Assembly (NCBI GenBank): GCA_016839765.1 | Contig: JAEOTP010000012.1 | Span: forward strand, 49,892-113,891 | Reading direction: 5' to 3' | Length of the DNA: 64,000 bases | From: Promethearchaeota archaeon | GTDB lineage: Archaea; Asgardarchaeota; Lokiarchaeia; Sigyniarchaeales; SOKP01 | Shown here: positions 1-64,000 of the stretch, one piece after another | Numbering within the stretch: the first letter of the stretch is position 1 | Layout of the letters: each line of letters begins with the position of its first letter | Notes under the pieces: generated by a model | Databases searched by the model: none | What the model was told of the DNA's origin: nothing | What the model saw: the letters and a program-made list of their open reading frames with translations, nothing else | Position numbers and translations under genes: made by a program

Positions 1-687
1 ATTACAACTACAAATACAAGACCTATGGTTCCACCTACATTTGGAGTGGAGCCATTATTGGGCACAAACCCTTTAACCATGGGAGCTCCAACAGATGAAA
101 AGTTTCCCTTTTTAATTGATTGTGCAACATCAATTATTCAGAGAGGTAAGGTAGAGGTATATAACAGATTAAATAAATCACTTCCTAATGGCTTAATAAT
201 AACAAAAAATGGGAAAACTGAGGATGATCCCAAAGAAGTATTACATGAATTGGATGAAGCTTCAGCTGCATTATTACCTCTGGGTGGAAAAGGCGAAAGT
301 ACTTCAGGGCATAAAGGGTATGGCTATGCAACTTTTGTAGAAATATTATCTTCAGCATTACAAGAGGGTATATTTTTAAAAAATACTGCTGGGATTTATG
401 AAAATGGTCAAAAGAGGCTACCAGTGGGCCATTTCTTCTTAGCTATTAACCTTGAAAACTTTATGGGAATAAATTCTTTTAAAAATACAACTGGAAAGAT
501 CATGAGGAGTTTAAGGAGTTCTAAAAAAGAACCTGGAGTCGAGAAGATTTATACAGGAGGAGAAAAAGAATATATCAATGAAATTGAAAGAAAAAAAACA
601 GGAATTCCTTTAAATAAAAGTATTCAACAAGATATTAAGCTTATTCAAAAGGAATTAGAATTAGAAAAATATGTTTTTAATTTTTAA
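1..687 (+). CDS. Ldh2-family (malate/L-lactate/sulfolactate-type) dehydrogenase, C-terminal part; 5' end lies outside the window
   Basis: Frame 1 is open from nt 1 (ITTTNTRPMVPP...). The blocks GTNPLTMGAP, CATSIIQRGKV, GGKGESTSGHKGYGYA and HFFLAINLENF fit my memory of the Ldh_2 family. Confidence 0.6.
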   Translation: MTTTNTRPMVPPTFGVEPLLGTNPLTMGAPTDEKFPFLIDCATSIIQRGKVEVYNRLNKSLPNGLIITKNGKTEDDPKEVLHELDEASAALLPLGGKGESTSGHKGYGYATFVEILSSALQEGIFLKNTAGIYENGQKRLPVGHFFLAINLENFMGINSFKNTTGKIMRSLRSSKKEPGVEKIYTGGEKEYINEIERKKTGIPLNKSIQQDIKLIQKELELEKYVFNF

Positions 688-2125
688 ATAATATTCCATC
701 TGTTCGCTCTTTTAATGGCTCTGAATGAAAGATAATTTGATTTAATCCTTCAATATCAAGCTCTTCAATAACTTTTTGCTCTAATCCAGTAATAATATCA
801 TGAACATGTGAAATGTTTAGATTGTCATCGAAAAAAATATGCAATTCAAGAACACAGAAATCAATGGTTGACCATAACTCTAATCCATGATATCCTTTGA
901 CTTCTGGATGGGTTCTGAGGATTTTTTCAATTCTTTCTTCAATAGAATTCAATTCGTCCTGATTAAATCTTTTACATGATAATTGTTTCGGTGATAATTT
1001 TTCAGTCAATGCTCCTGATTCAATATGGGTAATTATTCTAGAAATACGGGGTTCTTCTTTCTTCAATTCCTGTTCAAAATTATTACTTATATCATGAGCT
1101 CTCTTAAGCGATAAATTTTCATTAACTACTATTGATATTGAAAGAAAATACTCATTTTCGATTCTGAACACAGTCATATCTTTGAATTTGAGAATTTCAT
1201 GAAATTCTGATTTCATAGAATGGAGTAAATTAATGATTTTATCCCCAATAGATATTTCTCCACTAAGAGGATTCATCTCTATAATACTTTCAACCTTATA
1301 AGGAGGGAAATACGATTTAGACATTGAGGAAATTGCTTTAGTAATTTCATTGGCATGTATTATCGAAATATGATCTTCAACAGAAAGCCGTACATCTATA
1401 AAGAGTTCATCTCCACTTGCTCTAATTTTTATGTCGTCAACAGCATTAACATGTTCTAAGTGAAATATTTTTTGCTTGATCTCTTCTATGATATACGGAC
1501 TAATAGGGTTTACATCAGCTAAATTTGTTATACCTTTTTTTAATAGAAAAGCTGAGCTAAAAATAATCCAAATTGAAAGAATTATACTAAAAAATGGATC
1601 TAAAAAGTTAATATTAAAAAAAATAACTAAAACAAAACTTACCAAAACTATTATTGCTCGCAAAGAATCTTGAAATAAATTTAATCCTTGTACTTGCAGT
1701 GATAAGCTTTTTCTTTTTTTTCCTTGCGAAATTAAAATTCTAGAGAATACTATATTTATAAGGAAAGAAATTATGAGAATTTGAAAACCTAAGTTTGGAT
1801 TAGAGACAATATATGATTGTCTAATTATAACTTGAATTGTATTTAAAATCAAGAAAAAGTATGTGGTTATAAGAAAGACTCCTTGAATCATTGCTCCAAT
1901 TGAATCCATCTTAGAATGTCCATACATATGTTCAAAATCTGGAGGACGCTGACTGATATATATAGAAAAAATAGTTAAAAATACAAATACAATATCTGAT
2001 AAAGTATCCACTGTTTCAGACAAAAAACTTAAACTTCCAGTAATTATAACTCCAAATAATTTTAAACCAGATTGGAGTAAGATTACTATAAAGGCACTAA
2101 TTCCAAATTTGAGTTTAATATTCAT
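677..2125 (-). CDS. Cation diffusion facilitator (CDF) metal transporter with three tandem cytoplasmic C-terminal domains
   Basis: The 6-TM core carries CDF signatures (GSLSFLSETVDTLSD, HMYGHSKMDSIGA). It is followed by three ZT_dimer-like repeats ending IIEMNP, ITHIES and IFHSEP. At 482 aa it is much longer than the usual ~300 aa. Confidence 0.8.
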   Translation of the reverse strand: MNIKLKFGISAFIVILLQSGLKLFGVIITGSLSFLSETVDTLSDIVFVFLTIFSIYISQRPPDFEHMYGHSKMDSIGAMIQGVFLITTYFFLILNTIQVIIRQSYIVSNPNLGFQILIISFLINIVFSRILISQGKKRKSLSLQVQGLNLFQDSLRAIIVLVSFVLVIFFNINFLDPFFSIILSIWIIFSSAFLLKKGITNLADVNPISPYIIEEIKQKIFHLEHVNAVDDIKIRASGDELFIDVRLSVEDHISIIHANEITKAISSMSKSYFPPYKVESIIEMNPLSGEISIGDKIINLLHSMKSEFHEILKFKDMTVFRIENEYFLSISIVVNENLSLKRAHDISNNFEQELKKEEPRISRIITHIESGALTEKLSPKQLSCKRFNQDELNSIEERIEKILRTHPEVKGYHGLELWSTIDFCVLELHIFFDDNLNISHVHDIITGLEQKVIEELDIEGLNQIIFHSEPLKERTDGILFKN

Positions 2126-2252
2126 TTTAGAAAAGACTTACAAAAAACAACACGATTAAAAAGTTTGAATTAAGAGTATAAGTTAAATTTTGCTAAAAAA
2201 TATTAAAAAATAGAGTGGTTGATTTAAGAATATTAGATATTCACTTTATTCG

Positions 2253-3485
2253 TTATAAATGCCTTGGCACCTTAATTTCGAGATTAGTGATTGGATACGA
2301 AGCACATGGATGGAAATAATTAAACTTTTTATCTGCTGATCTTCTCCAATCTGAAAATGGACTTACGTATATATCGCCTGAAATAAGTAGTGATCGACAG
2401 AACCCACATTCACCTGAGCGACATTTTGAAGGAGGAGATAAATTTGCTCTTTCCATAGCAACCAAAATTGATTCAGATGATAACGCAGGTATTTCTTTCA
2501 TTAAATTTCCAATTCGAACTTTAATTTTAAAACTTTTTTCAGCAAGTTCTTTTGGAAATCCAGGAAGGGAAATTACATCCTTAATTTCTCCGAAGGCCTC
2601 CCTACGAATTCTTTTATGAGGTAGATGAAGTTTTTCCATTTCTTTTTCGACAAAATCATACATAATCTGAGGTCCACAGATAAAAAATGAACTATTTCTC
2701 GCTTCACAATACTTTTCGATAATATCAGTAGTAATAAATCCTTGTTCACATCCCTCTAATGTAATTTCCTCACAGCTTAAAATATAAACTACTTTAAATT
2801 TATCTGGATAATTTTTCTCAAGCTCTTTAAATTCTTCATAATAAACAATATCGTCTTCTTCACTGCTTCCATATAATAAAATTAGTCTAGCATCTATAAG
2901 TTCTTCTACGATTGCTTTTGCTATCGAGCGGAACGGTGTGATTCCAGAACCTCCAGCAATCCCCACTATATTCTTTAAATCTCGAAGTGGTTCATAATAA
3001 AAAAATCCTTCTGGTCCAGAACTTTCAACTTTAGCTCCAACTTTCCAATGATCCCATATATAATGGGTTAAAAAACCTTCCTCTTCTCTTCTAATAGTGA
3101 GCTCATAAAAACCATTTAAAGCATCTTTAGGAGAAGAAGCGAGAGAATATGGTCTTGTGATTTCTACCCCATTAACTTTAACTTTTACACTTAGATATTG
3201 CCCCGGTCTAAAATAAGTTAATTCTTTAGTCATCGAATTAGGGTCTTGTATTAGTTTAAAAGTCTTTGTTGATTTTGTTTCTTCTTTAATTTCACATATT
3301 TTTAAATATTGACGTTCTGGATGAAGTTTTCTAGCAATATTGTTTATTGGATCCGATGTAATTGGTTCAGCTGAAGCTTTTTCTATTCTTTTCTTTTTTT
3401 GAGGCACTAATTTTGTAAAAGCAAATAAATCTTTAGTATTCGATTTTATTGTAATAATAAATCGCTCATCATCTTTTTTACTCAT
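2253..3485 (-). CDS. FNR-like flavin reductase with C-terminal 2Fe-2S ferredoxin domain
   Basis: It has an RxYS FAD motif (RPYSLASS), an NAD(P) motif (GIAGGSGITPF) and a C-terminal CRSGECGFC cysteine cluster. Its start overlaps the upstream gene stop by 4 nt (ATGA), suggesting an operon. Confidence 0.7.
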   Translation of the reverse strand: MSKKDDERFIITIKSNTKDLFAFTKLVPQKKKRIEKASAEPITSDPINNIARKLHPERQYLKICEIKEETKSTKTFKLIQDPNSMTKELTYFRPGQYLSVKVKVNGVEITRPYSLASSPKDALNGFYELTIRREEEGFLTHYIWDHWKVGAKVESSGPEGFFYYEPLRDLKNIVGIAGGSGITPFRSIAKAIVEELIDARLILLYGSSEEDDIVYYEEFKELEKNYPDKFKVVYILSCEEITLEGCEQGFITTDIIEKYCEARNSSFFICGPQIMYDFVEKEMEKLHLPHKRIRREAFGEIKDVISLPGFPKELAEKSFKIKVRIGNLMKEIPALSSESILVAMERANLSPPSKCRSGECGFCRSLLISGDIYVSPFSDWRRSADKKFNYFHPCASYPITNLEIKVPRHL

Positions 3486-5052
3486 TTACCCTCACCTTCT
3501 TTAATTAATTCTTGTAATGTAAGAAGCGCAGATGTATATCCATCAGAGATGGTGCTTCCATACCCGTGAGCCCGTCTGCCAAATCCTCCCGCAAACTCAA
3601 GTCCTTTAATATAATTATCCTGCCCCATCATCATCAATCTTGGTACTAATGAATCCCAAGATTCTGGTTCATAACCATATATAATTCCATTATAAGTTCT
3701 TGTAAATCTTGCAAAAGTAGCTGGAGTTGCAACTTCTATCTCTTCAATATGTTCCCTAATCGGCGCTCCAGTTGCTTCTTCAAACTGGATTATTAGCTCT
3801 TCAGCAATTTTGTTTTTAATGTCAACATACTGTTCTGGTTTGACATCCTTCCATATTTCAGGTTTAAAAAGAGTAGTAATATATATAATACAAGTGCCTG
3901 GAGGTGAACATTCTGGATTTGGTACATTAAGTACAACAGCAGCTTGACCTCCTGGTGATTGTAACTTACTCCAAGAATTATATATTTCTTCAGTATTCAT
4001 ATTTTTCATGATAAAATAACCATATTCTTTTAAACCTAATTCTTCAGCTGTTGCATCAAGGCCTAAATAAACACAAAAACCCGTTAATCCATGTATTCGA
4101 GCATTTACTTCCTTATAGGCAATTTCTGGAACTTCTGATTTAGGGTAAATTAATTTATTATAGGTCAATGTTGGAGAGGCATTACAAATTACATGATTTG
4201 TTTTAATTTTATCTCCTCTTGAGGTTTCGACTCCGACTACTTTACCGTTTTCTACTAAGATTTTCTCGACTCTAGTATTATATTCAATATTACCTCCAAG
4301 TTCTCTTATTTTAACGTCAAAACAGTAGTATATTCATGAGATCGGTTTTTCAATATGTATGCTCCATATTCCATGTAACCAAGAACCATAGAAGCAAAAA
4401 TAGTAAAATTAACTCGATCTATGGGAAGTCCTATATAAGACCAATATGCATTAAGAATTTTACGAGCATCCTCGGGTATGTTTAACGCATCTTCGACTTC
4501 TTTTGTACTATAAGCTGCGGTCTTAAGAAAGTTTGGATATTCTTTCATTAAAACCCCTTGATCTGGATTTCCTCTTGTTGCTCCAAAATATCTAAAAGCA
4601 TCACGAATTTCTTTTGCTATATCGAAAAGTTTTGTTACTGAATCTCTGCTACCAGGAAACTGTTTTTCAATTGCTTCAATAAAATTTTCTACCCCAAATG
4701 GCATAGTTACATCTAATTTTTCAGATGGATCGGTTAAAATAAGTCTATAAGCTTCGGGGACTGCTACAAATTCAACATCTAAGCCAAATCTGTCCTCGAA
4801 TAATTTTCTAACACTTCCTCTATTCGATGGGGGACCAATGCTCGCGAATTCATGAAGAGATGTTTCAAACTCAAACCGTCCTCTCACAAAACTTGAAGCA
4901 AAACCTCCAGGTAAATTATGTTGTTCAAATAAAATTATCTTCTTTCCATTTAACGCTAATTGTGTTGCTGCCGCCAATCCACCATTTCCTGCTCCAATTA
5001 CTACCACATTATAAGTATCAATTATTATTTGTTCTTTTTCTTGAGTATTCAT
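3482..5052 (-). pseudogene. FAD-dependent oxidoreductase of the phytoene desaturase (CrtI-like) family, interrupted by a 1-nt frameshift
   Basis: The N-terminus has a Rossmann motif (VVVIGAGNGGLAAA). ORFs 4306..5052 and 3482..4168 are joined by an uncalled in-frame stretch at 4169..4305 (IRELGGNIEYNTRVEKILVENGKVVGVETSRGDKIKTNHVICNASP). The two frames differ by one nt at the T4 run 4309..4312. Confidence 0.7.
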
Positions 5053-5170
5053 TCTAATAAACCCCTAATTAAGATTTATTTTTGAAAATTACTTCATTTA
5101 ATCTTTTGAATAATTAATATCTTTTTTTTAATAAAAGTAAAATTTAGATTTTTAAACAGTTCTTTTAACA

Positions 5171-6067
5171 TTACTTTTTGGCTGGAGAAGCATAACAATA
5201 ATCACAATTATGCTTACATCTAAATTTTCCCGTATATCCTCCAATATCTTTTGATTTAAAGCATCCACAACTTTTACGTTGCCCAGAGTCTCTGATTTTT
5301 GGAATGGGTTCACCAATAATTTTTTCGATTTTATAAGCATCAATACAATGTGCTTGTTCAATTCCTTTAATATCGAGTAGATCGGGTTGACAGCATGCTT
5401 TCATTGTAATATTATACTTTTCACAGATTTTTTTTAATTTATTTAATATTTCTTTTTTCTTATTAATTGGGGGATCAATTGGAATAAACCCTCTTGAGAT
5501 CATACGGTGTTTTACTTTTGAATAAATGGTTGCAAATGAAAAAATCATCTCTGTTAACCCTAAAGAAGAAATCTTCTCAATAATATAATTAAATTTACCT
5601 AAATTACTGGTTATAGAATTTGAATTTTTTTTCTTGTAAAATATTATTGGATCAAACCTGAAATTCACTGATAAAATTCCAAAATTTTCGATTAACCACT
5701 CCATCTGCTTAAATCTTTCTCCTAAAGAAATATTAATATTACCTTCTAATTCGGATGGTGAATTAATTGTAAATTGGAAATAATGCCCTTTGTATAAATC
5801 AAAAAGTGCTTGGCCTGAATGGTATGCCTTAATCCATTCTTTAAAGTTTTTGCTCCACCAACACCAACATTTAACATCCTTAGGATCCAATGATACTCGA
5901 TATATCTGACTTCTATTGAAAGGATTGGTTACATCAACGTAACCTGTTTTTATTTTTTCAATAACCCATTCCATCAAAAATGCAGGAATATCTGTTCTTC
6001 TTGAGCATGATATAATTGGAGATATAACAATAGGGGGGTCCTTCTTTTTTTGTTTCAAATTATTCAT
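5171..6067 (-). CDS. DUF1848-like protein with C-terminal Cys cluster
   Basis: The N-terminal SCSRRTDIPAF motif and C-terminal cysteines (CGCFKSKDIGGYTGKFRCKHNCDYCYA) resemble DUF1848 as I recall it. Confidence 0.45.
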   Translation of the reverse strand: MNNLKQKKKDPPIVISPIISCSRRTDIPAFLMEWVIEKIKTGYVDVTNPFNRSQIYRVSLDPKDVKCWCWWSKNFKEWIKAYHSGQALFDLYKGHYFQFTINSPSELEGNINISLGERFKQMEWLIENFGILSVNFRFDPIIFYKKKNSNSITSNLGKFNYIIEKISSLGLTEMIFSFATIYSKVKHRMISRGFIPIDPPINKKKEILNKLKKICEKYNITMKACCQPDLLDIKGIEQAHCIDAYKIEKIIGEPIPKIRDSGQRKSCGCFKSKDIGGYTGKFRCKHNCDYCYASPAKK

Positions 6068-6071
6068 TCTT

Positions 6072-7673
6072 TCACATATTTGACAAGTAAATATTCAAAG
6101 CTTTTATGAATATTTGTTTTTCATTTTCTTTATTAATTTTCTGCTTATATTCTTCTTTTTCAAGCTGATCATAAATCATTAAATGAGGATTAATAAAAGC
6201 AGTTCCCCTCTTAACCATTTCACGAAATTTTTCCCTAAAATCGGCACTTAAGAAAAAGGGAAAAATCCCAGGACTATGCTCAGCTTTATGTTTCACATTA
6301 AATTTTTCTTTAAGCGTTAATATCACCTCATAAACAGTTTGACCAATTGTGGTTAAGTTTTTCTCATTGCCTTTATAAAAATATTCAATGGGGACTGGTA
6401 AACGCATATGTAATAATAATCCTTGGCCTTTTCGAAAATTTATATGTCCATATCCAAAAATTACTTTATGGAACCCATGTTTAATAAAAATGTTATTTAT
6501 TGTTTCTATTACTTCCGGCAAATTCTTTGGCTCACTTAAAATGTCTTCAAAACTGGGAAATGCGATGTAATCAGAACTAGTATCTGATGTCTGGACTAAT
6601 AAAGCAAATGCTGATCTTTCTTGAAGATATTCTTGAAATTCTTCTTCAGTTAATATTTTCCAAGAACATCTCGTTTCCTTATTCATGATTCTTAGAAATT
6701 CATCAACTTCACTTGAAGTTCCTTTTATAATGGCAGCCCATTTAGTTTTTATATCCTCTTTACTTGAAATAATCAACTCATTAAATTTACCAGGAAGTTT
6801 CTCATTTGAAATGACAAATTCACTAATTAAGGGAAAGATTTTAAAATCTAAAACTGATTGAAGACCATTGAATGCTAATTCTATGTTATGCCCATACATA
6901 ATTGCTCGTTTTAAGTCTGTTAGAGGTTTATATAATTTAAATATGGCACTTAGGACTACTCCAAAAAAACCATTACCACCAATAATTCTTTTAAAAAGGG
7001 AATTATGATGATTAATGTTAAGAATAGTTCCATTAGGTTTCATGATACGCATGCTTTCAACCCAATTTTCTACTGAACCTAACTTACCTGATGTGACTCC
7101 ACTTGCATTTGAAGAAATAAGCCCCCCTATTCTCACTGGCAGCTTTAAAGCACTTGCAGGTTGTATCGGGAAGATATATTTTCCATTGCTTAAAAATTGA
7201 ACTGTTTTAATCAAATCTGAAATTAGTGCGCTTTGTTCTACACTTATTTGCTCTTTTTTAAAATTTATCTGAAATGGTTCATTAAACGAATGAAGATCAG
7301 CAAGATCCACTACAATTCCAAAATTTGAATACCCTCCTGATAATCCTGTTTTTCCTCCTGCAAATGTAATTGGAATTTTACATTCTTGCGAATAAACAAT
7401 TATCTTTTTCAACTGATCTTCAGTTATGGGTCGAAAAAGGACATATGGAGATATATGCAAATGGGAAGGATCACGAATACTACCTGATTGAATTCGATTT
7501 CCAATAAGCATTACATTTCCAGATAAAAATAGCTGCTTAAATTTATCTATATCTGATATTTGAGAAAAACTAAGAGATTCTTTTTTTATAAACCCTTCTT
7601 CTTCCATTTTCGATAAGAAGATATCCCATGGTAATTCTCTTTGAAGGTTTTTAATAATATTTTCCAATCCCAT
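6072..7673 (-). CDS. FAD-linked oxidase (GlcD / FAD_binding_4 family)
   Basis: It has an FAD-binding block (IPITFAGGKTGLSGG), SNASGVTSGK, and a C-terminal oxidase-like region. Confidence 0.6.
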   Translation of the reverse strand: MGLENIIKNLQRELPWDIFLSKMEEEGFIKKESLSFSQISDIDKFKQLFLSGNVMLIGNRIQSGSIRDPSHLHISPYVLFRPITEDQLKKIIVYSQECKIPITFAGGKTGLSGGYSNFGIVVDLADLHSFNEPFQINFKKEQISVEQSALISDLIKTVQFLSNGKYIFPIQPASALKLPVRIGGLISSNASGVTSGKLGSVENWVESMRIMKPNGTILNINHHNSLFKRIIGGNGFFGVVLSAIFKLYKPLTDLKRAIMYGHNIELAFNGLQSVLDFKIFPLISEFVISNEKLPGKFNELIISSKEDIKTKWAAIIKGTSSEVDEFLRIMNKETRCSWKILTEEEFQEYLQERSAFALLVQTSDTSSDYIAFPSFEDILSEPKNLPEVIETINNIFIKHGFHKVIFGYGHINFRKGQGLLLHMRLPVPIEYFYKGNEKNLTTIGQTVYEVILTLKEKFNVKHKAEHSPGIFPFFLSADFREKFREMVKRGTAFINPHLMIYDQLEKEEYKQKINKENEKQIFIKALNIYLSNM

Positions 7674-7729
7674 TCTTTATCATAATTATCTCGTTAAATA
7701 TTTGAATTTTGCTCTTTTGAATGATACTC

Positions 7730-8623
7730 TCAAATTTCTTTTTTTATGTCATCCATTTGTGCTTGTCGTTTTCCTAGGATAAATGAACTTAATATAATTA
7801 AAATAATGGCTACAGTAAAAAATACAACTGATAAGATACTTGGTGGAGGTAATAAAAACACTAAGAAGTATACAATTGATGGTGTACTTTGAGTAGGTGT
7901 ATTCTGTATTGGAACTAATTTACTTGCATCTCCATACCTTAATGAAGCAGCCATTTTCGTAATTCCAAATATATTTACTAAGATTAATACAATTGAAGAT
8001 ATTATAAAGAGAATTATTTGTGCAATATTAAATATACCGCTAAAAATGTGAGCGATTACTCCGATTAAAACTCCAGTCCAGAAATTAGATAATGAAAACA
8101 TGAAACCTGATAATAGTGCCAATAAAATACCCCTGAATCTTTCAGATTTTTTTTGCATGAGTTGAAGCAGGAATCCCAATACGGTTAAAACAGAAGTATA
8201 AATTGTCATTCTAATTATAAATTGAGTCTCAAATAAATTAAATTCAGAAAGTTCAATTGATAATTCACTAAATCCAAGTGAAGTAATGGCTATAATCATC
8301 ATTAAAATTGCTATTATTTCTATTACTGTTAACTTCTCCCCGATTATTTTCACAGAACCTATTGCTAATACAATTAAACCACATGCCATTAAACCAGGAA
8401 TTATAGCTGGCCCAATGAATATTTGAGCTACCATAAAAAAAGCTGAACCTAATCCGAAACGAATAAATAATGCAAATATCCATAAAGGAGTTCTAACTAA
8501 ACTTTTCATTAATTTCACATCAGGCGGTAATTTGTTTATTATCATCTTTTCAATTAACATCCCTGAGAAATGTGAAAGTCCAGATAATATTGCTAATAAA
8601 ACACCTAACCAATATGTCTCCAC
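7730..8623 (-). CDS. Polytopic membrane protein, DMT/NIPA-like transporter candidate
   Basis: It has about 9 hydrophobic helices. The N-terminus (GVLLAILSGLSHFSGMLIEK) is reminiscent of NIPA/EamA-type carriers. Confidence 0.4.
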   Translation of the reverse strand: METYWLGVLLAILSGLSHFSGMLIEKMIINKLPPDVKLMKSLVRTPLWIFALFIRFGLGSAFFMVAQIFIGPAIIPGLMACGLIVLAIGSVKIIGEKLTVIEIIAILMMIIAITSLGFSELSIELSEFNLFETQFIIRMTIYTSVLTVLGFLLQLMQKKSERFRGILLALLSGFMFSLSNFWTGVLIGVIAHIFSGIFNIAQIILFIISSIVLILVNIFGITKMAASLRYGDASKLVPIQNTPTQSTPSIVYFLVFLLPPPSILSVVFFTVAIILIILSSFILGKRQAQMDDIKKEI

Positions 8624-8732
8624 TTTAAAACACCATTAAATTCGAGATAAAAAAATTTAAAATTATAATATATTATCTTTTTATCCAAATTTAAGAATTA
8701 AATCTGTTAAAAAAAACCAAATAAAAAAAAAG

Positions 8733-8911
8733 TTAAATTTTGTCCCAAGCGGCATGAACTTTTTTTCCTGTCATTTCAATCACAGGACCCATGCCATCCT
8801 TATCAGCTAGATTAGCTTCGACTGCTACTTTCATAATCGAAGTATGGGAACTTTATGTTCCTCTATAATTATTCTCAATATATCTCTTTCAAGAACTCGT
8901 TTACTATTCAT
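8733..8911 (-). pseudogene. Decayed paralog of the adjacent DUF302 gene (internal deletion plus stop)
   Basis: The minus strand reads MNSKRVLERDILRIIIEEH..T*SSHTSIMKVAVEANLADKDGMGPVIEMTGKKVHAAWDKI*. This matches DKAVERVEKIIVEEGF...SHASIMKIAPEAGLAPADKMKPVIEMTGKAVHAAWIRF* of gene 9006..9407. Confidence 0.6.
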
Positions 8912-9005
8912 AATAAGATTATTAAGTCTTTCTTATTAATTAGTTTAGAATATGATATCGCTTTATTTGCATTACTAAAAATTTTTAATTAAAAAAAAGA
9001 AAAAG

Positions 9006-9407
9006 TTAAAACCTAATCCAAGCTGCATGAACTGCTTTACCAGTCATTTCTATGACGGGTTTCATTTTATCAGCAGGAGCCAATCCAGCTTCAGGGGCTA
9101 TTTTCATAATTGAAGCATGACTTACATATACTTTTCCCGTTTCTTCATAGACTACAAAACTGCAAGGGAATAACAAACCAACATTTTTTGATACATCTAG
9201 TGCTCCTTTAGCAAATTCAGGGCCACAAGCTAGTATTATAGTATATCTGTCGTAATCTATTCCTAACTTCTTCTTAAATATCTCATCTATAGATTTTGTT
9301 AGCATATGACTAAAGCCTTCTTCAACAATAATTTTTTCAACACGCTCTACTGCTTTATCAAAATCCATATTTAATTCTTTTTTCAATATATCAACCATTT
9401 CTTCCAC
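9006..9407 (-). CDS. DUF302 domain protein
   Basis: The size (133 aa) and the pattern FDKAVERVEKIIVEEGF ... YTIILACGPEFA ... LLFPCSFVVYE fit DUF302. Confidence 0.7.
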   Translation of the reverse strand: MEEMVDILKKELNMDFDKAVERVEKIIVEEGFSHMLTKSIDEIFKKKLGIDYDRYTIILACGPEFAKGALDVSKNVGLLFPCSFVVYEETGKVYVSHASIMKIAPEAGLAPADKMKPVIEMTGKAVHAAWIRF

Positions 9408-9441
9408 TCTTTTGATTAAGTAAATTTTAGATTAAAAAAGT

Positions 9442-9822
9442 CTATTTTGCAAAATCTTCTAAAGCCTTAAATACATATTTTGTAAACATTAGTGAAGGAC
9501 CACCACCTAAAGTTCCAGCAACCATACTTGCTTCGATTATTTCCTCTTTTGTGGCTCCTTGATCTAATGCATGTTTAACGTGCCATGCTACGCAAAATTT
9601 ACATTGATAAGCAATTGAAAGCGCAATCCCTATTAACTCTTTCACTTTCGCGGATATAGCTCCATCAGCCTTGACAGCTCCGAAAAATTGTTGAAATCCT
9701 TTCATGGCATCGGGATGTTCTTGTCCTAATCTCTGAAGACTAGCTTGGGCAGCTTTAAAATATTCATTCATATCATCATCCATTTTATTTTCACCAAATT
9801 TTCTATTTATTAACATATACAC
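9442..9822 (-). CDS. AhpD-like / carboxymuconolactone decarboxylase family protein
   Basis: It has a CxxC-H core (YQCKFCVAWHVKHAL) and is small and all-helical. The true start is possibly an internal Met. Confidence 0.7.
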   Translation of the reverse strand: MYMLINRKFGENKMDDDMNEYFKAAQASLQRLGQEHPDAMKGFQQFFGAVKADGAISAKVKELIGIALSIAYQCKFCVAWHVKHALDQGATKEEIIEASMVAGTLGGGPSLMFTKYVFKALEDFAK

Positions 9823-9893
9823 GATTTGAGAAATAATAAAAATTCTCTTTATGAATTAAAAATCAAGATTATTAATCTAAAAAATTCAAAATA

Positions 9894-11264
9894 TTAGTTT
9901 TTAATAGGATATTTTGCTTTTTTCCATGCTTTCATGCTCCCTAATACATTAAAAACATTGTTAAATCCATTTCTCTTTAAAATGCTTGTTGCCATGCTAG
10001 CTCGAGCCCCATTCCCGCAGATTGTTACTATTGGAATATCTTTAGGTAAATCTTCCAACTTTTTTTCAATTTCACCAACATAGATGTTTTTCGCTCCTTC
10101 AATATATCCCTCCTTCAGTTCAGGGGCACCCCGAACATCAATTAGAAAGGTTTTTACACCTTGATCTAGTCTTTCTTTTAACGTATCAGCAGTTATCATA
10201 CCGATTGTGTCGATTGGAAGATGATTGCTATACCATGCAATTATTCCACCTACTAGATAACCCATAATATTATCATAGCCCAATCTGAGAAGATATTTAT
10301 ACGCTTTCTTTAGATCTGCGAAATTTTCCACAACAAGCAGTATTGGTTTATCATAAGGGAGAACCCAGCCCACATAGGACGGTAATCCTTTTAGCCATAT
10401 ATTATATGAATCTTTAATATGTACTGAACCAAACGACGCTGGATTTCGGGTATCAACAATTATTCCTCCCTCTTCTATTTTACTTTTAAATTCTTCGGGG
10501 AGTAATGGTTTAAACCGTGGCAAGTTTTTTAATAATGGAGGTCCTTGTAAATTATATTTTTCCATTTGTTTAAAATAAGGTGCAAAATAATGTTTTTCAT
10601 TTAATTTGAATTCTACAAACTTTTGTTTATCCTCCAATTGTAATACTGGATTTTGCAAACGTTCTAAACCAATAGTACTTAATTCCCTTTCATTTATGGT
10701 AGCTCCACAAACAGACCCAGCTCCATGAGCTGGCAATATAACAGCTTGATCCCCTAAAGGCAAGATTTTGTTAAATAGACTGTTATAGAGATTTTCAGCA
10801 TTCTTTTTTGATAAATCAGGACCATACATATCAACCCGTCCGGTATCGCCAACAAATAGAGCATCTCCCGTAAATACCATAATTGATTCGTCTCCTGTGG
10901 TTGTATCAAATACAGCATAACTTGTACTTTCATCAGTATGACCAGGAGTGTGGATAGCTCTAATTTTTAAAACACCTAGTGCGAATTCCTGCCCATCTTT
11001 AAGGGTTTTTCCATACTTCCAATCCAAACTAGGTCCGTGATATATTTCTACATCAACTACATCCGCTATTTCTTTAGACCCAATGACATAATCTTCATTG
11101 CGGTGTGTTTCAAACACATACTTTATGTTTGCTTCAGCATCCCATGCTAACTTAAGAAAAATTTTTGCATCTCGTCTTGGATCTACTACACACGCCTTGT
11201 TTTCAGAAGCTAAAAAATATGATATAGATGCAATTCCCTCGCTTTTTACTTTACGTAAAATCAT
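9894..11264 (-). CDS. Metallo-beta-lactamase fold protein fused to two rhodanese-like domains (persulfide dioxygenase-sulfurtransferase type)
   Basis: MBL blocks are ETHRNEDY, HTPGHT, FTGDALFVGDTGR and LPAHG. The first rhodanese-like domain lacks the active Cys. The second carries an active-site loop (CGNGARAS). Confidence 0.75.
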   Translation of the reverse strand: MILRKVKSEGIASISYFLASENKACVVDPRRDAKIFLKLAWDAEANIKYVFETHRNEDYVIGSKEIADVVDVEIYHGPSLDWKYGKTLKDGQEFALGVLKIRAIHTPGHTDESTSYAVFDTTTGDESIMVFTGDALFVGDTGRVDMYGPDLSKKNAENLYNSLFNKILPLGDQAVILPAHGAGSVCGATINERELSTIGLERLQNPVLQLEDKQKFVEFKLNEKHYFAPYFKQMEKYNLQGPPLLKNLPRFKPLLPEEFKSKIEEGGIIVDTRNPASFGSVHIKDSYNIWLKGLPSYVGWVLPYDKPILLVVENFADLKKAYKYLLRLGYDNIMGYLVGGIIAWYSNHLPIDTIGMITADTLKERLDQGVKTFLIDVRGAPELKEGYIEGAKNIYVGEIEKKLEDLPKDIPIVTICGNGARASMATSILKRNGFNNVFNVLGSMKAWKKAKYPIKN

Positions 11265-11409
11265 TATTATTCGCTCATCAGTATATCTTACAATTTACTT
11301 CTAATATTTCCTCATTCTATAATAATCTATTCTCTATAAACTAAAAGTTTAAGTATTAATAACAAACAATTATCTAATAAAATATTATCAAATTCTCAAA
11401 TCAATAAAA

Positions 11410-12036
11410 ATGTTGGATGAATTAGCTTTTTTAATTTTTATTTTTTGTATTCTGACATATATCTGCGTCATATTATTTAGTTTTAAAAGGAAAAAACATA
11501 CAAAGCTGAAGTTTTTAAATGAAATTTATAGCAATTGGGTAAAAAATCAAATTAAAGATGAAAATCAGTTAGTTGCTATTCAGACATTAAGAAATTTTAT
11601 TATGGGAAATTCTGCTTTTATTTCAGCCTTTTTTATCTTACTAGGACTTCTTGTGGGTTTTTATAGCAGTGGATTCTTCAATAATGAACCTTTTTGGGTT
11701 ATCACAAATTTTACTTTGGGACTTATGCAAATTAGTTTAAATATTGTAATTATTATGTTTTGTTTAATTAATTTTTCGCTCTCAATACGCTCAATAACGA
11801 GACTTTCATTAATTATCACTGGAAATCCAGAAAAGTATTCTAAAGGTGCTTTTAATGGATTAGAGCTTGCTAACAAAACATTTATTGCTGCAAAAAATCA
11901 TTGGATGGCTGGTGTGAGAGGTCTATTTTATTTAATAGCCAGTTTACTTTGGTTTATAAATTCATGGTTTTTTATCATTGGCACAATCTTAATCACATTT
12001 TATCTAATAGCTATACATGATGTTAAACTATTCTAA
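11410..12036 (+). CDS. DUF599-like membrane protein
   Basis: LVAIQTLRNFIMGNSAFISAFFIL matches the conserved AVQTLRN block of DUF599. It has 4-5 TM helices. Confidence 0.5.
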   Translation: MLDELAFLIFIFCILTYICVILFSFKRKKHTKLKFLNEIYSNWVKNQIKDENQLVAIQTLRNFIMGNSAFISAFFILLGLLVGFYSSGFFNNEPFWVITNFTLGLMQISLNIVIIMFCLINFSLSIRSITRLSLIITGNPEKYSKGAFNGLELANKTFIAAKNHWMAGVRGLFYLIASLLWFINSWFFIIGTILITFYLIAIHDVKLF

Positions 12037-12089
12037 CTTTTAATTTTGATATTCAAAAATTTTAATTAATATTCTATTCTCTAATTATT

Positions 12090-13109
12090 ATGATCCCTTC
12101 CATTGAATGGACGAGTAATAAAGTAAAAATGATTGATCAAACTCAGCTTCCTCATAAACTTCAATTTTTAGAGTTTGATGATTTTAGGGATGTAGCTAAG
12201 GCTATTAAAGTTATGAATATAAGAGGTGCTCCTGTCATCGGTGTTGCTGCTGCAATGGGAGTCGCTTTAGCTACAATTGAATATAAAAACCTTCCAAAAG
12301 AAAAATTTTTAACCAAAATGGAAGAAGCTGCCAATATCATAAGAAGTACGAGACCTACCGCCTCCAATTTATTTTGGGCAGTAGATAGAGTCTGGAAAAT
12401 AATCAGTACTTATCCTGACGATCCAAAAAATTTATCTGAATTAGTAGTCGAAGAAGCTAAGATTATGGCTCAAGAAGACATTAATGTTAATAAAAATATA
12501 GGAAAAAATGGTGCTACCTTATTAAAAGATGGAGATGTGGTACTTACGCACTGCAATGCAGGATCCTTAGCGACTGTTCAGTATGGCACTGCTTTAGCTC
12601 CTGTAAGAGCAGCTATTGAAGAAGGTAAAAAGATTAGAGTAATTGCGGATGAAACAAGACCCCGATTACAAGGAGCAAGACTAACTGCTTATGAACTCCA
12701 ATATGATAATATTCCTGTGAATGTTATTTCTGATACATCTTCAGGATTATTAATGAGCTTAGGAAAAATTAATAAAGTAATAGTGGGGACAGATAGAGTA
12801 ACTTCAGATGCTGTTTTTAATAAAATTGGCACATATTTAGTAGCTTTAGCCGCAAAGGATAATAACATTCCTTTTTATGTTGCAGCCCCTTCATCAACCC
12901 TCTCTCTTAATGAAACTGTAAAAGATGTTACTATTGAGCAAAGAGATAGCAGTGAAGTCAGCAATATATTAGGGAAGGTCCAGATAATACCTAATGGTGT
13001 AGAATGTATCAACTATGCATTTGATATTACCCCATTTAGACTTGTCTCTGCTATCATAACAGAAGACGGAATCTTTTCACCTAAGGAATTACTAGCAAAG
13101 TATAAGTAA
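12090..13109 (+). CDS. mtnA: S-methyl-5-thioribose-1-phosphate isomerase (eIF-2B alpha/beta/delta-like family)
   Basis: The N-terminus (IEWTSNKVKMIDQTQLP ... MNIRGAPVIGVAAAMG) and the blocks HCNAGSLAT, ETRPRLQGARLTAYEL and VGTDRV are typical MtnA. Confidence 0.75.
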   Translation: MIPSIEWTSNKVKMIDQTQLPHKLQFLEFDDFRDVAKAIKVMNIRGAPVIGVAAAMGVALATIEYKNLPKEKFLTKMEEAANIIRSTRPTASNLFWAVDRVWKIISTYPDDPKNLSELVVEEAKIMAQEDINVNKNIGKNGATLLKDGDVVLTHCNAGSLATVQYGTALAPVRAAIEEGKKIRVIADETRPRLQGARLTAYELQYDNIPVNVISDTSSGLLMSLGKINKVIVGTDRVTSDAVFNKIGTYLVALAAKDNNIPFYVAAPSSTLSLNETVKDVTIEQRDSSEVSNILGKVQIIPNGVECINYAFDITPFRLVSAIITEDGIFSPKELLAKYK

Positions 13110-13149
13110 TTTTTTAAATTTAAATTATCAAGTAAGATTAAGTTCTAAA

Positions 13150-13425
13150 ATGACAGCTGCGTATTTTTTTGAAAAATTTAAAACAACTAAAAAGAAGGTT
13201 CTTTTTAAGCTTTTTATATTTGCAGTTATTGAATTTATGTGTATAAACTTACATTATATTATTTCAGGAGCAACTGGAGGTCTTGATTGGACAGTAGAAA
13301 GATTATCTACTACAATAGAGGGATTTGCTATTCAGGCTATAAATTTAGTAGGGATTATTACTGGATTTTTAATAGCAGTTTATATTATTTTGTTGCTACT
13401 CCTACTCGCTAAAGGATCTGATTGA
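13150..13425 (+). CDS. Small two-TM membrane protein, hypothetical
   Basis: The ORF has two hydrophobic helices. I recognise no family. Confidence 0.3.
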   Translation: MTAAYFFEKFKTTKKKVLFKLFIFAVIEFMCINLHYIISGATGGLDWTVERLSTTIEGFAIQAINLVGIITGFLIAVYIILLLLLLAKGSD

Positions 13426-13430
13426 TTAAA

Positions 13431-14426
13431 CTAATTATTATCATATATTTTTTGTAACATTTCTTTTAATTCTCTTAAGTTTTTTGCATTCGAAATTATT
13501 TTTCTTAGAAGTGTAGCATCTTCGATATTTTTTGTTAACCATATTGAATTTCTTTTAAGTTCGTTAAATTTATAGTCATCTATTGAATGAGAAATAATAA
13601 ATACATTATTGATAAATTCATCAATACAATCCTCATAGAGCTGTATATTTTTTTGCATCTTATATATATCATTTTTAAAAGGCATGTATCTTTCTTTTTT
13701 CAAAAAATAGTTAATTTGATTAAAAATTTCGGGATTCCCCATGGATCCTCTCCCTATCATTAATGCGTCTACATCTGTGTAATCTAGAAACATACTTGCT
13801 TTAGTTGGACTATCTATATCCCCATTACCAATCACAGGAATATTTAATCTTTCTTTTATACTTTTTATAGTTTCTAAATCCAATTGAGATTTTTCAAATT
13901 TATTCTTTACAGTTCGTCCATGTACTATTAAAAATTCAAGGGCAGAATTATTCACCACTCTTATTAATTTATTCAAATCAGTTATTTCTTTTACTCCTAT
14001 TCTTATTTTCAGAGAAACGGGTCTAGAAGAGAATTTTAGAGCAATATTAATTAAATTAGCTAATTTGTCTAAATCTTCTAATAAAAAAGCTCCCTCTTTT
14101 GCTCTAATCGCTCGCTTTGACGGACAACCCGCATTGATATCCAACATATCAAATTTATAACTTTCAAGAGATATTATAGTTTTCTTTAAAGCTTCTGGAT
14201 CTGATCCAATTAATTGGATACTTATAGGTCTTTCTTCTTCTATTTTATATAAATCAGTAATAAACGAATTAGGACTTTTCTCAATTTTCTTAATATAGAT
14301 CATAGGAACATAAACTAAGCCTATCTTTTGAAATTTTCTACAAAATCTCCTATATGGTGCTGTAGTCACCTCTTGCATAGGCGCTAATAATAAATTATTA
14401 TCTATAGAAAGTGTCCCCAGTTTCAT
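13431..14426 (-). CDS. dus: tRNA-dihydrouridine synthase
   Basis: It has LLLAPMQEVTTAPYRRFC, DINAGCPSKRA (catalytic Cys) and VHGRT blocks of the Dus family. Confidence 0.75.
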   Translation of the reverse strand: MKLGTLSIDNNLLLAPMQEVTTAPYRRFCRKFQKIGLVYVPMIYIKKIEKSPNSFITDLYKIEEERPISIQLIGSDPEALKKTIISLESYKFDMLDINAGCPSKRAIRAKEGAFLLEDLDKLANLINIALKFSSRPVSLKIRIGVKEITDLNKLIRVVNNSALEFLIVHGRTVKNKFEKSQLDLETIKSIKERLNIPVIGNGDIDSPTKASMFLDYTDVDALMIGRGSMGNPEIFNQINYFLKKERYMPFKNDIYKMQKNIQLYEDCIDEFINNVFIISHSIDDYKFNELKRNSIWLTKNIEDATLLRKIISNAKNLRELKEMLQKIYDNN

Positions 14427-14565
14427 TTTACTAAAAACAAAATATTATCTAAATTTTCAAACTATAAACATGAAATTTTTATAAAAAATGAATTTTACTT
14501 AATTAGCTTTAAATTGCATATATTTGTTCTTTAAATAAAATATTATAGAAGTGAAAAAATTTACG

Positions 14566-15063
14566 ATGTATGAATATCTAAACGAATTCGAATTTAAAGA
14601 GACTCTGAAAGAGTTATCATATATAGAGGGAGAACCGTTAATATTAAGTAATGAATTTAGTTTTTTCCATAATAAAAACAAATTCAGAAAAGATTTAAAT
14701 CGATTACAATATATCTTCAAAGATTATACCAAAGACTCTCTTGTAGCAGCAGGTATCCGAGATACCTATTTAAAAGAAGAATACACTGAAAATTTTCTAA
14801 TTGTTTTATTTACTACCAATGAAATTGTTAAGAATGCAAATGAATTCATAGAGAAATATATAAATAAGAAATTTAACTCTGGTTGTTTTTATTTAGAAAC
14901 AACATCTAACTATATGTTATTAATTGCAAAAGAGATGAAAGGCTTAATTTCTGGAATCGATATTATGGAAGAGATTTTTACCCAAACCTTTGAAGATTAT
15001 CTTAAACAAGCAAAGTTTGATGATTATATTAAGATTAGACAATTTTTTATAAATAATTGTTAA
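14566..15063 (+). CDS. Hypothetical protein with a GH20 domain-2-like (zincin-like) segment
   Basis: The ATG at 14566 is preferred over the GTG at 14551. The segment GCFYLETTSNYMLLIAKEMKGLISGIDIMEEIF resembles EGYNLEIEKNFILIYSIHERGLFYGLQTLIQLL of the GH20-like gene at 42698. Confidence 0.35.
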   Translation: MYEYLNEFEFKETLKELSYIEGEPLILSNEFSFFHNKNKFRKDLNRLQYIFKDYTKDSLVAAGIRDTYLKEEYTENFLIVLFTTNEIVKNANEFIEKYINKKFNSGCFYLETTSNYMLLIAKEMKGLISGIDIMEEIFTQTFEDYLKQAKFDDYIKIRQFFINNC

Positions 15064-15104
15064 AATGATAAAATTGTTAAAAAGAGATATAATTTGATTT
15101 GAAT

Positions 15105-16826
15105 TTAATTACCATACTTCCAAGGTTTTTGTCTTTTTAAGTTATATGCTTTGTCAGCATATTCCTCAACCATTCGATGAGTGTTAAAATAAGCAGCAAG
15201 CGAAATTGCATTTTTACATCTAAATAACCACTCATCATGATTTAAATAAGTTGGAATAACCTCATTCTCCAAGATGTCATAAAAAGCTTTAGCATCAATT
15301 TCCCAATTATTAGACAGAGCTGGATCCTCTGGATTTGAATCATTTGGCCCAATACTCCATCCTGCCATAGAATTCATTTTATAACCTTCTAGCCACCAAC
15401 CATCTTGAATACTCAGATTTAAAACTCCATTTAAAGCAGCCTTCATTCCACTAGTGCCACTTGCTTCGCGATATCTTTCAGGAGTATTAAGCCATATATC
15501 ACAACCAGAAACTAGCATTTGAGATAAGTCCATATTATAATTTTCCATTAAAACAACTTTAACTCCATAATTATTATAAAGATATTCTCCAGATTCATAA
15601 ATCTTTTTAATAAAATCCTTACCAGCTTGATCTTTTGGATGAGCTTTCCCTGCAAAAATGAATTGGACATTTCCCTTACAAATTTTCCCTAATCGATCAA
15701 TATCATGAAATATGAGCACTGCTCTTTTATAGGTAGAGAACCTTCTAGCAAATCCTATTGTAATAAGTTCCTCGTCTAGCAAATTCCAGCTATGTCCTTT
15801 CTGATAACTTATAAGTCCAAATTTATTTTCAATATGAGCATCAAAAAGATCTAAATCATCCAATTCTATGGCATTTTGGAGTACAATAGGATTTGCTGTC
15901 CAATTTGGCCATTTCTTATCAAAGATTTGGCTAATTGGTTTTGATACCCAAAATGGTAGATGAATTCCATTTGTAATATAATCAATTTCATATTGCGGAA
16001 ACATTTTCTTGGTGATTTCTGCATGTTTTTTAGAAACTCCATTCCTATATTTTGAAAGGTTCATCCCTAAACGTGTCATATTAAATTGTCCATTATCCTC
16101 CCCTAATTTTAGAATTTCTTTGGGTATTCTACTTTCGAATACTTTCTTTACTAAACTTTGATCAAATCTGTCATGCCCAGCTGGAACTGGTGTGTGAGTA
16201 GTAAATGCAACGCTTGACTTTACCTTTTCAATATCACCACCAAACATATTGAATAACTCAATTGTGGCGAATGATCCATGACCTTCATTTAGATGATAAG
16301 TCTTAATATTATTATAGCCCAAAGAATTTAAGAGGCGGACACCCCCGATTCCAAGAATTATTTCTTGTACAATACGATTCCACTTCGAAGTAGAATCGTA
16401 CAGAGATCCCGTCATTTTTTTCATCCAATCCTCATTTCCATCTATATCAGTAGTAAGGAGATAAATCGGAAGGATATGGCCTGATTGCCCAATTACTTTA
16501 TATAACCAAGCAGAAACCTTAACATTTTTATTTTCAATTTTAATACAAATTGGTTTTTCAACCTTATCAAATTCATAGAAAAAATTCCATTCAACTTCTT
16601 TTTCTTTTTGTTCTCCGGTTTCATCAAATAATTGATAAAAATAGCCCGAACTATAGCAAAGACAGACAGCTACCATAGGTATTTCAAGATCAGCAGCAGA
16701 TCTTACTGTATCTCCTGATAAAACTCCTAAACCCCCAGAATATGTTGGTATATTACTGTCCATTCCGATTTCCATGGAGATATATGCAACAGTTGTATTT
16801 TGCCTTAAACTATCGTCGATTTCCAT
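15105..16826 (-). CDS. glgP: Alpha-glucan (glycogen/maltodextrin) phosphorylase, GT35
   Basis: It has GGLGVLSGD, the pyridoxal-phosphate lysine region (EASGTSGMKAALNG), and the short archaeal-type length. Confidence 0.8.
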   Translation of the reverse strand: MEIDDSLRQNTTVAYISMEIGMDSNIPTYSGGLGVLSGDTVRSAADLEIPMVAVCLCYSSGYFYQLFDETGEQKEKEVEWNFFYEFDKVEKPICIKIENKNVKVSAWLYKVIGQSGHILPIYLLTTDIDGNEDWMKKMTGSLYDSTSKWNRIVQEIILGIGGVRLLNSLGYNNIKTYHLNEGHGSFATIELFNMFGGDIEKVKSSVAFTTHTPVPAGHDRFDQSLVKKVFESRIPKEILKLGEDNGQFNMTRLGMNLSKYRNGVSKKHAEITKKMFPQYEIDYITNGIHLPFWVSKPISQIFDKKWPNWTANPIVLQNAIELDDLDLFDAHIENKFGLISYQKGHSWNLLDEELITIGFARRFSTYKRAVLIFHDIDRLGKICKGNVQFIFAGKAHPKDQAGKDFIKKIYESGEYLYNNYGVKVVLMENYNMDLSQMLVSGCDIWLNTPERYREASGTSGMKAALNGVLNLSIQDGWWLEGYKMNSMAGWSIGPNDSNPEDPALSNNWEIDAKAFYDILENEVIPTYLNHDEWLFRCKNAISLAAYFNTHRMVEEYADKAYNLKRQKPWKYGN

Positions 16827-17018
16827 AAATCATCATCTTTAAAATCTATATTTGAAATATATTCTTTTTCATATATTATGTAAAAGTTTATTATTAAATT
16901 CTTATGTTAAAAGAAAATAAAGGAAAAATAGCATTTTAATCATAATATTATGTATGTATTGACATACAAAATTAAAAAAAACTTTAAAATTTAAGGTATT
17001 TAATTTTTTAGATTATAT

Positions 17019-17666
17019 TTATATTTTAAGAGATTTATTTTCTAATATCTCTACTTTTATGCTAGGATCTTTAGCATTCATAATTTCTTTAAACTTATTT
17101 AAATCAGCGCCCCAAGAATGCATTGGAACAACAATTTCAGGCCGTATATCCATTGCAGCATCTGTAGCTTCTTCCATATCCATTGTATATGTCCCTCCGC
17201 AAGGGAGTAAGGCGACAGTTATATTTCTTTTAGCTAAATCCTTCATTTCTGGAATTCTCTCAGTATCACCAGCATGATATACACTTCTTCCTGCTGATTC
17301 GATTATTGTTCCTGCCCAACCATTACTCTTTGGATGTGTGCTCTTTTTTATGGTGTATGCAGGAAATAATTCTATTCTAAAATCTTTATAAGCAAATTCT
17401 TCACCAAATTTTAAAGGTTTTCCATTAAATTCTGCTAAACTACTAGCAATACTGTTTGGACCTATTAAGATAGTAGAATCTTCCCATAACTTCTTAATAT
17501 CCGTAGTTGAGAAATGATCCCCATGTGTATGAGATGATATAATTATATCTGCTTTTTCTTCACCTTCTTTAATATTATATGGGTCTAAATAGATAATCCT
17601 ACCGCTAAACATTGTAACCTTGAAAGCGGCATGACCCAGCCAAAAAATTTCCATTTGTGATTCCAT
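17019..17666 (-). CDS. MBL-fold metal-dependent hydrolase (UPF0173-like)
   Basis: It has WLGHAAFKV, SHTHGDH and HAGDT motifs. Confidence 0.6.
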   Translation of the reverse strand: MESQMEIFWLGHAAFKVTMFSGRIIYLDPYNIKEGEEKADIIISSHTHGDHFSTTDIKKLWEDSTILIGPNSIASSLAEFNGKPLKFGEEFAYKDFRIELFPAYTIKKSTHPKSNGWAGTIIESAGRSVYHAGDTERIPEMKDLAKRNITVALLPCGGTYTMDMEEATDAAMDIRPEIVVPMHSWGADLNKFKEIMNAKDPSIKVEILENKSLKI

Positions 17667-17774
17667 ACATTTTCACTTCTTCCAAATTTAAATTATAATT
17701 ATTATTTATAATTCAAACTTATATAACTCTATCTGATATTAAAACAAATAATAAGGAGAATTATAAGCAGAACA

Positions 17775-18161
17775 CTAATCTTCAGATTTTAAATCCAGTT
17801 CTGGTTTTGTTAAAGAAATTTTTTTAGAAATTCCAAATTTGTCAGATTTAGAAATGTCAATATTTTCGAGTTGTTCATTAAAAATTTTATTTCCAAAATC
17901 GGGAATTTGGTTTACCTTATTAATTTCTGGAATCTTATGAATCAAATTTGGTTTTAAAGTATTTTGTATGTGAAAGACATTTCTCTCTAATTTCTTTTTA
18001 TTAGTAATGTGTTTCTTATAAAAAGGATTTTCTGTTTTAAGCGGATTTATATTAAGCATTTCCAAATTTAAATCATTAGCTGGTCTTGTGCTTACAGAAA
18101 TTCGACAAATTGGACAATTTATTTCATCAAGACCATGTTTACAAATCATAACTTTTTCCAC
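17775..18161 (-). CDS. Hypothetical protein with N-terminal CxxxxxxxCxxC zinc-finger-like motif
   Basis: The N-terminus reads ICKHGLDEINCPICR. The rest is low complexity and K/N rich. Confidence 0.35.
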   Translation of the reverse strand: MEKVMICKHGLDEINCPICRISVSTRPANDLNLEMLNINPLKTENPFYKKHITNKKKLERNVFHIQNTLKPNLIHKIPEINKVNQIPDFGNKIFNEQLENIDISKSDKFGISKKISLTKPELDLKSED

Positions 18162-18228
18162 TCAAATAGATTTTCTTTTCTGAATTCTTTAAATTAATTT
18201 TATTTTATATTTCTTTTTATTATTAATT

Positions 18229-19341
18229 ATGAGCGAGTTATTAGAGGAAATTAAATCTCAATCCTTAGCACTAAGAGAGACTTTAAATTATATAATGAAC
18301 GATGGAAAACCTCAATTTCTAATTGTAAAGGACTTCATAAAAAAAGGAGGAATAAATAAACTAATCTTCACAGGAATGGGATCTAGTTATATTAGCACAT
18401 ACCTACCCTATTATATATTAAATCAATACGGAATAACAACTGAAATAAGAGATTCTGGAGAATTTCTATTCAATTTGTTTCCAGAAAAAAAGAAAGATAT
18501 TTTTAAAAATACGGGAATAATCATTATCTCTCAATCTGGTGAATCAGGTGAAATTCGAGAACTACTTAGGAAAATTAATTCAATTGATGATACTCCTTTA
18601 ACAATTGGTATAACAAATGATCCTGATAGTTATCTTGCATCCATGACAGAATTACAAATTTTAATGAATTTTGATAAGGAAGTATCAGTAACATCAAAAA
18701 GTTATGTTTGCACTTTATTATTGCTTTATGTGATGGCTAAAACAATAATAGGTGAATTTTTTACAAATGAAAGTGAACATGAGAAAATTGATCAGTTAAT
18801 AACTGAAGTGGATGTTTTAATGAATGATAAAGCTAGTTTAAATAAAATCTGGAAAGATTTAATAGATTCTTTTGGTTACAACATGAATTTTATCGAGATT
18901 TTATCGCGAGGTTCTTCAATGGTTACTGCTCATCAAGCTGCTTTGAATTGTAAAGAAATTGCAAAGGTTTATTCGGAAGCAAGTTCCATATCTACGTTTA
19001 GACACGGAGGTATAGAATGTCTTAATGATAACACCACTATAATTTTGATTACCTCAGATAATAAGAATTTACAATTAAATACGAAATTCCTAGATAATCT
19101 GATTAATAATTGGAAGTGTAAAAAGGTTCTTCATATAACAAATCAAAATTTTAATAATAAACTCGAGAAGATTCATAAGAATTCTAGAATAATTGTTTAT
19201 CGGCATAATATTATTGATAATTATTTGGCCCCAATAATGGAAATTATTATTCTACAATTACTCTTTTATAAAATAGCTGAAAAAAGAGGTATTAAACCGG
19301 GGAGTTTTTACTTTACTAAGAAAATCACAGATGATCTCTAA
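18229..19341 (+). CDS. SIS-domain sugar-phosphate isomerase/deaminase (GlmS C-terminal-like)
   Basis: It has two SIS-like halves (FTGMGSSY..., IIISQSGESGE). Confidence 0.6.
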   Translation: MSELLEEIKSQSLALRETLNYIMNDGKPQFLIVKDFIKKGGINKLIFTGMGSSYISTYLPYYILNQYGITTEIRDSGEFLFNLFPEKKKDIFKNTGIIIISQSGESGEIRELLRKINSIDDTPLTIGITNDPDSYLASMTELQILMNFDKEVSVTSKSYVCTLLLLYVMAKTIIGEFFTNESEHEKIDQLITEVDVLMNDKASLNKIWKDLIDSFGYNMNFIEILSRGSSMVTAHQAALNCKEIAKVYSEASSISTFRHGGIECLNDNTTIILITSDNKNLQLNTKFLDNLINNWKCKKVLHITNQNFNNKLEKIHKNSRIIVYRHNIIDNYLAPIMEIIILQLLFYKIAEKRGIKPGSFYFTKKITDDL

Positions 19342-19458
19342 TAGTATCTGTTTGGAGAATTTAAAAATTTTTAATATAAACTTTTTATATTTGGTTCTAT
19401 TAAATTTATTATTTGAAATTTAAAATAGAAATTGAAAATATAAATTGATTGAATACTT

Positions 19459-21231
19459 ATGGCAAAATTTCATATTGACGAAAATAAAAGTTGGTTTCAT
19501 CACTGGTGGCCTGAAGGAGTGCCATTTAATACTGAATTTGAAGAAATTAGTCTTGGTGATTTTTTTGAAAAACAAAGAAAAAAGTATCCAGCAAATAATA
19601 TTATATGGTTCATAGATACATGGATGACCTACGACGAAATTGGAAAATATATTGATTCGTTTGCAACTGCACTTCATAATCTTGGTATAAAGAAAGGAGA
19701 TGTAGTAGCTTTGTTATTACCTAATTCTTTTCAATATGTTATTTCCTTTTATGCATGTGCAAAACTGGGAATAATATCAACAGGTATAAATACAACTTAT
19801 AAACCACTTGAAGTACTTCATCATCTTGAATTAACAAATGCTAGGGTATTAATCGTGTTAGATTCACTTTATAGCGATTTAGCAGGACCTATCATTCAAA
19901 AAACAAATGTGGAAATAGTAATATCTACCAACGCTATTGATTTAGCAACAGGTCTTTCAGGGATTAAAAAAGTTTTAGGAAAGATGTTAGGAAAAATTCC
20001 TTCAGGAAAAGTTGATTTTAATCCATCATATAAATTTATGGATCTCCTAAACACAGAACCAAATCTACCACAAGTAAGTTTTGATCCTAAAACTCATACG
20101 GCAACTTATATAATGACGGGGGGAACTACAGGGGTCCCTAAAGCAACAGTGTTAACCCACTATAACTTAGTATCAAATGTTAAACAAGTAATTGAGATTT
20201 TCGGAGGAGAACAACCTGGGATGGGAGATGTTGGAGTTTTACCATTGTTTCATTCATTTGCTATGACAGCTGTTATGAACGTAGCAATTGGACTAGGAGG
20301 GTGGATGATGCTTTTTGTAAGACCTCCCTCTACTGAAGATTTAATTAAAACGATTGATAAATTACCTGCACCTCAAGGTCTTGCTTATGCTGGAGCAGAA
20401 ATTCTGTTCAAAAGAATTGCTGATTACCCACATTTAAAAAAATTCCCCCATTTAATGGGTAAAATGAAATTAAACGTTTCTGGGGCTGGTGCTTTACATG
20501 CACCAGTAAGAGATGGATTTGAAAGAAAAACAGGTGGAAGAATTGTAGAAGGGTATGGCTTATCTGAGGCTAGCCCGGTCGTTAGCTGTGGGAATTTATT
20601 TGGTGAAAGCCCTATTGGAACAATAGGTATACCTTTACCAGGTACAGATTGGGCAATTTTTGACGCTGCCGCTCCAACCCTCGAAGAAGGACCTATTGCT
20701 GATGGACTTCAAGGCTCTAATTATGGAGAAGAACATTCAGGTGAGTTATGTATAAATGGTCCACAGGTAATGAAAGAATATTTAAACCAACCAGAAGAGA
20801 GTAAAGAGACGTTACAAGAATGGAATGGACGAATTTGGTTAAGAACAGGTGATATTGGATATATGCGTGAAGACGGAACTGTAACATTAATGGATCGTAA
20901 AAAACAATTGATTAAAGTTGCTGGTCATTCAGTATTTCCTACTGAGATCGAAACTATGCTGATGAAGCATGAAGGTGTTTCAGAAGCAGCGGTAGCAGGG
21001 TTACCTGATCCTGAAGGAAAAGTTGGTGAAATAGCTAAAGCATGGGTTGCTCTAAAACCAGAATATGTAGGAAAAATTTCAGAAGAAGATTTGGTAGCAT
21101 GGGCAAAGGAGAGTATGACCCATTGGAAAATCCCAAAATTCATAGAATTTATCGATGATGTACCCAAAAATATATTAGGAAAGGTTCAGAGAAGAATACT
21201 TCAAGAAGCTGATCCCCTCTATAAGAAATAA
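19459..21231 (+). CDS. AMP-forming acyl-CoA synthetase (long-chain fatty acid-CoA ligase type)
   Basis: It has the AMP-binding signature (YIMTGGTTGVPKA), plus GYGLSEASP, TGDIGYMREDG and the C-terminal GKVQRR. Confidence 0.8.
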   Translation: MAKFHIDENKSWFHHWWPEGVPFNTEFEEISLGDFFEKQRKKYPANNIIWFIDTWMTYDEIGKYIDSFATALHNLGIKKGDVVALLLPNSFQYVISFYACAKLGIISTGINTTYKPLEVLHHLELTNARVLIVLDSLYSDLAGPIIQKTNVEIVISTNAIDLATGLSGIKKVLGKMLGKIPSGKVDFNPSYKFMDLLNTEPNLPQVSFDPKTHTATYIMTGGTTGVPKATVLTHYNLVSNVKQVIEIFGGEQPGMGDVGVLPLFHSFAMTAVMNVAIGLGGWMMLFVRPPSTEDLIKTIDKLPAPQGLAYAGAEILFKRIADYPHLKKFPHLMGKMKLNVSGAGALHAPVRDGFERKTGGRIVEGYGLSEASPVVSCGNLFGESPIGTIGIPLPGTDWAIFDAAAPTLEEGPIADGLQGSNYGEEHSGELCINGPQVMKEYLNQPEESKETLQEWNGRIWLRTGDIGYMREDGTVTLMDRKKQLIKVAGHSVFPTEIETMLMKHEGVSEAAVAGLPDPEGKVGEIAKAWVALKPEYVGKISEEDLVAWAKESMTHWKIPKFIEFIDDVPKNILGKVQRRILQEADPLYKK

Positions 21232-21272
21232 TTATAATATTTTTTTACTTATTTTAACCCTTTTTTTAAGAA

Positions 21273-21302
21273 ATATTTAAAGCTAAATTTTTAATAGAAA
21301 AT
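21273..21302. repeat. Copy 1 of a perfect 30-bp direct repeat (promoter-like, TATA-containing)
   Basis: The sequence atatttaaagctaaatttttaatagaaaat is identical to 21327..21356. Confidence 0.9.
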
Positions 21303-21326
21303 ATTAATTTATCTAGTCCAAGTAAT

Positions 21327-21356
21327 ATATTTAAAGCTAAATTTTTAATAGAAAAT
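21327..21356. repeat. Copy 2 of the 30-bp direct repeat, ending in the first two nt of the ATG at 21355
   Basis: It is identical to 21273..21302. It contains TTTAAA about 20 nt upstream of the start codon. Confidence 0.9.
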
Positions 21357-22491
21357 GGTAAAGGGCATTATCTTATCTGGCGGATTTGGTACAAGGCTTA
21401 GACCGTTAACATGTATGATTCCAAAATCTTTAATACCGGTTGTTAACAAGCCCGTTATTGAACGACAGATTTTATTATTGAAATCTTCTGGTGTTAAAGA
21501 AGTAGTTCTGGCTGTAAGTGTGATGTCAGATATTGTAAAAAATTATTTTAAAGATGGTAAGAAATTAGGAATTAAGATTAGTTATACAAATGAAAAGCAT
21601 CCAATGGGGACTGCGGGAGCAATAAAGCTAGCAGAGGCCTACTTAGAAAATGATAATTTTTTCATGTTAAATGGAGATGTAATTTTAAATTTTAATTTCA
21701 AGGATATGCTTAACTTTCATAAAAAATCAAATGGAATAGGTACAATTGCGAGTAAAATTGTAGAGGATCCATCTCCATATGGGGTTCTTATAGCTAACCC
21801 GGAAACTAATCAACTCTATAAATTTCTTGAAAAAGATGAATATTCACCCCTAAATGGCAAAATTATTCCAATGCCAGTTAATGCGGGAGTATACATTTTA
21901 GAGCCAGATATTTTTTCTTATATTGAATCAAACAAAAAGGCCTCTATTGAAAAGGATATTTTCCCTAAAGTTCTTGTTGACAAGAAAGTATATCACTTTC
22001 CAATTACGGGTATTTGGAAAGATATTGGTAAGCCTTATGAGTTATTACAAGGAAGTATTTTATTAATGAATGATATTTTGAAAAATTTAAAAGGAAAAAG
22101 AAAGAGTTTAACTGATAATTCGGCTGATATTGCCCCAACTACGAAAATTTTTCCTCCTTGTACAATTGGAGAAAATGTTGTCATTCGAGGTATGTGTAAG
22201 ATAGGACCCAATGTTATCATCGGAGATAATGTTTATATTGATGAAAGCACAATAATAAAAGAATCTTTGATATATAATGACACATATATCTCTAAAAATG
22301 TTGATATCCAAAGTTCAATAATTTCTGATAATTGCCTTATCGAAGATCGTGTTCAATTAAGAGGGAAAAATGAAAATCTGGTCATTTTAGCCTCTTATGT
22401 TAAAGTTTTAAGAAACATTAAGCTTATTGCTAAGGAAGGCGAATCTATTAATTTTTGTCATCACGTAGAAGTAAATGAAAGCCTAAATTGA
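21355..22491 (+). CDS. NDP-sugar pyrophosphorylase (nucleotidyltransferase + left-handed beta-helix)
   Basis: It has LSGGFGTRLRPLT, a Gly-rich nucleotide-binding motif. The C-terminal half has hexapeptide-repeat character. Confidence 0.75.
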   Translation: MVKGIILSGGFGTRLRPLTCMIPKSLIPVVNKPVIERQILLLKSSGVKEVVLAVSVMSDIVKNYFKDGKKLGIKISYTNEKHPMGTAGAIKLAEAYLENDNFFMLNGDVILNFNFKDMLNFHKKSNGIGTIASKIVEDPSPYGVLIANPETNQLYKFLEKDEYSPLNGKIIPMPVNAGVYILEPDIFSYIESNKKASIEKDIFPKVLVDKKVYHFPITGIWKDIGKPYELLQGSILLMNDILKNLKGKRKSLTDNSADIAPTTKIFPPCTIGENVVIRGMCKIGPNVIIGDNVYIDESTIIKESLIYNDTYISKNVDIQSSIISDNCLIEDRVQLRGKNENLVILASYVKVLRNIKLIAKEGESINFCHHVEVNESLN

Positions 22492-22543
22492 ACATTCTTT
22501 ACTTTACGTTATTAAAAATAATTAATTACGAAAAATTTTGATT

Positions 22544-23890
22544 ATGCCTAATCGCTTAAATCCAGAAATGATTCATAAAAAATTTCTTAGAAATGAGATA
22601 AGTAAAAATGAATCCCTAAAATTACTGGAATCACTTATAAATGAAAGTGATAATGAAGAAATAAGAGCAAATGCAATTGAGGTTCTTGAACAATACTCAC
22701 CAATAGGTATCGGCATTTCCAAAGTTATTGAAAAGAGTTTAATTTCTGATGAATCTCCTTTAGTAAGAACCGCTGCTGCGAAATTGATTATTACAGCTAA
22801 TATAGAAGGAGCACAAAATGCTTTATGGTGGCGAATTCAGAATGAAAAATCAATTTTGTTCTTTAAAAAAAGTTTGGATTTCACAGAACGCTCCCAAAAT
22901 CCAGAAAATGAAAAATTCAAAGAATATCTTTTAAAAAGATTAAACCAGATTTATAAGTTAAATGAAGCTGATTCTGAATTCATCTTAGAGTTAGATTATC
23001 ATGATTATAAACATTTTGTAAGGGATTTTAAAGGTTTTTTATCAAAATTTGAAATTAGGGGAGAAGAAAGAAAAAAATTAATAAAAGAAAATACAGAAAT
23101 CGGTTATAAAGGCTTAGGAAGAATAACCTCAGCAAAAGAAGGATATATTATAGGTTTAATTTTAAACGATCTTGAAGAAGTACCAAAATCCCTTCAAAAT
23201 CTTTCAAAATTGGAATATCTAGAGATTAACCGCTGCAAAATTGGAGACTTACCAGATTCATATGGATATCTCTCTCAAATTAAAAATCTGACTATTAAAA
23301 ATAATGAAATTGAATCAATTCCACAATGGGTATTATATATCTCTTCGACCGGTAGCTATACTGAAAAGTATGTTAAAAATGGAGTTAATTTCGAGGAAGC
23401 TTCAATATTGGGGCTATTAGAAATTTTTACAGGTCAAGCTTTTGTTAAATTAGAATTAGAGGCTTCATTTTTTCCATCACTACTATTTTATTATAAAATA
23501 AACCAAAATGGTAATGTACTTGCCATACATCTATCATCTGAATTATCACGTATAGGTATATTTCCTAAAGAGATATGTAAATTAAGATTTTTAGAAGAAT
23601 TGTGTATGGTAAATCAAAGTATCAAGAGTATTCCAAATTGTATTGGAGAATTAAAAGCTTTAAAAACTTTAAATTTGAGCTTTAATAAAATCAATGAAAT
23701 TCCTAATTCTATAGGCAATTTAGAAAATTTAGAATATTTATATCTAAAAAATCATGAAGGGGAACAGATACTTAATCATATTACTGAAAATTTAATTAAT
23801 TTAAGGCAACTTAAGATTTTGGATTTAAGTGGAAATATTATAAGGAATTTACCAGAATCAATACAAAAATTAAATTCATTCAAAATTTAA
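22544..23890 (+). CDS. HEAT-repeat + leucine-rich-repeat (LRR) protein
   Basis: The N-terminus has HEAT/PBS-lyase-like repeats (NEEIRANAIEVLEQ, ESPLVRTAAAKLI). The C-terminus has LRRs (LSKLEYLEINRCKIGDLPDS, LKALKTLNLSFNKINEIPNSIGNLENLEYLYL, LRQLKILDLSGNIIRNLPES). The ATG at 22544 is preferred over the TTG at 22538. Confidence 0.7.
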   Translation: MPNRLNPEMIHKKFLRNEISKNESLKLLESLINESDNEEIRANAIEVLEQYSPIGIGISKVIEKSLISDESPLVRTAAAKLIITANIEGAQNALWWRIQNEKSILFFKKSLDFTERSQNPENEKFKEYLLKRLNQIYKLNEADSEFILELDYHDYKHFVRDFKGFLSKFEIRGEERKKLIKENTEIGYKGLGRITSAKEGYIIGLILNDLEEVPKSLQNLSKLEYLEINRCKIGDLPDSYGYLSQIKNLTIKNNEIESIPQWVLYISSTGSYTEKYVKNGVNFEEASILGLLEIFTGQAFVKLELEASFFPSLLFYYKINQNGNVLAIHLSSELSRIGIFPKEICKLRFLEELCMVNQSIKSIPNCIGELKALKTLNLSFNKINEIPNSIGNLENLEYLYLKNHEGEQILNHITENLINLRQLKILDLSGNIIRNLPESIQKLNSFKI

Positions 23891-23929
23891 ATTTTTACGA
23901 TTAGTAGATAAATAGCACATTACATGTTC

Positions 23930-24217
23930 TCAATCTTCTTTTTTCAATAAATTATTGTATTCTCCATCCATAATTCTCGCAATATAACGTCTTCCTTTTA
24001 TAATCCACATAATTTTATGTCCCTCTCGTGCCTTTTTTCCCCATTCCGACTTTTTTCTCCAATTTTGTTCTATGAAGCGATAACCGAAAAGGTCTAAGTA
24101 TTTAATTCCACTTGAAAATTTTTTAATAGGATATTCGATCTCATCAATTTCGACATTTTTTTTTCCTTCAAATATTGCCTTGTAAATCTTCAAACCTTTT
24201 ATTTTCATCTCTTCCAT
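23930..24217 (-). CDS. Hypothetical basic 95-aa protein
   Basis: ORF only. I recognise no family. Confidence 0.3.
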   Translation of the reverse strand: MEEMKIKGLKIYKAIFEGKKNVEIDEIEYPIKKFSSGIKYLDLFGYRFIEQNWRKKSEWGKKAREGHKIMWIIKGRRYIARIMDGEYNNLLKKED

Positions 24218-24313
24218 TTCTATTCATTTTTCTTTTATACTTTTAAATTTTTTATTAATCTTTCACAATTCTTATTGTTGGTTTTTTTTAATATACTATT
24301 TTGTGTTATATAT

Positions 24314-25159
24314 ATGAAACAAATTAAAACTTCATCCTTAGAGGATAGGGAATTTGATAGTAAAAATAGCAGGGATTCATACTCTATAATCTTATATTTT
24401 GTCTTAAGTTACATTATTTTTTGGGGGCTTGGTTATTTTTTTAGCCTGATTTTTGGAGCTGTATTATATGAAGATCATAATATTGCAATTAAGATTATTG
24501 TGTATATTTTACTAATACTCCCTGGAGCAGGACCTTTCTTATCAGCATTAATTGTAATAACAATAACAGAAGGAAAAGTGGGCTTAAAGAACTTTTTTAG
24601 ACACTTGATTAAAGTTAAAGTTAAGTTCTATTGGTATTTAATCGTTCTCATTTTTCCTATAATTGCTTATATAATCCCAAAATTATTTCTCTTACTGATG
24701 GGAAATACAATCCAAGAAGTTTTTGTAGATAATATATCGTGGAATATATCTTGGATCGTTATTTTTGATCTGAGCATTGCGGGTATTCAAGAAGAACCTG
24801 GTTGGAGAGGATATGCTGTTCCAAAATTGAACTTAAAATTAAATCCAATTATAACGAGTTTCATAATTGGCATTTTATGGGCTTTCTGGCATTTCAATTT
24901 TTATTGGAGTGGAGTTAGATCAATGTCAAGCTTTCCTGAGTTTTTATTTTTGGTTATTATTTTATCATTTATTTATACATGGATTTACATAAATACTGAG
25001 AGCATACCGCTAGTAATAATCTTTCATGCAATGCATAACGTATGTGCTGGCATCTTTACAGATTTTCCTGGAACATTCTTTATTGCTTTGGTATATTTAT
25101 TTTTTGTAATTGCTATTCTAATAAAGTTTAGTTTAAAAATGCGGATTAAAACAAAGTAA
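24314..25159 (+). CDS. CPBP-family intramembrane glutamic endopeptidase (CAAX protease-like)
   Basis: It has motif 1 EEPGWRGY, motif 2 FWHFN and motif 3 FHAMHN, in a polytopic protein. The ATG at 24314 is preferred. Confidence 0.7.
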   Translation: MKQIKTSSLEDREFDSKNSRDSYSIILYFVLSYIIFWGLGYFFSLIFGAVLYEDHNIAIKIIVYILLILPGAGPFLSALIVITITEGKVGLKNFFRHLIKVKVKFYWYLIVLIFPIIAYIIPKLFLLLMGNTIQEVFVDNISWNISWIVIFDLSIAGIQEEPGWRGYAVPKLNLKLNPIITSFIIGILWAFWHFNFYWSGVRSMSSFPEFLFLVIILSFIYTWIYINTESIPLVIIFHAMHNVCAGIFTDFPGTFFIALVYLFFVIAILIKFSLKMRIKTK

Positions 25160-25540
25160 TTAAGAAATAAAATTTGAGGCTAGTAAATTAAAAAAGCAAT
25201 TAGATCATACAAAATAATATCATAAAAGATTGGACTCCAATTTATTTTTATTTTCAATTAACGATCTTTTAATTAGGAATAAATTTTGTTAAATTAAAAT
25301 AGAATTATGTAAGGAGATGGATACCAAAATGGATGACAATGTAGAGTATTATGAATTTTTAAATTTTGTTCATGAAATTTCTAAAAAGCTAAAATCAATT
25401 CAGAAAGACTCTACTATTATTATTTTTAGAAATTTTGATCTGTGTCTAGTTAAGAAGGAGTTAGATACAAAAATAGATGAACTAGATCAATTACTTTTAA
25501 AATGACATCCATCTCCTGTGATAAATTGTATCCTTTTATA

Positions 25541-26140
25541 CTATTCTAATTTTAATTTTTTCGCTATTAGTTCTAAATAAGATTCTCTAATTGAATCGGT
25601 TTTGGATATTCCAAATTTTTTTAGAAATTCAAAAAGTTTTTCTTTTACAAGAGGTACTTCTTTTTTAGATTCTACGATTACCTCTGCCTCCATGAAATGT
25701 TGATTTAGAATTGGTAAAAAATCAATTAATACCTCAATTTTTTCGTTTTTAAAATTGAATTCATACAATTCTCGTTCCTTTTTTACTGTAAAAATTTCCC
25801 CAAATCCTAAATTTTCAAATAATTCTTTCATTTTTTCTAAATTCTTTATTTCAACTTCGATTTCTTCACGTGTTTTGGTGGTTTGATCGATTTTTTTTCC
25901 TTTATAAGTAATAAAAGATCGTATTAACGTTGCATTCTCTTTATTATTCTTATTAAATTCAATAGATTTCCTTAATCGAAGGGCTTCATCAGTTTTTTTA
26001 AAATCTCTTAATCTCCTTGGCATGTTGAAATATGTATCCTCATGGTCTAGAGATATTATATATTTTCCATTTAATTTTTTTAAATTTTCTTTTAATGAAT
26101 CTGGATTTGAAATTGCTACTTTTATCTCAACTTCAATCAT
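25541..26140 (-). CDS. CYTH-domain protein (class IV adenylate cyclase / triphosphate tunnel metalloenzyme)
   Basis: It has an N-terminal ExExK motif (MIEVEIKV), a size around 200 aa, and an alternating charged strand pattern. Confidence 0.7.
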   Translation of the reverse strand: MIEVEIKVAISNPDSLKENLKKLNGKYIISLDHEDTYFNMPRRLRDFKKTDEALRLRKSIEFNKNNKENATLIRSFITYKGKKIDQTTKTREEIEVEIKNLEKMKELFENLGFGEIFTVKKERELYEFNFKNEKIEVLIDFLPILNQHFMEAEVIVESKKEVPLVKEKLFEFLKKFGISKTDSIRESYLELIAKKLKLE

Positions 26141-26244
26141 AACTTTACCTATTTCTATTGCAATAACAAATATAATTCATTATTTTTTATTAAATATTAA
26201 TAGAAAATTATTGAGTTGAGAGTTTAATATCTATACATGAAAAT

Positions 26245-27192
26245 ATGATTAATGAACTTGCTCAAAATTTTGGATATCATCCTTATATGATTAAAAGATA
26301 TCTTCAATTTCTGGGAGAAAACAATACAAAGAAACTGTTAGAAGCAAATGAAAAACCATTAAATCCCTCTATTAGAGTCAATACTCTAAAAATTTCAGTC
26401 GCTAGATTAAAAGAAAGACTCGAAAGTAAAGACTTTAAATTAAGATCTATTGAGCAGGTTCCCTATGGATTTGAAGTTATAGAATCCAAATTAAATTTAG
26501 GTTCTACCCATGAATATTTGCAAGGATACTATTATTTGCAAAACATTGCTTCTATGTTTCCTGCTTTAATACTTGATCCTAAACCAGGGGATCTGGTTAT
26601 AGATATGTGTGCTGCTCCAGGGAGTAAATCTACACATTTAGCCCAGATTATGGAAGATGAAGGAACCTTAATTCTAATTGAAAAAAATAGAAATAGAATT
26701 CCCTCCTTAGAATTAAACCTACGTAGGATGGGAATTTCAAATTCACTAATCTTGAATTTGGATGCCGTAAAATTGCAACAATTAGGAATTAAAGCTGATA
26801 AAGTATTATTAGATGCTCCTTGTACAGGTGAAGGTCTAATTAGAGAAGATCCAAGTAGAAAAAAAAGTAAGTCAATGAAAGATATAAATAAAATGGCATC
26901 AATCCAAAAAAGGTTGCTGAATGCTGGTTTAAAAACTCTAAATCCTGGTGGAAAACTATTATATAGTACATGCTCAATAGCACCTGAAGAAAATGAATTT
27001 GTTATTAATGAAGTGCTTCAAAATTTATCTAACTATTCTATTAATAAAATTGGTAATCAATATGGCACTAATGGGCTTACTAAGGTATTTGGCCATTCTT
27101 TAAGGAGTGATATTAAATTTTCTCAACGTCTTTATCCTCATTTACATAATACTATTGGCTTTTATTTATGCCTAATAAAAAAAGATCACTAA
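26245..27192 (+). CDS. NOL1/NOP2/Sun-family RNA cytosine-C5 methyltransferase
   Basis: It has the SAM pocket (DMCAAPGSKS) and the catalytic motifs DAPCTGEG and YSTCS. Confidence 0.8.
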   Translation: MINELAQNFGYHPYMIKRYLQFLGENNTKKLLEANEKPLNPSIRVNTLKISVARLKERLESKDFKLRSIEQVPYGFEVIESKLNLGSTHEYLQGYYYLQNIASMFPALILDPKPGDLVIDMCAAPGSKSTHLAQIMEDEGTLILIEKNRNRIPSLELNLRRMGISNSLILNLDAVKLQQLGIKADKVLLDAPCTGEGLIREDPSRKKSKSMKDINKMASIQKRLLNAGLKTLNPGGKLLYSTCSIAPEENEFVINEVLQNLSNYSINKIGNQYGTNGLTKVFGHSLRSDIKFSQRLYPHLHNTIGFYLCLIKKDH

Positions 27193-27315
27193 TTCTACAG
27201 ACAATCCCGTCAAATAGTCTTTTATTGCAAAACATATCAATATTGCATTGCTAAGACTTTATATTATAATAATGCATAATTATTAATTATAAAAAAATTA
27301 GGGTGTAGAAATATA

Positions 27316-30300
27316 TTGAAATTAAAATCCAAATTTAAGCTTCATTTTATTGTAGTTGTTTTAATTTTAAGTGGACTTCTTTTATTAACAGTACCTTCTT
27401 CTAAAAAAGTAGATAAAAATGATGATAACTCAGAAAAAATTGATATTAAGGCGGAGAAACCTAAATCATCTACTTCTGGAATTGATTTTCTTTATGCAGA
27501 TAAAGATATTATAAAAGGTAATCAAACTGATGGAATTCTATGGGATGAAAATAATATCAGAGAAGTAGATGGAACTTATGATTCAACAGATTTTGCATTA
27601 GGCAATTCTTATAATTTTTTAGAAAAAGAGGTTTCCCCTCTAACAATTCCTATACATACAGGGACTTTTGGAAGCACTGATGGAGGTGATTGGAATTTCA
27701 CGGATACTTATAAAGAGAAAGATTATGAATATATCTACCTTAGAGCAGCGGGAGGAAGTGATTTTCCGGGAATAATTAAATTGAAATGGGGTGAATATAG
27801 CGATTTTAGTAATATTACAGCTAAACAAGTAGATTCCATTTCTCTTCGTTATGAAGTTACGCCCTTTTTATATCCTAGTAATGGTTTAGATCAATCTACA
27901 AACTTAAGTATTTGGGCTTTTGCTGATGATGGATCAAATCAATATGAAGTAATTGATTTATACCCAACGAATAAGCGGATTTATACAGATTGGTGGAATA
28001 TTACTCAAGGATCTGTATTTGATAGAGTAAAAGAGGGAGGTTATATTAAGTATCTACAACTGTCAATGAATTGCAGTGAAGAAATATGGAGTACGGTCAT
28101 TTTACATTTCGATTTTGTTCACATCTACTATAACTATCATAAATATGATGTTCAAGTTGATTATACTTTAAATTATGGAAATTACACTCTTAGTGATGTA
28201 CCAAAATTTGATTTAAATATACAAATGGATGAAACTGTAATAGGATTAGAGATTAAGTTATACAATTTCGCTAATTTAGAGTGGGATTCAATGGGGACAA
28301 TAGATGGTATTGAATTGATAAAAAAAGAAATCCTCATAAATGGAACACATTATTTTAATGGAACAAAAAGCATTAAACTTAAATTTGTAAAATTTAATTA
28401 TTTTGATACTCGCTCTTGGAGTGAATATCAAATAGAGCCAAACATGATTAAAGTAACACTTTATCCTCCAGAACCGCCCGATAATTTTCGAGCGAAAAAC
28501 GGTGCTGCACATATTTTACTAAATTGGGATTCAGCAATCACAAATGGACCGCCACTTATGAATTATAACATATATCGGGGAGAAGTAGCTGGCGGTCCGA
28601 AAACTCTCATAACTACAACAATAACTAATCAATATAACGATACTGGAGTTGTAATTGGTACTAGGTATTACTATGTTGTTAGTGCTACAACCATTGTGGG
28701 AATAAGTGAGAATTCTACAGAGGATTCAGGTAGAGCCTATGAACAACCCTTTATAGAATGGATAACTCCGGTAAACAATACACATATAATCCTTCCTAAA
28801 GGTGATCCTACAACTTTTACTTTTGAATATGATTGGGTTGAAATGGATGACGCAGAACTGGAACTCGATTATGGAACATTTCAAAGAACTTATAATGTGT
28901 GGAATAAAACTTCAATAGATATTGATGTGCTAAACGATTATGAAGATGGAAGTATAATCGCTACTCTAACTGGCAAAAATCAGAGCATTGTTTTAGACAC
29001 AGACATCATCCAATTAACGTTTGTTAGACTGTTAGATGAAATAATGGATACAGTTAATCAAAGCACAATACCTTTAGGACAACAACTCTATATGGTTCTC
29101 CATGATCCTAATGGTGATAATAGCTATTCTAATTTTTCTGAAACCTCAGTGCTTTCAATAGGGGTTGGTCTTGGGGCATTAACTGTAGTAGGAGAAAATT
29201 TTGGAATTGAATACTTTTATGGATATTGTGGTACTGATACAGGAGCTTCTTTATTATTAGAAAATAAAATGACTGCTGAAACGGGTTTTGATTTTCGATA
29301 TGAAATAATAGACGCTACAAATTTAACATCAAGTCAAGTATATGATGATCCAGATTATATTGGCCCAGGGTATGGAGATAGATATTGGGGTGAAACTTGG
29401 ATATTAAAATGGGTACTCAATGCTACCGAGAAAACTTATTCTAATGGAACTCATCGATGGGAGAACCCCGTTTTATATTATGGAATTATCAGAGGAGTTG
29501 AAACATTTGCAGGTGATTTTGATGCCCCACCAGAATGGAAATCTCAAAATGCCATTTATAATGGCTCAATACCTGTAAATTGGCTTGGAATGTTTATGGA
29601 AAGTGGAGGAGCACCCTATACTTCTACCCATCAAGTTAGTGAAACTCTGACAAGAAAAGACTCATTTGAATTATACTTTGGGTCAGATGCTACATTGAAA
29701 TTACCTTATATTGCAACAAATGCTACTTTTGAGATGAGCATTAAAAATTACGCAGAAACAGGGGTAGGGAATATCCATGAAGCAAGTTATAAAATCTATG
29801 ATGATGAACCTGATGATTTTATTGTTCACCAACTGGGTATCGATGAAAGATTTGGTACTTATATTTTTAACTCCTCAAGATTTTTCTGTGAAACCTCTCT
29901 CCCGCTTGAGCATAATACTTTCGATTATCGCCCTCCCGATATAGATTATCCTGTAGTAGATCTAGATTCAAATGATGATGGGTATGGACCCACAAACGAG
30001 GATTTTCCTGTCATAACTGTCGATATATTTGAAGAAAATGGAATGCAAGACGTAGTTATTCGGTATTCTATTAATAATGGATCTTTTTGGGATGTTATCT
30101 ATCTTTCAGAACTGTCTGGGCAAGTTGGAACATGGCAAGGAACGATCTCAAATCAAACTCTTAATACGACTGTACTATGGTACATTCAAGCATGGGATAA
30201 TCAAGGTAATTATGCAATTCGATATAATTATTCAGTAACACCATTTAAATATACTGTAATTCAAAAACCTGCTGAACCTACTGAGACAGAAACTCCAACA

Positions 30301-30402
30301 GGAATTCCCTACCCGCTCATAACAATAGTACCAATCATGATTGTGTCTGTCATAACAATTACTATAATTTACTATAAAAAGACCAAAAAAAATAAGGAAT
30401 AA
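27316..30402 (+). CDS. Large secreted/anchored surface glycoprotein candidate with FN3 domain and C-terminal TM anchor
   Basis: It has a TTG start followed by a signal-like helix (FIVVVLILSGLLLLTV). It has an FN3-like unit (PPEPPDNFRAKNGAAHILLNWD...YNIYRG...YYYVVSA). I counted about 26 N-x-S/T sequons by eye. The C-terminus has a PTETETPT linker, a TM helix and a KKTKKNKE tail. Confidence 0.6.
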   Translation: MKLKSKFKLHFIVVVLILSGLLLLTVPSSKKVDKNDDNSEKIDIKAEKPKSSTSGIDFLYADKDIIKGNQTDGILWDENNIREVDGTYDSTDFALGNSYNFLEKEVSPLTIPIHTGTFGSTDGGDWNFTDTYKEKDYEYIYLRAAGGSDFPGIIKLKWGEYSDFSNITAKQVDSISLRYEVTPFLYPSNGLDQSTNLSIWAFADDGSNQYEVIDLYPTNKRIYTDWWNITQGSVFDRVKEGGYIKYLQLSMNCSEEIWSTVILHFDFVHIYYNYHKYDVQVDYTLNYGNYTLSDVPKFDLNIQMDETVIGLEIKLYNFANLEWDSMGTIDGIELIKKEILINGTHYFNGTKSIKLKFVKFNYFDTRSWSEYQIEPNMIKVTLYPPEPPDNFRAKNGAAHILLNWDSAITNGPPLMNYNIYRGEVAGGPKTLITTTITNQYNDTGVVIGTRYYYVVSATTIVGISENSTEDSGRAYEQPFIEWITPVNNTHIILPKGDPTTFTFEYDWVEMDDAELELDYGTFQRTYNVWNKTSIDIDVLNDYEDGSIIATLTGKNQSIVLDTDIIQLTFVRLLDEIMDTVNQSTIPLGQQLYMVLHDPNGDNSYSNFSETSVLSIGVGLGALTVVGENFGIEYFYGYCGTDTGASLLLENKMTAETGFDFRYEIIDATNLTSSQVYDDPDYIGPGYGDRYWGETWILKWVLNATEKTYSNGTHRWENPVLYYGIIRGVETFAGDFDAPPEWKSQNAIYNGSIPVNWLGMFMESGGAPYTSTHQVSETLTRKDSFELYFGSDATLKLPYIATNATFEMSIKNYAETGVGNIHEASYKIYDDEPDDFIVHQLGIDERFGTYIFNSSRFFCETSLPLEHNTFDYRPPDIDYPVVDLDSNDDGYGPTNEDFPVITVDIFEENGMQDVVIRYSINNGSFWDVIYLSELSGQVGTWQGTISNQTLNTTVLWYIQAWDNQGNYAIRYNYSVTPFKYTVIQKPAEPTETETPTGIPYPLITIVPIMIVSVITITIIYYKKTKKNKE

Positions 30403-30417
30403 ATTACCCTTTTTTTA

Positions 30418-30999
30418 TTATTGATTTTTTCGTAAATAGTATCCTTTATCAATCAAATTTAAAGCGATTAAATCATCTGATTCAAGATTATAGAAATTAT
30501 TTCCTTCAACTTTTGTAATACCAATTGCTATTATCTCTTTTAGTTCATTTAAAACTACTACTAGGTCATTTATTTTTAATTCCATCGAAATGTTCGATAC
30601 CATCTTTTTTAAGATATTATTTCCATAAAGAATTGATTTTTCACCTTGTATATTAACAATTATTTGATTTTTTTCAAGGATGTATTTATTTCTATATAAA
30701 AATTCAGCTCCTTCTAAACTTAAAAAGAAAAACCCTTTCTTTATAAAGCCAAAATAAAGCCCCATTGAATAACTATAAGAAGTTAATTGAAGTAATTGTT
30801 TTAAATCCTTGTTCCTGGGTTTAATTAAATAAATTGGAAGTTGATTACCCTTAATAACTGGAGAATTTAAAAGTATATACAAATCATATAATTTTTCATC
30901 CAATATTGATATAAATTTAATTGAGATTTGAGAAAGAGAATTTGCAATAATATTTTTTTCATAATTATTAATAGGTCTAAAATTTTTTGAATCATTCAT
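30418..30999 (-). CDS. NIP7-like pre-PUA + PUA domain protein (ribosome biogenesis factor homolog)
   Basis: FRPINNYEKNII..., GLYFGFIKKGFFFLSLEGAEFL, GEKSILYGNNILK and DLVVVLNELKEIIAIGI...LIDKGYYLR parallel the eukaryotic NIP7 layout. An internal ATG at 30999 is preferred over the ORF start at 31047. Confidence 0.6.
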   Translation of the reverse strand: MNDSKNFRPINNYEKNIIANSLSQISIKFISILDEKLYDLYILLNSPVIKGNQLPIYLIKPRNKDLKQLLQLTSYSYSMGLYFGFIKKGFFFLSLEGAEFLYRNKYILEKNQIIVNIQGEKSILYGNNILKKMVSNISMELKINDLVVVLNELKEIIAIGITKVEGNNFYNLESDDLIALNLIDKGYYLRKNQ

Positions 31000-31077
31000 A
31001 ATTGATTTAAATGAAAAGAAATAAGTAGATTTATTAATATTAATCAAATAAGATATTAAAAAATAGTGTTAAGAAAG

Positions 31078-31794
31078 ATGGGTATTCGAAAAATAGAAGA
31101 TGAAATTGATCTAAAAGAAGCTATGAAGAAAAAGGCAGCAGAATTAAGGTTGAAAGACATCCAAGCTAAAGCAGCTGCAGAAAAGTTTACAAAAGAAAGA
31201 TTAAGAGAACTGGCTAAAAAACATGGTGTAATATTAGCTCTAACTCCAGAATTGAAGGAGGAAGTAAAATATTTGCAAAAACTATACAAGATTCCCACTT
31301 CAAAAATTATAATAGAACAAATTACGGAACATGATGTAATTAAGAAATCGTCTAAAATTGACCATGAAAAGTTGGGTATGTTAGCTTATCAAAGAGTTCT
31401 TATGCAAAAAGAAGAAATTGGAGCGGGAGTATTACCAATCTCAGAAGTTTTTGATATTATTAACACTGGAATATTAAAGGGTAATGTTGAGATAAAAGAT
31501 CTCAAAAAAGCTTTAAGAATATTAAAGAAGTATAATGTAATTGACGATTTACAGGAGTTAGATTCCGGTACTATGATGATTAGATTCTTTCCAGTTCAAT
31601 ATACAAGTGATCAAATAAAAGTTATTGAAGTAGCTAAAGAAAATGGTTTTGTATCTCTTGAAGACGTATGTGTGAATCTAAATTGGCCTCAGGACAGAGC
31701 TTTAAAGGCCTTAAAATCACTTGAGGAAAGTGGAATAGCAAAATTTAGGGAATCCCTATTAAAAGGTAAACAATGGTATTTTCCATCGATGTAA
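31078..31794 (+). CDS. ESCRT-II Vps22/Vps36-like protein (EAP30 domain, tandem winged helices)
   Basis: The C-terminal 150 aa align by eye with SNF8/EAP30: GVLPISEVFDII..., IKDLKKALRILKK, MMIRFFPVQ, VIEVAKENGFVSLEDVCVNLNWPQDRALKALKSLEESGIA, QWYFPS. The N-terminus is a K/E/A-rich helix. Confidence 0.8.
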   Translation: MGIRKIEDEIDLKEAMKKKAAELRLKDIQAKAAAEKFTKERLRELAKKHGVILALTPELKEEVKYLQKLYKIPTSKIIIEQITEHDVIKKSSKIDHEKLGMLAYQRVLMQKEEIGAGVLPISEVFDIINTGILKGNVEIKDLKKALRILKKYNVIDDLQELDSGTMMIRFFPVQYTSDQIKVIEVAKENGFVSLEDVCVNLNWPQDRALKALKSLEESGIAKFRESLLKGKQWYFPSM

Positions 31795-31798
31795 AAAT

Positions 31799-32698
31799 TT
31801 ATTCTGCTTTAATTTTAAAAGAAATTTGCCCATCCTCAGATTTTATTATTCTTCCACGTTCATTTTTTTCAAGCATCTTGAAAATTTCAATTAAATCTTC
31901 TTTTGGAAGATTACTAAAATCCTTATTAGACTCTCTTATTTCAAATATTAAAATTGGCTCTAGGGGTGAAATCTCCATTACCCATTCATAAATTTCCTCT
32001 GCCCAGTTATCAAGCGTTTTCCAGTATATTCTCAACTTTTCTTTACTTTTGGATAACCAAAGTGCTTGATTTTTCTCAACTAGATCCTCAGCAATAATTT
32101 CTAAAGCAGTATGTCGATCTTCAAACTTAGAAAAAGGTTTTTCTGATTGTAATTTTCTTAAATATAAGATATGAAGTATAGCATATCTTGCATAATCAAA
32201 AATAACTTTTGACCATTCACTTTTCCATGATTCAAAATCTGTATGATTGGTCTTTTTATTGGGAATTGAAAACATGAATACATATCTTTTTTCTTCAAGC
32301 CATGGATGATCATTTAGTAATAATTCATAGGTGGATACTTCTTTAGCAACAACACCCTTTTCGCCAACTATCTCTTGTTCTATTGCTTCAAGTTCTTTTT
32401 CTATTTGTTCAGAATGTTGTTTGTATGCTTTTGAATCTACATCTCCCAGTTTACTTGTTAAAAAATCCTCAATTCTATCCAAGCGGGTTTCAATATCTTC
32501 AGTTATGGCTTTTTCAGAAGTCTCGTTTTGTGCTCCCTCTTCTTTAATTATTTCATTTTCCTCAACTTCTTGAAGTTTTTTTTGTCTTTTTAGTTCTTTT
32601 AATCTTGCTAATTCTTTCCTTAAATCATCTAATTCTTTTCCTGCTTTCTCTTCAGGTTCTTTAGGGATTTCTTTTGATTTTTCTCCTTGCCGTTCCAT
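31799..32698 (-). CDS. ESCRT-II Vps25-like protein with ~130-aa N-terminal E/K-rich coiled-coil extension
   Basis: The C-terminal half resembles Vps25: WSKVIFDYARY..., ALWLSKSKEKLRIYWKTLDNWAEEIYEWV, FSNLPKEDLIEIFKMLEKNERGRII..DGQISFKI. Confidence 0.75.
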   Translation of the reverse strand: MERQGEKSKEIPKEPEEKAGKELDDLRKELARLKELKRQKKLQEVEENEIIKEEGAQNETSEKAITEDIETRLDRIEDFLTSKLGDVDSKAYKQHSEQIEKELEAIEQEIVGEKGVVAKEVSTYELLLNDHPWLEEKRYVFMFSIPNKKTNHTDFESWKSEWSKVIFDYARYAILHILYLRKLQSEKPFSKFEDRHTALEIIAEDLVEKNQALWLSKSKEKLRIYWKTLDNWAEEIYEWVMEISPLEPILIFEIRESNKDFSNLPKEDLIEIFKMLEKNERGRIIKSEDGQISFKIKAE

Positions 32699-32721
32699 TT
32701 TTTATGCAACCAACTTTTTTA

Positions 32722-33912
32722 TTAAAATTCTCCGAATTCTTCAGCCCAATCTTGATATCTTTTTAATACAGACCCAGTGGTCATTGGTTTTATTTTTTTA
32801 ATCGTTTTTAGAAAATCTTTTAAATTTATATCCCTTACAATGACTTCTTTATCTGGATCTTCCAACAATCCTCCCATATCTAATTCTCGAACAGGAATCA
32901 TTATTACCTCTCGACATACATTAGAAATGTCTCGACCTGAATAACCATCAGAACGAACAGCCAATTCAATAAAATCTTCATCCTTTAATGCAGAATTAAC
33001 ACCTGCGGTATGAATCTTAAAAATTCCTGCTCTAGCTGGTTGATCTGGAAGGGGAACATATACCTTTTTTTCGAATCTACTTAACATTGCGATATCAATA
33101 TCCCAAGGTCGATTTGTAGCTCCGAGTACAAGTAATGGTTTGTCATGAGTTGATTTTACTCCTTGGATTTCTTGTAATAACTGGGTTTTTACTCTTCTCT
33201 CTCCCCCTCCTTCATGACCACTTCCTCTCGTTGTGGTTACAGAATCAATTTCATCCATGAAAATTAAGCTTGGTGCTTTCAGTCGAGCTACTTTGAACAA
33301 AGATGATATTAACTTCTCACTCTCACCTAACCACTTACTTAATAAATCTGCTGATGAAACACTGAAAAAAGTGGCTTTACATTCAGTCGCTGCTGCCTTA
33401 GCTAGCAAAGTCTTTCCACATCCAGGAGGCCCAAATAGCAATATCCCTGACCATGGTTTCCTAGCACCAGTAAATAATTGTGGTTTCATAATTGGTAACA
33501 CTATAGCTTCTCTTACAGCTTGCTTACAATCTTTTAAGCCTGCAATATCTTTCCATTTAACATTTGGTGATTCTGTTAAAATCGTGCCTGAAATGGAATC
33601 CATAAGTTCTTGTTCTTCTGAAGACACAGCACCTTCCTCCCCTCCTTCTCCTTTTGGCTCACTTGGACTTACTGCTGGAGATGATCTTCGTGCTCGTGGA
33701 CCACTTAAATGAGCTTTAAGAGCTTGGGCACGAGTAACATACTGTTCAATTTGATCTTGGCATTTTCTTATCATCATGGGATTTTTATTATATTTGACAA
33801 ATTGAATAAGTATTTCAGCTGCCCGTTGATATTTGTTTATAGCTTGTCTATATCTACCTGCTTCATCTAATTTTACAGCGGCATTTGCTTCTTCAACAGC
33901 ATATTGATACAA
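32722..33912 (-). CDS. vps4: Vps4 (MIT domain + AAA+ ATPase), ESCRT-III disassembly ATPase
   Basis: It has an MIT-like N-terminus (AVEEANAAVKLDEAGRYRQAINKYQRAAEIL) and Walker A (GILLFGPPGCGKT). It also has SKWLGESEKL, Walker B (LIFMDEIDS), VLGATNRPWDID, SRFEKKVYVPLP and a C-terminal WAEEFG helix. These closely match eukaryotic VPS4 blocks. The apparent start is TTG. Confidence 0.92.
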   Translation of the reverse strand: MYQYAVEEANAAVKLDEAGRYRQAINKYQRAAEILIQFVKYNKNPMMIRKCQDQIEQYVTRAQALKAHLSGPRARRSSPAVSPSEPKGEGGEEGAVSSEEQELMDSISGTILTESPNVKWKDIAGLKDCKQAVREAIVLPIMKPQLFTGARKPWSGILLFGPPGCGKTLLAKAAATECKATFFSVSSADLLSKWLGESEKLISSLFKVARLKAPSLIFMDEIDSVTTTRGSGHEGGGERRVKTQLLQEIQGVKSTHDKPLLVLGATNRPWDIDIAMLSRFEKKVYVPLPDQPARAGIFKIHTAGVNSALKDEDFIELAVRSDGYSGRDISNVCREVIMIPVRELDMGGLLEDPDKEVIVRDINLKDFLKTIKKIKPMTTGSVLKRYQDWAEEFGEF

Positions 33913-34204
33913 TTTGGAGTCTACTGATGAGATAATAATAACCTCTTATTTTTAGCTTATTTTATTGTATAATATTTCAATTGTTATTTAAATTAATCTA
34001 ATACTAATCTTTCCTTATAATTAATATTAAATAAAAGGTATTTCAAATTTTCTTTTTAATCATATAGATTCTAAATAATTCTTATTTTATTTGTAGTTTC
34101 TTCTCAAACATTTGACGTAATTATTGGTCTACAAAAAATTATATAATCTCGAATTTTTTTATATATTATAAAACAACTAAAAATCAAAATGAGATTGAAT
34201 CAAA

Positions 34205-34834
34205 ATGGGTTTTCTTAAAGATCTATCAGGCTGGTTGTCTGGAGGCCGTAAAAAGGATACAGTTCGTTCTGCAACAATTAGATTGAAAGTTTTCAATAAA
34301 CGATTAATGAGACAGACTAAAAAAATGGAAATAACTGCCAAACAAGCAAGAGATAAAGCTGTAAATCTTCGAAAGGCAGGTGATATGGAAGGATCTACAT
34401 TTCACGCTCGTAATTATCTCCAAGTTAAAAAACAAGCAAGGGCAATAGATTTATTCAGGACAAACCTTGAAGGCATGGTATTTAAATTAGAACAAGCAAC
34501 AGCAGTTAAAGATGTTGCTGATATTATGCATGGAATTGCACAAAGCTTGGGAGCATTAAAGAATCAATTGTCTATTCCACAAATCACAGAACTAATGACC
34601 CAAATTGGAGTAGATATAGAGGATTTTAGTGTAACTGAGGAAATCACCACTGATGGTATAAATGAGGTTATGCTAGACACAGCAGTTACTGATAATGATG
34701 TTAAGGAAGTATTAGGCGAAATAGATGCCGAAATAGGTGCTGAAATTGGTGGAGCACTTCCATCTGTGGCAGAACCTGATGGAAAAGTTAAAGAATTAGA
34801 AGATGAGTTACGAAAATTGAAATCAAAAGATTAA
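34205..34834 (+). CDS. ESCRT-III subunit, Snf7 family, Vps2/24/46 (CHMP1-3)-like
   Basis: It has a basic N-terminal helical hairpin and an acidic C-terminal half. LKNQLSIPQITELMTQI parallels CHMP2 NRQLKLPQIQKIMMEF. The C-terminus has a MIM-like helix (KELEDELRKLKSK). Confidence 0.85.
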   Translation: MGFLKDLSGWLSGGRKKDTVRSATIRLKVFNKRLMRQTKKMEITAKQARDKAVNLRKAGDMEGSTFHARNYLQVKKQARAIDLFRTNLEGMVFKLEQATAVKDVADIMHGIAQSLGALKNQLSIPQITELMTQIGVDIEDFSVTEEITTDGINEVMLDTAVTDNDVKEVLGEIDAEIGAEIGGALPSVAEPDGKVKELEDELRKLKSKD

Positions 34835-34933
34835 TACAAACTTTTTCCTATACATTTTGAAGTAAAATTATTTAAGATCAAATACTATTTTTAACTTATT
34901 CTTTAATTCAATTATTAATATTTCGTGTTATTT

Positions 34934-35953
34934 ATGACCAATAATTATGATTTAATTTCAATTGGCAGCTGTACACTTGATTGTATAATCTCTGTAAAAG
35001 ATATTCTCAGATTTGAATTATTCGAAAAGGAAATAGTTAAAAAGTATACAGCAATTGAGTATAGCCGAAAATTGAATGTGGAAAATATGCGATTTGTTCC
35101 GGGAGGTTCAGGTGCTAATATTGCTGCCGATTGTGCAATGTTAGGATTAAAGTCAACTTATATAGGTGTTTTAGGAAATGATTTCTCTGCTCAAATTTGC
35201 TTAGAAGATTTAAAAAAGAGAGGGGTTGATACTTCAAATATTAAGCAAACACATGAGGATAAAACTGCTTTTTCATTAATTTTGAAGACTGAATGGGGAA
35301 AGGATAGGAGTATTTTAGCATATAAAGGAGCAAATAATTTACTTACTCCAGATGATGTAAGAGAAGAACTATTTGAAGGGATTAAAGCTTTTGGTTGGAG
35401 TTCCTTAACTTCTGAAAATGGATGTCAAGCAATTGATAAAGCAATTTCACTGACAAAAGAGAATGGAGGAAGAGTTTTTGCTGCTCCCAGTATGTCTATC
35501 ATTAAAAACAATCCAATATGGGCAAAAAAATTAATATCAAAATCAGAAATCGTATCGATGAACGCTGAAGAAGCACAAGAATTTACAAATGAATCTGATA
35601 GCTATTATAGTCTTAGAAAAATTTTTGAAATGGGTCCAAAGCTAGTATCAATTACTGATGGAGCTAAAGGCTCTTTGTTGACTGATGGTAAGAAAGTTAT
35701 TAAAAGTGGAGTTTATAATGTTGATGTAAAAGATACAACTGGAGCAGGGGATGCTTTTCTAAGCGGTTTGTTAGTTTCTATTTTAACTGGAATTTCTTTA
35801 GATAAAATGATTAAATTAGCAACCGCAATGTCTTCATTAGAGGCTATGGAAGTAGGCGTTCGAACAGGAATTCCTAATAATATTCAAGAATTAGAGAAAT
35901 TCATCGCATCTCAAGAATTACAACAAATTGTTTCAGAACTCACTCAATTTTAA
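34934..35953 (+). CDS. PfkB-family carbohydrate/nucleoside kinase
   Basis: It has GGSGANIA near the N-terminus and the C-terminal signature DTTGAGDAFLSG. The ATG at 34934 is preferred over the GTG at 34925. Confidence 0.75.
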   Translation: MTNNYDLISIGSCTLDCIISVKDILRFELFEKEIVKKYTAIEYSRKLNVENMRFVPGGSGANIAADCAMLGLKSTYIGVLGNDFSAQICLEDLKKRGVDTSNIKQTHEDKTAFSLILKTEWGKDRSILAYKGANNLLTPDDVREELFEGIKAFGWSSLTSENGCQAIDKAISLTKENGGRVFAAPSMSIIKNNPIWAKKLISKSEIVSMNAEEAQEFTNESDSYYSLRKIFEMGPKLVSITDGAKGSLLTDGKKVIKSGVYNVDVKDTTGAGDAFLSGLLVSILTGISLDKMIKLATAMSSLEAMEVGVRTGIPNNIQELEKFIASQELQQIVSELTQF

Positions 35954-35969
35954 AATCAATAATTAAATT
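35930..35969. repeat. Left copy of a ~40-bp imperfect direct repeat (spans the PfkB stop codon)
   Basis: gtttcagaactcactcaattttaaaatcaataattaaatt compares with 36745..36784 gtttcaaaactcactcaattttaaaatcgaaaattaaatt (3 mismatches). Confidence 0.85.
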
Positions 35970-36060
35970 CAATTTTTAATGTAATACAAAAAAAACACCT
36001 AAAAATGAGATTAAGAATTACTAACTCTAATTTAAATCCTGATTTAAAAAAAAAAAAAAT

Positions 36061-36576
36061 TTAATTAAAAGTTTGGACAAATAATGAACAAGGTCTAACT
36101 GAATCAGCAGTACTACTTCCCTTATATACTAATGTAACAGTATGACTTCCTGAAGTCATGGTTGTGTTATAATGCTGTAATGATACAGACATTCGTAAAC
36201 CATGAGCAGAAGCAATATTATATCTTTGTACATAAATTCGAGGTTGAGGCCACATAAGGCCATCTATTTCAAAATGAACTTCAACATAACTAGTAGGATT
36301 CGAGCTATCATCAAAATTTATTTCAGCTATAAATAAAAAATAAACATCTTGTCCCGAACTAACATCAAAATCTATGGATATACTGGAAATAGTTCCCCAA
36401 GCTTCGCTTGCTTGCATGTAAAACACAGTCGTAGAAAAATCATACCATTGATTTTCTGCTGGTGATGTAGGAGGACTTGCAATATAATTGTCATATAAAA
36501 TGAAACCTGTTGCTCCAAGACTAACGATTAGAGCAATCACCGCAATAATACTACTACCTCTTCCCATCTTTTCCAT
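36061..36576 (-). CDS. N-terminally membrane-anchored beta-rich hypothetical protein (cargo of repeat-flanked segment)
   Basis: The N-terminus (MEKMGRGSSIIAVIALIVSLGATGFIL) is followed by a Ser/Thr-rich, strand-like sequence. I recognise no family. Confidence 0.4.
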   Translation of the reverse strand: MEKMGRGSSIIAVIALIVSLGATGFILYDNYIASPPTSPAENQWYDFSTTVFYMQASEAWGTISSISIDFDVSSGQDVYFLFIAEINFDDSSNPTSYVEVHFEIDGLMWPQPRIYVQRYNIASAHGLRMSVSLQHYNTTMTSGSHTVTLVYKGSSTADSVRPCSLFVQTFN

Positions 36577-36744
36577 CTTTTTTTATTTTAAATGAAATTT
36601 GTAATTAAATATAATTCATAGGCTTTTAAATTTATCTAACGAAATTTTTTACTCAGTCGATATATTATCCATTTTGCGAGAGTGGACCACTTGAACCCGA
36701 TTATGTCCGTAAATATATTTTTCCTCCTCTTTCTTTTTTACACC

Positions 36745-36784
36745 GTTTCAAAACTCACTCAATTTTAAAATCGAAAATTAAATT
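36745..36784. repeat. Right copy of the ~40-bp imperfect direct repeat (decayed duplicate of the PfkB 3' end)
   Basis: See 35930..35969. Weaker similarity extends a few nt further upstream (ttaca...). Confidence 0.85.
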
Positions 36785-36848
36785 TCAAAACTTTTTAAAT
36801 CTATTGATTAACTAATCCTTATATTAAAAGTTTAATATAATAAAATAG

Positions 36849-37373
36849 ATGGATGTTTACAAGTTTAAGATCGTGATTATTGGCGATGGTGGTGTTGGAA
36901 AAACAACATTAACACATCGGTATCTCACGGGTGTCTTTAAAGAAACTTACAAATTGACTCTTGGAATGGATTTCTATTTAAAAAAGCTAGAAATGAATGG
37001 AAAACAGATAAAACTTCACATTTGGGATTTTGCTGGAGAAGAAAAGTTTAGATTTTTATTACCTAGTGCTGTTCTTGCCGCACAGGGGACAATTTTTATG
37101 TATGATATTACAAGGTATAATACATTTAAGAATTTAACTGACTGGTTATCTGTTTTTGATGAAGCAAATAAAACTCATAATCAGGAAGTATCTACGATTT
37201 TAGTAGCAAGTAAATTAGATCTTGAGGAAAATCGAGCAGTTTCTGAGAATGAGGGCAAAATTTTTGCAGAAGAATATAAATTCTCAGAATATATAGAAAG
37301 TTCTTCAAAAACAGGGGAAAATGTTGACTATATATTTGAAAAAATCACGAGAATAATACTTAAAAAGATATAA
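36849..37373 (+). CDS. Rab/Ras-like small GTPase with non-canonical G3 and G4 motifs
   Basis: G1 is GDGGVGKT, switch I is YKLTLGMDF, G3 is WDFAGEE, G4 is ASKLD and G5 is SSK. It is 174 aa with no C-terminal Cys. Confidence 0.85.
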   Translation: MDVYKFKIVIIGDGGVGKTTLTHRYLTGVFKETYKLTLGMDFYLKKLEMNGKQIKLHIWDFAGEEKFRFLLPSAVLAAQGTIFMYDITRYNTFKNLTDWLSVFDEANKTHNQEVSTILVASKLDLEENRAVSENEGKIFAEEYKFSEYIESSSKTGENVDYIFEKITRIILKKI

Positions 37374-37489
37374 ACCTTTACCACTTATCTAATTTCTTTT
37401 AGTACTAATTTAAAACATCTAATTATCATTATACTTATAATGCATCATAATAACTAGTATTAAATTTTATAATTTGAGTTGAAATTAAG

Positions 37490-38353
37490 ATGAATATAAC
37501 TAAATATAAAAGAGCTTTAATTTACTTTGCGATATATTGTATATTTTGGATTGCTATTTCTATTGCACTATCTTTGCTAACAGGTAAAGGAGACGACTTA
37601 ACAAAATTTATTCCAATTTCTGATATGGGAATTGAAACAGCCCTAATTGCTATAGTGTTATTGCCATTATCTTCAATAATAGGGTTATTTATTGGTGGTT
37701 ATGGGTTTTCACCTCTTTTTCTCTACTTCCATAAAAGAATTTTTAGATCAAAAGCGGAGTATGGTATTTACAATAGGCCAGAATTTGAAAAATTTAAATT
37801 CTTTTCTTCAGGTTTGTTTTCAGCATTAATGGCTATTAACTTTTCACTATTCTTACTTAATCCGAGTATCGTGAGCCTTTCAATAGGCTCCATTCCTGAC
37901 AGTCAAGATGATTATGCTAAAACTTTTGTAGTACTATTAGTATTTACATTTATTATTGCAACAATACTCTTCTCAACTACGTGGTTTATAAAAGATTCTG
38001 GTATCCTATATTCAAATAAAAATCACCTTAAAAAAACTAACAATCCTCCCGAAATACGTTCTATTGGCAGATGGTATGGACAATTTTTAAAAGGATATGC
38101 TGGTGTGTCTGTAATATTTTCATACTTTGAATTTATTACAATTTTTCTAGTAGAAACTGCAGGTATAGGAAATTTATTCCCTATTTTGCTGGCAATCTTC
38201 ATTCCATTCCCATTTTTCATGATAATCCCATATATTCCAACTTTAATAATCTCAGATGTAATTGAACAACATAGAAATAATTATATTCGAAAGTATGCAA
38301 GAAAATTAGGCATTACCAAACCAGTTGAAATAACATTTGAATTGGGAGTATAA
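37490..38353 (+). CDS. Polytopic membrane protein, hypothetical
   Basis: It has about 7 hydrophobic helices. I recognise no family. Confidence 0.4.
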   Translation: MNITKYKRALIYFAIYCIFWIAISIALSLLTGKGDDLTKFIPISDMGIETALIAIVLLPLSSIIGLFIGGYGFSPLFLYFHKRIFRSKAEYGIYNRPEFEKFKFFSSGLFSALMAINFSLFLLNPSIVSLSIGSIPDSQDDYAKTFVVLLVFTFIIATILFSTTWFIKDSGILYSNKNHLKKTNNPPEIRSIGRWYGQFLKGYAGVSVIFSYFEFITIFLVETAGIGNLFPILLAIFIPFPFFMIIPYIPTLIISDVIEQHRNNYIRKYARKLGITKPVEITFELGV

Positions 38354-38454
38354 TTTAAATAGTATTTTTACCTTTTAGCAAATCAATAAATTTTAATTTT
38401 TATTTATATTAGGAATTACATACTATTTATTTTTCTAAAATAATTGATAGGAAA

Positions 38455-38525
38455 GCGTCGTTAGTATAGTGGTAGAATTCACGCCTGCCACGCGTGGGAC
38501 CCGGGTTCGAATCCCGGACGACGCA
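38455..38525 (+). tRNA. tRNA-Gly (anticodon GCC)
   Basis: It folds by hand. The acceptor is GCGTCGT/ACGACGC, the anticodon arm is CACGC-CTGCCAC-GCGTG, the T arm is CCGGG-TTCGAAT-CCCGG, and the discriminator is A. No CCA is encoded. It is a GC-rich island in AT-rich DNA. Confidence 0.9.
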
Positions 38526-38699
38526 TTTTAAAAATAACAATTCAACGAAAAACGTAAAACTTTGTAATGCAATCAATTTGTCTTTATAATATCTAAATAT
38601 CATTACAGTGATATTATGATATATATAAATTAACGTGAAATCCACCTTTCACGATCAATTATGAATTAGCGGGATGATTAAAATCAAATTTTCTTAAAT

Positions 38700-39542
38700 T
38701 TATAAAGTACTAAGAAAATTTGAAATATCTGAGGATCTAGGGACTTCAACTTCAAAATAGTATTCAACAATTTCATACAAATAATCTAAATAAGGAATGG
38801 ATATTTTAACATCATGTTTTTTTTTCAATTCACTTATCATCTTTTTTGAATAGATTTTTTCATTCTTCTTTAGGTTATTAATAACATCTATTATGGTTTT
38901 AGATAATTCGAAAGCTTTTTGTATTTCATTTTTTAGGATAATTAAACTAGTTAACGGATCATATTCACTTAGAAATTTCTGAATTATTGTCTTTTCTACA
39001 TTTAATTTGGTGGATTGAATTTTACTATTAAAATCATTAATTACTTCCCGACCTTTAAATGCAAAATGCTCATCAAATGCCTTACTATTATAATCCTCTT
39101 CAGTAATCATACTAAGATCAATATTAAATGTGTTTTGTGTTAAATAATCAATAAAGTTTGAAATTTGGCTAAACATGTATGTTTGATCAGAAATTATAAC
39201 TATTTTCTTATTATAGATCATTGCCCTCAATACATAGCCTAGTAATGAAGCTGTTAAATTTAGTTTAATTAAATCGATTTCAAATAAATCCGATAAATCT
39301 TTCTCAACTTCAGTTATTTCTTCAGAAATAGCATTTGGGAGTTCGACTTGAAAATCGGCTTTAAATGTATCTCTTACAACAAAATTTTTATCAACGTAAG
39401 CAACAAAAGAATGTTCACAAACAATACCTTCTTCGATGTTAACTGTAAATAGACCTCGCGAAGCTTTTTTAACTTCATCATCAGAAACTTCGATAAAATT
39501 ATTTTTTGAGCAAGTGGGGCAACGAACTTGAAGTTTAGCCAT
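38700..39542 (-). CDS. Hypothetical protein with N-terminal zinc-ribbon-like motif
   Basis: CPTCSKNNF...x25...CEHSF is followed by a mixed alpha/beta region (LLGYVLRAMIYNKKIVIISDQ) and a helical C-terminal half. Confidence 0.45.
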   Translation of the reverse strand: MAKLQVRCPTCSKNNFIEVSDDEVKKASRGLFTVNIEEGIVCEHSFVAYVDKNFVVRDTFKADFQVELPNAISEEITEVEKDLSDLFEIDLIKLNLTASLLGYVLRAMIYNKKIVIISDQTYMFSQISNFIDYLTQNTFNIDLSMITEEDYNSKAFDEHFAFKGREVINDFNSKIQSTKLNVEKTIIQKFLSEYDPLTSLIILKNEIQKAFELSKTIIDVINNLKKNEKIYSKKMISELKKKHDVKISIPYLDYLYEIVEYYFEVEVPRSSDISNFLSTL

Positions 39543-39679
39543 ATTTGGAATCGATTATCTAATTAATTTTTATACTATCTAGATTATGAATATTGATTTA
39601 TATAAATCTTAACTATTTTGATGTGAATTTAATAGGAGATTTTAGAGTATAAACGAAGGCTATTATGGTTTTAAAAAAA

Positions 39680-40159
39680 TTAATATCTTTTTATCTTTCC
39701 GTATCTTTTCTCAATGAGATTTGCTAACAGCAAACATATTAACGCGGAAAAGTTTTCTGCCACTAAAAATGATAACGTATTATCTAAATAAATAATGCCA
39801 ATATAATAAGAAATAAAGAAGAAGATTGTAAAAAAAATAAACATAATAAGTAAGGGTTTTACAATAGGAAAATTTAAAATTCTCTTAAGAATGGGTAAAT
39901 CGCCTCTTGATTTCTGAAATTGTGTTTTTAACTTTTGTTTTCGTTCTATTTGCGCATATGCCTCAAAAATTATTGTTGTTCCAAAATATAAAGCAACAGT
40001 AGCTCCAATCGGAATTAATATAACAACATAAAAACTTCCAACACTTAATAAATATTGTGCAATGAAAATGAATAAAATTTGAAAAAACCCACAGGCTCCA
40101 AAAATCATAAAAGCAAATGGGATATATTCTTTCGTTCTCCAGCGTACTCTTATTGGCAT
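39680..40159 (-). CDS. Four-TM membrane protein, hypothetical
   Basis: ORF with hydrophobic helices. I recognise no family. Confidence 0.35.
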   Translation of the reverse strand: MPIRVRWRTKEYIPFAFMIFGACGFFQILFIFIAQYLLSVGSFYVVILIPIGATVALYFGTTIIFEAYAQIERKQKLKTQFQKSRGDLPILKRILNFPIVKPLLIMFIFFTIFFFISYYIGIIYLDNTLSFLVAENFSALICLLLANLIEKRYGKIKRY

Positions 40160-40195
40160 TTTTTAGCAATCTTTTCTTAATTTTTTTTAATATAA

Positions 40196-40286
40196 TGGGC
40201 CCGGCGCGATTTGAACGCGCGACCTTCCGCACGTCAAGCGGACGTCACTGCAGGCTTTCAAGCTTTCCGAGCTAGACCACGGGCCC
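40196..40286 (-). tRNA. tRNA-Val (anticodon GAC) carrying a ~17-nt insertion (putative non-canonical intron) in the D-loop
   Basis: The minus strand reads GGGCCCG TG GTCT [26-nt loop AGCTCGGAAAGCTTGAAAGCCTGCAG] TGAC G TCCGC TTGACGT GCGGA AGGTC GCGCG TTCAAAT CGCGC CGGGCCC A. All arms pair, but the D-loop is about 17 nt too long. Confidence 0.8.
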
Positions 40287-40470
40287 AATGAATTATCTAT
40301 CAATTCGATATTATAATTATCGAAATTAATGATATGTAATTTATATTATTAAAAAATAAATATTTTATGAGTCTTTTTTTTTATTTTTAAGAAGGAGCTA
40401 TCACTAAAGTATTAATCTCTAGATTTATGATTTTTGAATTATAAAATCAAAAAAAAATAAGATTTATGAT

Positions 40471-41082
40471 TTAAATTATATTAGCTATGTTTAAAAGATT
40501 GAGGGTAAAATAGCTCAAAAAAATAGCAGCAAAAATAATCATGAAAACTTTTTTTATTAAAATTGTGTTAACAAGAATTAATATTGCTGCTACAAGGAAA
40601 AGGATACCTATTATCCATTGAATTATCAAATACATTACAGGAGGAAATCCAAAAAAAATAATAAATATGCTAAAAGTAAGAGAAGAGGCCCATGCTATAG
40701 TCAATAGAATTCCTGCTGATAAACTTAAACTACCCTTATGTTCTTTATTTTTACTCCCAAATTTAATAAATGCAATTCCAAGAATTATATTCACACTATA
40801 GTTAATAATCATTATTGTTAAATAATAAGATAATCCAATAAAATAATCCGGAAACGTGTATGAAAACATTACAGAGGGTAAAAATTGAGAAATTATGCTC
40901 CAACTCAAGACAATAATCCCAACAGTGCTTAAGAATTTCACTGATTCAAAATTTCTCTCATCTTTTTTTAACTCTGAACATCCTATAATTAAAAAGATAT
41001 AGGCTGCTACGGGTAGAATAAAATAGAGCCATCCCCAAACAGAATATATCCAATCCCAGTAAAAATAAAAACTTATTGCCAT
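40471..41082 (-). CDS. Six-TM membrane protein, hypothetical
   Basis: ORF with regularly spaced hydrophobic helices. I recognise no family. Confidence 0.4.
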   Translation of the reverse strand: MAISFYFYWDWIYSVWGWLYFILPVAAYIFLIIGCSELKKDERNFESVKFLSTVGIIVLSWSIISQFLPSVMFSYTFPDYFIGLSYYLTIMIINYSVNIILGIAFIKFGSKNKEHKGSLSLSAGILLTIAWASSLTFSIFIIFFGFPPVMYLIIQWIIGILFLVAAILILVNTILIKKVFMIIFAAIFLSYFTLNLLNIANII

Positions 41083-41328
41083 TGGTTGTTCTACCTTTTT
41101 GAAATATTTGTTTTTAAGTTTTTTAATTAGATTTCTATATATTACTGTTTATCAAGAATATATATAATAATTTATTGGAAAATATATGATAAATTATATT
41201 GGATTATAGTAACAAACTCTTTTAAGTATTTTAAACCATTAGAACTATACTTATACAAAAATCCTCTTCTTGCGAATGATAGGATAAAGAATCTAATTTT
41301 TAAAAAAAATAAATAAAAAAATGAAAAA

Positions 41329-42570
41329 TTACTTTGATACTTTCTTTTCTCTTAAAGCTCTTATCATTGGTAAATCCTTTCCTGAGAGAATTTCTAACAT
41401 TGCGCCTCCTGCAGTAGAAATAAATGAAACATCATTAGCTAAACCTGCCATAGAAGCTGCGGCACCCATTTCACCACCACCAATAATAGTAAGTGCTCCT
41501 TTTTCTTTTGTTGCTTTAACCATTGCCTTAACCATTTCATTAGTGGCTTCTCTGAAAACCTCTTTTTCAAATATCCCTGGAGGACCATTTGCAACTATTG
41601 TTTTGCATTTCATTATGATATCTTTGAATTTTTCTTCTGTTTTTGGACCTATATCTCCAGTTGTTGTATTATATGTGCCAGCTTCATCTATACTAATAAT
41701 TTTCCTATTACCATTATCATCAATTACTAAATCTTCAGGAAGTATTATTTTGTCTTTATACTTTTCATAAGTTTCTTTAATCATACTTTTATTTTCCTCT
41801 AAATCCTTAGCAATGATTTTTTGATTTGGTTCTCCCATATTTTTACCAAGAGCTTCAAAAATCAGGATCGCAGTTAATCCAGAACATAGAGCATAATCTA
41901 ATTTCTCATTATCAAAATTGTATTTCATTGCTTTAAATTTATCAATTGCTTTTGCACCGCCAATTAGCATAGCCATAGGTTTATCAGGTATGTCCATTAT
42001 TTTTTTCAATGCATTCAGTTCTTTATCTGTAATAGGTCCAGCTAACATTTTTGGCCAACCTACAATTGAAACATGCGCTCTATGTGCAGCTCCAAAAGCA
42101 TCAACAATTACATAGTCAACCAATGGATATAATGCTTTAACCATTTCAGTGTTTTCAGCATCAGAGAAACTCTTGTATTTAGCCATTTCACCATCCCATT
42201 TTCTAACATTATTAAGCACTAAAACTTCCCCTAGTTTAAGCTCTTTTATAGCTTGTTTTGCTTGATTCCCAAAAATATCTTTAACGAATTTTACAGGCCG
42301 ACCCAAATGTTTTTCAATTTCTCTTGCATGTATATCTAAATCTGTGAAATCCTCATTTCCTGGTCGAGATTGATGTGCTAATATAATCACTGCACTTTCT
42401 TTAAAATATTCATTTAATGCTGGAACTAATGCACGAATTCTAGGAGAGTCCCTAATTTCCATCTTGTCTAAATCAATATTAGAATTTATATCAACTCTCA
42501 TTAATATCTTTTTTCCTTTCAAATCCACATCCTTGTAGGAAGTATAATCTATCTTCATTTCAATTATCAC
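41329..42570 (-). CDS. pgk: Phosphoglycerate kinase
   Basis: It has LMRVDINS at the N-terminus, AHRAH, IIGGGEMGAA and STAGGAMLE motifs, and is 413 aa. Confidence 0.9.
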   Translation of the reverse strand: MIIEMKIDYTSYKDVDLKGKKILMRVDINSNIDLDKMEIRDSPRIRALVPALNEYFKESAVIILAHQSRPGNEDFTDLDIHAREIEKHLGRPVKFVKDIFGNQAKQAIKELKLGEVLVLNNVRKWDGEMAKYKSFSDAENTEMVKALYPLVDYVIVDAFGAAHRAHVSIVGWPKMLAGPITDKELNALKKIMDIPDKPMAMLIGGAKAIDKFKAMKYNFDNEKLDYALCSGLTAILIFEALGKNMGEPNQKIIAKDLEENKSMIKETYEKYKDKIILPEDLVIDDNGNRKIISIDEAGTYNTTTGDIGPKTEEKFKDIIMKCKTIVANGPPGIFEKEVFREATNEMVKAMVKATKEKGALTIIGGGEMGAAASMAGLANDVSFISTAGGAMLEILSGKDLPMIRALREKKVSK

Positions 42571-42697
42571 ATTTGTTTTGGATTGTTAATTAAAATTTAA
42601 ATCACTATAATATTCAATATCAAAAAAGTTTTGATAGGTTAATACTTTTTATGAATAATTGTGAAAAAATCAAGATTAAAAATTAATTAAATTAGAA

Positions 42698-45403
42698 ATG
42701 CAGTTAAAAGCTGTAGTTATAAATAAACTCGATATAACTAAAAAACAAGAAATTAGTTATCCAATTTTACTACCAGCACCAAAGGAGATTACAGAATTTA
42801 ATGGAAATAGAGGATTGGTTCTTAATTCTCAAAGTAATATCCAATTTCTGAATGTTGCTAACCCAGATTTTTATTTAAATGATTTAAATGAATCACTGAA
42901 ATTATTCACTGGAGTAAGAATCAAGAGAAAATTTGATGAGCCAGATAATTTGATGCGTACAATCCTAAATGAAGCTTTAATTGATAGCTTACTTGATGTA
43001 CAAAACGAAGAGGGATATAATCTTGAAATTGAAAAAAATTTTATATTGATATATAGTATTCATGAAAGGGGGTTATTTTATGGCCTTCAAACTCTTATTC
43101 AATTATTAAAAAATGGCTTTTTATCACAATCGAAATCATTAGATTTACCTAAAGAAGATATTGATGAAATAATTTTGCCAGAAATAAAAATAAGAGATAA
43201 ACCAGATTTAGAGATAAGAGGAATTGCACAAGATATTTCTCGAGGACAGTCAATTACCATCGATTTTGCAAAAAGATATATAACCATTCTTAGTCATTAC
43301 AAAATGAATTTTTATTGTATATATATTGAAGATATGTTTTCACATCCAAAATATCCTGTTATTGGTAAGAATCGAGGTGCTTTAACAAAAGAAGAAATTC
43401 AAGAAATCGATAATTATGCCAAAAAGAGATATATAGAGTTTGTTCCTATATTTGAATGTCTAGGTCACGTAGATAATATATTAACTCATAAGGAATATGA
43501 AGACCTTGGAGAGTATCCTGGAGCTCAATGTTTTAATATTACTAATAAGAAGGTTTTTGAATTTTTAAATGACTTTATATCAGAGTTAAGCAATGCCTTC
43601 ACAACTAAATATTTCCATATTGGATGTGATGAAAGTTTTGATTTTGGAAAATATCGTTCAAAAGAGCTTATAAACCAAATAGGAAAAAGCCAAGCGTACA
43701 TAGATGTATATGAAAAAATCTATAAAATTGCTAAAGATTGCGGAAAAGAACGCGTAATCATGTATGATGATATAGCAGTAAATGATAATGAAATTTTACA
43801 AAATCTGAATAAGGATATTATCATAATGTTTTGGGATTATAAACCTAAAGAGAAATATCCTAAAGTAGAAAAATTATTAAACGCTGGATTTAAAGTAATA
43901 GTTAGCCCTTCAATGCTCAATTGGCAAAGACATTTTCCTGATTATAAAAATTCTAGTAAAAACATAATTAATTTAATAAAGACAGCATACGATTATAAAA
44001 ATAATGGATGTCTGGGAGTTTTAACGAGCACTTGGGGGGATTTCCGTTATTATTCATTAAGAGAAAATGAGATATTTGGGGCAGTATTGACGGGTGCAAC
44101 ATCCTGGAACTGCCCAAATTTTGATTATGAACACTTTAAACGAAGTTTTGGATTTCTTTTTTATGGCCTTCAAAGTAATTTTTTGGAAATTTTTTATGAA
44201 ATGTTTAGTCAATTAAGTAAATCCACATCTTTATATTATAAAATTGGGATATTATTACCATCACTCTTTTATACTTATCTGTTTAAACATCCCTTTCCTT
44301 CCAAAAAATATAGATCCTCTTGTAAAAATTATAAAGAACTCGGCTTTATTGGAGAAAAATATCTAGAAATTTATTCTCAACTCAAACCATTTGTAAGATT
44401 CGAACAAGAAAATTTTGAATATATTGAATATAGTGCTGAATTAGCAAAATATCTTAAAGAGAAGATAGAAATATCTGAAAATACATCAAACATTCTAAAT
44501 AAACGGAGTCTTAAAAAAGAAGAGATTGCAAATATTATATCAAGCTTAAACTATATTAAAGATAAATTCAATTATTTAAAACTTAAATATGAAAAATTAT
44601 GGCTAAGAGCAGCAAAGCGGCCTTGCCTAGATTTTAATTTAAAGTTATTCGATTTTGTTATCAACTGTTATCATGAAAAAACAAATCAATTAAATCAGGG
44701 TATTTTTTTTGAAGATCCATATATAAAATCTGAATGGATATGGGTTAATGAAAAATTGTGTCCGCTACAGCCACGATTTTTCCGAAAAGTCTTTCTAATA
44801 AACAATTCAGTTAAAAAAGCAGTGCTGCAAGGGACTGCTTGTAATCATATGAAAATTTTTTTAAATTCTAAGTTTGTTGGAGAAGTGTTTAGTCGGTTCT
44901 CTTTATCAATTCTCCCAATTCATAATCGAATTAAAGTTTTTGATATAACGGAGTATCTTAAAGTTGGAACGAATATTATCACTGTCGAAGCTTATAACTA
45001 TGAAGGTTTTAAAGGCGCGATAAATATTTTTGGACAAATTCTTTTAAACGATAATACAATTCAAGAAATATATAGTAATCAGACTTGGTTATGTTCTAAA
45101 ACTGGTAGATTAAATGATTTTGATTGGAAAATGTTAGATTACGATGATTCGGATTGGAATAAGGTAAAATCATATGGTACACCCCCTAACCTAAATGGTG
45201 ATATTTTTACACCAGATCTTTTAGATGGTCAAATTCCCTTAACTCAAGACTATTTTGGACTTCAAAGTTTCTTTTTCAACTCTTTAAAAATATTAACTGG
45301 CTATTTTTATGGAAGAATAAAAAGAATATTGGGATTCATTTTGGTAAAATTAATAAAATCGATAATTAAATTAATTATTAGAAGATTGAAACCTTTTGAC
45401 TAG
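42698..45403 (+). CDS. GH20-like glycoside hydrolase (beta-N-acetylhexosaminidase family) with large C-terminal extension
   Basis: It has a domain-2 block (EGYNLEIEKNFILIYSIHERGLFYGLQTLIQL), a TIM-barrel start (IRDKPDLEIRGI) and a catalytic-region block (YFHIGCDES). The C-terminal ~350 aa include a beta-sandwich-like part and a hydrophobic/basic tail. Confidence 0.65.
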   Translation: MQLKAVVINKLDITKKQEISYPILLPAPKEITEFNGNRGLVLNSQSNIQFLNVANPDFYLNDLNESLKLFTGVRIKRKFDEPDNLMRTILNEALIDSLLDVQNEEGYNLEIEKNFILIYSIHERGLFYGLQTLIQLLKNGFLSQSKSLDLPKEDIDEIILPEIKIRDKPDLEIRGIAQDISRGQSITIDFAKRYITILSHYKMNFYCIYIEDMFSHPKYPVIGKNRGALTKEEIQEIDNYAKKRYIEFVPIFECLGHVDNILTHKEYEDLGEYPGAQCFNITNKKVFEFLNDFISELSNAFTTKYFHIGCDESFDFGKYRSKELINQIGKSQAYIDVYEKIYKIAKDCGKERVIMYDDIAVNDNEILQNLNKDIIIMFWDYKPKEKYPKVEKLLNAGFKVIVSPSMLNWQRHFPDYKNSSKNIINLIKTAYDYKNNGCLGVLTSTWGDFRYYSLRENEIFGAVLTGATSWNCPNFDYEHFKRSFGFLFYGLQSNFLEIFYEMFSQLSKSTSLYYKIGILLPSLFYTYLFKHPFPSKKYRSSCKNYKELGFIGEKYLEIYSQLKPFVRFEQENFEYIEYSAELAKYLKEKIEISENTSNILNKRSLKKEEIANIISSLNYIKDKFNYLKLKYEKLWLRAAKRPCLDFNLKLFDFVINCYHEKTNQLNQGIFFEDPYIKSEWIWVNEKLCPLQPRFFRKVFLINNSVKKAVLQGTACNHMKIFLNSKFVGEVFSRFSLSILPIHNRIKVFDITEYLKVGTNIITVEAYNYEGFKGAINIFGQILLNDNTIQEIYSNQTWLCSKTGRLNDFDWKMLDYDDSDWNKVKSYGTPPNLNGDIFTPDLLDGQIPLTQDYFGLQSFFFNSLKILTGYFYGRIKRILGFILVKLIKSIIKLIIRRLKPFD

Positions 45404-45412
45404 GTGTTTATT

Positions 45413-46189
45413 ATGGATAATATCAGAGAGATTTTAAATAAATTATTGGAGAAAAAATGCTCCGTAGAAGAAGCAGAGAAATTTCTAAAAGCTAATCTTA
45501 TTGAAGAAGTTGGAGATTTGGCTAAACTTGATATATTTAGAAAAGTACGTACTGGAGTCGTTGAAGTAATATATGCTGAAAATAAAACCCCTCAAATGGT
45601 TTCAGAGATAGCCAACAGTTTTTTAAAATCTAATAGATTTACTGTAATCTCAAGGTTCAATGAAGAGCAAAACCAATTCTTAAAGAAAGAATTTGAAAAT
45701 AATGATAATTATGTTTTAAAAATTAATGAATTAGCAAAAATTATGATTATTAAGGAAAAGGATTTTGAATTTGAGAAAAAAGGAGGAGTTGTGGGGATTA
45801 TCACCGCTGGAAGTTCAGATATACCAGTTGCAGAAGAAGCAAAAGTAATAGCGGAATCAATGGGGTGTTCTGTAATCACTAGCTATGATTTAGGAATTGC
45901 AGGTATCCATCGAATTTTCACTCCTCTCAGTGAAATGATAAAGAATGGAGTTCATGTCATCATTGTATGTGCTGGAATGGAAGGTACTTTACCCGGAGTC
46001 GTTGCAGCCCTTGTAGATGTGCCTGTTATCGGTGTTCCCATATCCAGCGGATATGGATTAGGAGAAAAAGGAATTGGAGCTTTAACAACTATGTTACAAT
46101 CTTGTTCGCCTGGATTATTGGTAGTAAATATTGATAATGGTTTTGGAGCAGGCGCATCTGCGGCGTTAATAGCTAATAGAACTAGTTGA
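45413..46189 (+). CDS. larB: Nickel-pincer cofactor biosynthesis protein LarB (PurE-like NaAD carboxylase/hydrolase)
   Basis: It has AKLDIFRKVRTGVVEVIY and a PurE-like core (GIITAGSSDIPVAEEA, VCAGMEGTLPGVVAALVDVPVIGVP). The ATG at 45413 is preferred over the GTG at 45404. Confidence 0.8.
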   Translation: MDNIREILNKLLEKKCSVEEAEKFLKANLIEEVGDLAKLDIFRKVRTGVVEVIYAENKTPQMVSEIANSFLKSNRFTVISRFNEEQNQFLKKEFENNDNYVLKINELAKIMIIKEKDFEFEKKGGVVGIITAGSSDIPVAEEAKVIAESMGCSVITSYDLGIAGIHRIFTPLSEMIKNGVHVIIVCAGMEGTLPGVVAALVDVPVIGVPISSGYGLGEKGIGALTTMLQSCSPGLLVVNIDNGFGAGASAALIANRTS

Positions 46190-46338
46190 ATGTTATCATT
46201 AATAGTTAGAAGAGATTTCTTCCTAATGTTATAGTAATGTGAATTTAGCAACAAGAAAAACTATAAATATTTCAAAAATGAAATCTTTCTTAAATAAAAA
46301 TTCTAAATTAAAAAATATATAGAAAAAGGTTGAAATAA

Positions 46339-46980
46339 ATGACTGCCCTTCCCGAAAATTTGCGTGTATTAAATTCCGACCATGGATGGTATATCATCCC
46401 TTTACTTGCCATTGTATTATATATCTACGGAGTTGAGATCAAAAAAGCAAGAGAAACAAATAATTGGAGTACTGTATTTGCTGGATTAACAATACTAGGT
46501 CTTGATTTAATAAATGAAATTTGGAATGCCCTGATTTTTGCCTTTACAAACTATTCTGCATTTTGGACTACTCCAGGAGCAAGCGCTTATATTATATTAA
46601 TTGGATGGAATATTGAGATTGCTTTCATGTTTTCTATTGCTGGAATTATATTTTCCAAATTTTTACCAGAAGATAAGGATAAAAAAATATTTGGAATTCC
46701 AAATCGTTGGGCAATGGCAATTGGTTTTTCATTATTTTGCTTGATCGTAGAGATTTTTCTCAACTTGGGTGGTTACCTTATCTGGGTATACCCATGGTGG
46801 CATTGGACTTATGGAATAGGTTTGGTGCCAATTTTCTTTTTAGGTTACTTTCATTTTTTCGTTGGCGCGTTCTATGTATATGATAAACGTGAATTAAAGG
46901 ATAAGATAAAAGTCGTAGGGATAATTTATGCGATTGGAATAGTTGCTTTATGTATTTTTCTACCGCTTGGTTTAATCTAA
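46339..46980 (+). CDS. Six-TM membrane protein, hypothetical
   Basis: Hydrophobic, Trp-rich ORF. I recognise no family. Confidence 0.4.
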   Translation: MTALPENLRVLNSDHGWYIIPLLAIVLYIYGVEIKKARETNNWSTVFAGLTILGLDLINEIWNALIFAFTNYSAFWTTPGASAYIILIGWNIEIAFMFSIAGIIFSKFLPEDKDKKIFGIPNRWAMAIGFSLFCLIVEIFLNLGGYLIWVYPWWHWTYGIGLVPIFFLGYFHFFVGAFYVYDKRELKDKIKVVGIIYAIGIVALCIFLPLGLI

Positions 46981-47018
46981 ATTCCATTATTTTTTTTAAA
47001 TATAAAGTCATCATACCT

Positions 47019-47768
47019 TTAAATAAACTGATGTCCACATTCAGTGCAAAAATTCGCATTAGGAATTTCAATTTTTGTTCCACATTCTGGACAATAATTA
47101 AAGTCACCTGTTGTTACAGGCGCTATCATTTCACTTGTTAATATTGGTTTTTCTGCTTTGGGCATCTTTTCTGGGGCTATAATTTTTTCTGTGACTTCGA
47201 CTTTTCTTGGGATTTTAATTAGTTCTTCTTTTGAATAATGATGGGTCACTCCTATACTAATAAAACTCAATCCTGCTGCTATAAACCCTCCAATAATTCC
47301 AAAACCAATATAGTGTAACGGCGTGTCTCCAATATAATGAAATCTCCAAAATGATAATATATTACCTGGAAGACTAAGTCCTAAAAAATCTTCGGTTGGA
47401 AAGAATAAAGGGACTAACACTAGCCATAAGATTTCGCCGGCAATGATGAGTATAGCAGTAAATATTGAGATATCTCTCATATTTTTGAACTCTGTTCGTC
47501 CTAATCGAAGTTTAATAGCATATACTATGAGGACAATTCCACCTGTTCCGATAAGAATTGAACTAATATATGAGGGGTGTATAATTTGACCCATAAATCC
47601 CCTGATATGAATATCCAAAAGTGGATCATCCAAAACATAGTAACCCCATAACCAAAGAAAATCTTTTGTTCCACCGTAGGTCATAAAAGTTGCAGGAGTA
47701 AAAACTGATATTATAACTAAAATTCCTGCTATTAACGGAATAATAAATATATTTCTTGGTTCATCCAT
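47019..47768 (-). CDS. Polytopic membrane protein with C-terminal double zinc ribbon
   Basis: It has 5-6 TM helices followed by CPECGTKIEIPNANFCTECGHQF. Confidence 0.45.
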   Translation of the reverse strand: MDEPRNIFIIPLIAGILVIISVFTPATFMTYGGTKDFLWLWGYYVLDDPLLDIHIRGFMGQIIHPSYISSILIGTGGIVLIVYAIKLRLGRTEFKNMRDISIFTAILIIAGEILWLVLVPLFFPTEDFLGLSLPGNILSFWRFHYIGDTPLHYIGFGIIGGFIAAGLSFISIGVTHHYSKEELIKIPRKVEVTEKIIAPEKMPKAEKPILTSEMIAPVTTGDFNYCPECGTKIEIPNANFCTECGHQFI

Positions 47769-48146
47769 AAATCATCAAATAAAACTTTTATAATATTTTT
47801 TAAGAGTATGACACATATATTAAATTTATGTACATTACTGTCTTACCTGTTGTGATTTTATCATTTATCAATTGATAAAAGACCATGATAATTTGGGATT
47901 TGTATAAACGAATATTTGAACAAATTTACTTAAAGCCCAGCTATAAATTTATTAAAAATTAGACCGTAATTTCTTAAGAACCACTTCTTGTTTCTGAAAA
48001 ACATAGTTTCGAAACATTTTCAGATATAAAACACATATTTTCGAAGAATAGGAAAATATAAATATGTAGATCAATATAGATCATATTGATACTAATTCTA
48101 TTTTAAATCTACAGAAAAAAAATCGTGTACTAAGTAGTTGAGACCT

Positions 48147-48680
48147 ATGGTCGCAACCGTTGAGGATTTTGAAAGATCAAAAGAATTTTTTGAGAGTGGC
48201 GATATACTCAATACAATAGAAAGTTATGAAAAAGCGATAAATCAAATCGAACGCACAAAAGCAATTAACAAAGAAGAATTAATCGACTTTCTTAATAAAA
48301 TTTTAAAACATTGTCAAGAAAATAATCTTAAAAACGAAGAAGCGATGGTTCTTAGAGCTTTAGGAAGAACATATACTAAATTTAAACAATATCCATTGGG
48401 TTTAAAATATTCTTATCAATCTCTAAAGATCCAAAAGAAATTAGGTAAAAAGCTGGATATAGCGGAGAGTTTAGTCTTTTTAGCTGAGGATCTTGAGGTT
48501 TCAAGTAATTATGATGAATGTGTCAAAACATTTAGTGAAGCTGCAGAAATTTATCGCGAATTAGGGAAACTGAGAAAAGAAAAAGAGGTAAAAAAAGAAA
48601 TTTCTCGATTAAAAGAATTCTTAAAAGAAATGACAGAGGATGAGTATCTACTGCATAAATTTAACATTGATAAATTCTAA
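48147..48680 (+). CDS. TPR-like helical repeat protein
   Basis: It has repeated helix-hairpin units (ALGRTYTKFKQYPLGLKYSYQSLKI; ECVKTFSEAAEIYRELG). The ATG at 48147 is preferred. Confidence 0.45.
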   Translation: MVATVEDFERSKEFFESGDILNTIESYEKAINQIERTKAINKEELIDFLNKILKHCQENNLKNEEAMVLRALGRTYTKFKQYPLGLKYSYQSLKIQKKLGKKLDIAESLVFLAEDLEVSSNYDECVKTFSEAAEIYRELGKLRKEKEVKKEISRLKEFLKEMTEDEYLLHKFNIDKF

Positions 48681-48755
48681 ATTAAAATAACATATCGAAG
48701 ATATATCTAAAATCTCTCCTTTTTTTTAATATTTTTTTTAAAACCTTCTAATGAA

Positions 48756-50045
48756 CTATATTTTATAATTTTCATATAAATTTTTTAGTTTACTTTGAGC
48801 ATAAATAAGGATTTCTTTAACTGAACGCCCAGTTAACGAACTAATTTTTTTTAAATCTTCATATTCAGGTTTTATATTAACTACTTTTTTATCTTTTCCT
48901 GTTTGGAAGTAAGAGACTTTATATCTTACATCATATTCATCTTCATTAATTTGAATTTTTGTCATAATAATTTCTCTATCAATACAAACTCTTTTCATGG
49001 TGTTAAATCTTACTCCAAGAGTGCCTAATTCACTTAATATAGTTTCAATTATTTCAAAGTTATTCTCAGGACGGCAGAGTACTTTAATTACGTGGCTTGG
49101 TCTATTTTTTTTAGTAATGCTTGGTATAACTTGAATATCAAGAACTTCTTTAGTTTCTAAGGTTTTAATAAAATTACCTATAAGTTCTCCTGATATATCA
49201 TCCACATCTGTCTCTAAAATAGTGACATCCTCAATGTATTTCTGGAGAGGACTGTGAAGAGATTTGGTTTCAAGATAGGAGCTTTCACCATAGAAAATTC
49301 GCAATATATTTAGAAAGTCCTTAAACTCTTTCTCTCCAGTGCTATATACAACTTTTTCAAGAATCATTTCATTGGGATAAATCAAGTAATTGGGATTTAA
49401 ATTCACAAGTAAAGCGGCTCCGGTGGGTGTTACTAACTCGCTTTCAATAGGACCATTTACTACAACCAGATCTGATTGTTCTAGTATTCTTATAGTGGCA
49501 GGTGCGGGAATTGCTAGGATTCCATGAGCAGTTTTAACTTTTCCTGCTCCTAAAGGTAATTTGCTACAAAATATTTTAAAATCCGCCTCAAAACATCCTA
49601 ATTTATCTAAAGTTTTTGTAACACCTAAAATATCTACCAAGGTATCCACAGAACTTAATTCATGAAGATGTATGTTTTCTATTAAATTATCATGTACTTC
49701 TGCTTCTGCTTGGAATAATGTTTCTAAAACGTTAATAGCATAATTTTTTGCCGATTCTGAATACTTTTTTTCATTTAAAAAGGTTTGTAAAGCATTTTTT
49801 AAACTCTTAGAGGATCTTTGGTGTTTATTTTCCTCAATATTTAGTTTAAGTTGATTAACCATTATTCCAGTTCTCTTAACTTTTACCAGATCTATTTCCA
49901 GTTTCTTAACTCCCTTCAAATAATTTTTTAGTTCAATAAGTTCATCTATTACGTTCTTAGGGTTGGATATTAATTCTAAGAGTGAAGCTAAAAACATATC
50001 CCCAGAAATTCCAGAATTAGAAGCATCAATATATAATGATTTCAT
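48756..50045 (-). CDS. larC: Nickel insertion protein LarC (DUF111 family)
   Basis: It has the N-terminal signature (YIDASNSGISGDMFLASLLEL), HLHELSSVDTLVDI and LGAGKVKTAHGILAIPAPAT, with a C-terminal ferredoxin-like domain. Confidence 0.85.
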   Translation of the reverse strand: MKSLYIDASNSGISGDMFLASLLELISNPKNVIDELIELKNYLKGVKKLEIDLVKVKRTGIMVNQLKLNIEENKHQRSSKSLKNALQTFLNEKKYSESAKNYAINVLETLFQAEAEVHDNLIENIHLHELSSVDTLVDILGVTKTLDKLGCFEADFKIFCSKLPLGAGKVKTAHGILAIPAPATIRILEQSDLVVVNGPIESELVTPTGAALLVNLNPNYLIYPNEMILEKVVYSTGEKEFKDFLNILRIFYGESSYLETKSLHSPLQKYIEDVTILETDVDDISGELIGNFIKTLETKEVLDIQVIPSITKKNRPSHVIKVLCRPENNFEIIETILSELGTLGVRFNTMKRVCIDREIIMTKIQINEDEYDVRYKVSYFQTGKDKKVVNIKPEYEDLKKISSLTGRSVKEILIYAQSKLKNLYENYKI

Positions 50046-50206
50046 TTATTCTTTCACTTTTTCATGAAATGTAATTACATTTTCTTAATTGGCTATAAGG
50101 ATAAATTGTCAATACTAAAAAAATAAATTCTAATTCTTTTATGATAATTATATAAGTATTATTATCTAATAATGTTAAATTAAACTAATAATTTTAGGAC
50201 ACTATA

Positions 50207-50941
50207 ATGAGTGAACTCCAAACTATCAAATGTTATTTAAATCAATTACCAGCCACATTAATAAAAATATTGGGTATTGACCCTCCTTTCGATACTATTC
50301 CAGAACCAGTTGATTCCATTACTGAGTTATATCAGGGTATTGAAAGAATCGTTATAATTCTTATAGACAATTTCGGCTTGTTTGAGCTCACATTTCATAA
50401 ACCCGAATTCATGATAAGGCAATCACAAATGATGTTATTGTTATCTACTAAGAATCCCTATACATTAGGAGTTTTACATCAAATTCTCTATGGTGGATTC
50501 GAAAAAGAACCAAATGGATTTCATCTATTGCGATTTCTTAATAATAATGGAAAAAAATCATGTTTCATTGGAAGGAAAAAGGATTTAGCCAGATATGACG
50601 GTGGTACATATTCGGTTGCTAAAGATACTGACATGGCAACGTGGATTGAAAGCGCTAAGACAATCAATAATTATGATTTTTCATGGATGCATTATTTAGA
50701 TTTCGAAAATTTACATAAACAGCAACAAGCTTTAAAGCAAAGAACACCTGAAGATTTAATCGAAAAATTAATTTTACGTACGGATAAATGGATTTTAGGA
50801 AATTATAAACAATTAAGACCTAATTCTTTAATGATAATTTTAGGAGATCATGGTCGGGTAAAGTTAGATTTAGAATATTCTGGCAAAATTGCTCAATGGC
50901 GTGAGGCCTCGGTACCTGTTGCTATTTTGATCGCTAAATAG
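50207..50941 (+). CDS. Alkaline-phosphatase-superfamily protein (type I phosphodiesterase/nucleotide pyrophosphatase-like)
   Basis: The blocks VIILIDNFG, STKNPYTLG..ILYGG, HYLDFENLH and IILGDHG fit the metal-ligand layout of the superfamily. Confidence 0.45.
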   Translation: MSELQTIKCYLNQLPATLIKILGIDPPFDTIPEPVDSITELYQGIERIVIILIDNFGLFELTFHKPEFMIRQSQMMLLLSTKNPYTLGVLHQILYGGFEKEPNGFHLLRFLNNNGKKSCFIGRKKDLARYDGGTYSVAKDTDMATWIESAKTINNYDFSWMHYLDFENLHKQQQALKQRTPEDLIEKLILRTDKWILGNYKQLRPNSLMIILGDHGRVKLDLEYSGKIAQWREASVPVAILIAK

Positions 50942-51087
50942 GAAAATATACAACAAGTTTTACAATAATAATGATTACAAGGTACTATGTAAAGATTCGA
51001 GAAAGAGAATATTCTAACCATTATCTTTTTTAAGTAAAAATAATTCAATATAAAGTCTTAGCAACAAAAAAAGAAATTTTGCGAAAT

Positions 51088-51627
51088 ATGGAGGAATATA
51101 AACGTTTTACAATTTCTCTTCCTAAAGAATTATACAACGAGTTTGAGTTATTTAGAAAGACCCTTGATATCTCTAGATCAGATGCAATTAGGAAAGCAAT
51201 GAAAGCTCTAATGATAAGTGAAGAAAACATATCAATTTCCTCTGGAAATGTTGTGGGTTGTATCTCTATAATAATGGCTCATAAACATTTCGAGCATAAA
51301 GAAAATCATGCGGATATAAAAGAAGAAGATGAATTAGATGATCATTCTCATACCATAGATCATGATCATACCTATCATAACCACGATTATGGTTCAAGAC
51401 CTATTTACTCAAATATTCAACAAACAGATGAAATATTAAAAACTGATATACAACATCATTTTCATGATATTATCATTTCTACATTACATGTTCATTTAGA
51501 GTTTGAAAAATGCTTAGAAATTATCGCAGTTTCAGGACCATATGAACGTGTGAAAAAGTTAAAAGACGATCTTCAAAGATTAAAAAGTGTAATCTCAGTT
51601 GGCTTTTTCATAATTGACAAAGAATAG
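51088..51627 (+). CDS. nikR: NikR-type nickel-responsive regulator (ribbon-helix-helix + ACT-like domain) with His/Asp-rich insert
   Basis: It has an RHH N-terminus (KRFTISLPKELYNEFELF...SRSDAIRKAM) and a C-terminal HHFHDIIISTLHVHLEFEKCLEIIAVSG block typical of NikR. A ~35-aa insert reads HKENHADIKEEDELDDHSHTIDHDHTYHNHDYG. Confidence 0.75.
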   Translation: MEEYKRFTISLPKELYNEFELFRKTLDISRSDAIRKAMKALMISEENISISSGNVVGCISIIMAHKHFEHKENHADIKEEDELDDHSHTIDHDHTYHNHDYGSRPIYSNIQQTDEILKTDIQHHFHDIIISTLHVHLEFEKCLEIIAVSGPYERVKKLKDDLQRLKSVISVGFFIIDKE

Positions 51628-51969
51628 ATATAGGATTAGTATCCATAATAAGCTGAATGATAAAGTAATTGATTGCTCTATAAGTAAAAGGAGAGAAAGT
51701 AGAATAAAAAATTCTACTTAATTAAGAGTAGAATTAAAGGATAAGGCGATTTTTTGAGAATTTTTTATTCTATTATTGTGTGTGTAATATTTATAGAGTA
51801 TAAAAAGACTCATTTAAATGAAAATACAGTGATGGATTAATAATTTGTTTGAAAAGTTTCTTTTTGAATCTTTATCAGTAACAGGTAAAATTGGAAAAAA
51901 AATAGTAAAGTAAATAAATTTTAAAAAAAATGTAAAATTTTTATCTTTTATCTAATCAACCTATTTCGT

Positions 51970-52167
51970 CTATAAATCTCTCTCCTGAACCGTTTTTCGG
52001 TTATTTGCCTTTGCACGCGCGACAGCCTTTTCTAAAAGCTCTATAAGAATGGAATTTAGTTTATTTCCATCAAGGACCTCGCTGGCTGTGTTACAATTCT
52101 TAGATTTTATGTATTCCTTTACTTTGCTCTTAACGAAAAGGGTTTCTACTGCTGGTTTTTTAGCCAT
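51970..52167 (-). CDS. Small histone-fold-like protein (DUF1931-like)
   Basis: LFVKSKVKEYIKSKN...LNSILIELLEKAVARAKANNRKTVQERDL matches my recollection of the DUF1931 pattern (vKSKVKE ... A..RAk.NgRKTV...D). Confidence 0.55.
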   Translation of the reverse strand: MAKKPAVETLFVKSKVKEYIKSKNCNTASEVLDGNKLNSILIELLEKAVARAKANNRKTVQERDL

Positions 52168-52598
52168 TTTTTATTCCTCCTTTTATTAAAATTTTTATTC
52201 TTATTATTGGTTTAAAATATTTTAAAATAAATTTGTATTTAAAATATAATTCTCTTAGCTTATATTTAAACTTAGTTGAAAAACCATCATAGAAGGTTAA
52301 TATTATCGGTCTAATCTTATTTTAGAAAAAACAATTCCTTACGCGGTCTAGCCTTGGATTTTAAAGTTTGACAAATTAATCAATCATAAAAATAACCATT
52401 TCAATGAAACCTCTTTTAAAAGAAGGTATTTTTAAAATTTTTAAGAAATTCTAAATAGAACGTGAGGAAACATATGAAAAAAATGATATGTTAGATTCTA
52501 ATTGACTAAAGGGTTTAATTATTATAACTTCTAGCATATAATAAATTAATTCAGTTAATTATTCTTAATTCAAATTCATTTGATTAGGAAAATAATGA

Positions 52599-54440
52599 AT
52601 GAAAGTAGTATCATTAAACGGAACTTGGAAATGTAAGCCTGATTTTGATGATATTGGTATTGAAAAAGGCTGGTATTTACTTAAAAATTATGTTAATAAC
52701 AAAAATAGTTTAAACGATATACAGATTCCAAATAGCTTTAATCTCTTAAGAGATTTCGAAGTATTCGAGGGGATATTTTGGCATTTCTACCAATTTAATC
52801 TCAATGAATCAGTAGATAAAAGTAGTTATACATATCAAATTAGATTTAAAGGAAGTAATTATAAAACTCAGGTTTGGTTGAATGGAGCGTTTTTAGGTGA
52901 ACATAATGGTGGTTTCACCCCTTTTTATGTCAATATTAGTGAAGATCTTACTCAGAAAGATAATTTACTTGTAGTAAGGGTTGATAATATTCGGGAAAAA
53001 GACAGGGTTCCAGCAATTTTTTTTGACTGGTTTAATTGGGGTGGAATTTATCGTGACGTTGATTTATTATTATTAAGTAAAAATCGAGTAAAAGATATTG
53101 TAATAAAAACAACATTAAATACATTAAATGTATGTAACCTTAAAATTACCTATAAAATAATTGGCTCTCTTTCATTTAAATGGCAAATATTAGATTCAAA
53201 TCATTCAAATACCTTATATGAAGGTGATATCTTCGAAGGTTCTGGAGTAGGGACTATTACTTTAAAAATGGATAATCCTAAATTATGGTCACCAGATAAT
53301 CCTAATTTATATTATCTCAAAATAATTGATACATCTACAAAATTCAAGGAAGATATTTTTTATGAATATCACTATGGAATAAGGCAAATTGAAGTTATAG
53401 GTTCTAATGTTTTATTAAATAAAAGAAAGATCCAATTAAAAGGAGTTAGTCTTCATGAGGAATATATGCCATTTGGACGTACGATTCCATACGAAAAAAG
53501 ATTAGAGGATATTAAAACAATAAAGTCATTAGGATTTAATGCATTGAGAACTGCTCACTATCCACATGATGAAGATTTGTTAGAAATTGCCGATAAGATT
53601 GGACTTTTAATCCTTGAAGAAATTCCAATTTATTGGAATTGTAATTTTGAAAGTAATAAAGTATTTAAAGTAGCTGCAAGAATATTACGTGAATTAATAA
53701 AGAGGGATATTAATCATCCTTCTGTTATTTGGTGGAGTGTGGGTAATGAAATTCCTATACATAGACGGGAATGTTCTAGATTTATAAAAAGGTTAATGGT
53801 ATTGGCTAGAAACTATGATGACACTCGAATAATTACTTACGTCTCACGGAAATTGATAACTGATTTTACTAGAAAATATGCTGATGTTGCCACGATTAAT
53901 TCATATTTTGGATGGTATTTTGGACATGAAAGAATGTTAAGTCTTTTTTTAGATATTATGACTGCACCCCTTTTTGCTAAACCCTGGATTTTCACAGAAT
54001 TTGGAGCAGGAGCAAAATATGGATATCATGATGATTGGAAGAATCAAACCAAATTTACTGAAGAAAGACAGCTTCATTTACTTGATTATACAATTAGAAC
54101 AATAAATTCAAAACAATGTTTTAATGGTTGGTTTATTTGGATATTTAGAGATTTTCGTTCTCTTATGAAAAGTGGTAAATATCAACAGGGTTTCAATAGA
54201 AAAGGAATTGTAAGTGAAAAATCATATGAAAAAAAATTGATATATTATAAAATTCCCCAATTAATTGAAAAACAAAGAAAAGTATTAAACACCAAACTTT
54301 TAGGGATAATTCTCTGGATAATCTTCTTTCCTTTCTCATACTTAATTCTTACTCATTTAATCACTCTTTTGGCAGATTTATATGGAAATATTGGTTTTAA
54401 GAAAGGAGTTACTTCATATAATTATTCAATTGAAAAATAA
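52599..54440 (+). CDS. GH2-family glycoside hydrolase (beta-galactosidase/glucuronidase-like) with C-terminal TM segment
   Basis: It has a sugar-binding N-domain (GIFWHFYQF, VWLNGAFLGEHNGGFTPF). The TIM barrel has NALRTAHYPH, WSVGNE and TEFGAG. The C-terminus has a hydrophobic helix (LLGIILWIIFFPFSYLILTHLITLL). Confidence 0.8.
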   Translation: MKVVSLNGTWKCKPDFDDIGIEKGWYLLKNYVNNKNSLNDIQIPNSFNLLRDFEVFEGIFWHFYQFNLNESVDKSSYTYQIRFKGSNYKTQVWLNGAFLGEHNGGFTPFYVNISEDLTQKDNLLVVRVDNIREKDRVPAIFFDWFNWGGIYRDVDLLLLSKNRVKDIVIKTTLNTLNVCNLKITYKIIGSLSFKWQILDSNHSNTLYEGDIFEGSGVGTITLKMDNPKLWSPDNPNLYYLKIIDTSTKFKEDIFYEYHYGIRQIEVIGSNVLLNKRKIQLKGVSLHEEYMPFGRTIPYEKRLEDIKTIKSLGFNALRTAHYPHDEDLLEIADKIGLLILEEIPIYWNCNFESNKVFKVAARILRELIKRDINHPSVIWWSVGNEIPIHRRECSRFIKRLMVLARNYDDTRIITYVSRKLITDFTRKYADVATINSYFGWYFGHERMLSLFLDIMTAPLFAKPWIFTEFGAGAKYGYHDDWKNQTKFTEERQLHLLDYTIRTINSKQCFNGWFIWIFRDFRSLMKSGKYQQGFNRKGIVSEKSYEKKLIYYKIPQLIEKQRKVLNTKLLGIILWIIFFPFSYLILTHLITLLADLYGNIGFKKGVTSYNYSIEK

Positions 54441-54504
54441 TGTTCCTTAAAACCTTTTTTCTTAAAACTTTGTGCTTTTTATATTTTAATCTTAATAAAA
54501 TGAT

Positions 54505-55311
54505 ATGACAATACCGGAGAACTCATTACTTTCAAAAATTAAAAGATCTTCAGAAATATTAAGCATCCATAATTTGCTAATCTTTAACAGGTCAGGAATC
54601 TGTATTTACGGAATAAGTTTTACAGATTTATTTAGATTAGAACAAGAGCAATTAATATCTTCCTACTTTACAGCCCTCATGTCCTTTACAAATGAATTGA
54701 TAGGAGATAAAATAAAAACGTTAGAAATGGGAGGAGGTGTAAAACTTACTATTTTTGAAAAAAGTAACCTAATTTACGGTCTCTTATGCGATACAGATGA
54801 AAATTTAATTATGCTTGAAAATATAATTTCAAAATTACATATAAAATTTATCAGGTACGTTAAAAAAAACCACGTAAAAACAGACTTGGAATACATATAT
54901 GATGATGATTTGGATTATCTTGTAAAAGAAATTATAAAAGAAATGTCTACTAAAGAATATGATTTAGAAAAAGAAGAGAAAGTAATAAAATATTTAAAAA
55001 GCATTAAAGCAAATGATCAACTTAATGATATAATCTTTTTAACAGATGGGGGCAAGATTCTCTATTCATCTGCGAGGAATAAAACTTCGCTAAGAAAAAT
55101 ATTAAAGGAAGTAGATTTCAGAATTAAAATTTGCAATAACTCAATTTTAAAATTGTTTTATACTTCTAAGGACAATGAACTTATCTTTTCTGAATACTTT
55201 AATGAAAAATATTTAATAATATTAGTCTTCGATTCAAAGACTAAATTTGGTGTAGCTGAGTTTTACTTACATAAAATTGTAAGGAAGATTACAGAATTTT
55301 TAAAGGAATAA
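54505..55311 (+). CDS. Two-domain protein: longin-like N-domain + roadblock/LC7-like C-domain (hypothetical)
   Basis: N-domain strand/helix pattern: LLIFNRSGICIYGISF / QLISSYFTALMSFTNEL / IKTLEMGG-VKLTIFEK-LIYGLLCD / ENLIMLENIISKLHIKFIRY. C-domain pattern: helix, IIFLTDGGKILYSS, helix, two strands, terminal helix. Confidence 0.45.
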   Translation: MTIPENSLLSKIKRSSEILSIHNLLIFNRSGICIYGISFTDLFRLEQEQLISSYFTALMSFTNELIGDKIKTLEMGGGVKLTIFEKSNLIYGLLCDTDENLIMLENIISKLHIKFIRYVKKNHVKTDLEYIYDDDLDYLVKEIIKEMSTKEYDLEKEEKVIKYLKSIKANDQLNDIIFLTDGGKILYSSARNKTSLRKILKEVDFRIKICNNSILKLFYTSKDNELIFSEYFNEKYLIILVFDSKTKFGVAEFYLHKIVRKITEFLKE

Positions 55312-55459
55312 GTTATTTTTTATTTCTTTTTAAGCCTAATCACCATTAATTTTTAAGTTTTTAATTAATTTCCAAAAATTTATGAATTATAAAAATGAAC
55401 TTAAAATTATATTTCCTCTAAACTTAAAATAATATTAAAATAGGATATTAAGAAAGAAT

Positions 55460-55963
55460 ATGACAAAATCAGAAGAAGGCTTAAAAGAAGCTTTTGCTGG
55501 AGAATCTCAAGCTAATAGGAAGTATCTAGCTTTTGCTAAAAAAGCAGAACAGGATGGATTTCCTGGAGTGGCACTACTGTTTAGAGCCGCGGCAGCTGCC
55601 GAAACTGTTCATGCTTATAATCATCTAAGAGCTTTGGGAGGGATTAACTCTACTATTGAAAATTTAAAAGAAGCGATTGGTGGAGAATTTTATGAGTTCA
55701 CAAAAATGTATCCAGAATTTATTGAAGATGCTAAGAGTGAAGGGATAAAAAATGCTGAGAGAACCTTTTCCTATGCTAATGAAGTAGAAAAAATACACCA
55801 TAAATTATATGAGAAAGCATTGAAATTAATTGAAGAGGGAAAAGATTTAGACGTTAAAGAGATGTATATATGTTCAGTATGTGGTTATACACACGAAGGA
55901 ACTCCTCCTGATAAGTGTCCCGTTTGTGGCGCTGCCAAAAAAGCTTTTGAAAAAATTGAATAA
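55460..55963 (+). CDS. rbr: Rubrerythrin
   Basis: It has a ferritin-like diiron domain (FAGESQANRKY, AETVHAYNH, EFYEF, EKIHHKLY) and a C-terminal rubredoxin motif (CSVCGY...CPVCGA). Confidence 0.9.
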   Translation: MTKSEEGLKEAFAGESQANRKYLAFAKKAEQDGFPGVALLFRAAAAAETVHAYNHLRALGGINSTIENLKEAIGGEFYEFTKMYPEFIEDAKSEGIKNAERTFSYANEVEKIHHKLYEKALKLIEEGKDLDVKEMYICSVCGYTHEGTPPDKCPVCGAAKKAFEKIE

Positions 55964-55977
55964 TTTTTTTATTTTTT

Positions 55978-57564
55978 TTAAATCTTCCAGGGTTTATAGC
56001 CTGAATGAACCTTTATTAGATAATTATCTATAGAAATACCTAGCTCCTTTTCTGCTCTTCTTAAGGCTCCAAAATTTCCTCCATGTAAGTAATATTTAAT
56101 TAATAGTCCAGATATGGTCTGATCTCCTAAAGAAAAGATTGTTTGCATTCTTGCGTTCTTAACAATTTCTTTTGGGTTTTGAAATTTTAGTTTAACCGCT
56201 GGTATTTTTTTTAATGCTTTTTCTAATATTTGGAACTTAGATATTAAGAGTTTCAGATTGCTACTTAAATAAAAATTAATTTTGTTTTCATAGGGTGTAT
56301 TAAATTTGGGTACAAATGGGTTGATATTAACTTTTAGTGAATTAGTCTCAAAACCAATATCAGAGATCTGAGTTAATAGATTAATGATTTGCTCTATATC
56401 TTCGTCTCTCTCATCAGGTAATCCAATTAAAAAATAGAATTTTACATTTCTGATTTTTGAGTCTTTGATCTGTTCCAAAACTTCCATAATCTTCTCATTT
56501 GAAATTCTTTTCCCTAAGGAATATCGTAAAGTTTCAGTACCTGCTTCAGGTGCTATAGTTATTGATTTGATATTAGCTCTTTCAAGGACTTTAATTATTT
56601 TTGGAGTCAAATGATCTATTCTAATTGAGGGAATACTTAGTTTTTTACCTTGATTCACAATATAATCACAAATTTCATAAAATTTAGGATGAGATGATAC
56701 ACAAGAGCCAATTAGAGATATTTTTTCAAATTGCGTTTTTATAATTGCTTCTTCAATTGTCTTTCGAATGTTTTCATAACTTCTATTTCGAAAAGGAGAA
56801 TTATGAAATGAAGATATGCAGAATTTACATTGAAATGGACATCCTCTATTGATTTCAATAAAAAAGTTTTCTTCAAAAATTTTTTTAGTAGTTATTGCCT
56901 TGGAAATTAATTGAAAAATAGGAATAGGAGACTTGTCGATATTTTCTAGTATTGCTCTTTTTGTTTCATTTTTTAAACTTGGAATATAGATCCCATTTAT
57001 CAACTTTGATTGTTGAAGGAGCTCTTGAAAATTAATTTTACCCGTTTTAAACTTCAAAAATGTAGCTAAAAAAAGATTAAGATTTGGTTCACAATCCCCA
57101 ATGAAAAATAGATCGAAAATATCATTAAGAAGTAATGGATTTGAGGTAATCACATGACCACCCCCTATAATTAGTGGATATTTGAATCCTTCTTTCAAAT
57201 TTGTTTCCCTACGTTTTTGTGAATAAAGAGGGATACCTGATTTTTCTATAATCCATAGAATATTTCTAAAATCATTTTCATAGTGAATAGAAAATCCTAA
57301 TATATCAAAATCGATAGGAGATATTTTATTTTCAATACTCCTTACACTATCATCAGAAGTATGGTTTACTAAGGCAGGAAACCGTATCCTTCTGGGAAGA
57401 AATATTCTTTCACATACATAGTTTTCATTAGAATTAATAAGATAATAAAGTAGCCTTATAGTATATGAAGAGATCCCCAATTCATAATAATTTGGATATA
57501 CTAAACCAAAAGATAAGTCAATTTTTCTCCAGTCTTTTTTAATTACACTAATTTCATTCATCAA
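55978..57564 (-). CDS. B12-binding-domain radical SAM protein
   Basis: It has a CxxxCxxC cluster (NRGCPFQCKFC) after an N-terminal Rossmann-like B12-binding-type domain. Confidence 0.7.
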   Translation of the reverse strand: MMNEISVIKKDWRKIDLSFGLVYPNYYELGISSYTIRLLYYLINSNENYVCERIFLPRRIRFPALVNHTSDDSVRSIENKISPIDFDILGFSIHYENDFRNILWIIEKSGIPLYSQKRRETNLKEGFKYPLIIGGGHVITSNPLLLNDIFDLFFIGDCEPNLNLFLATFLKFKTGKINFQELLQQSKLINGIYIPSLKNETKRAILENIDKSPIPIFQLISKAITTKKIFEENFFIEINRGCPFQCKFCISSFHNSPFRNRSYENIRKTIEEAIIKTQFEKISLIGSCVSSHPKFYEICDYIVNQGKKLSIPSIRIDHLTPKIIKVLERANIKSITIAPEAGTETLRYSLGKRISNEKIMEVLEQIKDSKIRNVKFYFLIGLPDERDEDIEQIINLLTQISDIGFETNSLKVNINPFVPKFNTPYENKINFYLSSNLKLLISKFQILEKALKKIPAVKLKFQNPKEIVKNARMQTIFSLGDQTISGLLIKYYLHGGNFGALRRAEKELGISIDNYLIKVHSGYKPWKI

Positions 57565-57596
57565 AAAATTCCAAAATCTCTAAAAAATATAAAAAT

Positions 57597-58397
57597 TTAA
57601 TTATTACCATCCTGTTCTTGTTGCATATTCTTAATTTTTTCAACAATTAAAGGTAAAACTATTCCCGTCTTATGACGAATTACAACTTCAGCACGTTTAT
57701 CTAAATGTGTTGGTTGATCGTTAACTATAATTAATTTGCCACCATCTCTTAAAGTGTATAAAGGTAAATCACATATAGGTGCTACTTCTAATGATGATCC
57801 TGCAATTAACATTATATCCGCTTTCTGTGCCAATGCTCGTGATTGATATATTTCAAAAGTCGGCAAACCTTCTCCAAATAATACAACTGAGGGTTTTAAA
57901 GGTGCTGAACAAAAATCACATAACGGACCCCCTTTTTTTTCCTTTTTCAACTTTCGCATAATCTGGTCTTTTGTATAAGAAGATTTACATCCTAAGCAAT
58001 TAAATCGATTTATGTTTCCATGGACCTCATATACTATAATTGAGCCTGCTTTTTGGTGAAGCTCATCAACATTTTGAGTAATAACTGCTTTAAGAATATC
58101 CATTTTTTCTAATTCTGCTAGAGCATAATGACCCGGGTTTGGTTTTGCTTTAAAAAGGTTTGGGGCAATTTCTTGAGCTAGTTCCCAGAATTTTGCTGGA
58201 TTCTTTAAAAATGCTTGGATGTTACCATAAATTTCAGGTTTATATTTTTCCCAAATGCCGCCATCTCCACGGAAATCTGGAATTCCAGATTCTGTTGAAA
58301 CTCCTGCTCCAGTTAATACGATTGCCTCTTTTGAATTATATAATAATTCAGCAGCTCTTCGAATTTTTGTCTTTTCTTCTAATTTAACAATCTTCAT
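57597..58397 (-). CDS. cobB: NAD-dependent protein deacylase, Sir2 family
   Basis: It has GAGVSTESGIPDFRG, TQNVDELH, a catalytic H in EVHGN, and zinc ribbon cysteines (CLGC...CDFC). Confidence 0.9.
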   Translation of the reverse strand: MKIVKLEEKTKIRRAAELLYNSKEAIVLTGAGVSTESGIPDFRGDGGIWEKYKPEIYGNIQAFLKNPAKFWELAQEIAPNLFKAKPNPGHYALAELEKMDILKAVITQNVDELHQKAGSIIVYEVHGNINRFNCLGCKSSYTKDQIMRKLKKEKKGGPLCDFCSAPLKPSVVLFGEGLPTFEIYQSRALAQKADIMLIAGSSLEVAPICDLPLYTLRDGGKLIIVNDQPTHLDKRAEVVIRHKTGIVLPLIVEKIKNMQQEQDGNN

Positions 58398-58701
58398 TAC
58401 CTAAATCAGCCACTTCATCAGATTAATTACTATTTATTCTGCAGACTTTTGTTTCTATTAAGAAATCTCCTTAGATCATCTCTAAATGGATGAATTATTT
58501 TATATTTATATTATGAATTATTAAAATTTATTTATTATAAGATATTTTAAAAATTTTCAGAAAAAACTACTTAAATATTTAAAATTTAATCTTGAGATCA
58601 TTTGTTATCTCAATATCATAAAAAATTAAAATTTTGAATAATTTTAAATTTATGTAGATATACGATCATAATTGAAAAACTATTACTTCAAGATTTTACT
58701 C

Positions 58702-59589
58702 ATGATAACTGGTTTTGCTATTATTTTAGATGACGAAATTCTCTACATTTCAAATGAAAATAAATTTCTGATGTTTGAAATAGTATTATTTATAGAAAAA
58801 TTAATTCGTAGTATAAATCCTAATAATGGTTGGCGTTTGAAAAATATCTTTTTTGAAGGTAAATCTGGCAGAGAAAGTATGATAATCAGGCATGTTGTTA
58901 CTGAAGATCTTCAAAATCTTTATTATTGTATAACAGGTGATTTTCTATCAAATTCTGAAGAAGCAGATAACCTGTTAAAAGAATTTTATGAAAAGGTTAA
59001 TGCAAATTATGATGACTTAAATAAATTTGGGGAATATTCAAAAAAATCTGAATTTTCTAAGGTTATTAGATTAATTACTGGATATTTGTGGGATAAATAT
59101 CATTACCCACTAGAAGATGAGGAAATTAAATATACGTATGCCCAAATAGAGAATAAAATTATTTATTGTGGAATTTCTGCCCAAGGATTACCAATTATCT
59201 CTCAATTGTATGATACATCACTATTAAATGACCTTAAGCGAGAGATTACTAATGAAAATATCGAAATATTTAGTTCAAATTTATCAGCAAGATTAGCTAC
59301 AATAGCAATGAATACTCAAATCCGAGCACAGATGAGTATCAAAGAAATTCAGTTTGATGATTTATTAGAGAATACAAGTAAAAAATTGATATTATTTGGA
59401 GATCTCAATGGTTATTCTCTTGATTTTGTGGCATCGGGTGATTTTAATAGAATTAAAGAGATATTTAAGCAACTAGTAGAAAGAGTTTCACAAGAAGAGA
59501 TATTAAAGCAAGAGTTTTCGGGGGATTTAAAACCATATCGTTCATTGAAAACTTACTTAAATGAAATTATCCAAGAATTTGATCAATAA
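58702..59589 (+). CDS. Paralogous two-domain longin-like + roadblock-like protein (hypothetical)
   Basis: It has the same secondary-structure rhythm as 54505..55311: GFAIILDDEILYISN / FLMFEIVLFIEKLIRS / LKNIFFEG-SMIIRHVV-LYYCITGD / EEADNLLKEFYEKV. A second domain has IIYCGISAQGLPIISQ ... KLILFGDLNGYSLDFVASGD ... IKEIFKQLVERV. The ATG at 58702 is preferred over the TTG at 58672. Confidence 0.4.
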   Translation: MITGFAIILDDEILYISNENKFLMFEIVLFIEKLIRSINPNNGWRLKNIFFEGKSGRESMIIRHVVTEDLQNLYYCITGDFLSNSEEADNLLKEFYEKVNANYDDLNKFGEYSKKSEFSKVIRLITGYLWDKYHYPLEDEEIKYTYAQIENKIIYCGISAQGLPIISQLYDTSLLNDLKREITNENIEIFSSNLSARLATIAMNTQIRAQMSIKEIQFDDLLENTSKKLILFGDLNGYSLDFVASGDFNRIKEIFKQLVERVSQEEILKQEFSGDLKPYRSLKTYLNEIIQEFDQ

Positions 59590-59620
59590 TTTCTAATAAT
59601 ATGCTCATTTCTAAATATTT

Positions 59621-60919
59621 ATGAAAGCTGTTATTCTAGCAGCTGGAAAAGGAAAGCGATTAAGGCCTATCACAGCCACTAGACCAAAGCCTCTAATTCC
59701 TATAGCTGGAAAACCCTTAATGGAGTACACTATTTTAGGTTTAATTGATGCGGGAATTGATGAGCTATTATTAGTTGTAGGATATAAGGAAGAAATGATT
59801 AAGGCCTACTTTGGGGGATATGAAGAAAATTTTGATATTAAAATTAATTATCGTACTCAAGAAGAATATTTAGGAACGGCTCATGCCACTGGATATGCTA
59901 AGGATTTTGTTAGAGACGATGATTTTCTACTTATTTATGGTGATTTATTAGTTGATCCAAAAATATTTAAAGAGTTAATTCAAAAATTTAAAACAACACC
60001 CTGTGAAGGATTAATTTCCTTAATTGAGGTTAATATTCCACATAACTATGGAATAATATCACTTGATTCAAATGGATTTGTAGAAAAAATTACTGAGAAG
60101 CCTTCTCCCGATTTAAATTTAGGCAACCTCGCAAATGCAGGAATATATTTATTTAAATCTAAAATTTTTAAAGCGATCGAGAAAACTAATAAATCAATCA
60201 GAGGAGAGTATGAATTTACTGATTCCATGGAAATTCTACTTAATCAAATGGCTGGAAGGATTTATGGTTATAATATCAACAATTTTTATTGGAATGATAT
60301 TGGCTTACCATGGCAGCTTTTAGATGCAAACAAATACATTTTAGATAATCAAAAGGGTAAATTATTAGGAAAAGTTGAAAAAAATGCTTTTATTTCAGGA
60401 GAAATATATATAGGAGAAGCAACGATTATAAAATCCGGAACCTATATTCAAGGACCTTGTTATATTGGTAAAAATTGTTTAATTGGTCCAAATGCTTTTA
60501 TTCGACCATATACTTCAATTGGAGATAATTGTCATATAGGAATGTCTGAAACGAAGAACTCACTTATTTTTTCAAATACTGCAGTTCCACATTTCAATTA
60601 CATAGGAGATAGTATTGTTTGCGAGAATGTTAATCTCGGGGCGGGTACAAAATTATCAAACTTACGTTTTGATAATTGTAATATAGAAATGAACATAGAT
60701 GGAAAACTAATTGATTCAGGGCAAAGAAAGTTAGGAGCAATTATTGGACCTAAATCTCAAACTGGAATCAATGCCAGTATAATGTGTGGAAAAATTGTAG
60801 GGGAAAATTCAGTTATCGGTGCCCATACATTAGTAAATGAAGATATTCCCCCAAATACTCTCTATTATCAAGATTCTGATGGAAAGATTATAAAAAAACC
60901 AAATACTTTCTTAAATTAG
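59621..60919 (+). CDS. Bifunctional-type sugar-1-phosphate nucleotidyltransferase with left-handed beta-helix (GlmU-like archaeal enzyme)
   Basis: It has the AAGKGKRLRPIT nucleotide-binding motif. The C-terminal half has hexapeptide repeats (IGKNCLIGPNAFI, IGDNCHIG, NVNLGAGT). Confidence 0.75.
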   Translation: MKAVILAAGKGKRLRPITATRPKPLIPIAGKPLMEYTILGLIDAGIDELLLVVGYKEEMIKAYFGGYEENFDIKINYRTQEEYLGTAHATGYAKDFVRDDDFLLIYGDLLVDPKIFKELIQKFKTTPCEGLISLIEVNIPHNYGIISLDSNGFVEKITEKPSPDLNLGNLANAGIYLFKSKIFKAIEKTNKSIRGEYEFTDSMEILLNQMAGRIYGYNINNFYWNDIGLPWQLLDANKYILDNQKGKLLGKVEKNAFISGEIYIGEATIIKSGTYIQGPCYIGKNCLIGPNAFIRPYTSIGDNCHIGMSETKNSLIFSNTAVPHFNYIGDSIVCENVNLGAGTKLSNLRFDNCNIEMNIDGKLIDSGQRKLGAIIGPKSQTGINASIMCGKIVGENSVIGAHTLVNEDIPPNTLYYQDSDGKIIKKPNTFLN

Positions 60920-60933
60920 AAATTTAATAACTT

Positions 60934-62661
60934 TTAATCTTTGCTTAATGTTCTTTTTTTAAATTCACGTAGTAATTTAGAGAATTTAAGTGGTTTTTCT
61001 ATATGATTTAATTCTCGAAGTGCTTGTTCCTGATATGCGATAAAAAGTTCATTCGAAAATCCTTCCCAGTCTTTACAAATCTCTAATGTTTTTTCATCAT
61101 TTTTCAATAGACTCTCATGAGATATTATTCTTAAGAATTCACTTGCATATTCTTCTATTAAATCATTATTAGCTCCCTGTAGCAAATCTCTAATAAAGTC
61201 GTCAGGAGGGTACCAGTCTATTACTCTCTGAAAATCTCGATGTATTTGAGTTAACAATACATTACGTGGGCCTTCCCATAATTCTTGAACAAAAGCATCA
61301 CGCACAAAACGTGGGAAGCATAAAAAATCTTCCATTACCCCATGACCGCCAAAAAAAGATATTGCCATTCTTATCATTTTAGGACATTCATCTGCTACTA
61401 CTATTTTTTGAAGCATTATTAGTTCACGTAATCTATATCGACGTTTTCTTTCCTCAAGATCCTCAATTTTTTGTAAATCCCTTATGCCACTAATTAATTC
61501 TTCTTTAAAGTGTATAAATTCTGAAAAAACTTTAAAAGCTCCCACTGCAGTTCTCTTGGCAAAATGATCTAATTCGTTAATTTGATTTATCATCATAGGG
61601 AAAGATGAAACTGATATGCCAAATGCAGTTCTAAATTTTGCATATAATATCGCTTCTCTAACTACTCTTAAAGCTCCAGCTGCCATGCCAAATGCAACAT
61701 GTAATCTAGATAAAGAAAGTACTATTCCCACCACATTAGCCAAACCTTTCTCAAGTGGACCAACAGGATAGGCAACTGCTCCATTGTAGGTGATTTCAGC
61801 TGTTGGTAGTTCAGCAGTTCCTAATTTTGGTTTTAGGCGATCTATTGTATATGAGTTTCTAATTTCTCTTTCCTTATTATCTGGAAGCCATGCTGGCACC
61901 ACAAATGCTGCTACCCTGGTTGATGAAGGAGAATCCTTAGGTTTAGCTGTAACAAGTGCATAATCTGTGTGGACTGCTGAACAAAAGAACTTTTGACCAT
62001 AAAGTCTCCATACATTTGATATACTATCTGGATCATCTTCTTTTTCAAATACTGCTTCAACAAGATTGGCAGGTACATCACTTCCCCCCTGTATCTCACT
62101 GACAAACTGAGAACCTCTAGCATATTCTCCATTTTTCCCATCTCTTAAATAATTAAGTATGTCGAAGGCTTTAGGAGATAATTCATTTTCATATTTCTGT
62201 AAAAGCCATATAAGACCATGAGTACAAGCTACTGGACACATCACACCAGCTTCTCCATTTTCATATAATAAAAACATTTTCATAAATCTACTCCATGCTG
62301 TATTTCTATTTGGATCCCAGAGTCCAAGGCTAAAAACTTCACGTTCTAGGGTTTCTGTTTCCCAACAACGTTCGATTCTGTCAATTCGATGATTATGTGC
62401 ATCATAATGTTTAATTTTAGTAACTTTAATTCTATTTTCTAGTTCGGTTGATTTATCAGCAAGATCCTTCCATTTATACGAAACATAATCGGATAAAGCA
62501 GAAAGGTCACGATTGATTATCTCATATTGATCAGGAGGACAATAATGTCTGACTAAAACTTGAAGAAATTCATCATCTCGATAATAATTAAAATTATCTC
62601 TTACATATAGATAATCATCAAAGGAATATGGATTATTTCTGTTGCCTTCTTCATTAGACAC
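60934..62661 (-). CDS. Acyl-CoA dehydrogenase family protein (AidB-like long form)
   Basis: It has SEIQGGSDV (a mid-domain FAD/substrate block), FFGGHGVMED and LWEGPRNVL motifs. At 575 aa it has the extra N/C regions of AidB-type members. Confidence 0.65.
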   Translation of the reverse strand: MSNEEGNRNNPYSFDDYLYVRDNFNYYRDDEFLQVLVRHYCPPDQYEIINRDLSALSDYVSYKWKDLADKSTELENRIKVTKIKHYDAHNHRIDRIERCWETETLEREVFSLGLWDPNRNTAWSRFMKMFLLYENGEAGVMCPVACTHGLIWLLQKYENELSPKAFDILNYLRDGKNGEYARGSQFVSEIQGGSDVPANLVEAVFEKEDDPDSISNVWRLYGQKFFCSAVHTDYALVTAKPKDSPSSTRVAAFVVPAWLPDNKEREIRNSYTIDRLKPKLGTAELPTAEITYNGAVAYPVGPLEKGLANVVGIVLSLSRLHVAFGMAAGALRVVREAILYAKFRTAFGISVSSFPMMINQINELDHFAKRTAVGAFKVFSEFIHFKEELISGIRDLQKIEDLEERKRRYRLRELIMLQKIVVADECPKMIRMAISFFGGHGVMEDFLCFPRFVRDAFVQELWEGPRNVLLTQIHRDFQRVIDWYPPDDFIRDLLQGANNDLIEEYASEFLRIISHESLLKNDEKTLEICKDWEGFSNELFIAYQEQALRELNHIEKPLKFSKLLREFKKRTLSKD

Positions 62662-62816
62662 GTTAATAACCTTATATTAAAATTATTTTGAATAACGTTA
62701 TTAATCAATTAATTTCTTTATTTTATAAAATTAATGTAATTCAAAAAGTAGAATTCTTCTAAATAAAAAATTCATAAAAAAAAAATAGCTTTATACTAAA
62801 TTCTAAAAAATTATTA

Positions 62817-63593
62817 TTAGTCCTTTTTATTTGAACTATCACTCTCAGAATCTTTAGAAGCTTTTGCGTGGGCGTATTTTTTAACATTAATCCTTTCAGT
62901 TCTTCTAATCTCACTTTTTCGCGAACGTTTTACTTCAACTTCAACAATATCAAAATCCTCTTCTTTAGGAATGTATAATTTATCTTCACCACCTTCAGGT
63001 ATAGATAATATTTTACTCTTAACTATCGTACAATTAGATAATGGATAGATGGTTTTGGCAACTCTAGTAATTTGATTTTCAAATTCATGATAAATAATTC
63101 CATTAGAGAACTTCTCATGGTTCAGATTTTTAGCAAATTCTTTAAGAATTTCCGAGATGATTTTTCTAATAATTACTTGCTGAGAACTTCTTGCTCTTCT
63201 TATTGTGGTACATATGGTGGTAAGCCGGAAAGTCCATTTATCTTTTGTAGTTAGGTTTAGAATTACTTGAACTTTTGAACTTCCTCTCCCGATTAATGAC
63301 CGTATATAATCATTTGTATACTGATGACCCCAAAAAATGCTATTACATGTACTTCCTTCTGGATTCAAATCTACGATTTTAAATCTTAACTTTAAACTTA
63401 TATCTGTATAATCATTGGTGATATCATATAGTAGAATTTCAACTGTTCTTCCTAATATATTATTTTGGAATCCAATAACTTCCCCAATCTCTCTAAAATT
63501 GAAACTCTTTGGAGCTATTACAGTGAACCAATTCTTATCTTTGAAAGAAATTTTTTTAGTTTTAGGTTTCCTTTTTCTAGTTTTCTGACTCAT
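62817..63593 (-). CDS. rps3ae: Ribosomal protein eS1 (S3Ae)
   Basis: It has KDKNWFTVIAPKSF, GRTVEILLYDIT, SLIGRGSSKV and TTIRRARSSQ blocks, plus a ~60-aa charged C-terminal tail. Confidence 0.85.
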   Translation of the reverse strand: MSQKTRKRKPKTKKISFKDKNWFTVIAPKSFNFREIGEVIGFQNNILGRTVEILLYDITNDYTDISLKLRFKIVDLNPEGSTCNSIFWGHQYTNDYIRSLIGRGSSKVQVILNLTTKDKWTFRLTTICTTIRRARSSQQVIIRKIISEILKEFAKNLNHEKFSNGIIYHEFENQITRVAKTIYPLSNCTIVKSKILSIPEGGEDKLYIPKEEDFDIVEVEVKRSRKSEIRRTERINVKKYAHAKASKDSESDSSNKKD

Positions 63594-63600
63594 TGTAAGA

Positions 63601-64000
63601 TTACCTCATCACTATTGTTCTTATCTTTTCTGGATCGTATTTAAAGTCTGGTTCGAGTTCTCCCTTCTTTTTGTAATATTTGATTAGTCTATAAACTTTT
63701 GATTCAGTTCTATTAAGACCCTTTTTAGCTTCTAAATCTTTATGATTCGCTTCTAGGTGTTTTCTGATAGTTAATGCTTTTTTAACCAAATTTGATAAAT
63801 CTTCAGGTAATGGTGCTTCAATTTCATTTTCTTCAAGAATTTGGCTAATTGATTTACCAGTAACGACTTTTACCAATGGAACACCATAAGAATCTCGAAG
63901 AGTGGTACCTATTCTAGATTTAGAAATGCCTTTTCTAGCTAATTTTACCACTTCACTTTCTACTTCTTCTCCGCTAAGTTCCACCCAAACAGGCTTTTCC
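63601..64000 (-). CDS. rps15: Ribosomal protein uS15 (S15P/S13e), N-terminus outside the window
   Basis: PVWVELSGEEVESEVVKLARKGISKSRIGTTLRDSYGVP...KKALTIRKHLEANHKDLEAKKGL...RLIKYYKK parallels eukaryotic S13. The frame stays open to nt 64000, and the ORF-track start at 63984 is an internal GTG. Confidence 0.85.
   Translation of the reverse strand, partial: EKPVWVELSGEEVESEVVKLARKGISKSRIGTTLRDSYGVPLVKVVTGKSISQILEENEIEAPLPEDLSNLVKKALTIRKHLEANHKDLEAKKGLNRTESKVYRLIKYYKKKGELEPDFKYDPEKIRTIVMR

Follow-up and report, generated by a model that had tools for sequence, protein, structure and literature searches.

In Lokiarchaeum sp. GC14_75, locus tags Lokiarch_37450, 37460, 37470 and 37480 encode Vps22, Vps25, Vps4 and an ESCRT-III protein of the Vps2/24/46 type, respectively (Spang et al., 2015, tabulated in PMC5840170). 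The Snf7-type ESCRT-III (Lokiarch_16760), a Vps23-like protein and Vps28 (Lokiarch_10170) of the same genome carry non-adjacent locus tags (PMC5840170), and the ubiquitin and ESCRT regions of Lokiarchaeota have been described as separate (Hatano et al., 2022). Clusters are also known from Thorarchaeota AB25 (08990-09030), Heimdallarchaeota AB125 (14010-14070, plus ubiquitin) and Odinarchaeum LCB_4 (a full ubiquitin-ESCRT cluster). Further, Vps22 orthologues from Heimdall and Loki form homodimers and bind Vps25, as SEC-MALS and yeast two-hybrid work has shown, and extra N-terminal subdomains are a known feature of Asgard Vps25 proteins.

Here, we describe an ESCRT locus in a 64-kb stretch of DNA (64,000 nucleotides, hereafter the window) from a Promethearchaeota archaeon. 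All four adjacent open reading frames listed in a preliminary description were found in their places, and together they are a true eukaryote-like ESCRT membrane-remodelling set, comprising Vps22, Vps25, Vps4 and an ESCRT-III protein of the CHMP1-3 type. Profile, solved-structure and fold tests agree, and the earlier reading of the family identities is thus supported. With little doubt, the module represents the core ESCRT locus in a Lokiarchaeial genome and is orthologous to Lokiarch_37450-37480. The gene set and its order are already known from the first Lokiarchaeum genome, published in 2015, and the module was correctly introduced as an Asgard hallmark. As had been noted, the neighbouring genes encode a UPF0113/PUA protein (NIP7-like) and a PfkB kinase (Pfam). 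The layout PfkB<-ESCRT-III / Vps4->Vps25-><-Vps22 / NIP7 is retained in about 80 species-level genomes, with the same order and orientation at 80 Promethearchaeota loci (80/80 consistent as far as each contig permits) whose Vps4 identities range from 70% to 97%, the latter in the closest public genomes.

The vps22-like gene (31078..31794, plus strand; 238 aa) encodes an ESCRT-II subunit of the EAP30/SNF8 family, in which N-terminal helices precede tandem winged helices. The Pfam EAP30 profile is matched over its full length (positions 1-214 of 219; 42 bits with a cut-off at 26.8, E = 1.2e-10). The protein also matches the solved structures of yeast Vps22 (1u5t_A, 2.9e-9) and human SNF8 (1e-6), and Lokiarch_37450 at 9.4e-110 (phmmer). 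The start is ATG 31078, as first proposed, and not 31066 of the longer reading frame, because the Lokiarchaeum orthologue opens with MGIRKIED.

The reading of 31799..32698 (minus strand; 299 aa) as the ESCRT-II gene vps25 likewise holds. Residues 153-256 match Pfam ESCRT-II with 44.4 bits (cut-off 27, E = 2.4e-11), and matches in the PDB include 9uyv (3.6e-48), Odin Vps25 (7pb9, 9.7e-24) and human Vps25 (3cuq_C, 1e-7). An AF2 model built from a diverse alignment has a core pLDDT above 90. Its best Foldseek matches are Odin, human and yeast Vps25 (E from 3e-12 to 4e-5; 7pb9 at 3e-12 with a TM of 0.82), and Lokiarchaeum Vps25 (37460) is matched by the protein at 8.9e-90 (phmmer). The tandem winged-helix core spans about aa 129-299 (nt 31802-32314). 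Ahead of it, nt 32315-32698 encode an N-terminal extension of about 128 aa that is helical and charged. The segment before the first winged helix (PWLEEKRYVFMFSIPNKK) is conserved but is no PPXY motif. In eukaryotic Vps25, the N-terminus is short and binds Vps22/Vps36 through motifs of the PPXY type.

The third gene, vps4 (32722..33933, minus strand; about 403 aa), encodes a MIT domain, an AAA+ ATPase and Vps4_C. All four Pfam domains exceed their gathering cut-offs (MIT 46.1, AAA 135.4, AAA_lid_3 38.4 and Vps4_C 27.5 bits). The Vps4_C match spans profile positions 21-61 only. Human VPS4B and yeast Vps4 are matched full-length, the former in one unbroken alignment over query residues 3-345, and Lokiarchaeum Vps4 (37470) is matched at 5.7e-193 (phmmer). 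The preliminary description was right about the family but began the gene at TTG 33912. A comparison of start codons over 80 orthologues indicates that the start is most likely the near-cognate ATC at 33931-33933, 21 nt upstream; all nine genomes of one clade share this codon, and an SD-like GAGGT lies before it at 33941-33945. Walker A (GPPGCGKT), Walker B (IFMDEID) and the pore loop (SKWLGESEK) are conserved in the 80 orthologues. The eukaryotic arginine-finger pair (AIRRRFEK) is absent and a single arginine stands in its place (AMLSRFEK), which is conserved in Loki orthologues including Lokiarch_37470. Loki Vps4, with the same arginine substitution, was among the proteins in published ATPase assays and partially rescued the class E vacuole phenotype of a yeast vps4-null strain (Lu, 2020). 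The beta-domain insertion is also missing, the protein being shorter here than yeast Vps4 by about 29 aa. In eukaryotic Vps4, the beta-domain is the binding site of Vta1/LIP5.

The ESCRT-III gene (34205..34834, plus strand; 209 aa) belongs to the Vps2/24/46 (CHMP1-3) class. Pfam Snf7 is matched above its gathering cut-off (65.2 bits, 7.6e-18), which together with the results above places every profile of the proposed check (EAP30, ESCRT-II, Snf7, MIT and Vps4_C) over its curated threshold. The closest solved relatives are CHMP2A (2.3e-10) and CHMP1B (2.4e-7), in line with the CHMP2-like Snf7 fold suggested earlier, and neither CHMP4 nor CHMP6 of eukaryotes is among the PDB matches. Pairwise scores, as distinct from a tree, group the protein with Lokiarch_37480 (8.2e-92, phmmer), Thor_09000 and Heim_14010, the last two at 62-64 bits compared with 13-25 bits to B-type proteins. 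Judged by its sequence, it falls into the A-type of Souza 2025; Hatano's sequence file labels the Lokiarchaeum orthologue 'ESCRT3B'. The N-terminal half is basic (pI 10.6) and the C-terminal half acidic (pI 4.05).

A MIM1-like motif (VKELEDELRKLK; aa 195-206, 34787..34822, plus strand) ends three residues short of the ESCRT-III C-terminus. Across 66 orthologues, E197, L198, E201, L202, L205 and K206 vary hardly or not at all. Set against the MIM1 consensus (D/E)xxLxxRLxxL(K/R), the C-terminus ...KELEDELRKLKSKD fits at L4, L8, L11 and K12, but an invariant Glu takes the place of Arg at position 7, and the strict eukaryotic MIM1 expression finds no match in the protein. Asgard Vps2/24/46 proteins have been reported to carry C-terminal MIM1-like motifs and to bind the Vps4 MIT domain by ITC (Lu, 2020). 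A conserved amphipathic helix in the N-terminal extension of Vps25 (AGKELDDLRKELARLKELK; aa 19-37, 32588..32644, minus strand) corresponds position by position to this motif of the neighbouring ESCRT-III, with L23, L26, E29, L30, R32, L33 and L36 invariant or nearly so in 78 orthologues. The pattern L..EL..L[KR] was confined to Vps25 and ESCRT-III among the proteins scanned, and hhalign gave P = 0.002 for the Vps25 helix against the ESCRT-III C-terminus (controls 0.025-0.78). By this resemblance, the Vps25 helix may be a putative Vps4-docking motif.

The spacing of the genes is as previously given for the 23 nt from the vps4 stop to the vps25 start and for the 4 nt (31795-31798) between the converging stops of vps25 and vps22. 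The 292 nt given for the divergent ESCRT-III and vps4 genes stands for the TTG start, and the spacer measures 271 nt with the more likely ATC. From this spacing, a vps4-vps25 bicistron, a divergent ESCRT-III gene and a separate vps22 converging on vps25 are the probable transcription units, and the AT-rich divergent region (33934..34204, unstranded) presumably holds two archaeal promoters. The stretch TTTATATATTATAAAA, which starts some 50 nt before the ATG of the ESCRT-III gene, would be a candidate element of one. The spacer is 191-299 nt long at 72 loci, with little positional conservation past close relatives in an ungapped, right-anchored comparison. A sigma-70 scan showed no enrichment in it, this model not being applicable to archaea.

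The module had been thought to deserve a second look for its composition, and the absences behind this view are borne out: no other ESCRT or ubiquitin gene was found by Pfam among all 59 window ORFs of at least 80 aa or by phmmer with generic probes in the six-frame translation of the window, and Lokiarchaeum-specific ubiquitin, Vps23, Vps28 and Snf7-type ESCRT-III probes found none in six-frame segments of 25 aa or longer (phmmer). One could read this as a truly reduced system, in which ESCRT-I, ubiquitin and the Snf7-type ESCRT-III have been lost and a minimal machine of ESCRT-II, A-type ESCRT-III and Vps4 is left, the more so as an extra component lies within 10 kb of the module at 0 of 80 related loci. 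However, GC14_75 has the same isolated four-gene module with its other parts under non-adjacent tags, and discrete ubiquitin and ESCRT regions are the arrangement that Hatano et al. (2022) documented. The B-type ESCRT-III of Lokiarchaeum, used as a query, retrieved 350 proteins, which, where a source names them, are given as Promethearchaeota or other Asgard MAG proteins, and in one related genome this gene occupies its own locus, two genes away from one for a Zn-ribbon/steadiness-box protein. We therefore regard a reduced system as very unlikely. Because the arrangement is the documented Lokiarchaeial one, the absence of ESCRT-I, ubiquitin and Snf7-type ESCRT-III at the locus is not peculiar, and because the same set and order occur in Lokiarchaeum and recur in 80 related genomes, the "incomplete" make-up of the module is ordinary for Lokiarchaeia. 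Within the scope of one 64-kb window, and by analogy with other Lokiarchaeia, ubiquitin, ESCRT-I-like proteins and a B-type ESCRT-III would be encoded at other loci.

CdvB/CdvC matches without any to EAP30 or Vps25 had been set by the preliminary description as the outcome that would refute it, and this is not what the profiles show. A generic archaeal Cdv division system (CdvB/CdvC) beside unrelated, transcription-factor-like winged-helix genes would explain why the best named NCBIfam matches are CdvC (5.6e-82) and CdvB (4e-7), but both fall far under their equivalog cut-offs (275.6 against 650 and 30 against 370). The winged-helix proteins pass the Pfam thresholds for EAP30 and Vps25 and match solved structures of both, the ESCRT-III is nearest to CHMP2A/CHMP1B and ends in a MIM1-like motif, not a MIM2, and no family named CdvA is among the Pfam matches of any window ORF. 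The profile and fold results thus reject the Cdv reading, which we hold to be highly improbable. The strongly eukaryote-like domain architectures might also suggest eukaryotic contamination of the assembly, or ESCRT genes recently acquired from a eukaryote by horizontal transfer. Against this, GC content stays at 0.26-0.35 across the whole window and does not shift at the module, and the flanking genes are archaeal housekeeping ones (those for ribosomal S3Ae and S15, Dus and PGK, along with a tRNA that probably bears an intron). The genes are intronless, tightly spaced and syntenic in 80 archaeal MAGs, and identity to eukaryotic proteins is low (about 20% for the Vps25 model to human and yeast Vps25). 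Together, these observations effectively refute a eukaryotic source, to which we attach a negligible probability.

Homology and published experiments on orthologues suggest how such a module might work. A Vps22 homodimer, as reported for orthologues and proposed in the literature as a substitute for the Vps22/Vps36 stalk, would replace this eukaryotic stalk and carry Vps25, which would bridge ESCRT-II to ESCRT-III. Contacts between Vps25 and ESCRT-III were seen for orthologues by yeast two-hybrid analysis; the class of ESCRT-III contacted by Lokiarchaeial Vps25 is ambiguous because Hatano's A and B labels are swapped between Loki and Thor/Heimdall. A Snf7-type (B-type) ESCRT-III from elsewhere in the genome would be first on the membrane and recruit the A-type subunit, a recruitment published for orthologues, and the A-type subunit would drive tubulation and constriction. 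The MIT domain of Vps4 would dock on the MIM1-like helix at the ESCRT-III C-terminus, in line with the binding of ESCRT-III subunits to Asgard MIT domains in ITC (Lu, 2020), and Vps4 would thread the polymer through its pore, leading to disassembly.

Crenarchaeal CdvABC systems resemble the locus in having an ESCRT-III homologue and a MIT-AAA ATPase in adjacent genes, but ESCRT-II homologues (Vps22, Vps25) have not been reported in Crenarchaeota, and their CdvBs lack MIM1 and use MIM2 for the MIT domain (Lu, 2020). Eukaryotic ESCRT-II, ESCRT-III and Vps4 share domain families and folds with the window proteins, and eukaryotic ESCRT-III also shares the basic/acidic organization and the pairing of a C-terminal MIM1-like helix with a MIT domain. 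In contrast to eukaryotic ESCRT-II (Vps22/Vps36/2xVps25), there is no Vps36 gene at the window locus, although a separate 'VPS36' of MK-D1 is named in one preprint. Eukaryotic ESCRT-III (CHMP1-7) has eight subfamilies compared with two paralogues in the present system, eukaryotic Vps25 is without the N-terminal extension of about 128 aa, and the window Vps4 lacks the beta-domain of about 29 aa and, in its second region of homology, reads LSR where eukaryotes have RRR. In the MIM1-like motif, Glu replaces the eukaryotic Arg at position 7.

Among Asgard archaea, Heimdall, Hel and Odin differ in having a single cluster for both ESCRT-III genes, ESCRT-I and ubiquitin, and the Loki motif is, by eye, missing from the N-terminal extension of Vps25 in Thor and Heimdall. 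By locus-tag order, the Thor, Heimdall and Odin clusters nonetheless have vps4 between vps25 and the A-type ESCRT-III gene, with vps22 past vps25, and Thor, like the window locus, keeps its B-type ESCRT-III apart (distant tag 07240). Lokiarchaeum GC14_75, whose protein sequences were taken from PMC9192718, is another species than the window genome; its annotated Vps4 begins with Met at the place of the window's ATC, and its ubiquitin gene (Lokiarch_37670) is only 19 locus tags off, whereas there is none within about 30 kb here. In GC14_75 the B-type ESCRT-III, Vps28 and Vps23-like genes stand apart by locus tag. The same four genes come in the same order in the two, and both genomes encode an ESCRT-III of 209 aa, a Vps25 with a long N-terminal extension that includes the ELxxELxKLK helix, and a Vps4 with MLSRF and an MSSVDSK N-terminus.

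The ESCRT module in the window is real. All four open reading frames (ORFs) that a preliminary description had recognised by eye were found in place and scored above the Pfam curated thresholds, and the family interpretation is supported, as every assignment to EAP30, ESCRT-II, Snf7, MIT and Vps4_C held in the Pfam scan. The vps22-like gene (31066/31078..31794, + strand) gives a full-length match to EAP30 (42 bits, cut-off 26.8), the vps25-like gene (31799..32698, - strand) matches ESCRT-II/Vps25 over residues 153-256 only (44.4 bits, cut-off 27), vps4 as mechanically called (32722..33912, - strand) contains MIT, AAA, AAA_lid_3 and Vps4_C domains, and the ESCRT-III gene (34205..34834, + strand) matches Snf7 at 65.2 bits. 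The spacings within the module (23 nt, 4 nt and 292 nt) had been calculated correctly, and Pfam also confirmed the neighbours, a UPF0113/PUA (NIP7-like) gene and a PfkB kinase. Generic CdvB and CdvC genes lacking EAP30 or Vps25 hits, the outcome that would have spoken against the module, are not what was found, since the NCBIfam equivalogs fall far under their cut-offs (CdvC 275.6 against 650; CdvB 30 against 370).

Comparison with solved structures gave the same families. The Vps25-like protein matches PDB 9uyv, an 'ESCRT-II complex subunit' (3.6e-48), and Odinarchaeal Vps25 (7pb9, 9.7e-24), followed by human and yeast Vps25; the Vps22-like protein matches yeast Vps22 and human SNF8; and Vps4 aligns with human VPS4B and yeast Vps4 in one stretch that includes the MIT domain. 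The ESCRT-III protein matches CHMP2A (2.3e-10) and then CHMP1B, with no match to eukaryotic CHMP4 or CHMP6 in this search. An AF2 model of the Vps25-like protein built from a diverse alignment has a winged-helix core of pLDDT >90, and Foldseek places it closest to Vps25 of Odin, human and yeast (TM 0.82 to 7pb9). An earlier model from a shallow alignment (42 sequences, >=69% identity) was discarded, its mean pLDDT being 54.7 and its winged-helix core also poor.

Scanning one genome per species yielded 80 related loci, nearly all labelled Promethearchaeota or Promethearchaeia, whose Vps4 proteins are 70-97% identical to that of the window. A tblastn search with the window proteins gave a single layout in these loci, as far as each contig extends: read in the reverse direction to the window, as the loci were fetched, the PfkB and ESCRT-III genes point leftwards, vps4 and vps25 rightwards, vps22 leftwards and the NIP7-like gene rightwards, often with an RsmB/Nop2-type methyltransferase gene next. 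The NIP7-like gene (30418-31047, - strand), the methyltransferase gene (26245-27192, + strand) and the PfkB gene (34925-35953, + strand) keep to the module in most of the 80 genomes, with variable genes in between. Eukaryotic Nip7 and Nop2 are partners in ribosome biogenesis. A functional tie of the PfkB and NIP7-like genes to ESCRT was considered; the evidence is synteny within one class, and we therefore take the arrangement as inherited gene order. In locus L069, two Vps25 matches proved to be one gene split over two reading frames and not paralogues.

Other genes surround this conserved core. A 1028-aa ORF (27316-30402, + strand) with an N-terminal hydrophobic segment, a C-terminal membrane anchor and only a weak fn3 match lies between the NIP7-like and methyltransferase genes in the window and its closest relatives; other loci lack it or have only a 37-41% identical counterpart, which makes it a variable insert within the conserved synteny. 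Typical eukaryote-like genes of Asgard archaea are represented by a Ras/Rab-like small GTPase about 2 kb from the module (36849-37373, + strand; Pfam Ras 2.1e-47) and, farther away, a HEAT and leucine-rich-repeat protein (22538-23890, + strand). The interval between the PfkB and ESCRT-III genes often contains a weaker Rab-like match in the related loci, at 34-45% identity in the more distant genomes. A scan of 30300-36100 for sigma-70 promoters and intrinsic terminators, models that are not applicable to archaea, returned 29 sites against 28.4 expected. Elsewhere in the window, five ORFs (38700-39542, 54505-55311, 58672-59589, 50207-50941 and 14551-15063) gave nothing above threshold in Pfam searched to E 10. 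Among the mid-sized ones without a Pfam family (38700-39542, - strand; 54505-55311 and 58672-59589, + strand), one has an N-terminal Zn-ribbon (CPTC) and two resemble longin/roadblock-type regulators by eye, the sole hint being a weak AP-5 sigma match (E 0.03). A 65-aa ORF (51970-52167, - strand; MAKKPAVETLFVKSKVKEY...) is the longest frame in an ORF-poor 970-bp gap between a NikR-like gene and a GH2 glycosidase gene, and resembles small histone-fold/DUF1931-type proteins by eye. A tRNA-Gly(GCC) at 38455-38525 was called by both Rfam and ARAGORN; a 91-nt Rfam tRNA match at 40196-40286 (- strand, 51.8 bits) has no ARAGORN call and is thus probably an intron-containing archaeal tRNA.

The start of vps4 needs revision. 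The mechanical TTG start at 33912 is not credible, because orthologues carry further conserved N-terminal residues upstream: the related loci encode M-S-S-V-D-S-K-L or near variants ahead of the residues that align with the window Vps4 N-terminus. At the Met position, 55 loci have ATG, 12 TTG, two GTG and one ATA, and the codon is fixed as ATC (33931-33933, - strand, in the window) in a nine-genome clade made up of the window and loci L001-L008. Within this clade, the six codons after the ATC differ near-exclusively by synonymous changes (GTA/GTT, GAC/GAT, TCC/TCT/TCA/TCG), with one D-to-E replacement. The TTG of the window is TTA or CTA in L003-L008, leaving those genomes no canonical alternative start; the ATC has an in-frame TAA five codons before it and a GAGGT 7 nt before it (within 33910-33948, - strand). 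Together these features point to initiation at the ATC, and vps4 appears best placed at 32722..33933 with a near-cognate start. If confirmed, the conserved ATC would represent rare near-cognate initiation in an Asgard archaeon and would correct the automated annotation of the MIT domain N-terminus.

The arginine fingers of Vps4 are the last two arginines of a triplet in the second region of homology. In alignment with human VPS4B (1xwi), this region (residues ~275-285) reads AMLSRFEK against the eukaryotic AIRRRFEK, a substitution that keeps one arginine of the triplet and is conserved in the 80 Loki orthologues and in Lokiarch_37470; one finger is thus lost in Lokiarchaeial Vps4. Also conserved across the 80 orthologues is the absence, at residues ~345-355, of about 29 residues that correspond to the yeast beta-domain. 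No paper in the literature searched discusses the arginine change in Asgard Vps4. If confirmed, a single-arginine region would pose the question of how ATP hydrolysis between subunits proceeds in Lokiarchaeial Vps4. Loki Vps4 was among the proteins assayed for ATPase activity, and in a yeast vps4-null strain it partially relieved the class E vacuole phenotype (Lu et al., 2020).

The window ESCRT-III shows the class hallmarks of a basic N-terminal half (pI 10.6) and an acidic C-terminal half (pI 4.05). By pairwise scores it groups with Lokiarch_37480, Thor_09000 and Heim_14010, and is therefore A-type as defined by Souza et al. (2025), in whose later nomenclature A-type means CHMP1-3-like (PMC11804906). 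The labels in the sequence file of Hatano et al. are reversed between lineages: Lokiarch_37480 is named 'ESCRT3B' and Lokiarch_16760 'ESCRT3A', whereas Thor 09000 and Heimdall 14010, the counterparts of Lokiarch_37480, are named 'ESCRT3A' (PMC9192718 Supplementary Data 1), so statements on 'Vps25-ESCRT-IIIB' need care for Lokiarchaeia. Homology and published experiments on orthologues suggest how the module would work. A Vps22 homodimer would replace the eukaryotic Vps22/Vps36 pair and carry Vps25, which would contact ESCRT-III, as the orthologues do in yeast two-hybrid assays (Hatano et al., 2022). B-type ESCRT-III on flat membrane would recruit the A-type protein, which would then drive tubulation, after the Heimdallarchaeal two-subunit system in which the B-type (CHMP4-7-like) binds flat membrane and recruits a tubulating A-type (CHMP1-3-like) (Souza et al., 2025). 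Asgard Vps4 MIT domains bind ESCRT-III subunits in ITC (Lu et al., 2020).

That Asgard Vps25 proteins carry additional N-terminal subdomains has been described before (Makarova et al., 2024), and the crystal structure of Vps25 from the cultured Lokiarchaeon MK-D1, of which PDB 9uyv may be the entry, was reported with an 'unstructured N-terminal extension'. Vps25 residues 1-299 align in nearly all of the 80 loci, making the extension a lineage feature; at least 34 residues precede the core in 74/74 full-length relatives (50%-identity cluster representatives). Its conservation is uneven, which we did not find described in the literature: among 78 orthologues, residues 1-30 are conserved to the same degree as the segments of the winged-helix core (mean top-residue frequency 0.78 vs 0.73-0.75), residues 40-65 are variable, there is no variation at L26, E29, L30 and L33, and L23, R32 and L36 are almost invariant. 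The sequence of the invariant helix (aa 19-37; 32588-32644, - strand) reads ...ELDDLRKELARLKELK. Its motif [ED]25-L26-x-x-E29-L30-x-R32-L33-[KR]34 matches, position by position, the invariant E197-L198-x-x-E201-L202-x-[RK]-L205-K206 that ends three residues before the ESCRT-III C-terminus (...KELEDELRKLK, aa 195-206; 34787-34822, + strand).

The pattern L..EL..L[KR], defined post hoc with both proteins already inspected, is confined to Vps25 and ESCRT-III among the 59 window ORFs, and across the loci it is found in 78/79 Vps25, 71/73 ESCRT-III and 1/980 other long ORF segments. Among eight neighbour-family profiles, the best local match of the ESCRT-III C-terminus is to Vps25 residues 19-34 (hhalign P 0.002; controls 0.025-0.78). 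The likeness suggests a MIM-like helix that would let ESCRT-II dock the Vps4 MIT domain directly, a role that we consider unlikely; alternatively, the helix could open or activate ESCRT-III by imitating its C-terminal helix. Eukaryotic ESCRT-II is not known to have such a link. A role as a coiled coil, or one like that of the steadiness box, is no less likely than Vps4 docking, and leucines spaced in this way are common in coiled coils. AF2 predicts helices in the extension at residues 16-51, 61-82 and 89-111; their pLDDT is 40-72 even with the diverse alignment, so that no fold, steadiness-box or other, is claimed. The strict motif is confined to the closest Loki clusters (7/74 Vps25 representatives); Lokiarch_37460, the Vps25 of Lokiarchaeum sp. 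GC14_75, shares it (ELKKELEKLK), whereas, judged by eye, a looser form is present in Odin Vps25 and none in the Thor and Heimdall proteins. A joint reading, in which the extension would be more than a disordered tail, the helix would be a second MIM1-like copy and the fixed near-cognate ATC would lower or regulate the supply of Vps4, is likewise improbable. Should it be confirmed, a MIT-interacting-like helix on ESCRT-II would point to closer coupling of ESCRT-II and Vps4 in the archaeal system from which the eukaryotic pathway descends. This helix, the ATC start and the single-arginine Vps4 are small side leads that can be tested and, if confirmed, would be of interest to specialists.

The composition of the module had been singled out as odd, the window containing no ESCRT-I, ubiquitin or second ESCRT-III genes. 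The genes are indeed missing, although the absence is a documented Lokiarchaeial arrangement and not a peculiarity. Pfam detected no Vps28, UEV, UQ_con, ThiF, ubiquitin or second Snf7 in any of the 59 window ORFs of >=80 aa. GC14_75 probes for ubiquitin, Vps23, Vps28 and Snf7-type ESCRT-III (sequences from the PMC9192718 supplement) found only the known ESCRT-III gene in the window, and in none of the 80 loci a further component at up to 10 kb from the module. Approximate eukaryotic probes (ubiquitin, yeast Snf7 and yeast Vps28) likewise found only that gene, and iterative jackhmmer revealed no second Snf7, EAP30 or Vps25 paralogue in the 80 loci. B-type proteins exist elsewhere: a search with Lokiarch_16760 returned 350 proteins which, where named, are Snf7 family proteins of Promethearchaeota or other Asgard MAGs. 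In the related MAG GCA_048886685.1, the B-type gene lies on a 325-kb contig in housekeeping surroundings. A protein of 673 aa, homologous to the Zn-ribbon 'steadiness box' protein of Thorarchaea (E 1.4e-31), is encoded two genes from the B-type gene, and the two form a second small ESCRT locus (L081, 10001-13812).

The main use of the window locus is as a clean positive control for by-eye recognition of ESCRT genes. Both the module and the 'incomplete' make-up of the locus had been described for Lokiarchaeia, and the finding is therefore of low novelty. In GC14_75, Vps22, Vps25, Vps4 and the Vps2/24/46-type ESCRT-III are Lokiarch_37450, 37460, 37470 and 37480, and the Snf7-type ESCRT-III, Vps23-like protein and Vps28 are Lokiarch_16760, Lokiarch_16740 and Lokiarch_10170 (PMC5840170); the pairing in L081 resembles the close locus tags of Lokiarch_16760 and 16740. 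Lokiarchaeota Ub and ESCRT genes occupy two discrete regions, with Vps25 the most tightly linked to ESCRT-III and Vps4 (Hatano et al., 2022), and vps25-like genes as a rule have the same direction as vps4 and ESCRT-III (Makarova et al., 2024). Beside these systems, the window locus adds one more orthologous case of a much-studied Asgard hallmark, not a system of a new kind.

Follow-up and report, generated by a model that had tools for sequence, protein, structure and literature searches.

Gene content and conservation of the locus

The DNA analysed here is a 64,000-nucleotide stretch (the window) from a Promethearchaeota archaeon, in which an open reading frame at 54505..55311 was followed up (Table 1). 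The frame starts with ATG in the ORF listing, at the coordinates reported by the first-pass annotation, and is a real gene conserved in Asgard archaea, as evidenced by 269 homologs of near-identical length (~250-285 aa) and by an N-terminus that is conserved from Met1 onwards in the core-family alignment. Every one of these homologs comes from Asgard MAGs or metagenomes. Species-representative genomes gave 86 hits, and the family is kept in 80 or more Asgard genomes at species level; the Asgard class labels of one study are at odds with the sequence identities of the homologs. Searches of the window with full and domain-split HMMs found no further members of the family.

The target gene heads a five-gene block on mixed strands that continues with rubrerythrin, radical SAM, and SIR2 genes and ends with the gene of a 295-residue protein. 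The block is better conserved than its flanks: its least frequent member, the 295-aa gene, is present at 60 of 80 loci, compared to 40/80 for an NTP-transferase gene and 23/80 for a GH2 gene outside it. Any functional link between rubrerythrin and the target is putative. Neighbouring genes generally stay syntenic in the clade to which the target belongs.

Table 1. Genes and protein regions discussed in the text, with their positions in the window.
Feature	Position	Strand	Description and basis
Rab-like small GTPase	36849..37373	+	Pfam Ras 2.1e-47; examined as candidate client; 17 kb from target
Target gene	54505..55311	+	268 aa plus stop; longin-roadblock two-domain protein, Mon1/Fuzzy/HPS1-like class
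N-terminal extension, aa 1-20	54505..54564	+	Predicted disordered; pLDDT <50 for residues 1-18 (AF2)
Longin domain, aa 21-122	54565..54870	+	ββαβββα; AF2 topology, sub-threshold Pfam and profile matches
Inter-domain linker, aa 123-153	54871..54963	+	Acidic, net charge -6; contains helix 134-149
Roadblock-type domain, aa 154-268	54964..55308	+	αββαβββα; net charge +6; AF2 topology, profile match
Rubrerythrin gene	55460..55963	+	Pfam 3e-22; 73/80 loci, typically ~150 bp after target
Radical SAM enzyme (rSAM), Radical_SAM_N2 N-terminal domain (B12-type)	55978..57564	-	Pfam; 73/80 loci
SIR2-family deacylase	57597..58397	-	Pfam 1.8e-49; 67/80 loci; divergent from 295-aa gene
Candidate partner, 295 aa, two longin-type domains	58702..59589	+	Homologs, AF2, Foldseek, synteny, rate covariation

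Domain architecture of the target protein

The AF2 model of the target protein, of moderate confidence (pLDDT 74.8, pTM 0.54), comprises two domains joined by a linker. The N-terminal domain has the ββαβββα fold of the longin superfamily with a five-stranded antiparallel sheet, also recovered by Foldseek, and bears out the longin rhythm that had been read from the sequence. Its elements are strands 21-27 and 33-38, helix 53-64, strands 70-75, 79-86, and 89-96, and helix 101-122; residues G31, Y35, L50, A57, and F61 are conserved family-wide. In the core family, the preceding extension carries a conserved SKIKR-type motif with I12 and K13 at least 90% conserved, and it is missing in distant relatives of 250-260 aa, which start at about query position 20.

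The C-terminal domain displays the roadblock arrangement αββαβββ(α), including the helix before the first strand, with helix 154-166, strands 173-180 and 185-188, helix 193-211, strands 217-222, 225-232, and 236-243, and helix 248-267. The roadblock assignment made initially is corroborated by topology, Foldseek, and profile matches, with the amendment that three strands, not two, follow the central helix. Profile alignments of this domain to 9jue_D and MglB include the N-terminal helix. Conserved residues are G183, Y187, S188, E202, R206, and G249, and the most conserved stretch of the core family, EVDFRIKICNNSILKLFYTS, also lies within this domain. Roadblock dimers form via the central helix and an edge strand; in the target, this helix is conserved at E202 and R206 in its C-terminal half, and so is the strand after it. 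In both domains, conservation peaks at the β1-β2 loops and central helices, which correspond to the dimerisation region of roadblock proteins (Tran et al. 2024, PMC10933270).

A longin domain followed by a roadblock domain is the LD1-LD2 arrangement of the TLD Rab GEF subunits found in Mon1-Ccz1, Fuzzy-Inturned/CPLANE, and HPS1-HPS4/BLOC-3; Mon1-Ccz1 has a canonical longin as LD1 and a roadblock-type LD2 (Klink et al. 2022, PMC8833172). The target architecture is thus LD1 and LD2 of Mon1/Fuzzy/HPS1 minus LD3, and the initial view that no described family combines the domains in this way does not hold. The likeness may extend to the linker, where helix 134-149 is predicted at the position of the TLD αX helix, giving the order LD1-αX-LD2. 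However, TLD subunits possess a third, lamtor-type domain (LD3) and an ordered core of more than 400 aa, compared to 268 aa for the whole target. They also carry a βX strand, which is not predicted in the target. The αX-βX element of the LD1-LD2 linker is named as the defining feature of these subunits, and αX normally completes LD3 (PMC8833172).

Structural and sequence matches of the target family

Foldseek returned 66 PDB matches at E ≤ 1e-3 for the target model. The top six, with chain identities confirmed, are all Mon1 chains (8jbe_C, 8c7g_C, 9lol_B, 7qla_A, 9rs7_A, and 9l0d_A; E-values of 2.2e-7 to 7e-6), followed by Fuzzy-Inturned/CPLANE and BLOC-3 chains and then by single longins (AP sigma, zeta-COP, Sec22b, VAMP7, and Trs23) and roadblocks (MglB, LAMTOR/MP1, and Thor and MK-D1 Roadblock; TMt of 0.6-0.7). 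The check proposed with the initial reading, AlphaFold followed by Foldseek, recovered both folds. Full-length superposition on TLD subunits is poor, with TMq of ~0.3 and rmsd of 15-16 Å, and given also the moderate confidence of the model, the inter-domain geometry is not established.

At the sequence level, the signals are fainter. The target alone gave no significant match to NCBIfam or the PDB with phmmer, and only AP-5 sigma in Pfam (E 0.031, aa 88-114). The narrow family profile (A1) had no significant match in the PDB, and the broadened profile (A3) was the only search to reach MON1 and Roadblock there. With A3, the longin matches in the PDB are led by MON1 LD1 (E-values of 9.7e-4 and 1.1e-3), followed by Trs23 (E 3.7e-3), whose β1-loop-β2 motif 'SG..IY' recurs in the target-family consensus in the profile alignment; AP-2 sigma was matched at E 0.25. 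Positions 137-251 of A3, its C-terminal half, match the Roadblock/LC7 domain protein 9jue_D (E 1.8e-4), an entry titled MK-D1 Roadblock3 in the Foldseek listing, and MglB (E 0.012-0.02). A Clat_adaptor_s match (E 0.005) appears in one distant relative, and the Pfam hits of the family to single-domain longins further include Sybindin and Longin, both below threshold. The resemblance to AP sigma subunits suggested at first survives at superfamily level, through AP-5 sigma and the AP sigma chains in Foldseek, and nothing closer emerged. All sequence matches to eukaryotic families are marginal, lying below Pfam gathering thresholds or at PDB E-values of ~1e-3. Three independent lines, namely the AF2 topology, Foldseek, and the profile matches to MON1 LD1 and Roadblock/MglB, nevertheless make the longin plus roadblock fold well supported.

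Within the longin superfamily, sequence comparison consistently, at sub-threshold scores, points to the first longin domain of FUZ/MON1/HPS1 as the best family for the target LD1, and the protein may represent an archaeal precursor of Mon1/Fuzzy-type Rab-activator machinery. The Mon1 likeness could instead be generic, the target being an independent Asgard fusion of longin and roadblock modules with no specific Mon1/Fuzzy/HPS1 ancestry. Since the PDB contains essentially no tandem longin/roadblock proteins other than TLD subunits, any such tandem might rank them first. Longin and roadblock families are also very numerous in Asgard archaea: Roadblock/LC7 accounts for 130 asCOGs (bioRxiv 10.1101/2020.10.19.343400), Lokiarchaeum encodes 41 longin and 38 roadblock domains (PMC4917890), and fusions of these modules are common (PMC10933270). 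Sybindin is matched by 41/61 core members compared to 21/61 for Fuz_longin_1, every Pfam score is sub-threshold, and no eukaryote-length TLD protein occurs among the best 150 of 259 profile hits. The lack of LD3 and of a predicted βX also fits an independent fusion. Specific ancestry is favoured, on the other hand, by Fuz_longin_1 having the best E-value of any Pfam family among core members (2e-6) and ranking first in 7/10 distant full-length relatives, with top scores of 24.5-24.8 bits against a gathering cutoff of 26.1 bits. The best PDB longin match by profile is MON1 LD1, and the top Foldseek chains are specifically those of Mon1, the equally tandem Ccz1 chains not being among them. We regard a generic likeness as a substantial possibility that falls short of an even chance.

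A candidate partner protein downstream

For the 295-residue protein, an ATG start at 58702 is backed by homolog lengths of 294-297 aa; the ORF listing begins at TTG 58672. Its AF2 model is confident (pLDDT 87.6, pTM 0.86) and contains two domains, ββαβββααα at aa 2-138 and ββ(α)αβββαα at aa 152-294, in an acidic protein with a net charge of -14. Its best PDB matches in Foldseek are again TLD chains, namely CPLANE 7q3e_B (E 6.4e-4) together with one chain each of Fuzzy-Inturned and BLOC-3. Probabilities are 0.91-0.94 for the CPLANE and Fuzzy-Inturned chains, compared to 0.1-0.3 for the tandem PAS/LOV sensors interleaved in the same list.

This gene had been described as a paralog of the target. 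Its location and two-domain fold agree with that description, but paralogy is undemonstrated by sequence: BLASTP between the two proteins gave no hit, and hhalign gave a probability of 1% for A1 against the 295-aa family profile (A2) and, for A3 against A2, a collinear 121-column alignment with a probability of 7% (E 0.005). A Pfam scan of 49 members of the 295-aa family yielded only noise plus DUF6018 at E 1e-3, and its profile matched nothing relevant in the PDB, neither search tying the sequence to a longin family.

In 59/62 genomes with enough flank, the two genes lie on the same strand, a median of 3.37 kb apart, and this synteny persists down to 36% target identity. Their distance matrices show the highest correlation among 10 gene pairs (r = 0.919), and their partial Mantel r of 0.63 was reached by 0/2000 permutations, with 0.44 for the next pair, target-rSAM; this covariation may be inflated since both genes evolve fast (mean distances of 0.66 for the target and 0.59 for the 295-aa gene versus 0.30-0.32 for rubrerythrin/SIR2). 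Three genes separate them, two on the opposite strand, and they are therefore not co-transcribed.

On this basis, the 295-aa di-longin protein would be the most likely dimer partner of the target. That the target is a soluble Mon1-like longin-roadblock GTPase platform, possibly dimerising with this protein, has in our judgment about an even chance of being correct. A homodimeric or partner-independent platform, acting as a GAP or scaffold like MglB or Ragulator next to a merely syntenic 295-aa gene, appears rather unlikely. It agrees with the homodimeric nature of MK-D1 Roadblock3 and MglB, the closest sequence relatives of the target C-domain, with the homodimers formed by Asgard roadblock and longin proteins (PMC10933270), with the lack of co-transcription, and with a distant relative (P0298) clustered with a Robl_LC7 gene and devoid of a 295-aa-type neighbour. 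It accounts less well for the retention of the 295-aa gene beside the target, for the strongest partial rate covariation falling on precisely this pair, and for the two-domain fold common to both proteins.

GTPase context

Across 80 genomes, the ±10 kb around the target contain no small-GTPase gene, so the gene neighbourhood did not provide the GTPase context anticipated for this family. Likewise, no GTPase gene was found beside distant relatives of the target in the neighbourhoods examined, where a kinase and a Robl_LC7 cluster occurred. In Asgard archaea, small GTPases and their longin or roadblock proteins are as a rule encoded outside common operons (PMC10933270).

The Rab-like GTPase of the window, with which the first-pass annotation had associated the target, has no detectable link to it and was not found near the target among the 80 genomes; the ORFs on either side of it (171 and 287 aa) show no relation to the target family. 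Its switch I, FKETYKLTLGMDF, contains a Rab7/Rab23-like YK motif, a Tyr-Lys/Arg pair at this site being expected of the Rab substrates of TLD subunits. As a family-level client signature this motif was rejected, a K or R after the switch-I Tyr occurring in only 34/120 close homologs.

A GTPase-unrelated role, as a PAS/GAF-like α/β sandwich regulatory or sensor module acting with rubrerythrin, the B12-type rSAM enzyme, and the SIR2 deacylase, is very improbable: the superior conservation of the mixed-strand block, the second-ranking target-rSAM covariation, the PAS/LOV sensors among the matches of the 295-aa protein, and the lack of a linked GTPase gene speak for it, but all significant target matches are longin or roadblock GTPase-platform proteins, the PAS/LOV probabilities are far lower than those of the CPLANE and Fuzzy-Inturned chains, and the separation of GTPase genes from longin/roadblock operons is usual in Asgard genomes.

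Discussion

We infer from homology that the target acts as a GTPase regulator, and we treat as putative its dimerisation and partner as well as any GTPase binding and the direction in which it would regulate a GTPase. If it behaves like all characterised longin and roadblock proteins, the target would most likely dimerise by edge-to-edge β-sheet pairing of equivalent domains, forming a flat platform that could bind a Ras-superfamily GTPase. Such a platform may control the localisation of the GTPase or its nucleotide state, the latter in a GEF-like manner if the mechanism resembles that of Mon1-Ccz1. With the 295-aa protein as partner, the assembly would be a Mon1-Ccz1-like heterodimer built of two-domain rather than three-domain subunits, and the basic roadblock domain of the target could contact this acidic partner or a membrane. 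The obligate heterodimer of TLD subunits is echoed by the genomic association and fold similarity of the two proteins. However, the sequence similarity of the target to TLD subunits is marginal, its GEF activity, heterodimer, and substrate are putative, and no endomembrane Rab7 system is known from its archaeal host.

TLD Rab GEFs control organelle identity, acting through Rab7 at late endosomes and lysosomes, Rab32/38 at lysosome-related organelles, and Rab23 at cilia. The accessible literature treats these GEFs as eukaryote-specific, and no link between TLD proteins and Asgard archaea was found in it. The 268-aa and 295-aa proteins could pair into a 'di-longin' heterodimer in which the ancestor of the eukaryotic tri-longin Rab GEFs survives in archaea, activating an Asgard Rab-like GTPase via paired LD1 domains, with LD3 added on the eukaryotic stem. 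We consider this scenario distinctly unlikely; if true, the Rab7-type activation module would have originated before eukaryogenesis. The small pair provides concrete material on whether longin-based Rab activation predates eukaryotes, and the target with its candidate partner could reveal the make-up of a minimal TLD-like GEF core. If the Mon1 likeness is generic, the target is one more of many Asgard longin/roadblock fusions and of modest interest.

Each domain also has single-domain counterparts. The N-domain fold is shared by the Trs23/Bet5 sybindins, the sigma and zeta subunits of AP/COPI, Sec22b/VAMP7, and SRX, which lack a fused roadblock, whereas the target lacks their SNARE or adaptor context. 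The C-domain has the αββαβββα topology of the Roadblock/LC7/MglB proteins (MglB, LAMTOR2/3, and the Asgard entries 9jue and 7f8m); these are dimeric single-domain proteins of ~120-160 aa, whereas the target roadblock sits behind a fused longin. The Asgard GTPase-longin and GTPase-roadblock proteins and the Lokiarchaeota Roadblock-Longin protein (PDB 8yqg) belong to the same superfamily and phylum as the target, which differs from the former by carrying no fused GTPase domain and from 8yqg by the reversed order of its two domains.

A conserved longin-roadblock family in Asgard archaea

The gene of the longin-roadblock protein (hereafter the target) lies in the AT-rich window (GC ~27-35%) and encodes 268 residues from an ATG start. 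A search of a 5.8-billion-protein collection retrieved 269 homologs, almost all 265-285 aa long, every one from Asgard MAGs or metagenomes and annotated solely as 'hypothetical protein'. Scanning one genome per GTDB species gave 86 relatives, of which 80 were kept (identity 94% to 36%). Given these homologs and species-level relatives, the target is a real, vertically conserved gene. The nearest relatives of the window are Promethearchaeia (Lokiarchaeia-type) MAGs. When 1.84 billion representatives were searched exhaustively with a profile, 259 proteins scored at E ≤ 1e-3; they include an outer shell of relatives that are full-length (250-270 aa) but just 18-29% identical to the target.

Coordinates of the genes discussed, in window positions
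Feature	Position	Strand	Remarks
EAP30/Vps36-like gene	31066..31794	+	ESCRT cluster
ESCRT-II subunit gene	31799..32698	-	ESCRT cluster
Vps4 gene	32722..33912	-	MIT, AAA, Vps4_C domains
Snf7/ESCRT-III gene	34205..34834	+	ESCRT cluster
Conserved-length ORF	36061..36576		Near GTPase; no Pfam match at E ≤ 0.01
Rab-like GTPase	36849..37373	+	Pfam Ras, 2.1e-47
Conserved-length ORF	37490..38353		Near GTPase; no Pfam match at E ≤ 0.01
Conserved-length ORF	38700..41082		Near GTPase; no Pfam match at E ≤ 0.01
Conserved-length ORF	50207..50941		Upstream of target; no Pfam match at E ≤ 0.01
Target	54505..55311	+	Longin-roadblock protein
295-aa protein	58672..59589	+	As listed; ATG at 58702 most likely start

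The AlphaFold2 model built on the 61-sequence alignment of the core family (mean pLDDT 74.8, pTM 0.54) shows a disordered segment (residues 1-18), a ββαβββα domain of longin topology (21-122), two helices (134-149 and 154-166) and a second ββαβββα unit (173-267), which together with helix 154-166 gives the C-terminal half the αββαβββα arrangement of roadblock proteins. The target is thus very probably a longin-roadblock protein, as the first-pass annotation had described it, although that description was one strand short in the C-terminal domain. Residues conserved family-wide (G31, Y35, L50, A57, F61; G183, Y187, S188, E202, R206, G249) cluster on the main helices and on the loops between β1 and β2. 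An acidic linker (−6) leads into a basic roadblock domain (+6).

Similarity to tri-longin-domain GEF subunits

Foldseek gave 66 PDB matches to the target model at E ≤ 1e-3. The top six chains (8jbe_C, 8c7g_C, 9lol_B, 7qla_A, 9rs7_A and 9l0d_A; E 2.2e-7 to 7e-6) are all MON1, as confirmed by sequence, and other tri-longin-domain (TLD) Rab GEF subunits, from Fuzzy-Inturned/CPLANE and BLOC-3, fill the ranks below them. Single-domain longins (AP σ, ζ-COP, Sec22b, VAMP7, Trs23) and roadblocks (MglB, MP1/LAMTOR, Thor Roadblock, MK-D1 Roadblock) rank lower. At the sequence level, the target alone has AP-5 σ as its sole, sub-threshold Pfam match, and core family members match Sybindin (41 of 61), Fuz_longin_1 (21 of 61, best E 2e-6) and MAPKK1_Int (8 of 61). 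Fuz_longin_1 is also the best family for seven of ten distant full-length relatives, the highest-scoring of which reach 24.5-24.8 bits, short of the 26.1-bit cutoff. The profile broadened with distant relatives reaches solved structures on sequence alone: its positions 4-122 match MON1 LD1 (E 9.7e-4 and 1.1e-3) and Trs23 (3.7e-3), and positions 137-251 match MK-D1 Roadblock3 (E 1.8e-4) and MglB (0.012-0.02). All these sequence matches are marginal.

Mon1 and Ccz1 consist of a canonical longin domain (LD1), an αX and βX linker, a roadblock-type αββαβββα LD2 and a lamtor-type LD3 (Klink et al. 2022, PMC8833172). According to this layout, the target corresponds to LD1-linker helix-LD2 but is devoid of LD3, so that an architecture for which the first-pass annotation could name no described family does have a counterpart in the Mon1/Fuzzy/HPS1 class. 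Since full-length superposition on TLD subunits is poor (TMq ~0.3, rmsd 15-16 Å) and the pTM modest, the similarity is one of domain types and order, not of demonstrated inter-domain geometry. With the defining three domains incomplete and no βX strand in the AlphaFold2 model, we do not class the target as a TLD family member.

Nearly all tandem longin/roadblock templates in the PDB are TLD subunits, which favors the TLD class in the ranking. The top rank of Mon1 chains over the equally tandem Ccz1, which is not among the top matches, partially answers this concern, together with two independent sequence tests that likewise favor the Mon1 class. It is possible, if somewhat doubtful, that the target is a generic longin-roadblock protein, fused independently and without specific TLD ancestry; such modules are abundant in Asgard genomes (130 asCOGs), and Lokiarchaeum has 41 longin and 38 roadblock domains.

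Asgard longin and roadblock proteins are already well known as a class, and a connection between FLCN/NPRL2-like longins and GAP complexes of eukaryotes has been drawn (PMC12290439). In the open-access literature we found no paper relating any Asgard protein to subunits of the Mon1/Fuzzy/HPS1 class and no description of the target family or of the 295-aa protein. The new element would be a TLD-like protein of two domains, longin and roadblock, together with a di-longin protein as its candidate partner.

A candidate partner in a conserved gene block

The start of the 295-aa protein was chosen because its homologs are 294-297 aa long. The first-pass annotation took it for a paralog of the target, which sequence comparison does not support: BLASTP finds no match, and hhalign gives a probability of 1% for the two proteins and of 7% for the broad target profile against the 295-aa profile, in an alignment collinear over both domains. 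Pfam and PDB sequence searches with this acidic protein (net charge −14) returned nothing. Its AlphaFold2 model is confident (pLDDT 87.6, pTM 0.86) and comprises two longin-type domains (residues 2-138 and 152-294). The best PDB structural matches are TLD chains, 7q3e_B (E 6.4e-4) followed by 9rs9_B and 8zwc_A, interspersed with tandem PAS/LOV domains at low probability.

The gene order target(+), rubrerythrin(+), radical SAM(−), SIR2(−), 295-aa protein(+) is fixed in related contigs. Among the 80 species loci, rubrerythrin and radical SAM are each found in 73, SIR2 in 67 and the 295-aa protein in 60, compared to 40 and 23 for the flanking NTP-transferase and GH2 genes. Where at least 4.4 kb is available downstream of the target, the 295-aa gene is present in 59 of 62 loci, always on the same strand, and its median separation from the target is 3.37 kb; the two genes are not co-transcribed. 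This mixed-strand block of unrelated-looking genes (window 54505..59589; loci L005-L084 in other genomes; radical SAM of B12-type) persists in loci with target identity as low as 36%, and its conservation exceeds that of the flanking genes.

When 56 genomes (the window and 55 loci) were compared by mirror-tree, the target and the 295-aa gene had the highest distance correlation of the ten gene pairs (r = 0.919). The partial correlation with the other three genes regressed out is 0.63, a value reached in none of 2000 permutations; target-radical SAM ranks second (0.44). The correlation supports co-evolution of the two genes but falls short of proof, both being fast-evolving, which can inflate rate correlation.

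GTPase context and possible function

The Rab-like GTPase proposed earlier as associated with the target gains nothing from gene neighborhood: it lies 17 kb away, the ORFs flanking it (including the 287-aa ORF immediately downstream, which has no Pfam match at E ≤ 0.01) are unrelated to the target family, and no Ras-like GTPase gene is found beside the target in the 80 species loci (0/80) or beside distant relatives. Because Asgard GTPase genes generally lie outside operons of longin or roadblock genes (Tran et al. 2024, PMC10933270), the missing linkage is weak evidence against a GTPase role, and provides no positive support. Substrates of TLD GEFs have a common switch-I Tyr-Lys/Arg motif (PMC12383261). 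Switch I of the window GTPase reads FKETYKLTLGMDF, and the corresponding dipeptide in its 120 closest homologs is YH (33), YQ (30), YK (22), YA (19), WK (10) or FR (2); the basic residue is not conserved among them.

On balance, we slightly favor a function of the target as a GTPase platform. By analogy with roadblock and longin proteins, the target would dimerize through β-sheet extension, most likely with the 295-aa di-longin protein; we propose this specific heterodimer tentatively. Such a platform would have four domains, compared to six in Mon1-Ccz1. Its paired longin domains could serve as the docking site for a small GTPase whose nucleotide state the platform would modulate, and the basic roadblock face may contact the partner or a membrane. 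A homodimeric GAP or scaffold resembling MglB or Ragulator would act independently of the 295-aa protein and appears unlikely beside the co-evolution signal. That the target is a non-GTPase regulatory module tied to its conserved rubrerythrin, radical SAM and SIR2 neighbors is quite improbable.

Additional observations

Window positions 31066..34834 hold a canonical Asgard ESCRT cluster, and the Rab-like GTPase follows 2 kb downstream, past a PfkB kinase gene. This GTPase has SKLD rather than NKxD as its G4 motif and WDFAGEE as G3. It has no C-terminal cysteine, and hence no prenylation motif; one of 120 homologs has such a cysteine.

A locus titled 'Candidatus Nanopelagicaceae bacterium' (L035, DATKTW010000149.1) bears the full Asgard block and is probably a mis-binned contig. 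The Odin, Hod, Hermod and Thor class labels on MAGs of one study (L008, L074, L075 and other JBHL* records) are inconsistent with 47-93% identity to a Promethearchaeia gene.

Among distant relatives, the full-length P0298 (255 aa) is the last gene of a tight same-strand cluster (L086, 6740..8768), after Robl_LC7 (121 aa), 153-aa and 127-aa genes, which could be a multi-roadblock, Ragulator-like operon. P0261 (256 aa; L085, 7431..10198) has an unannotated 170-aa gene before it and, 30 bp after it on the same strand, a Ser/Thr protein kinase-TPR gene.
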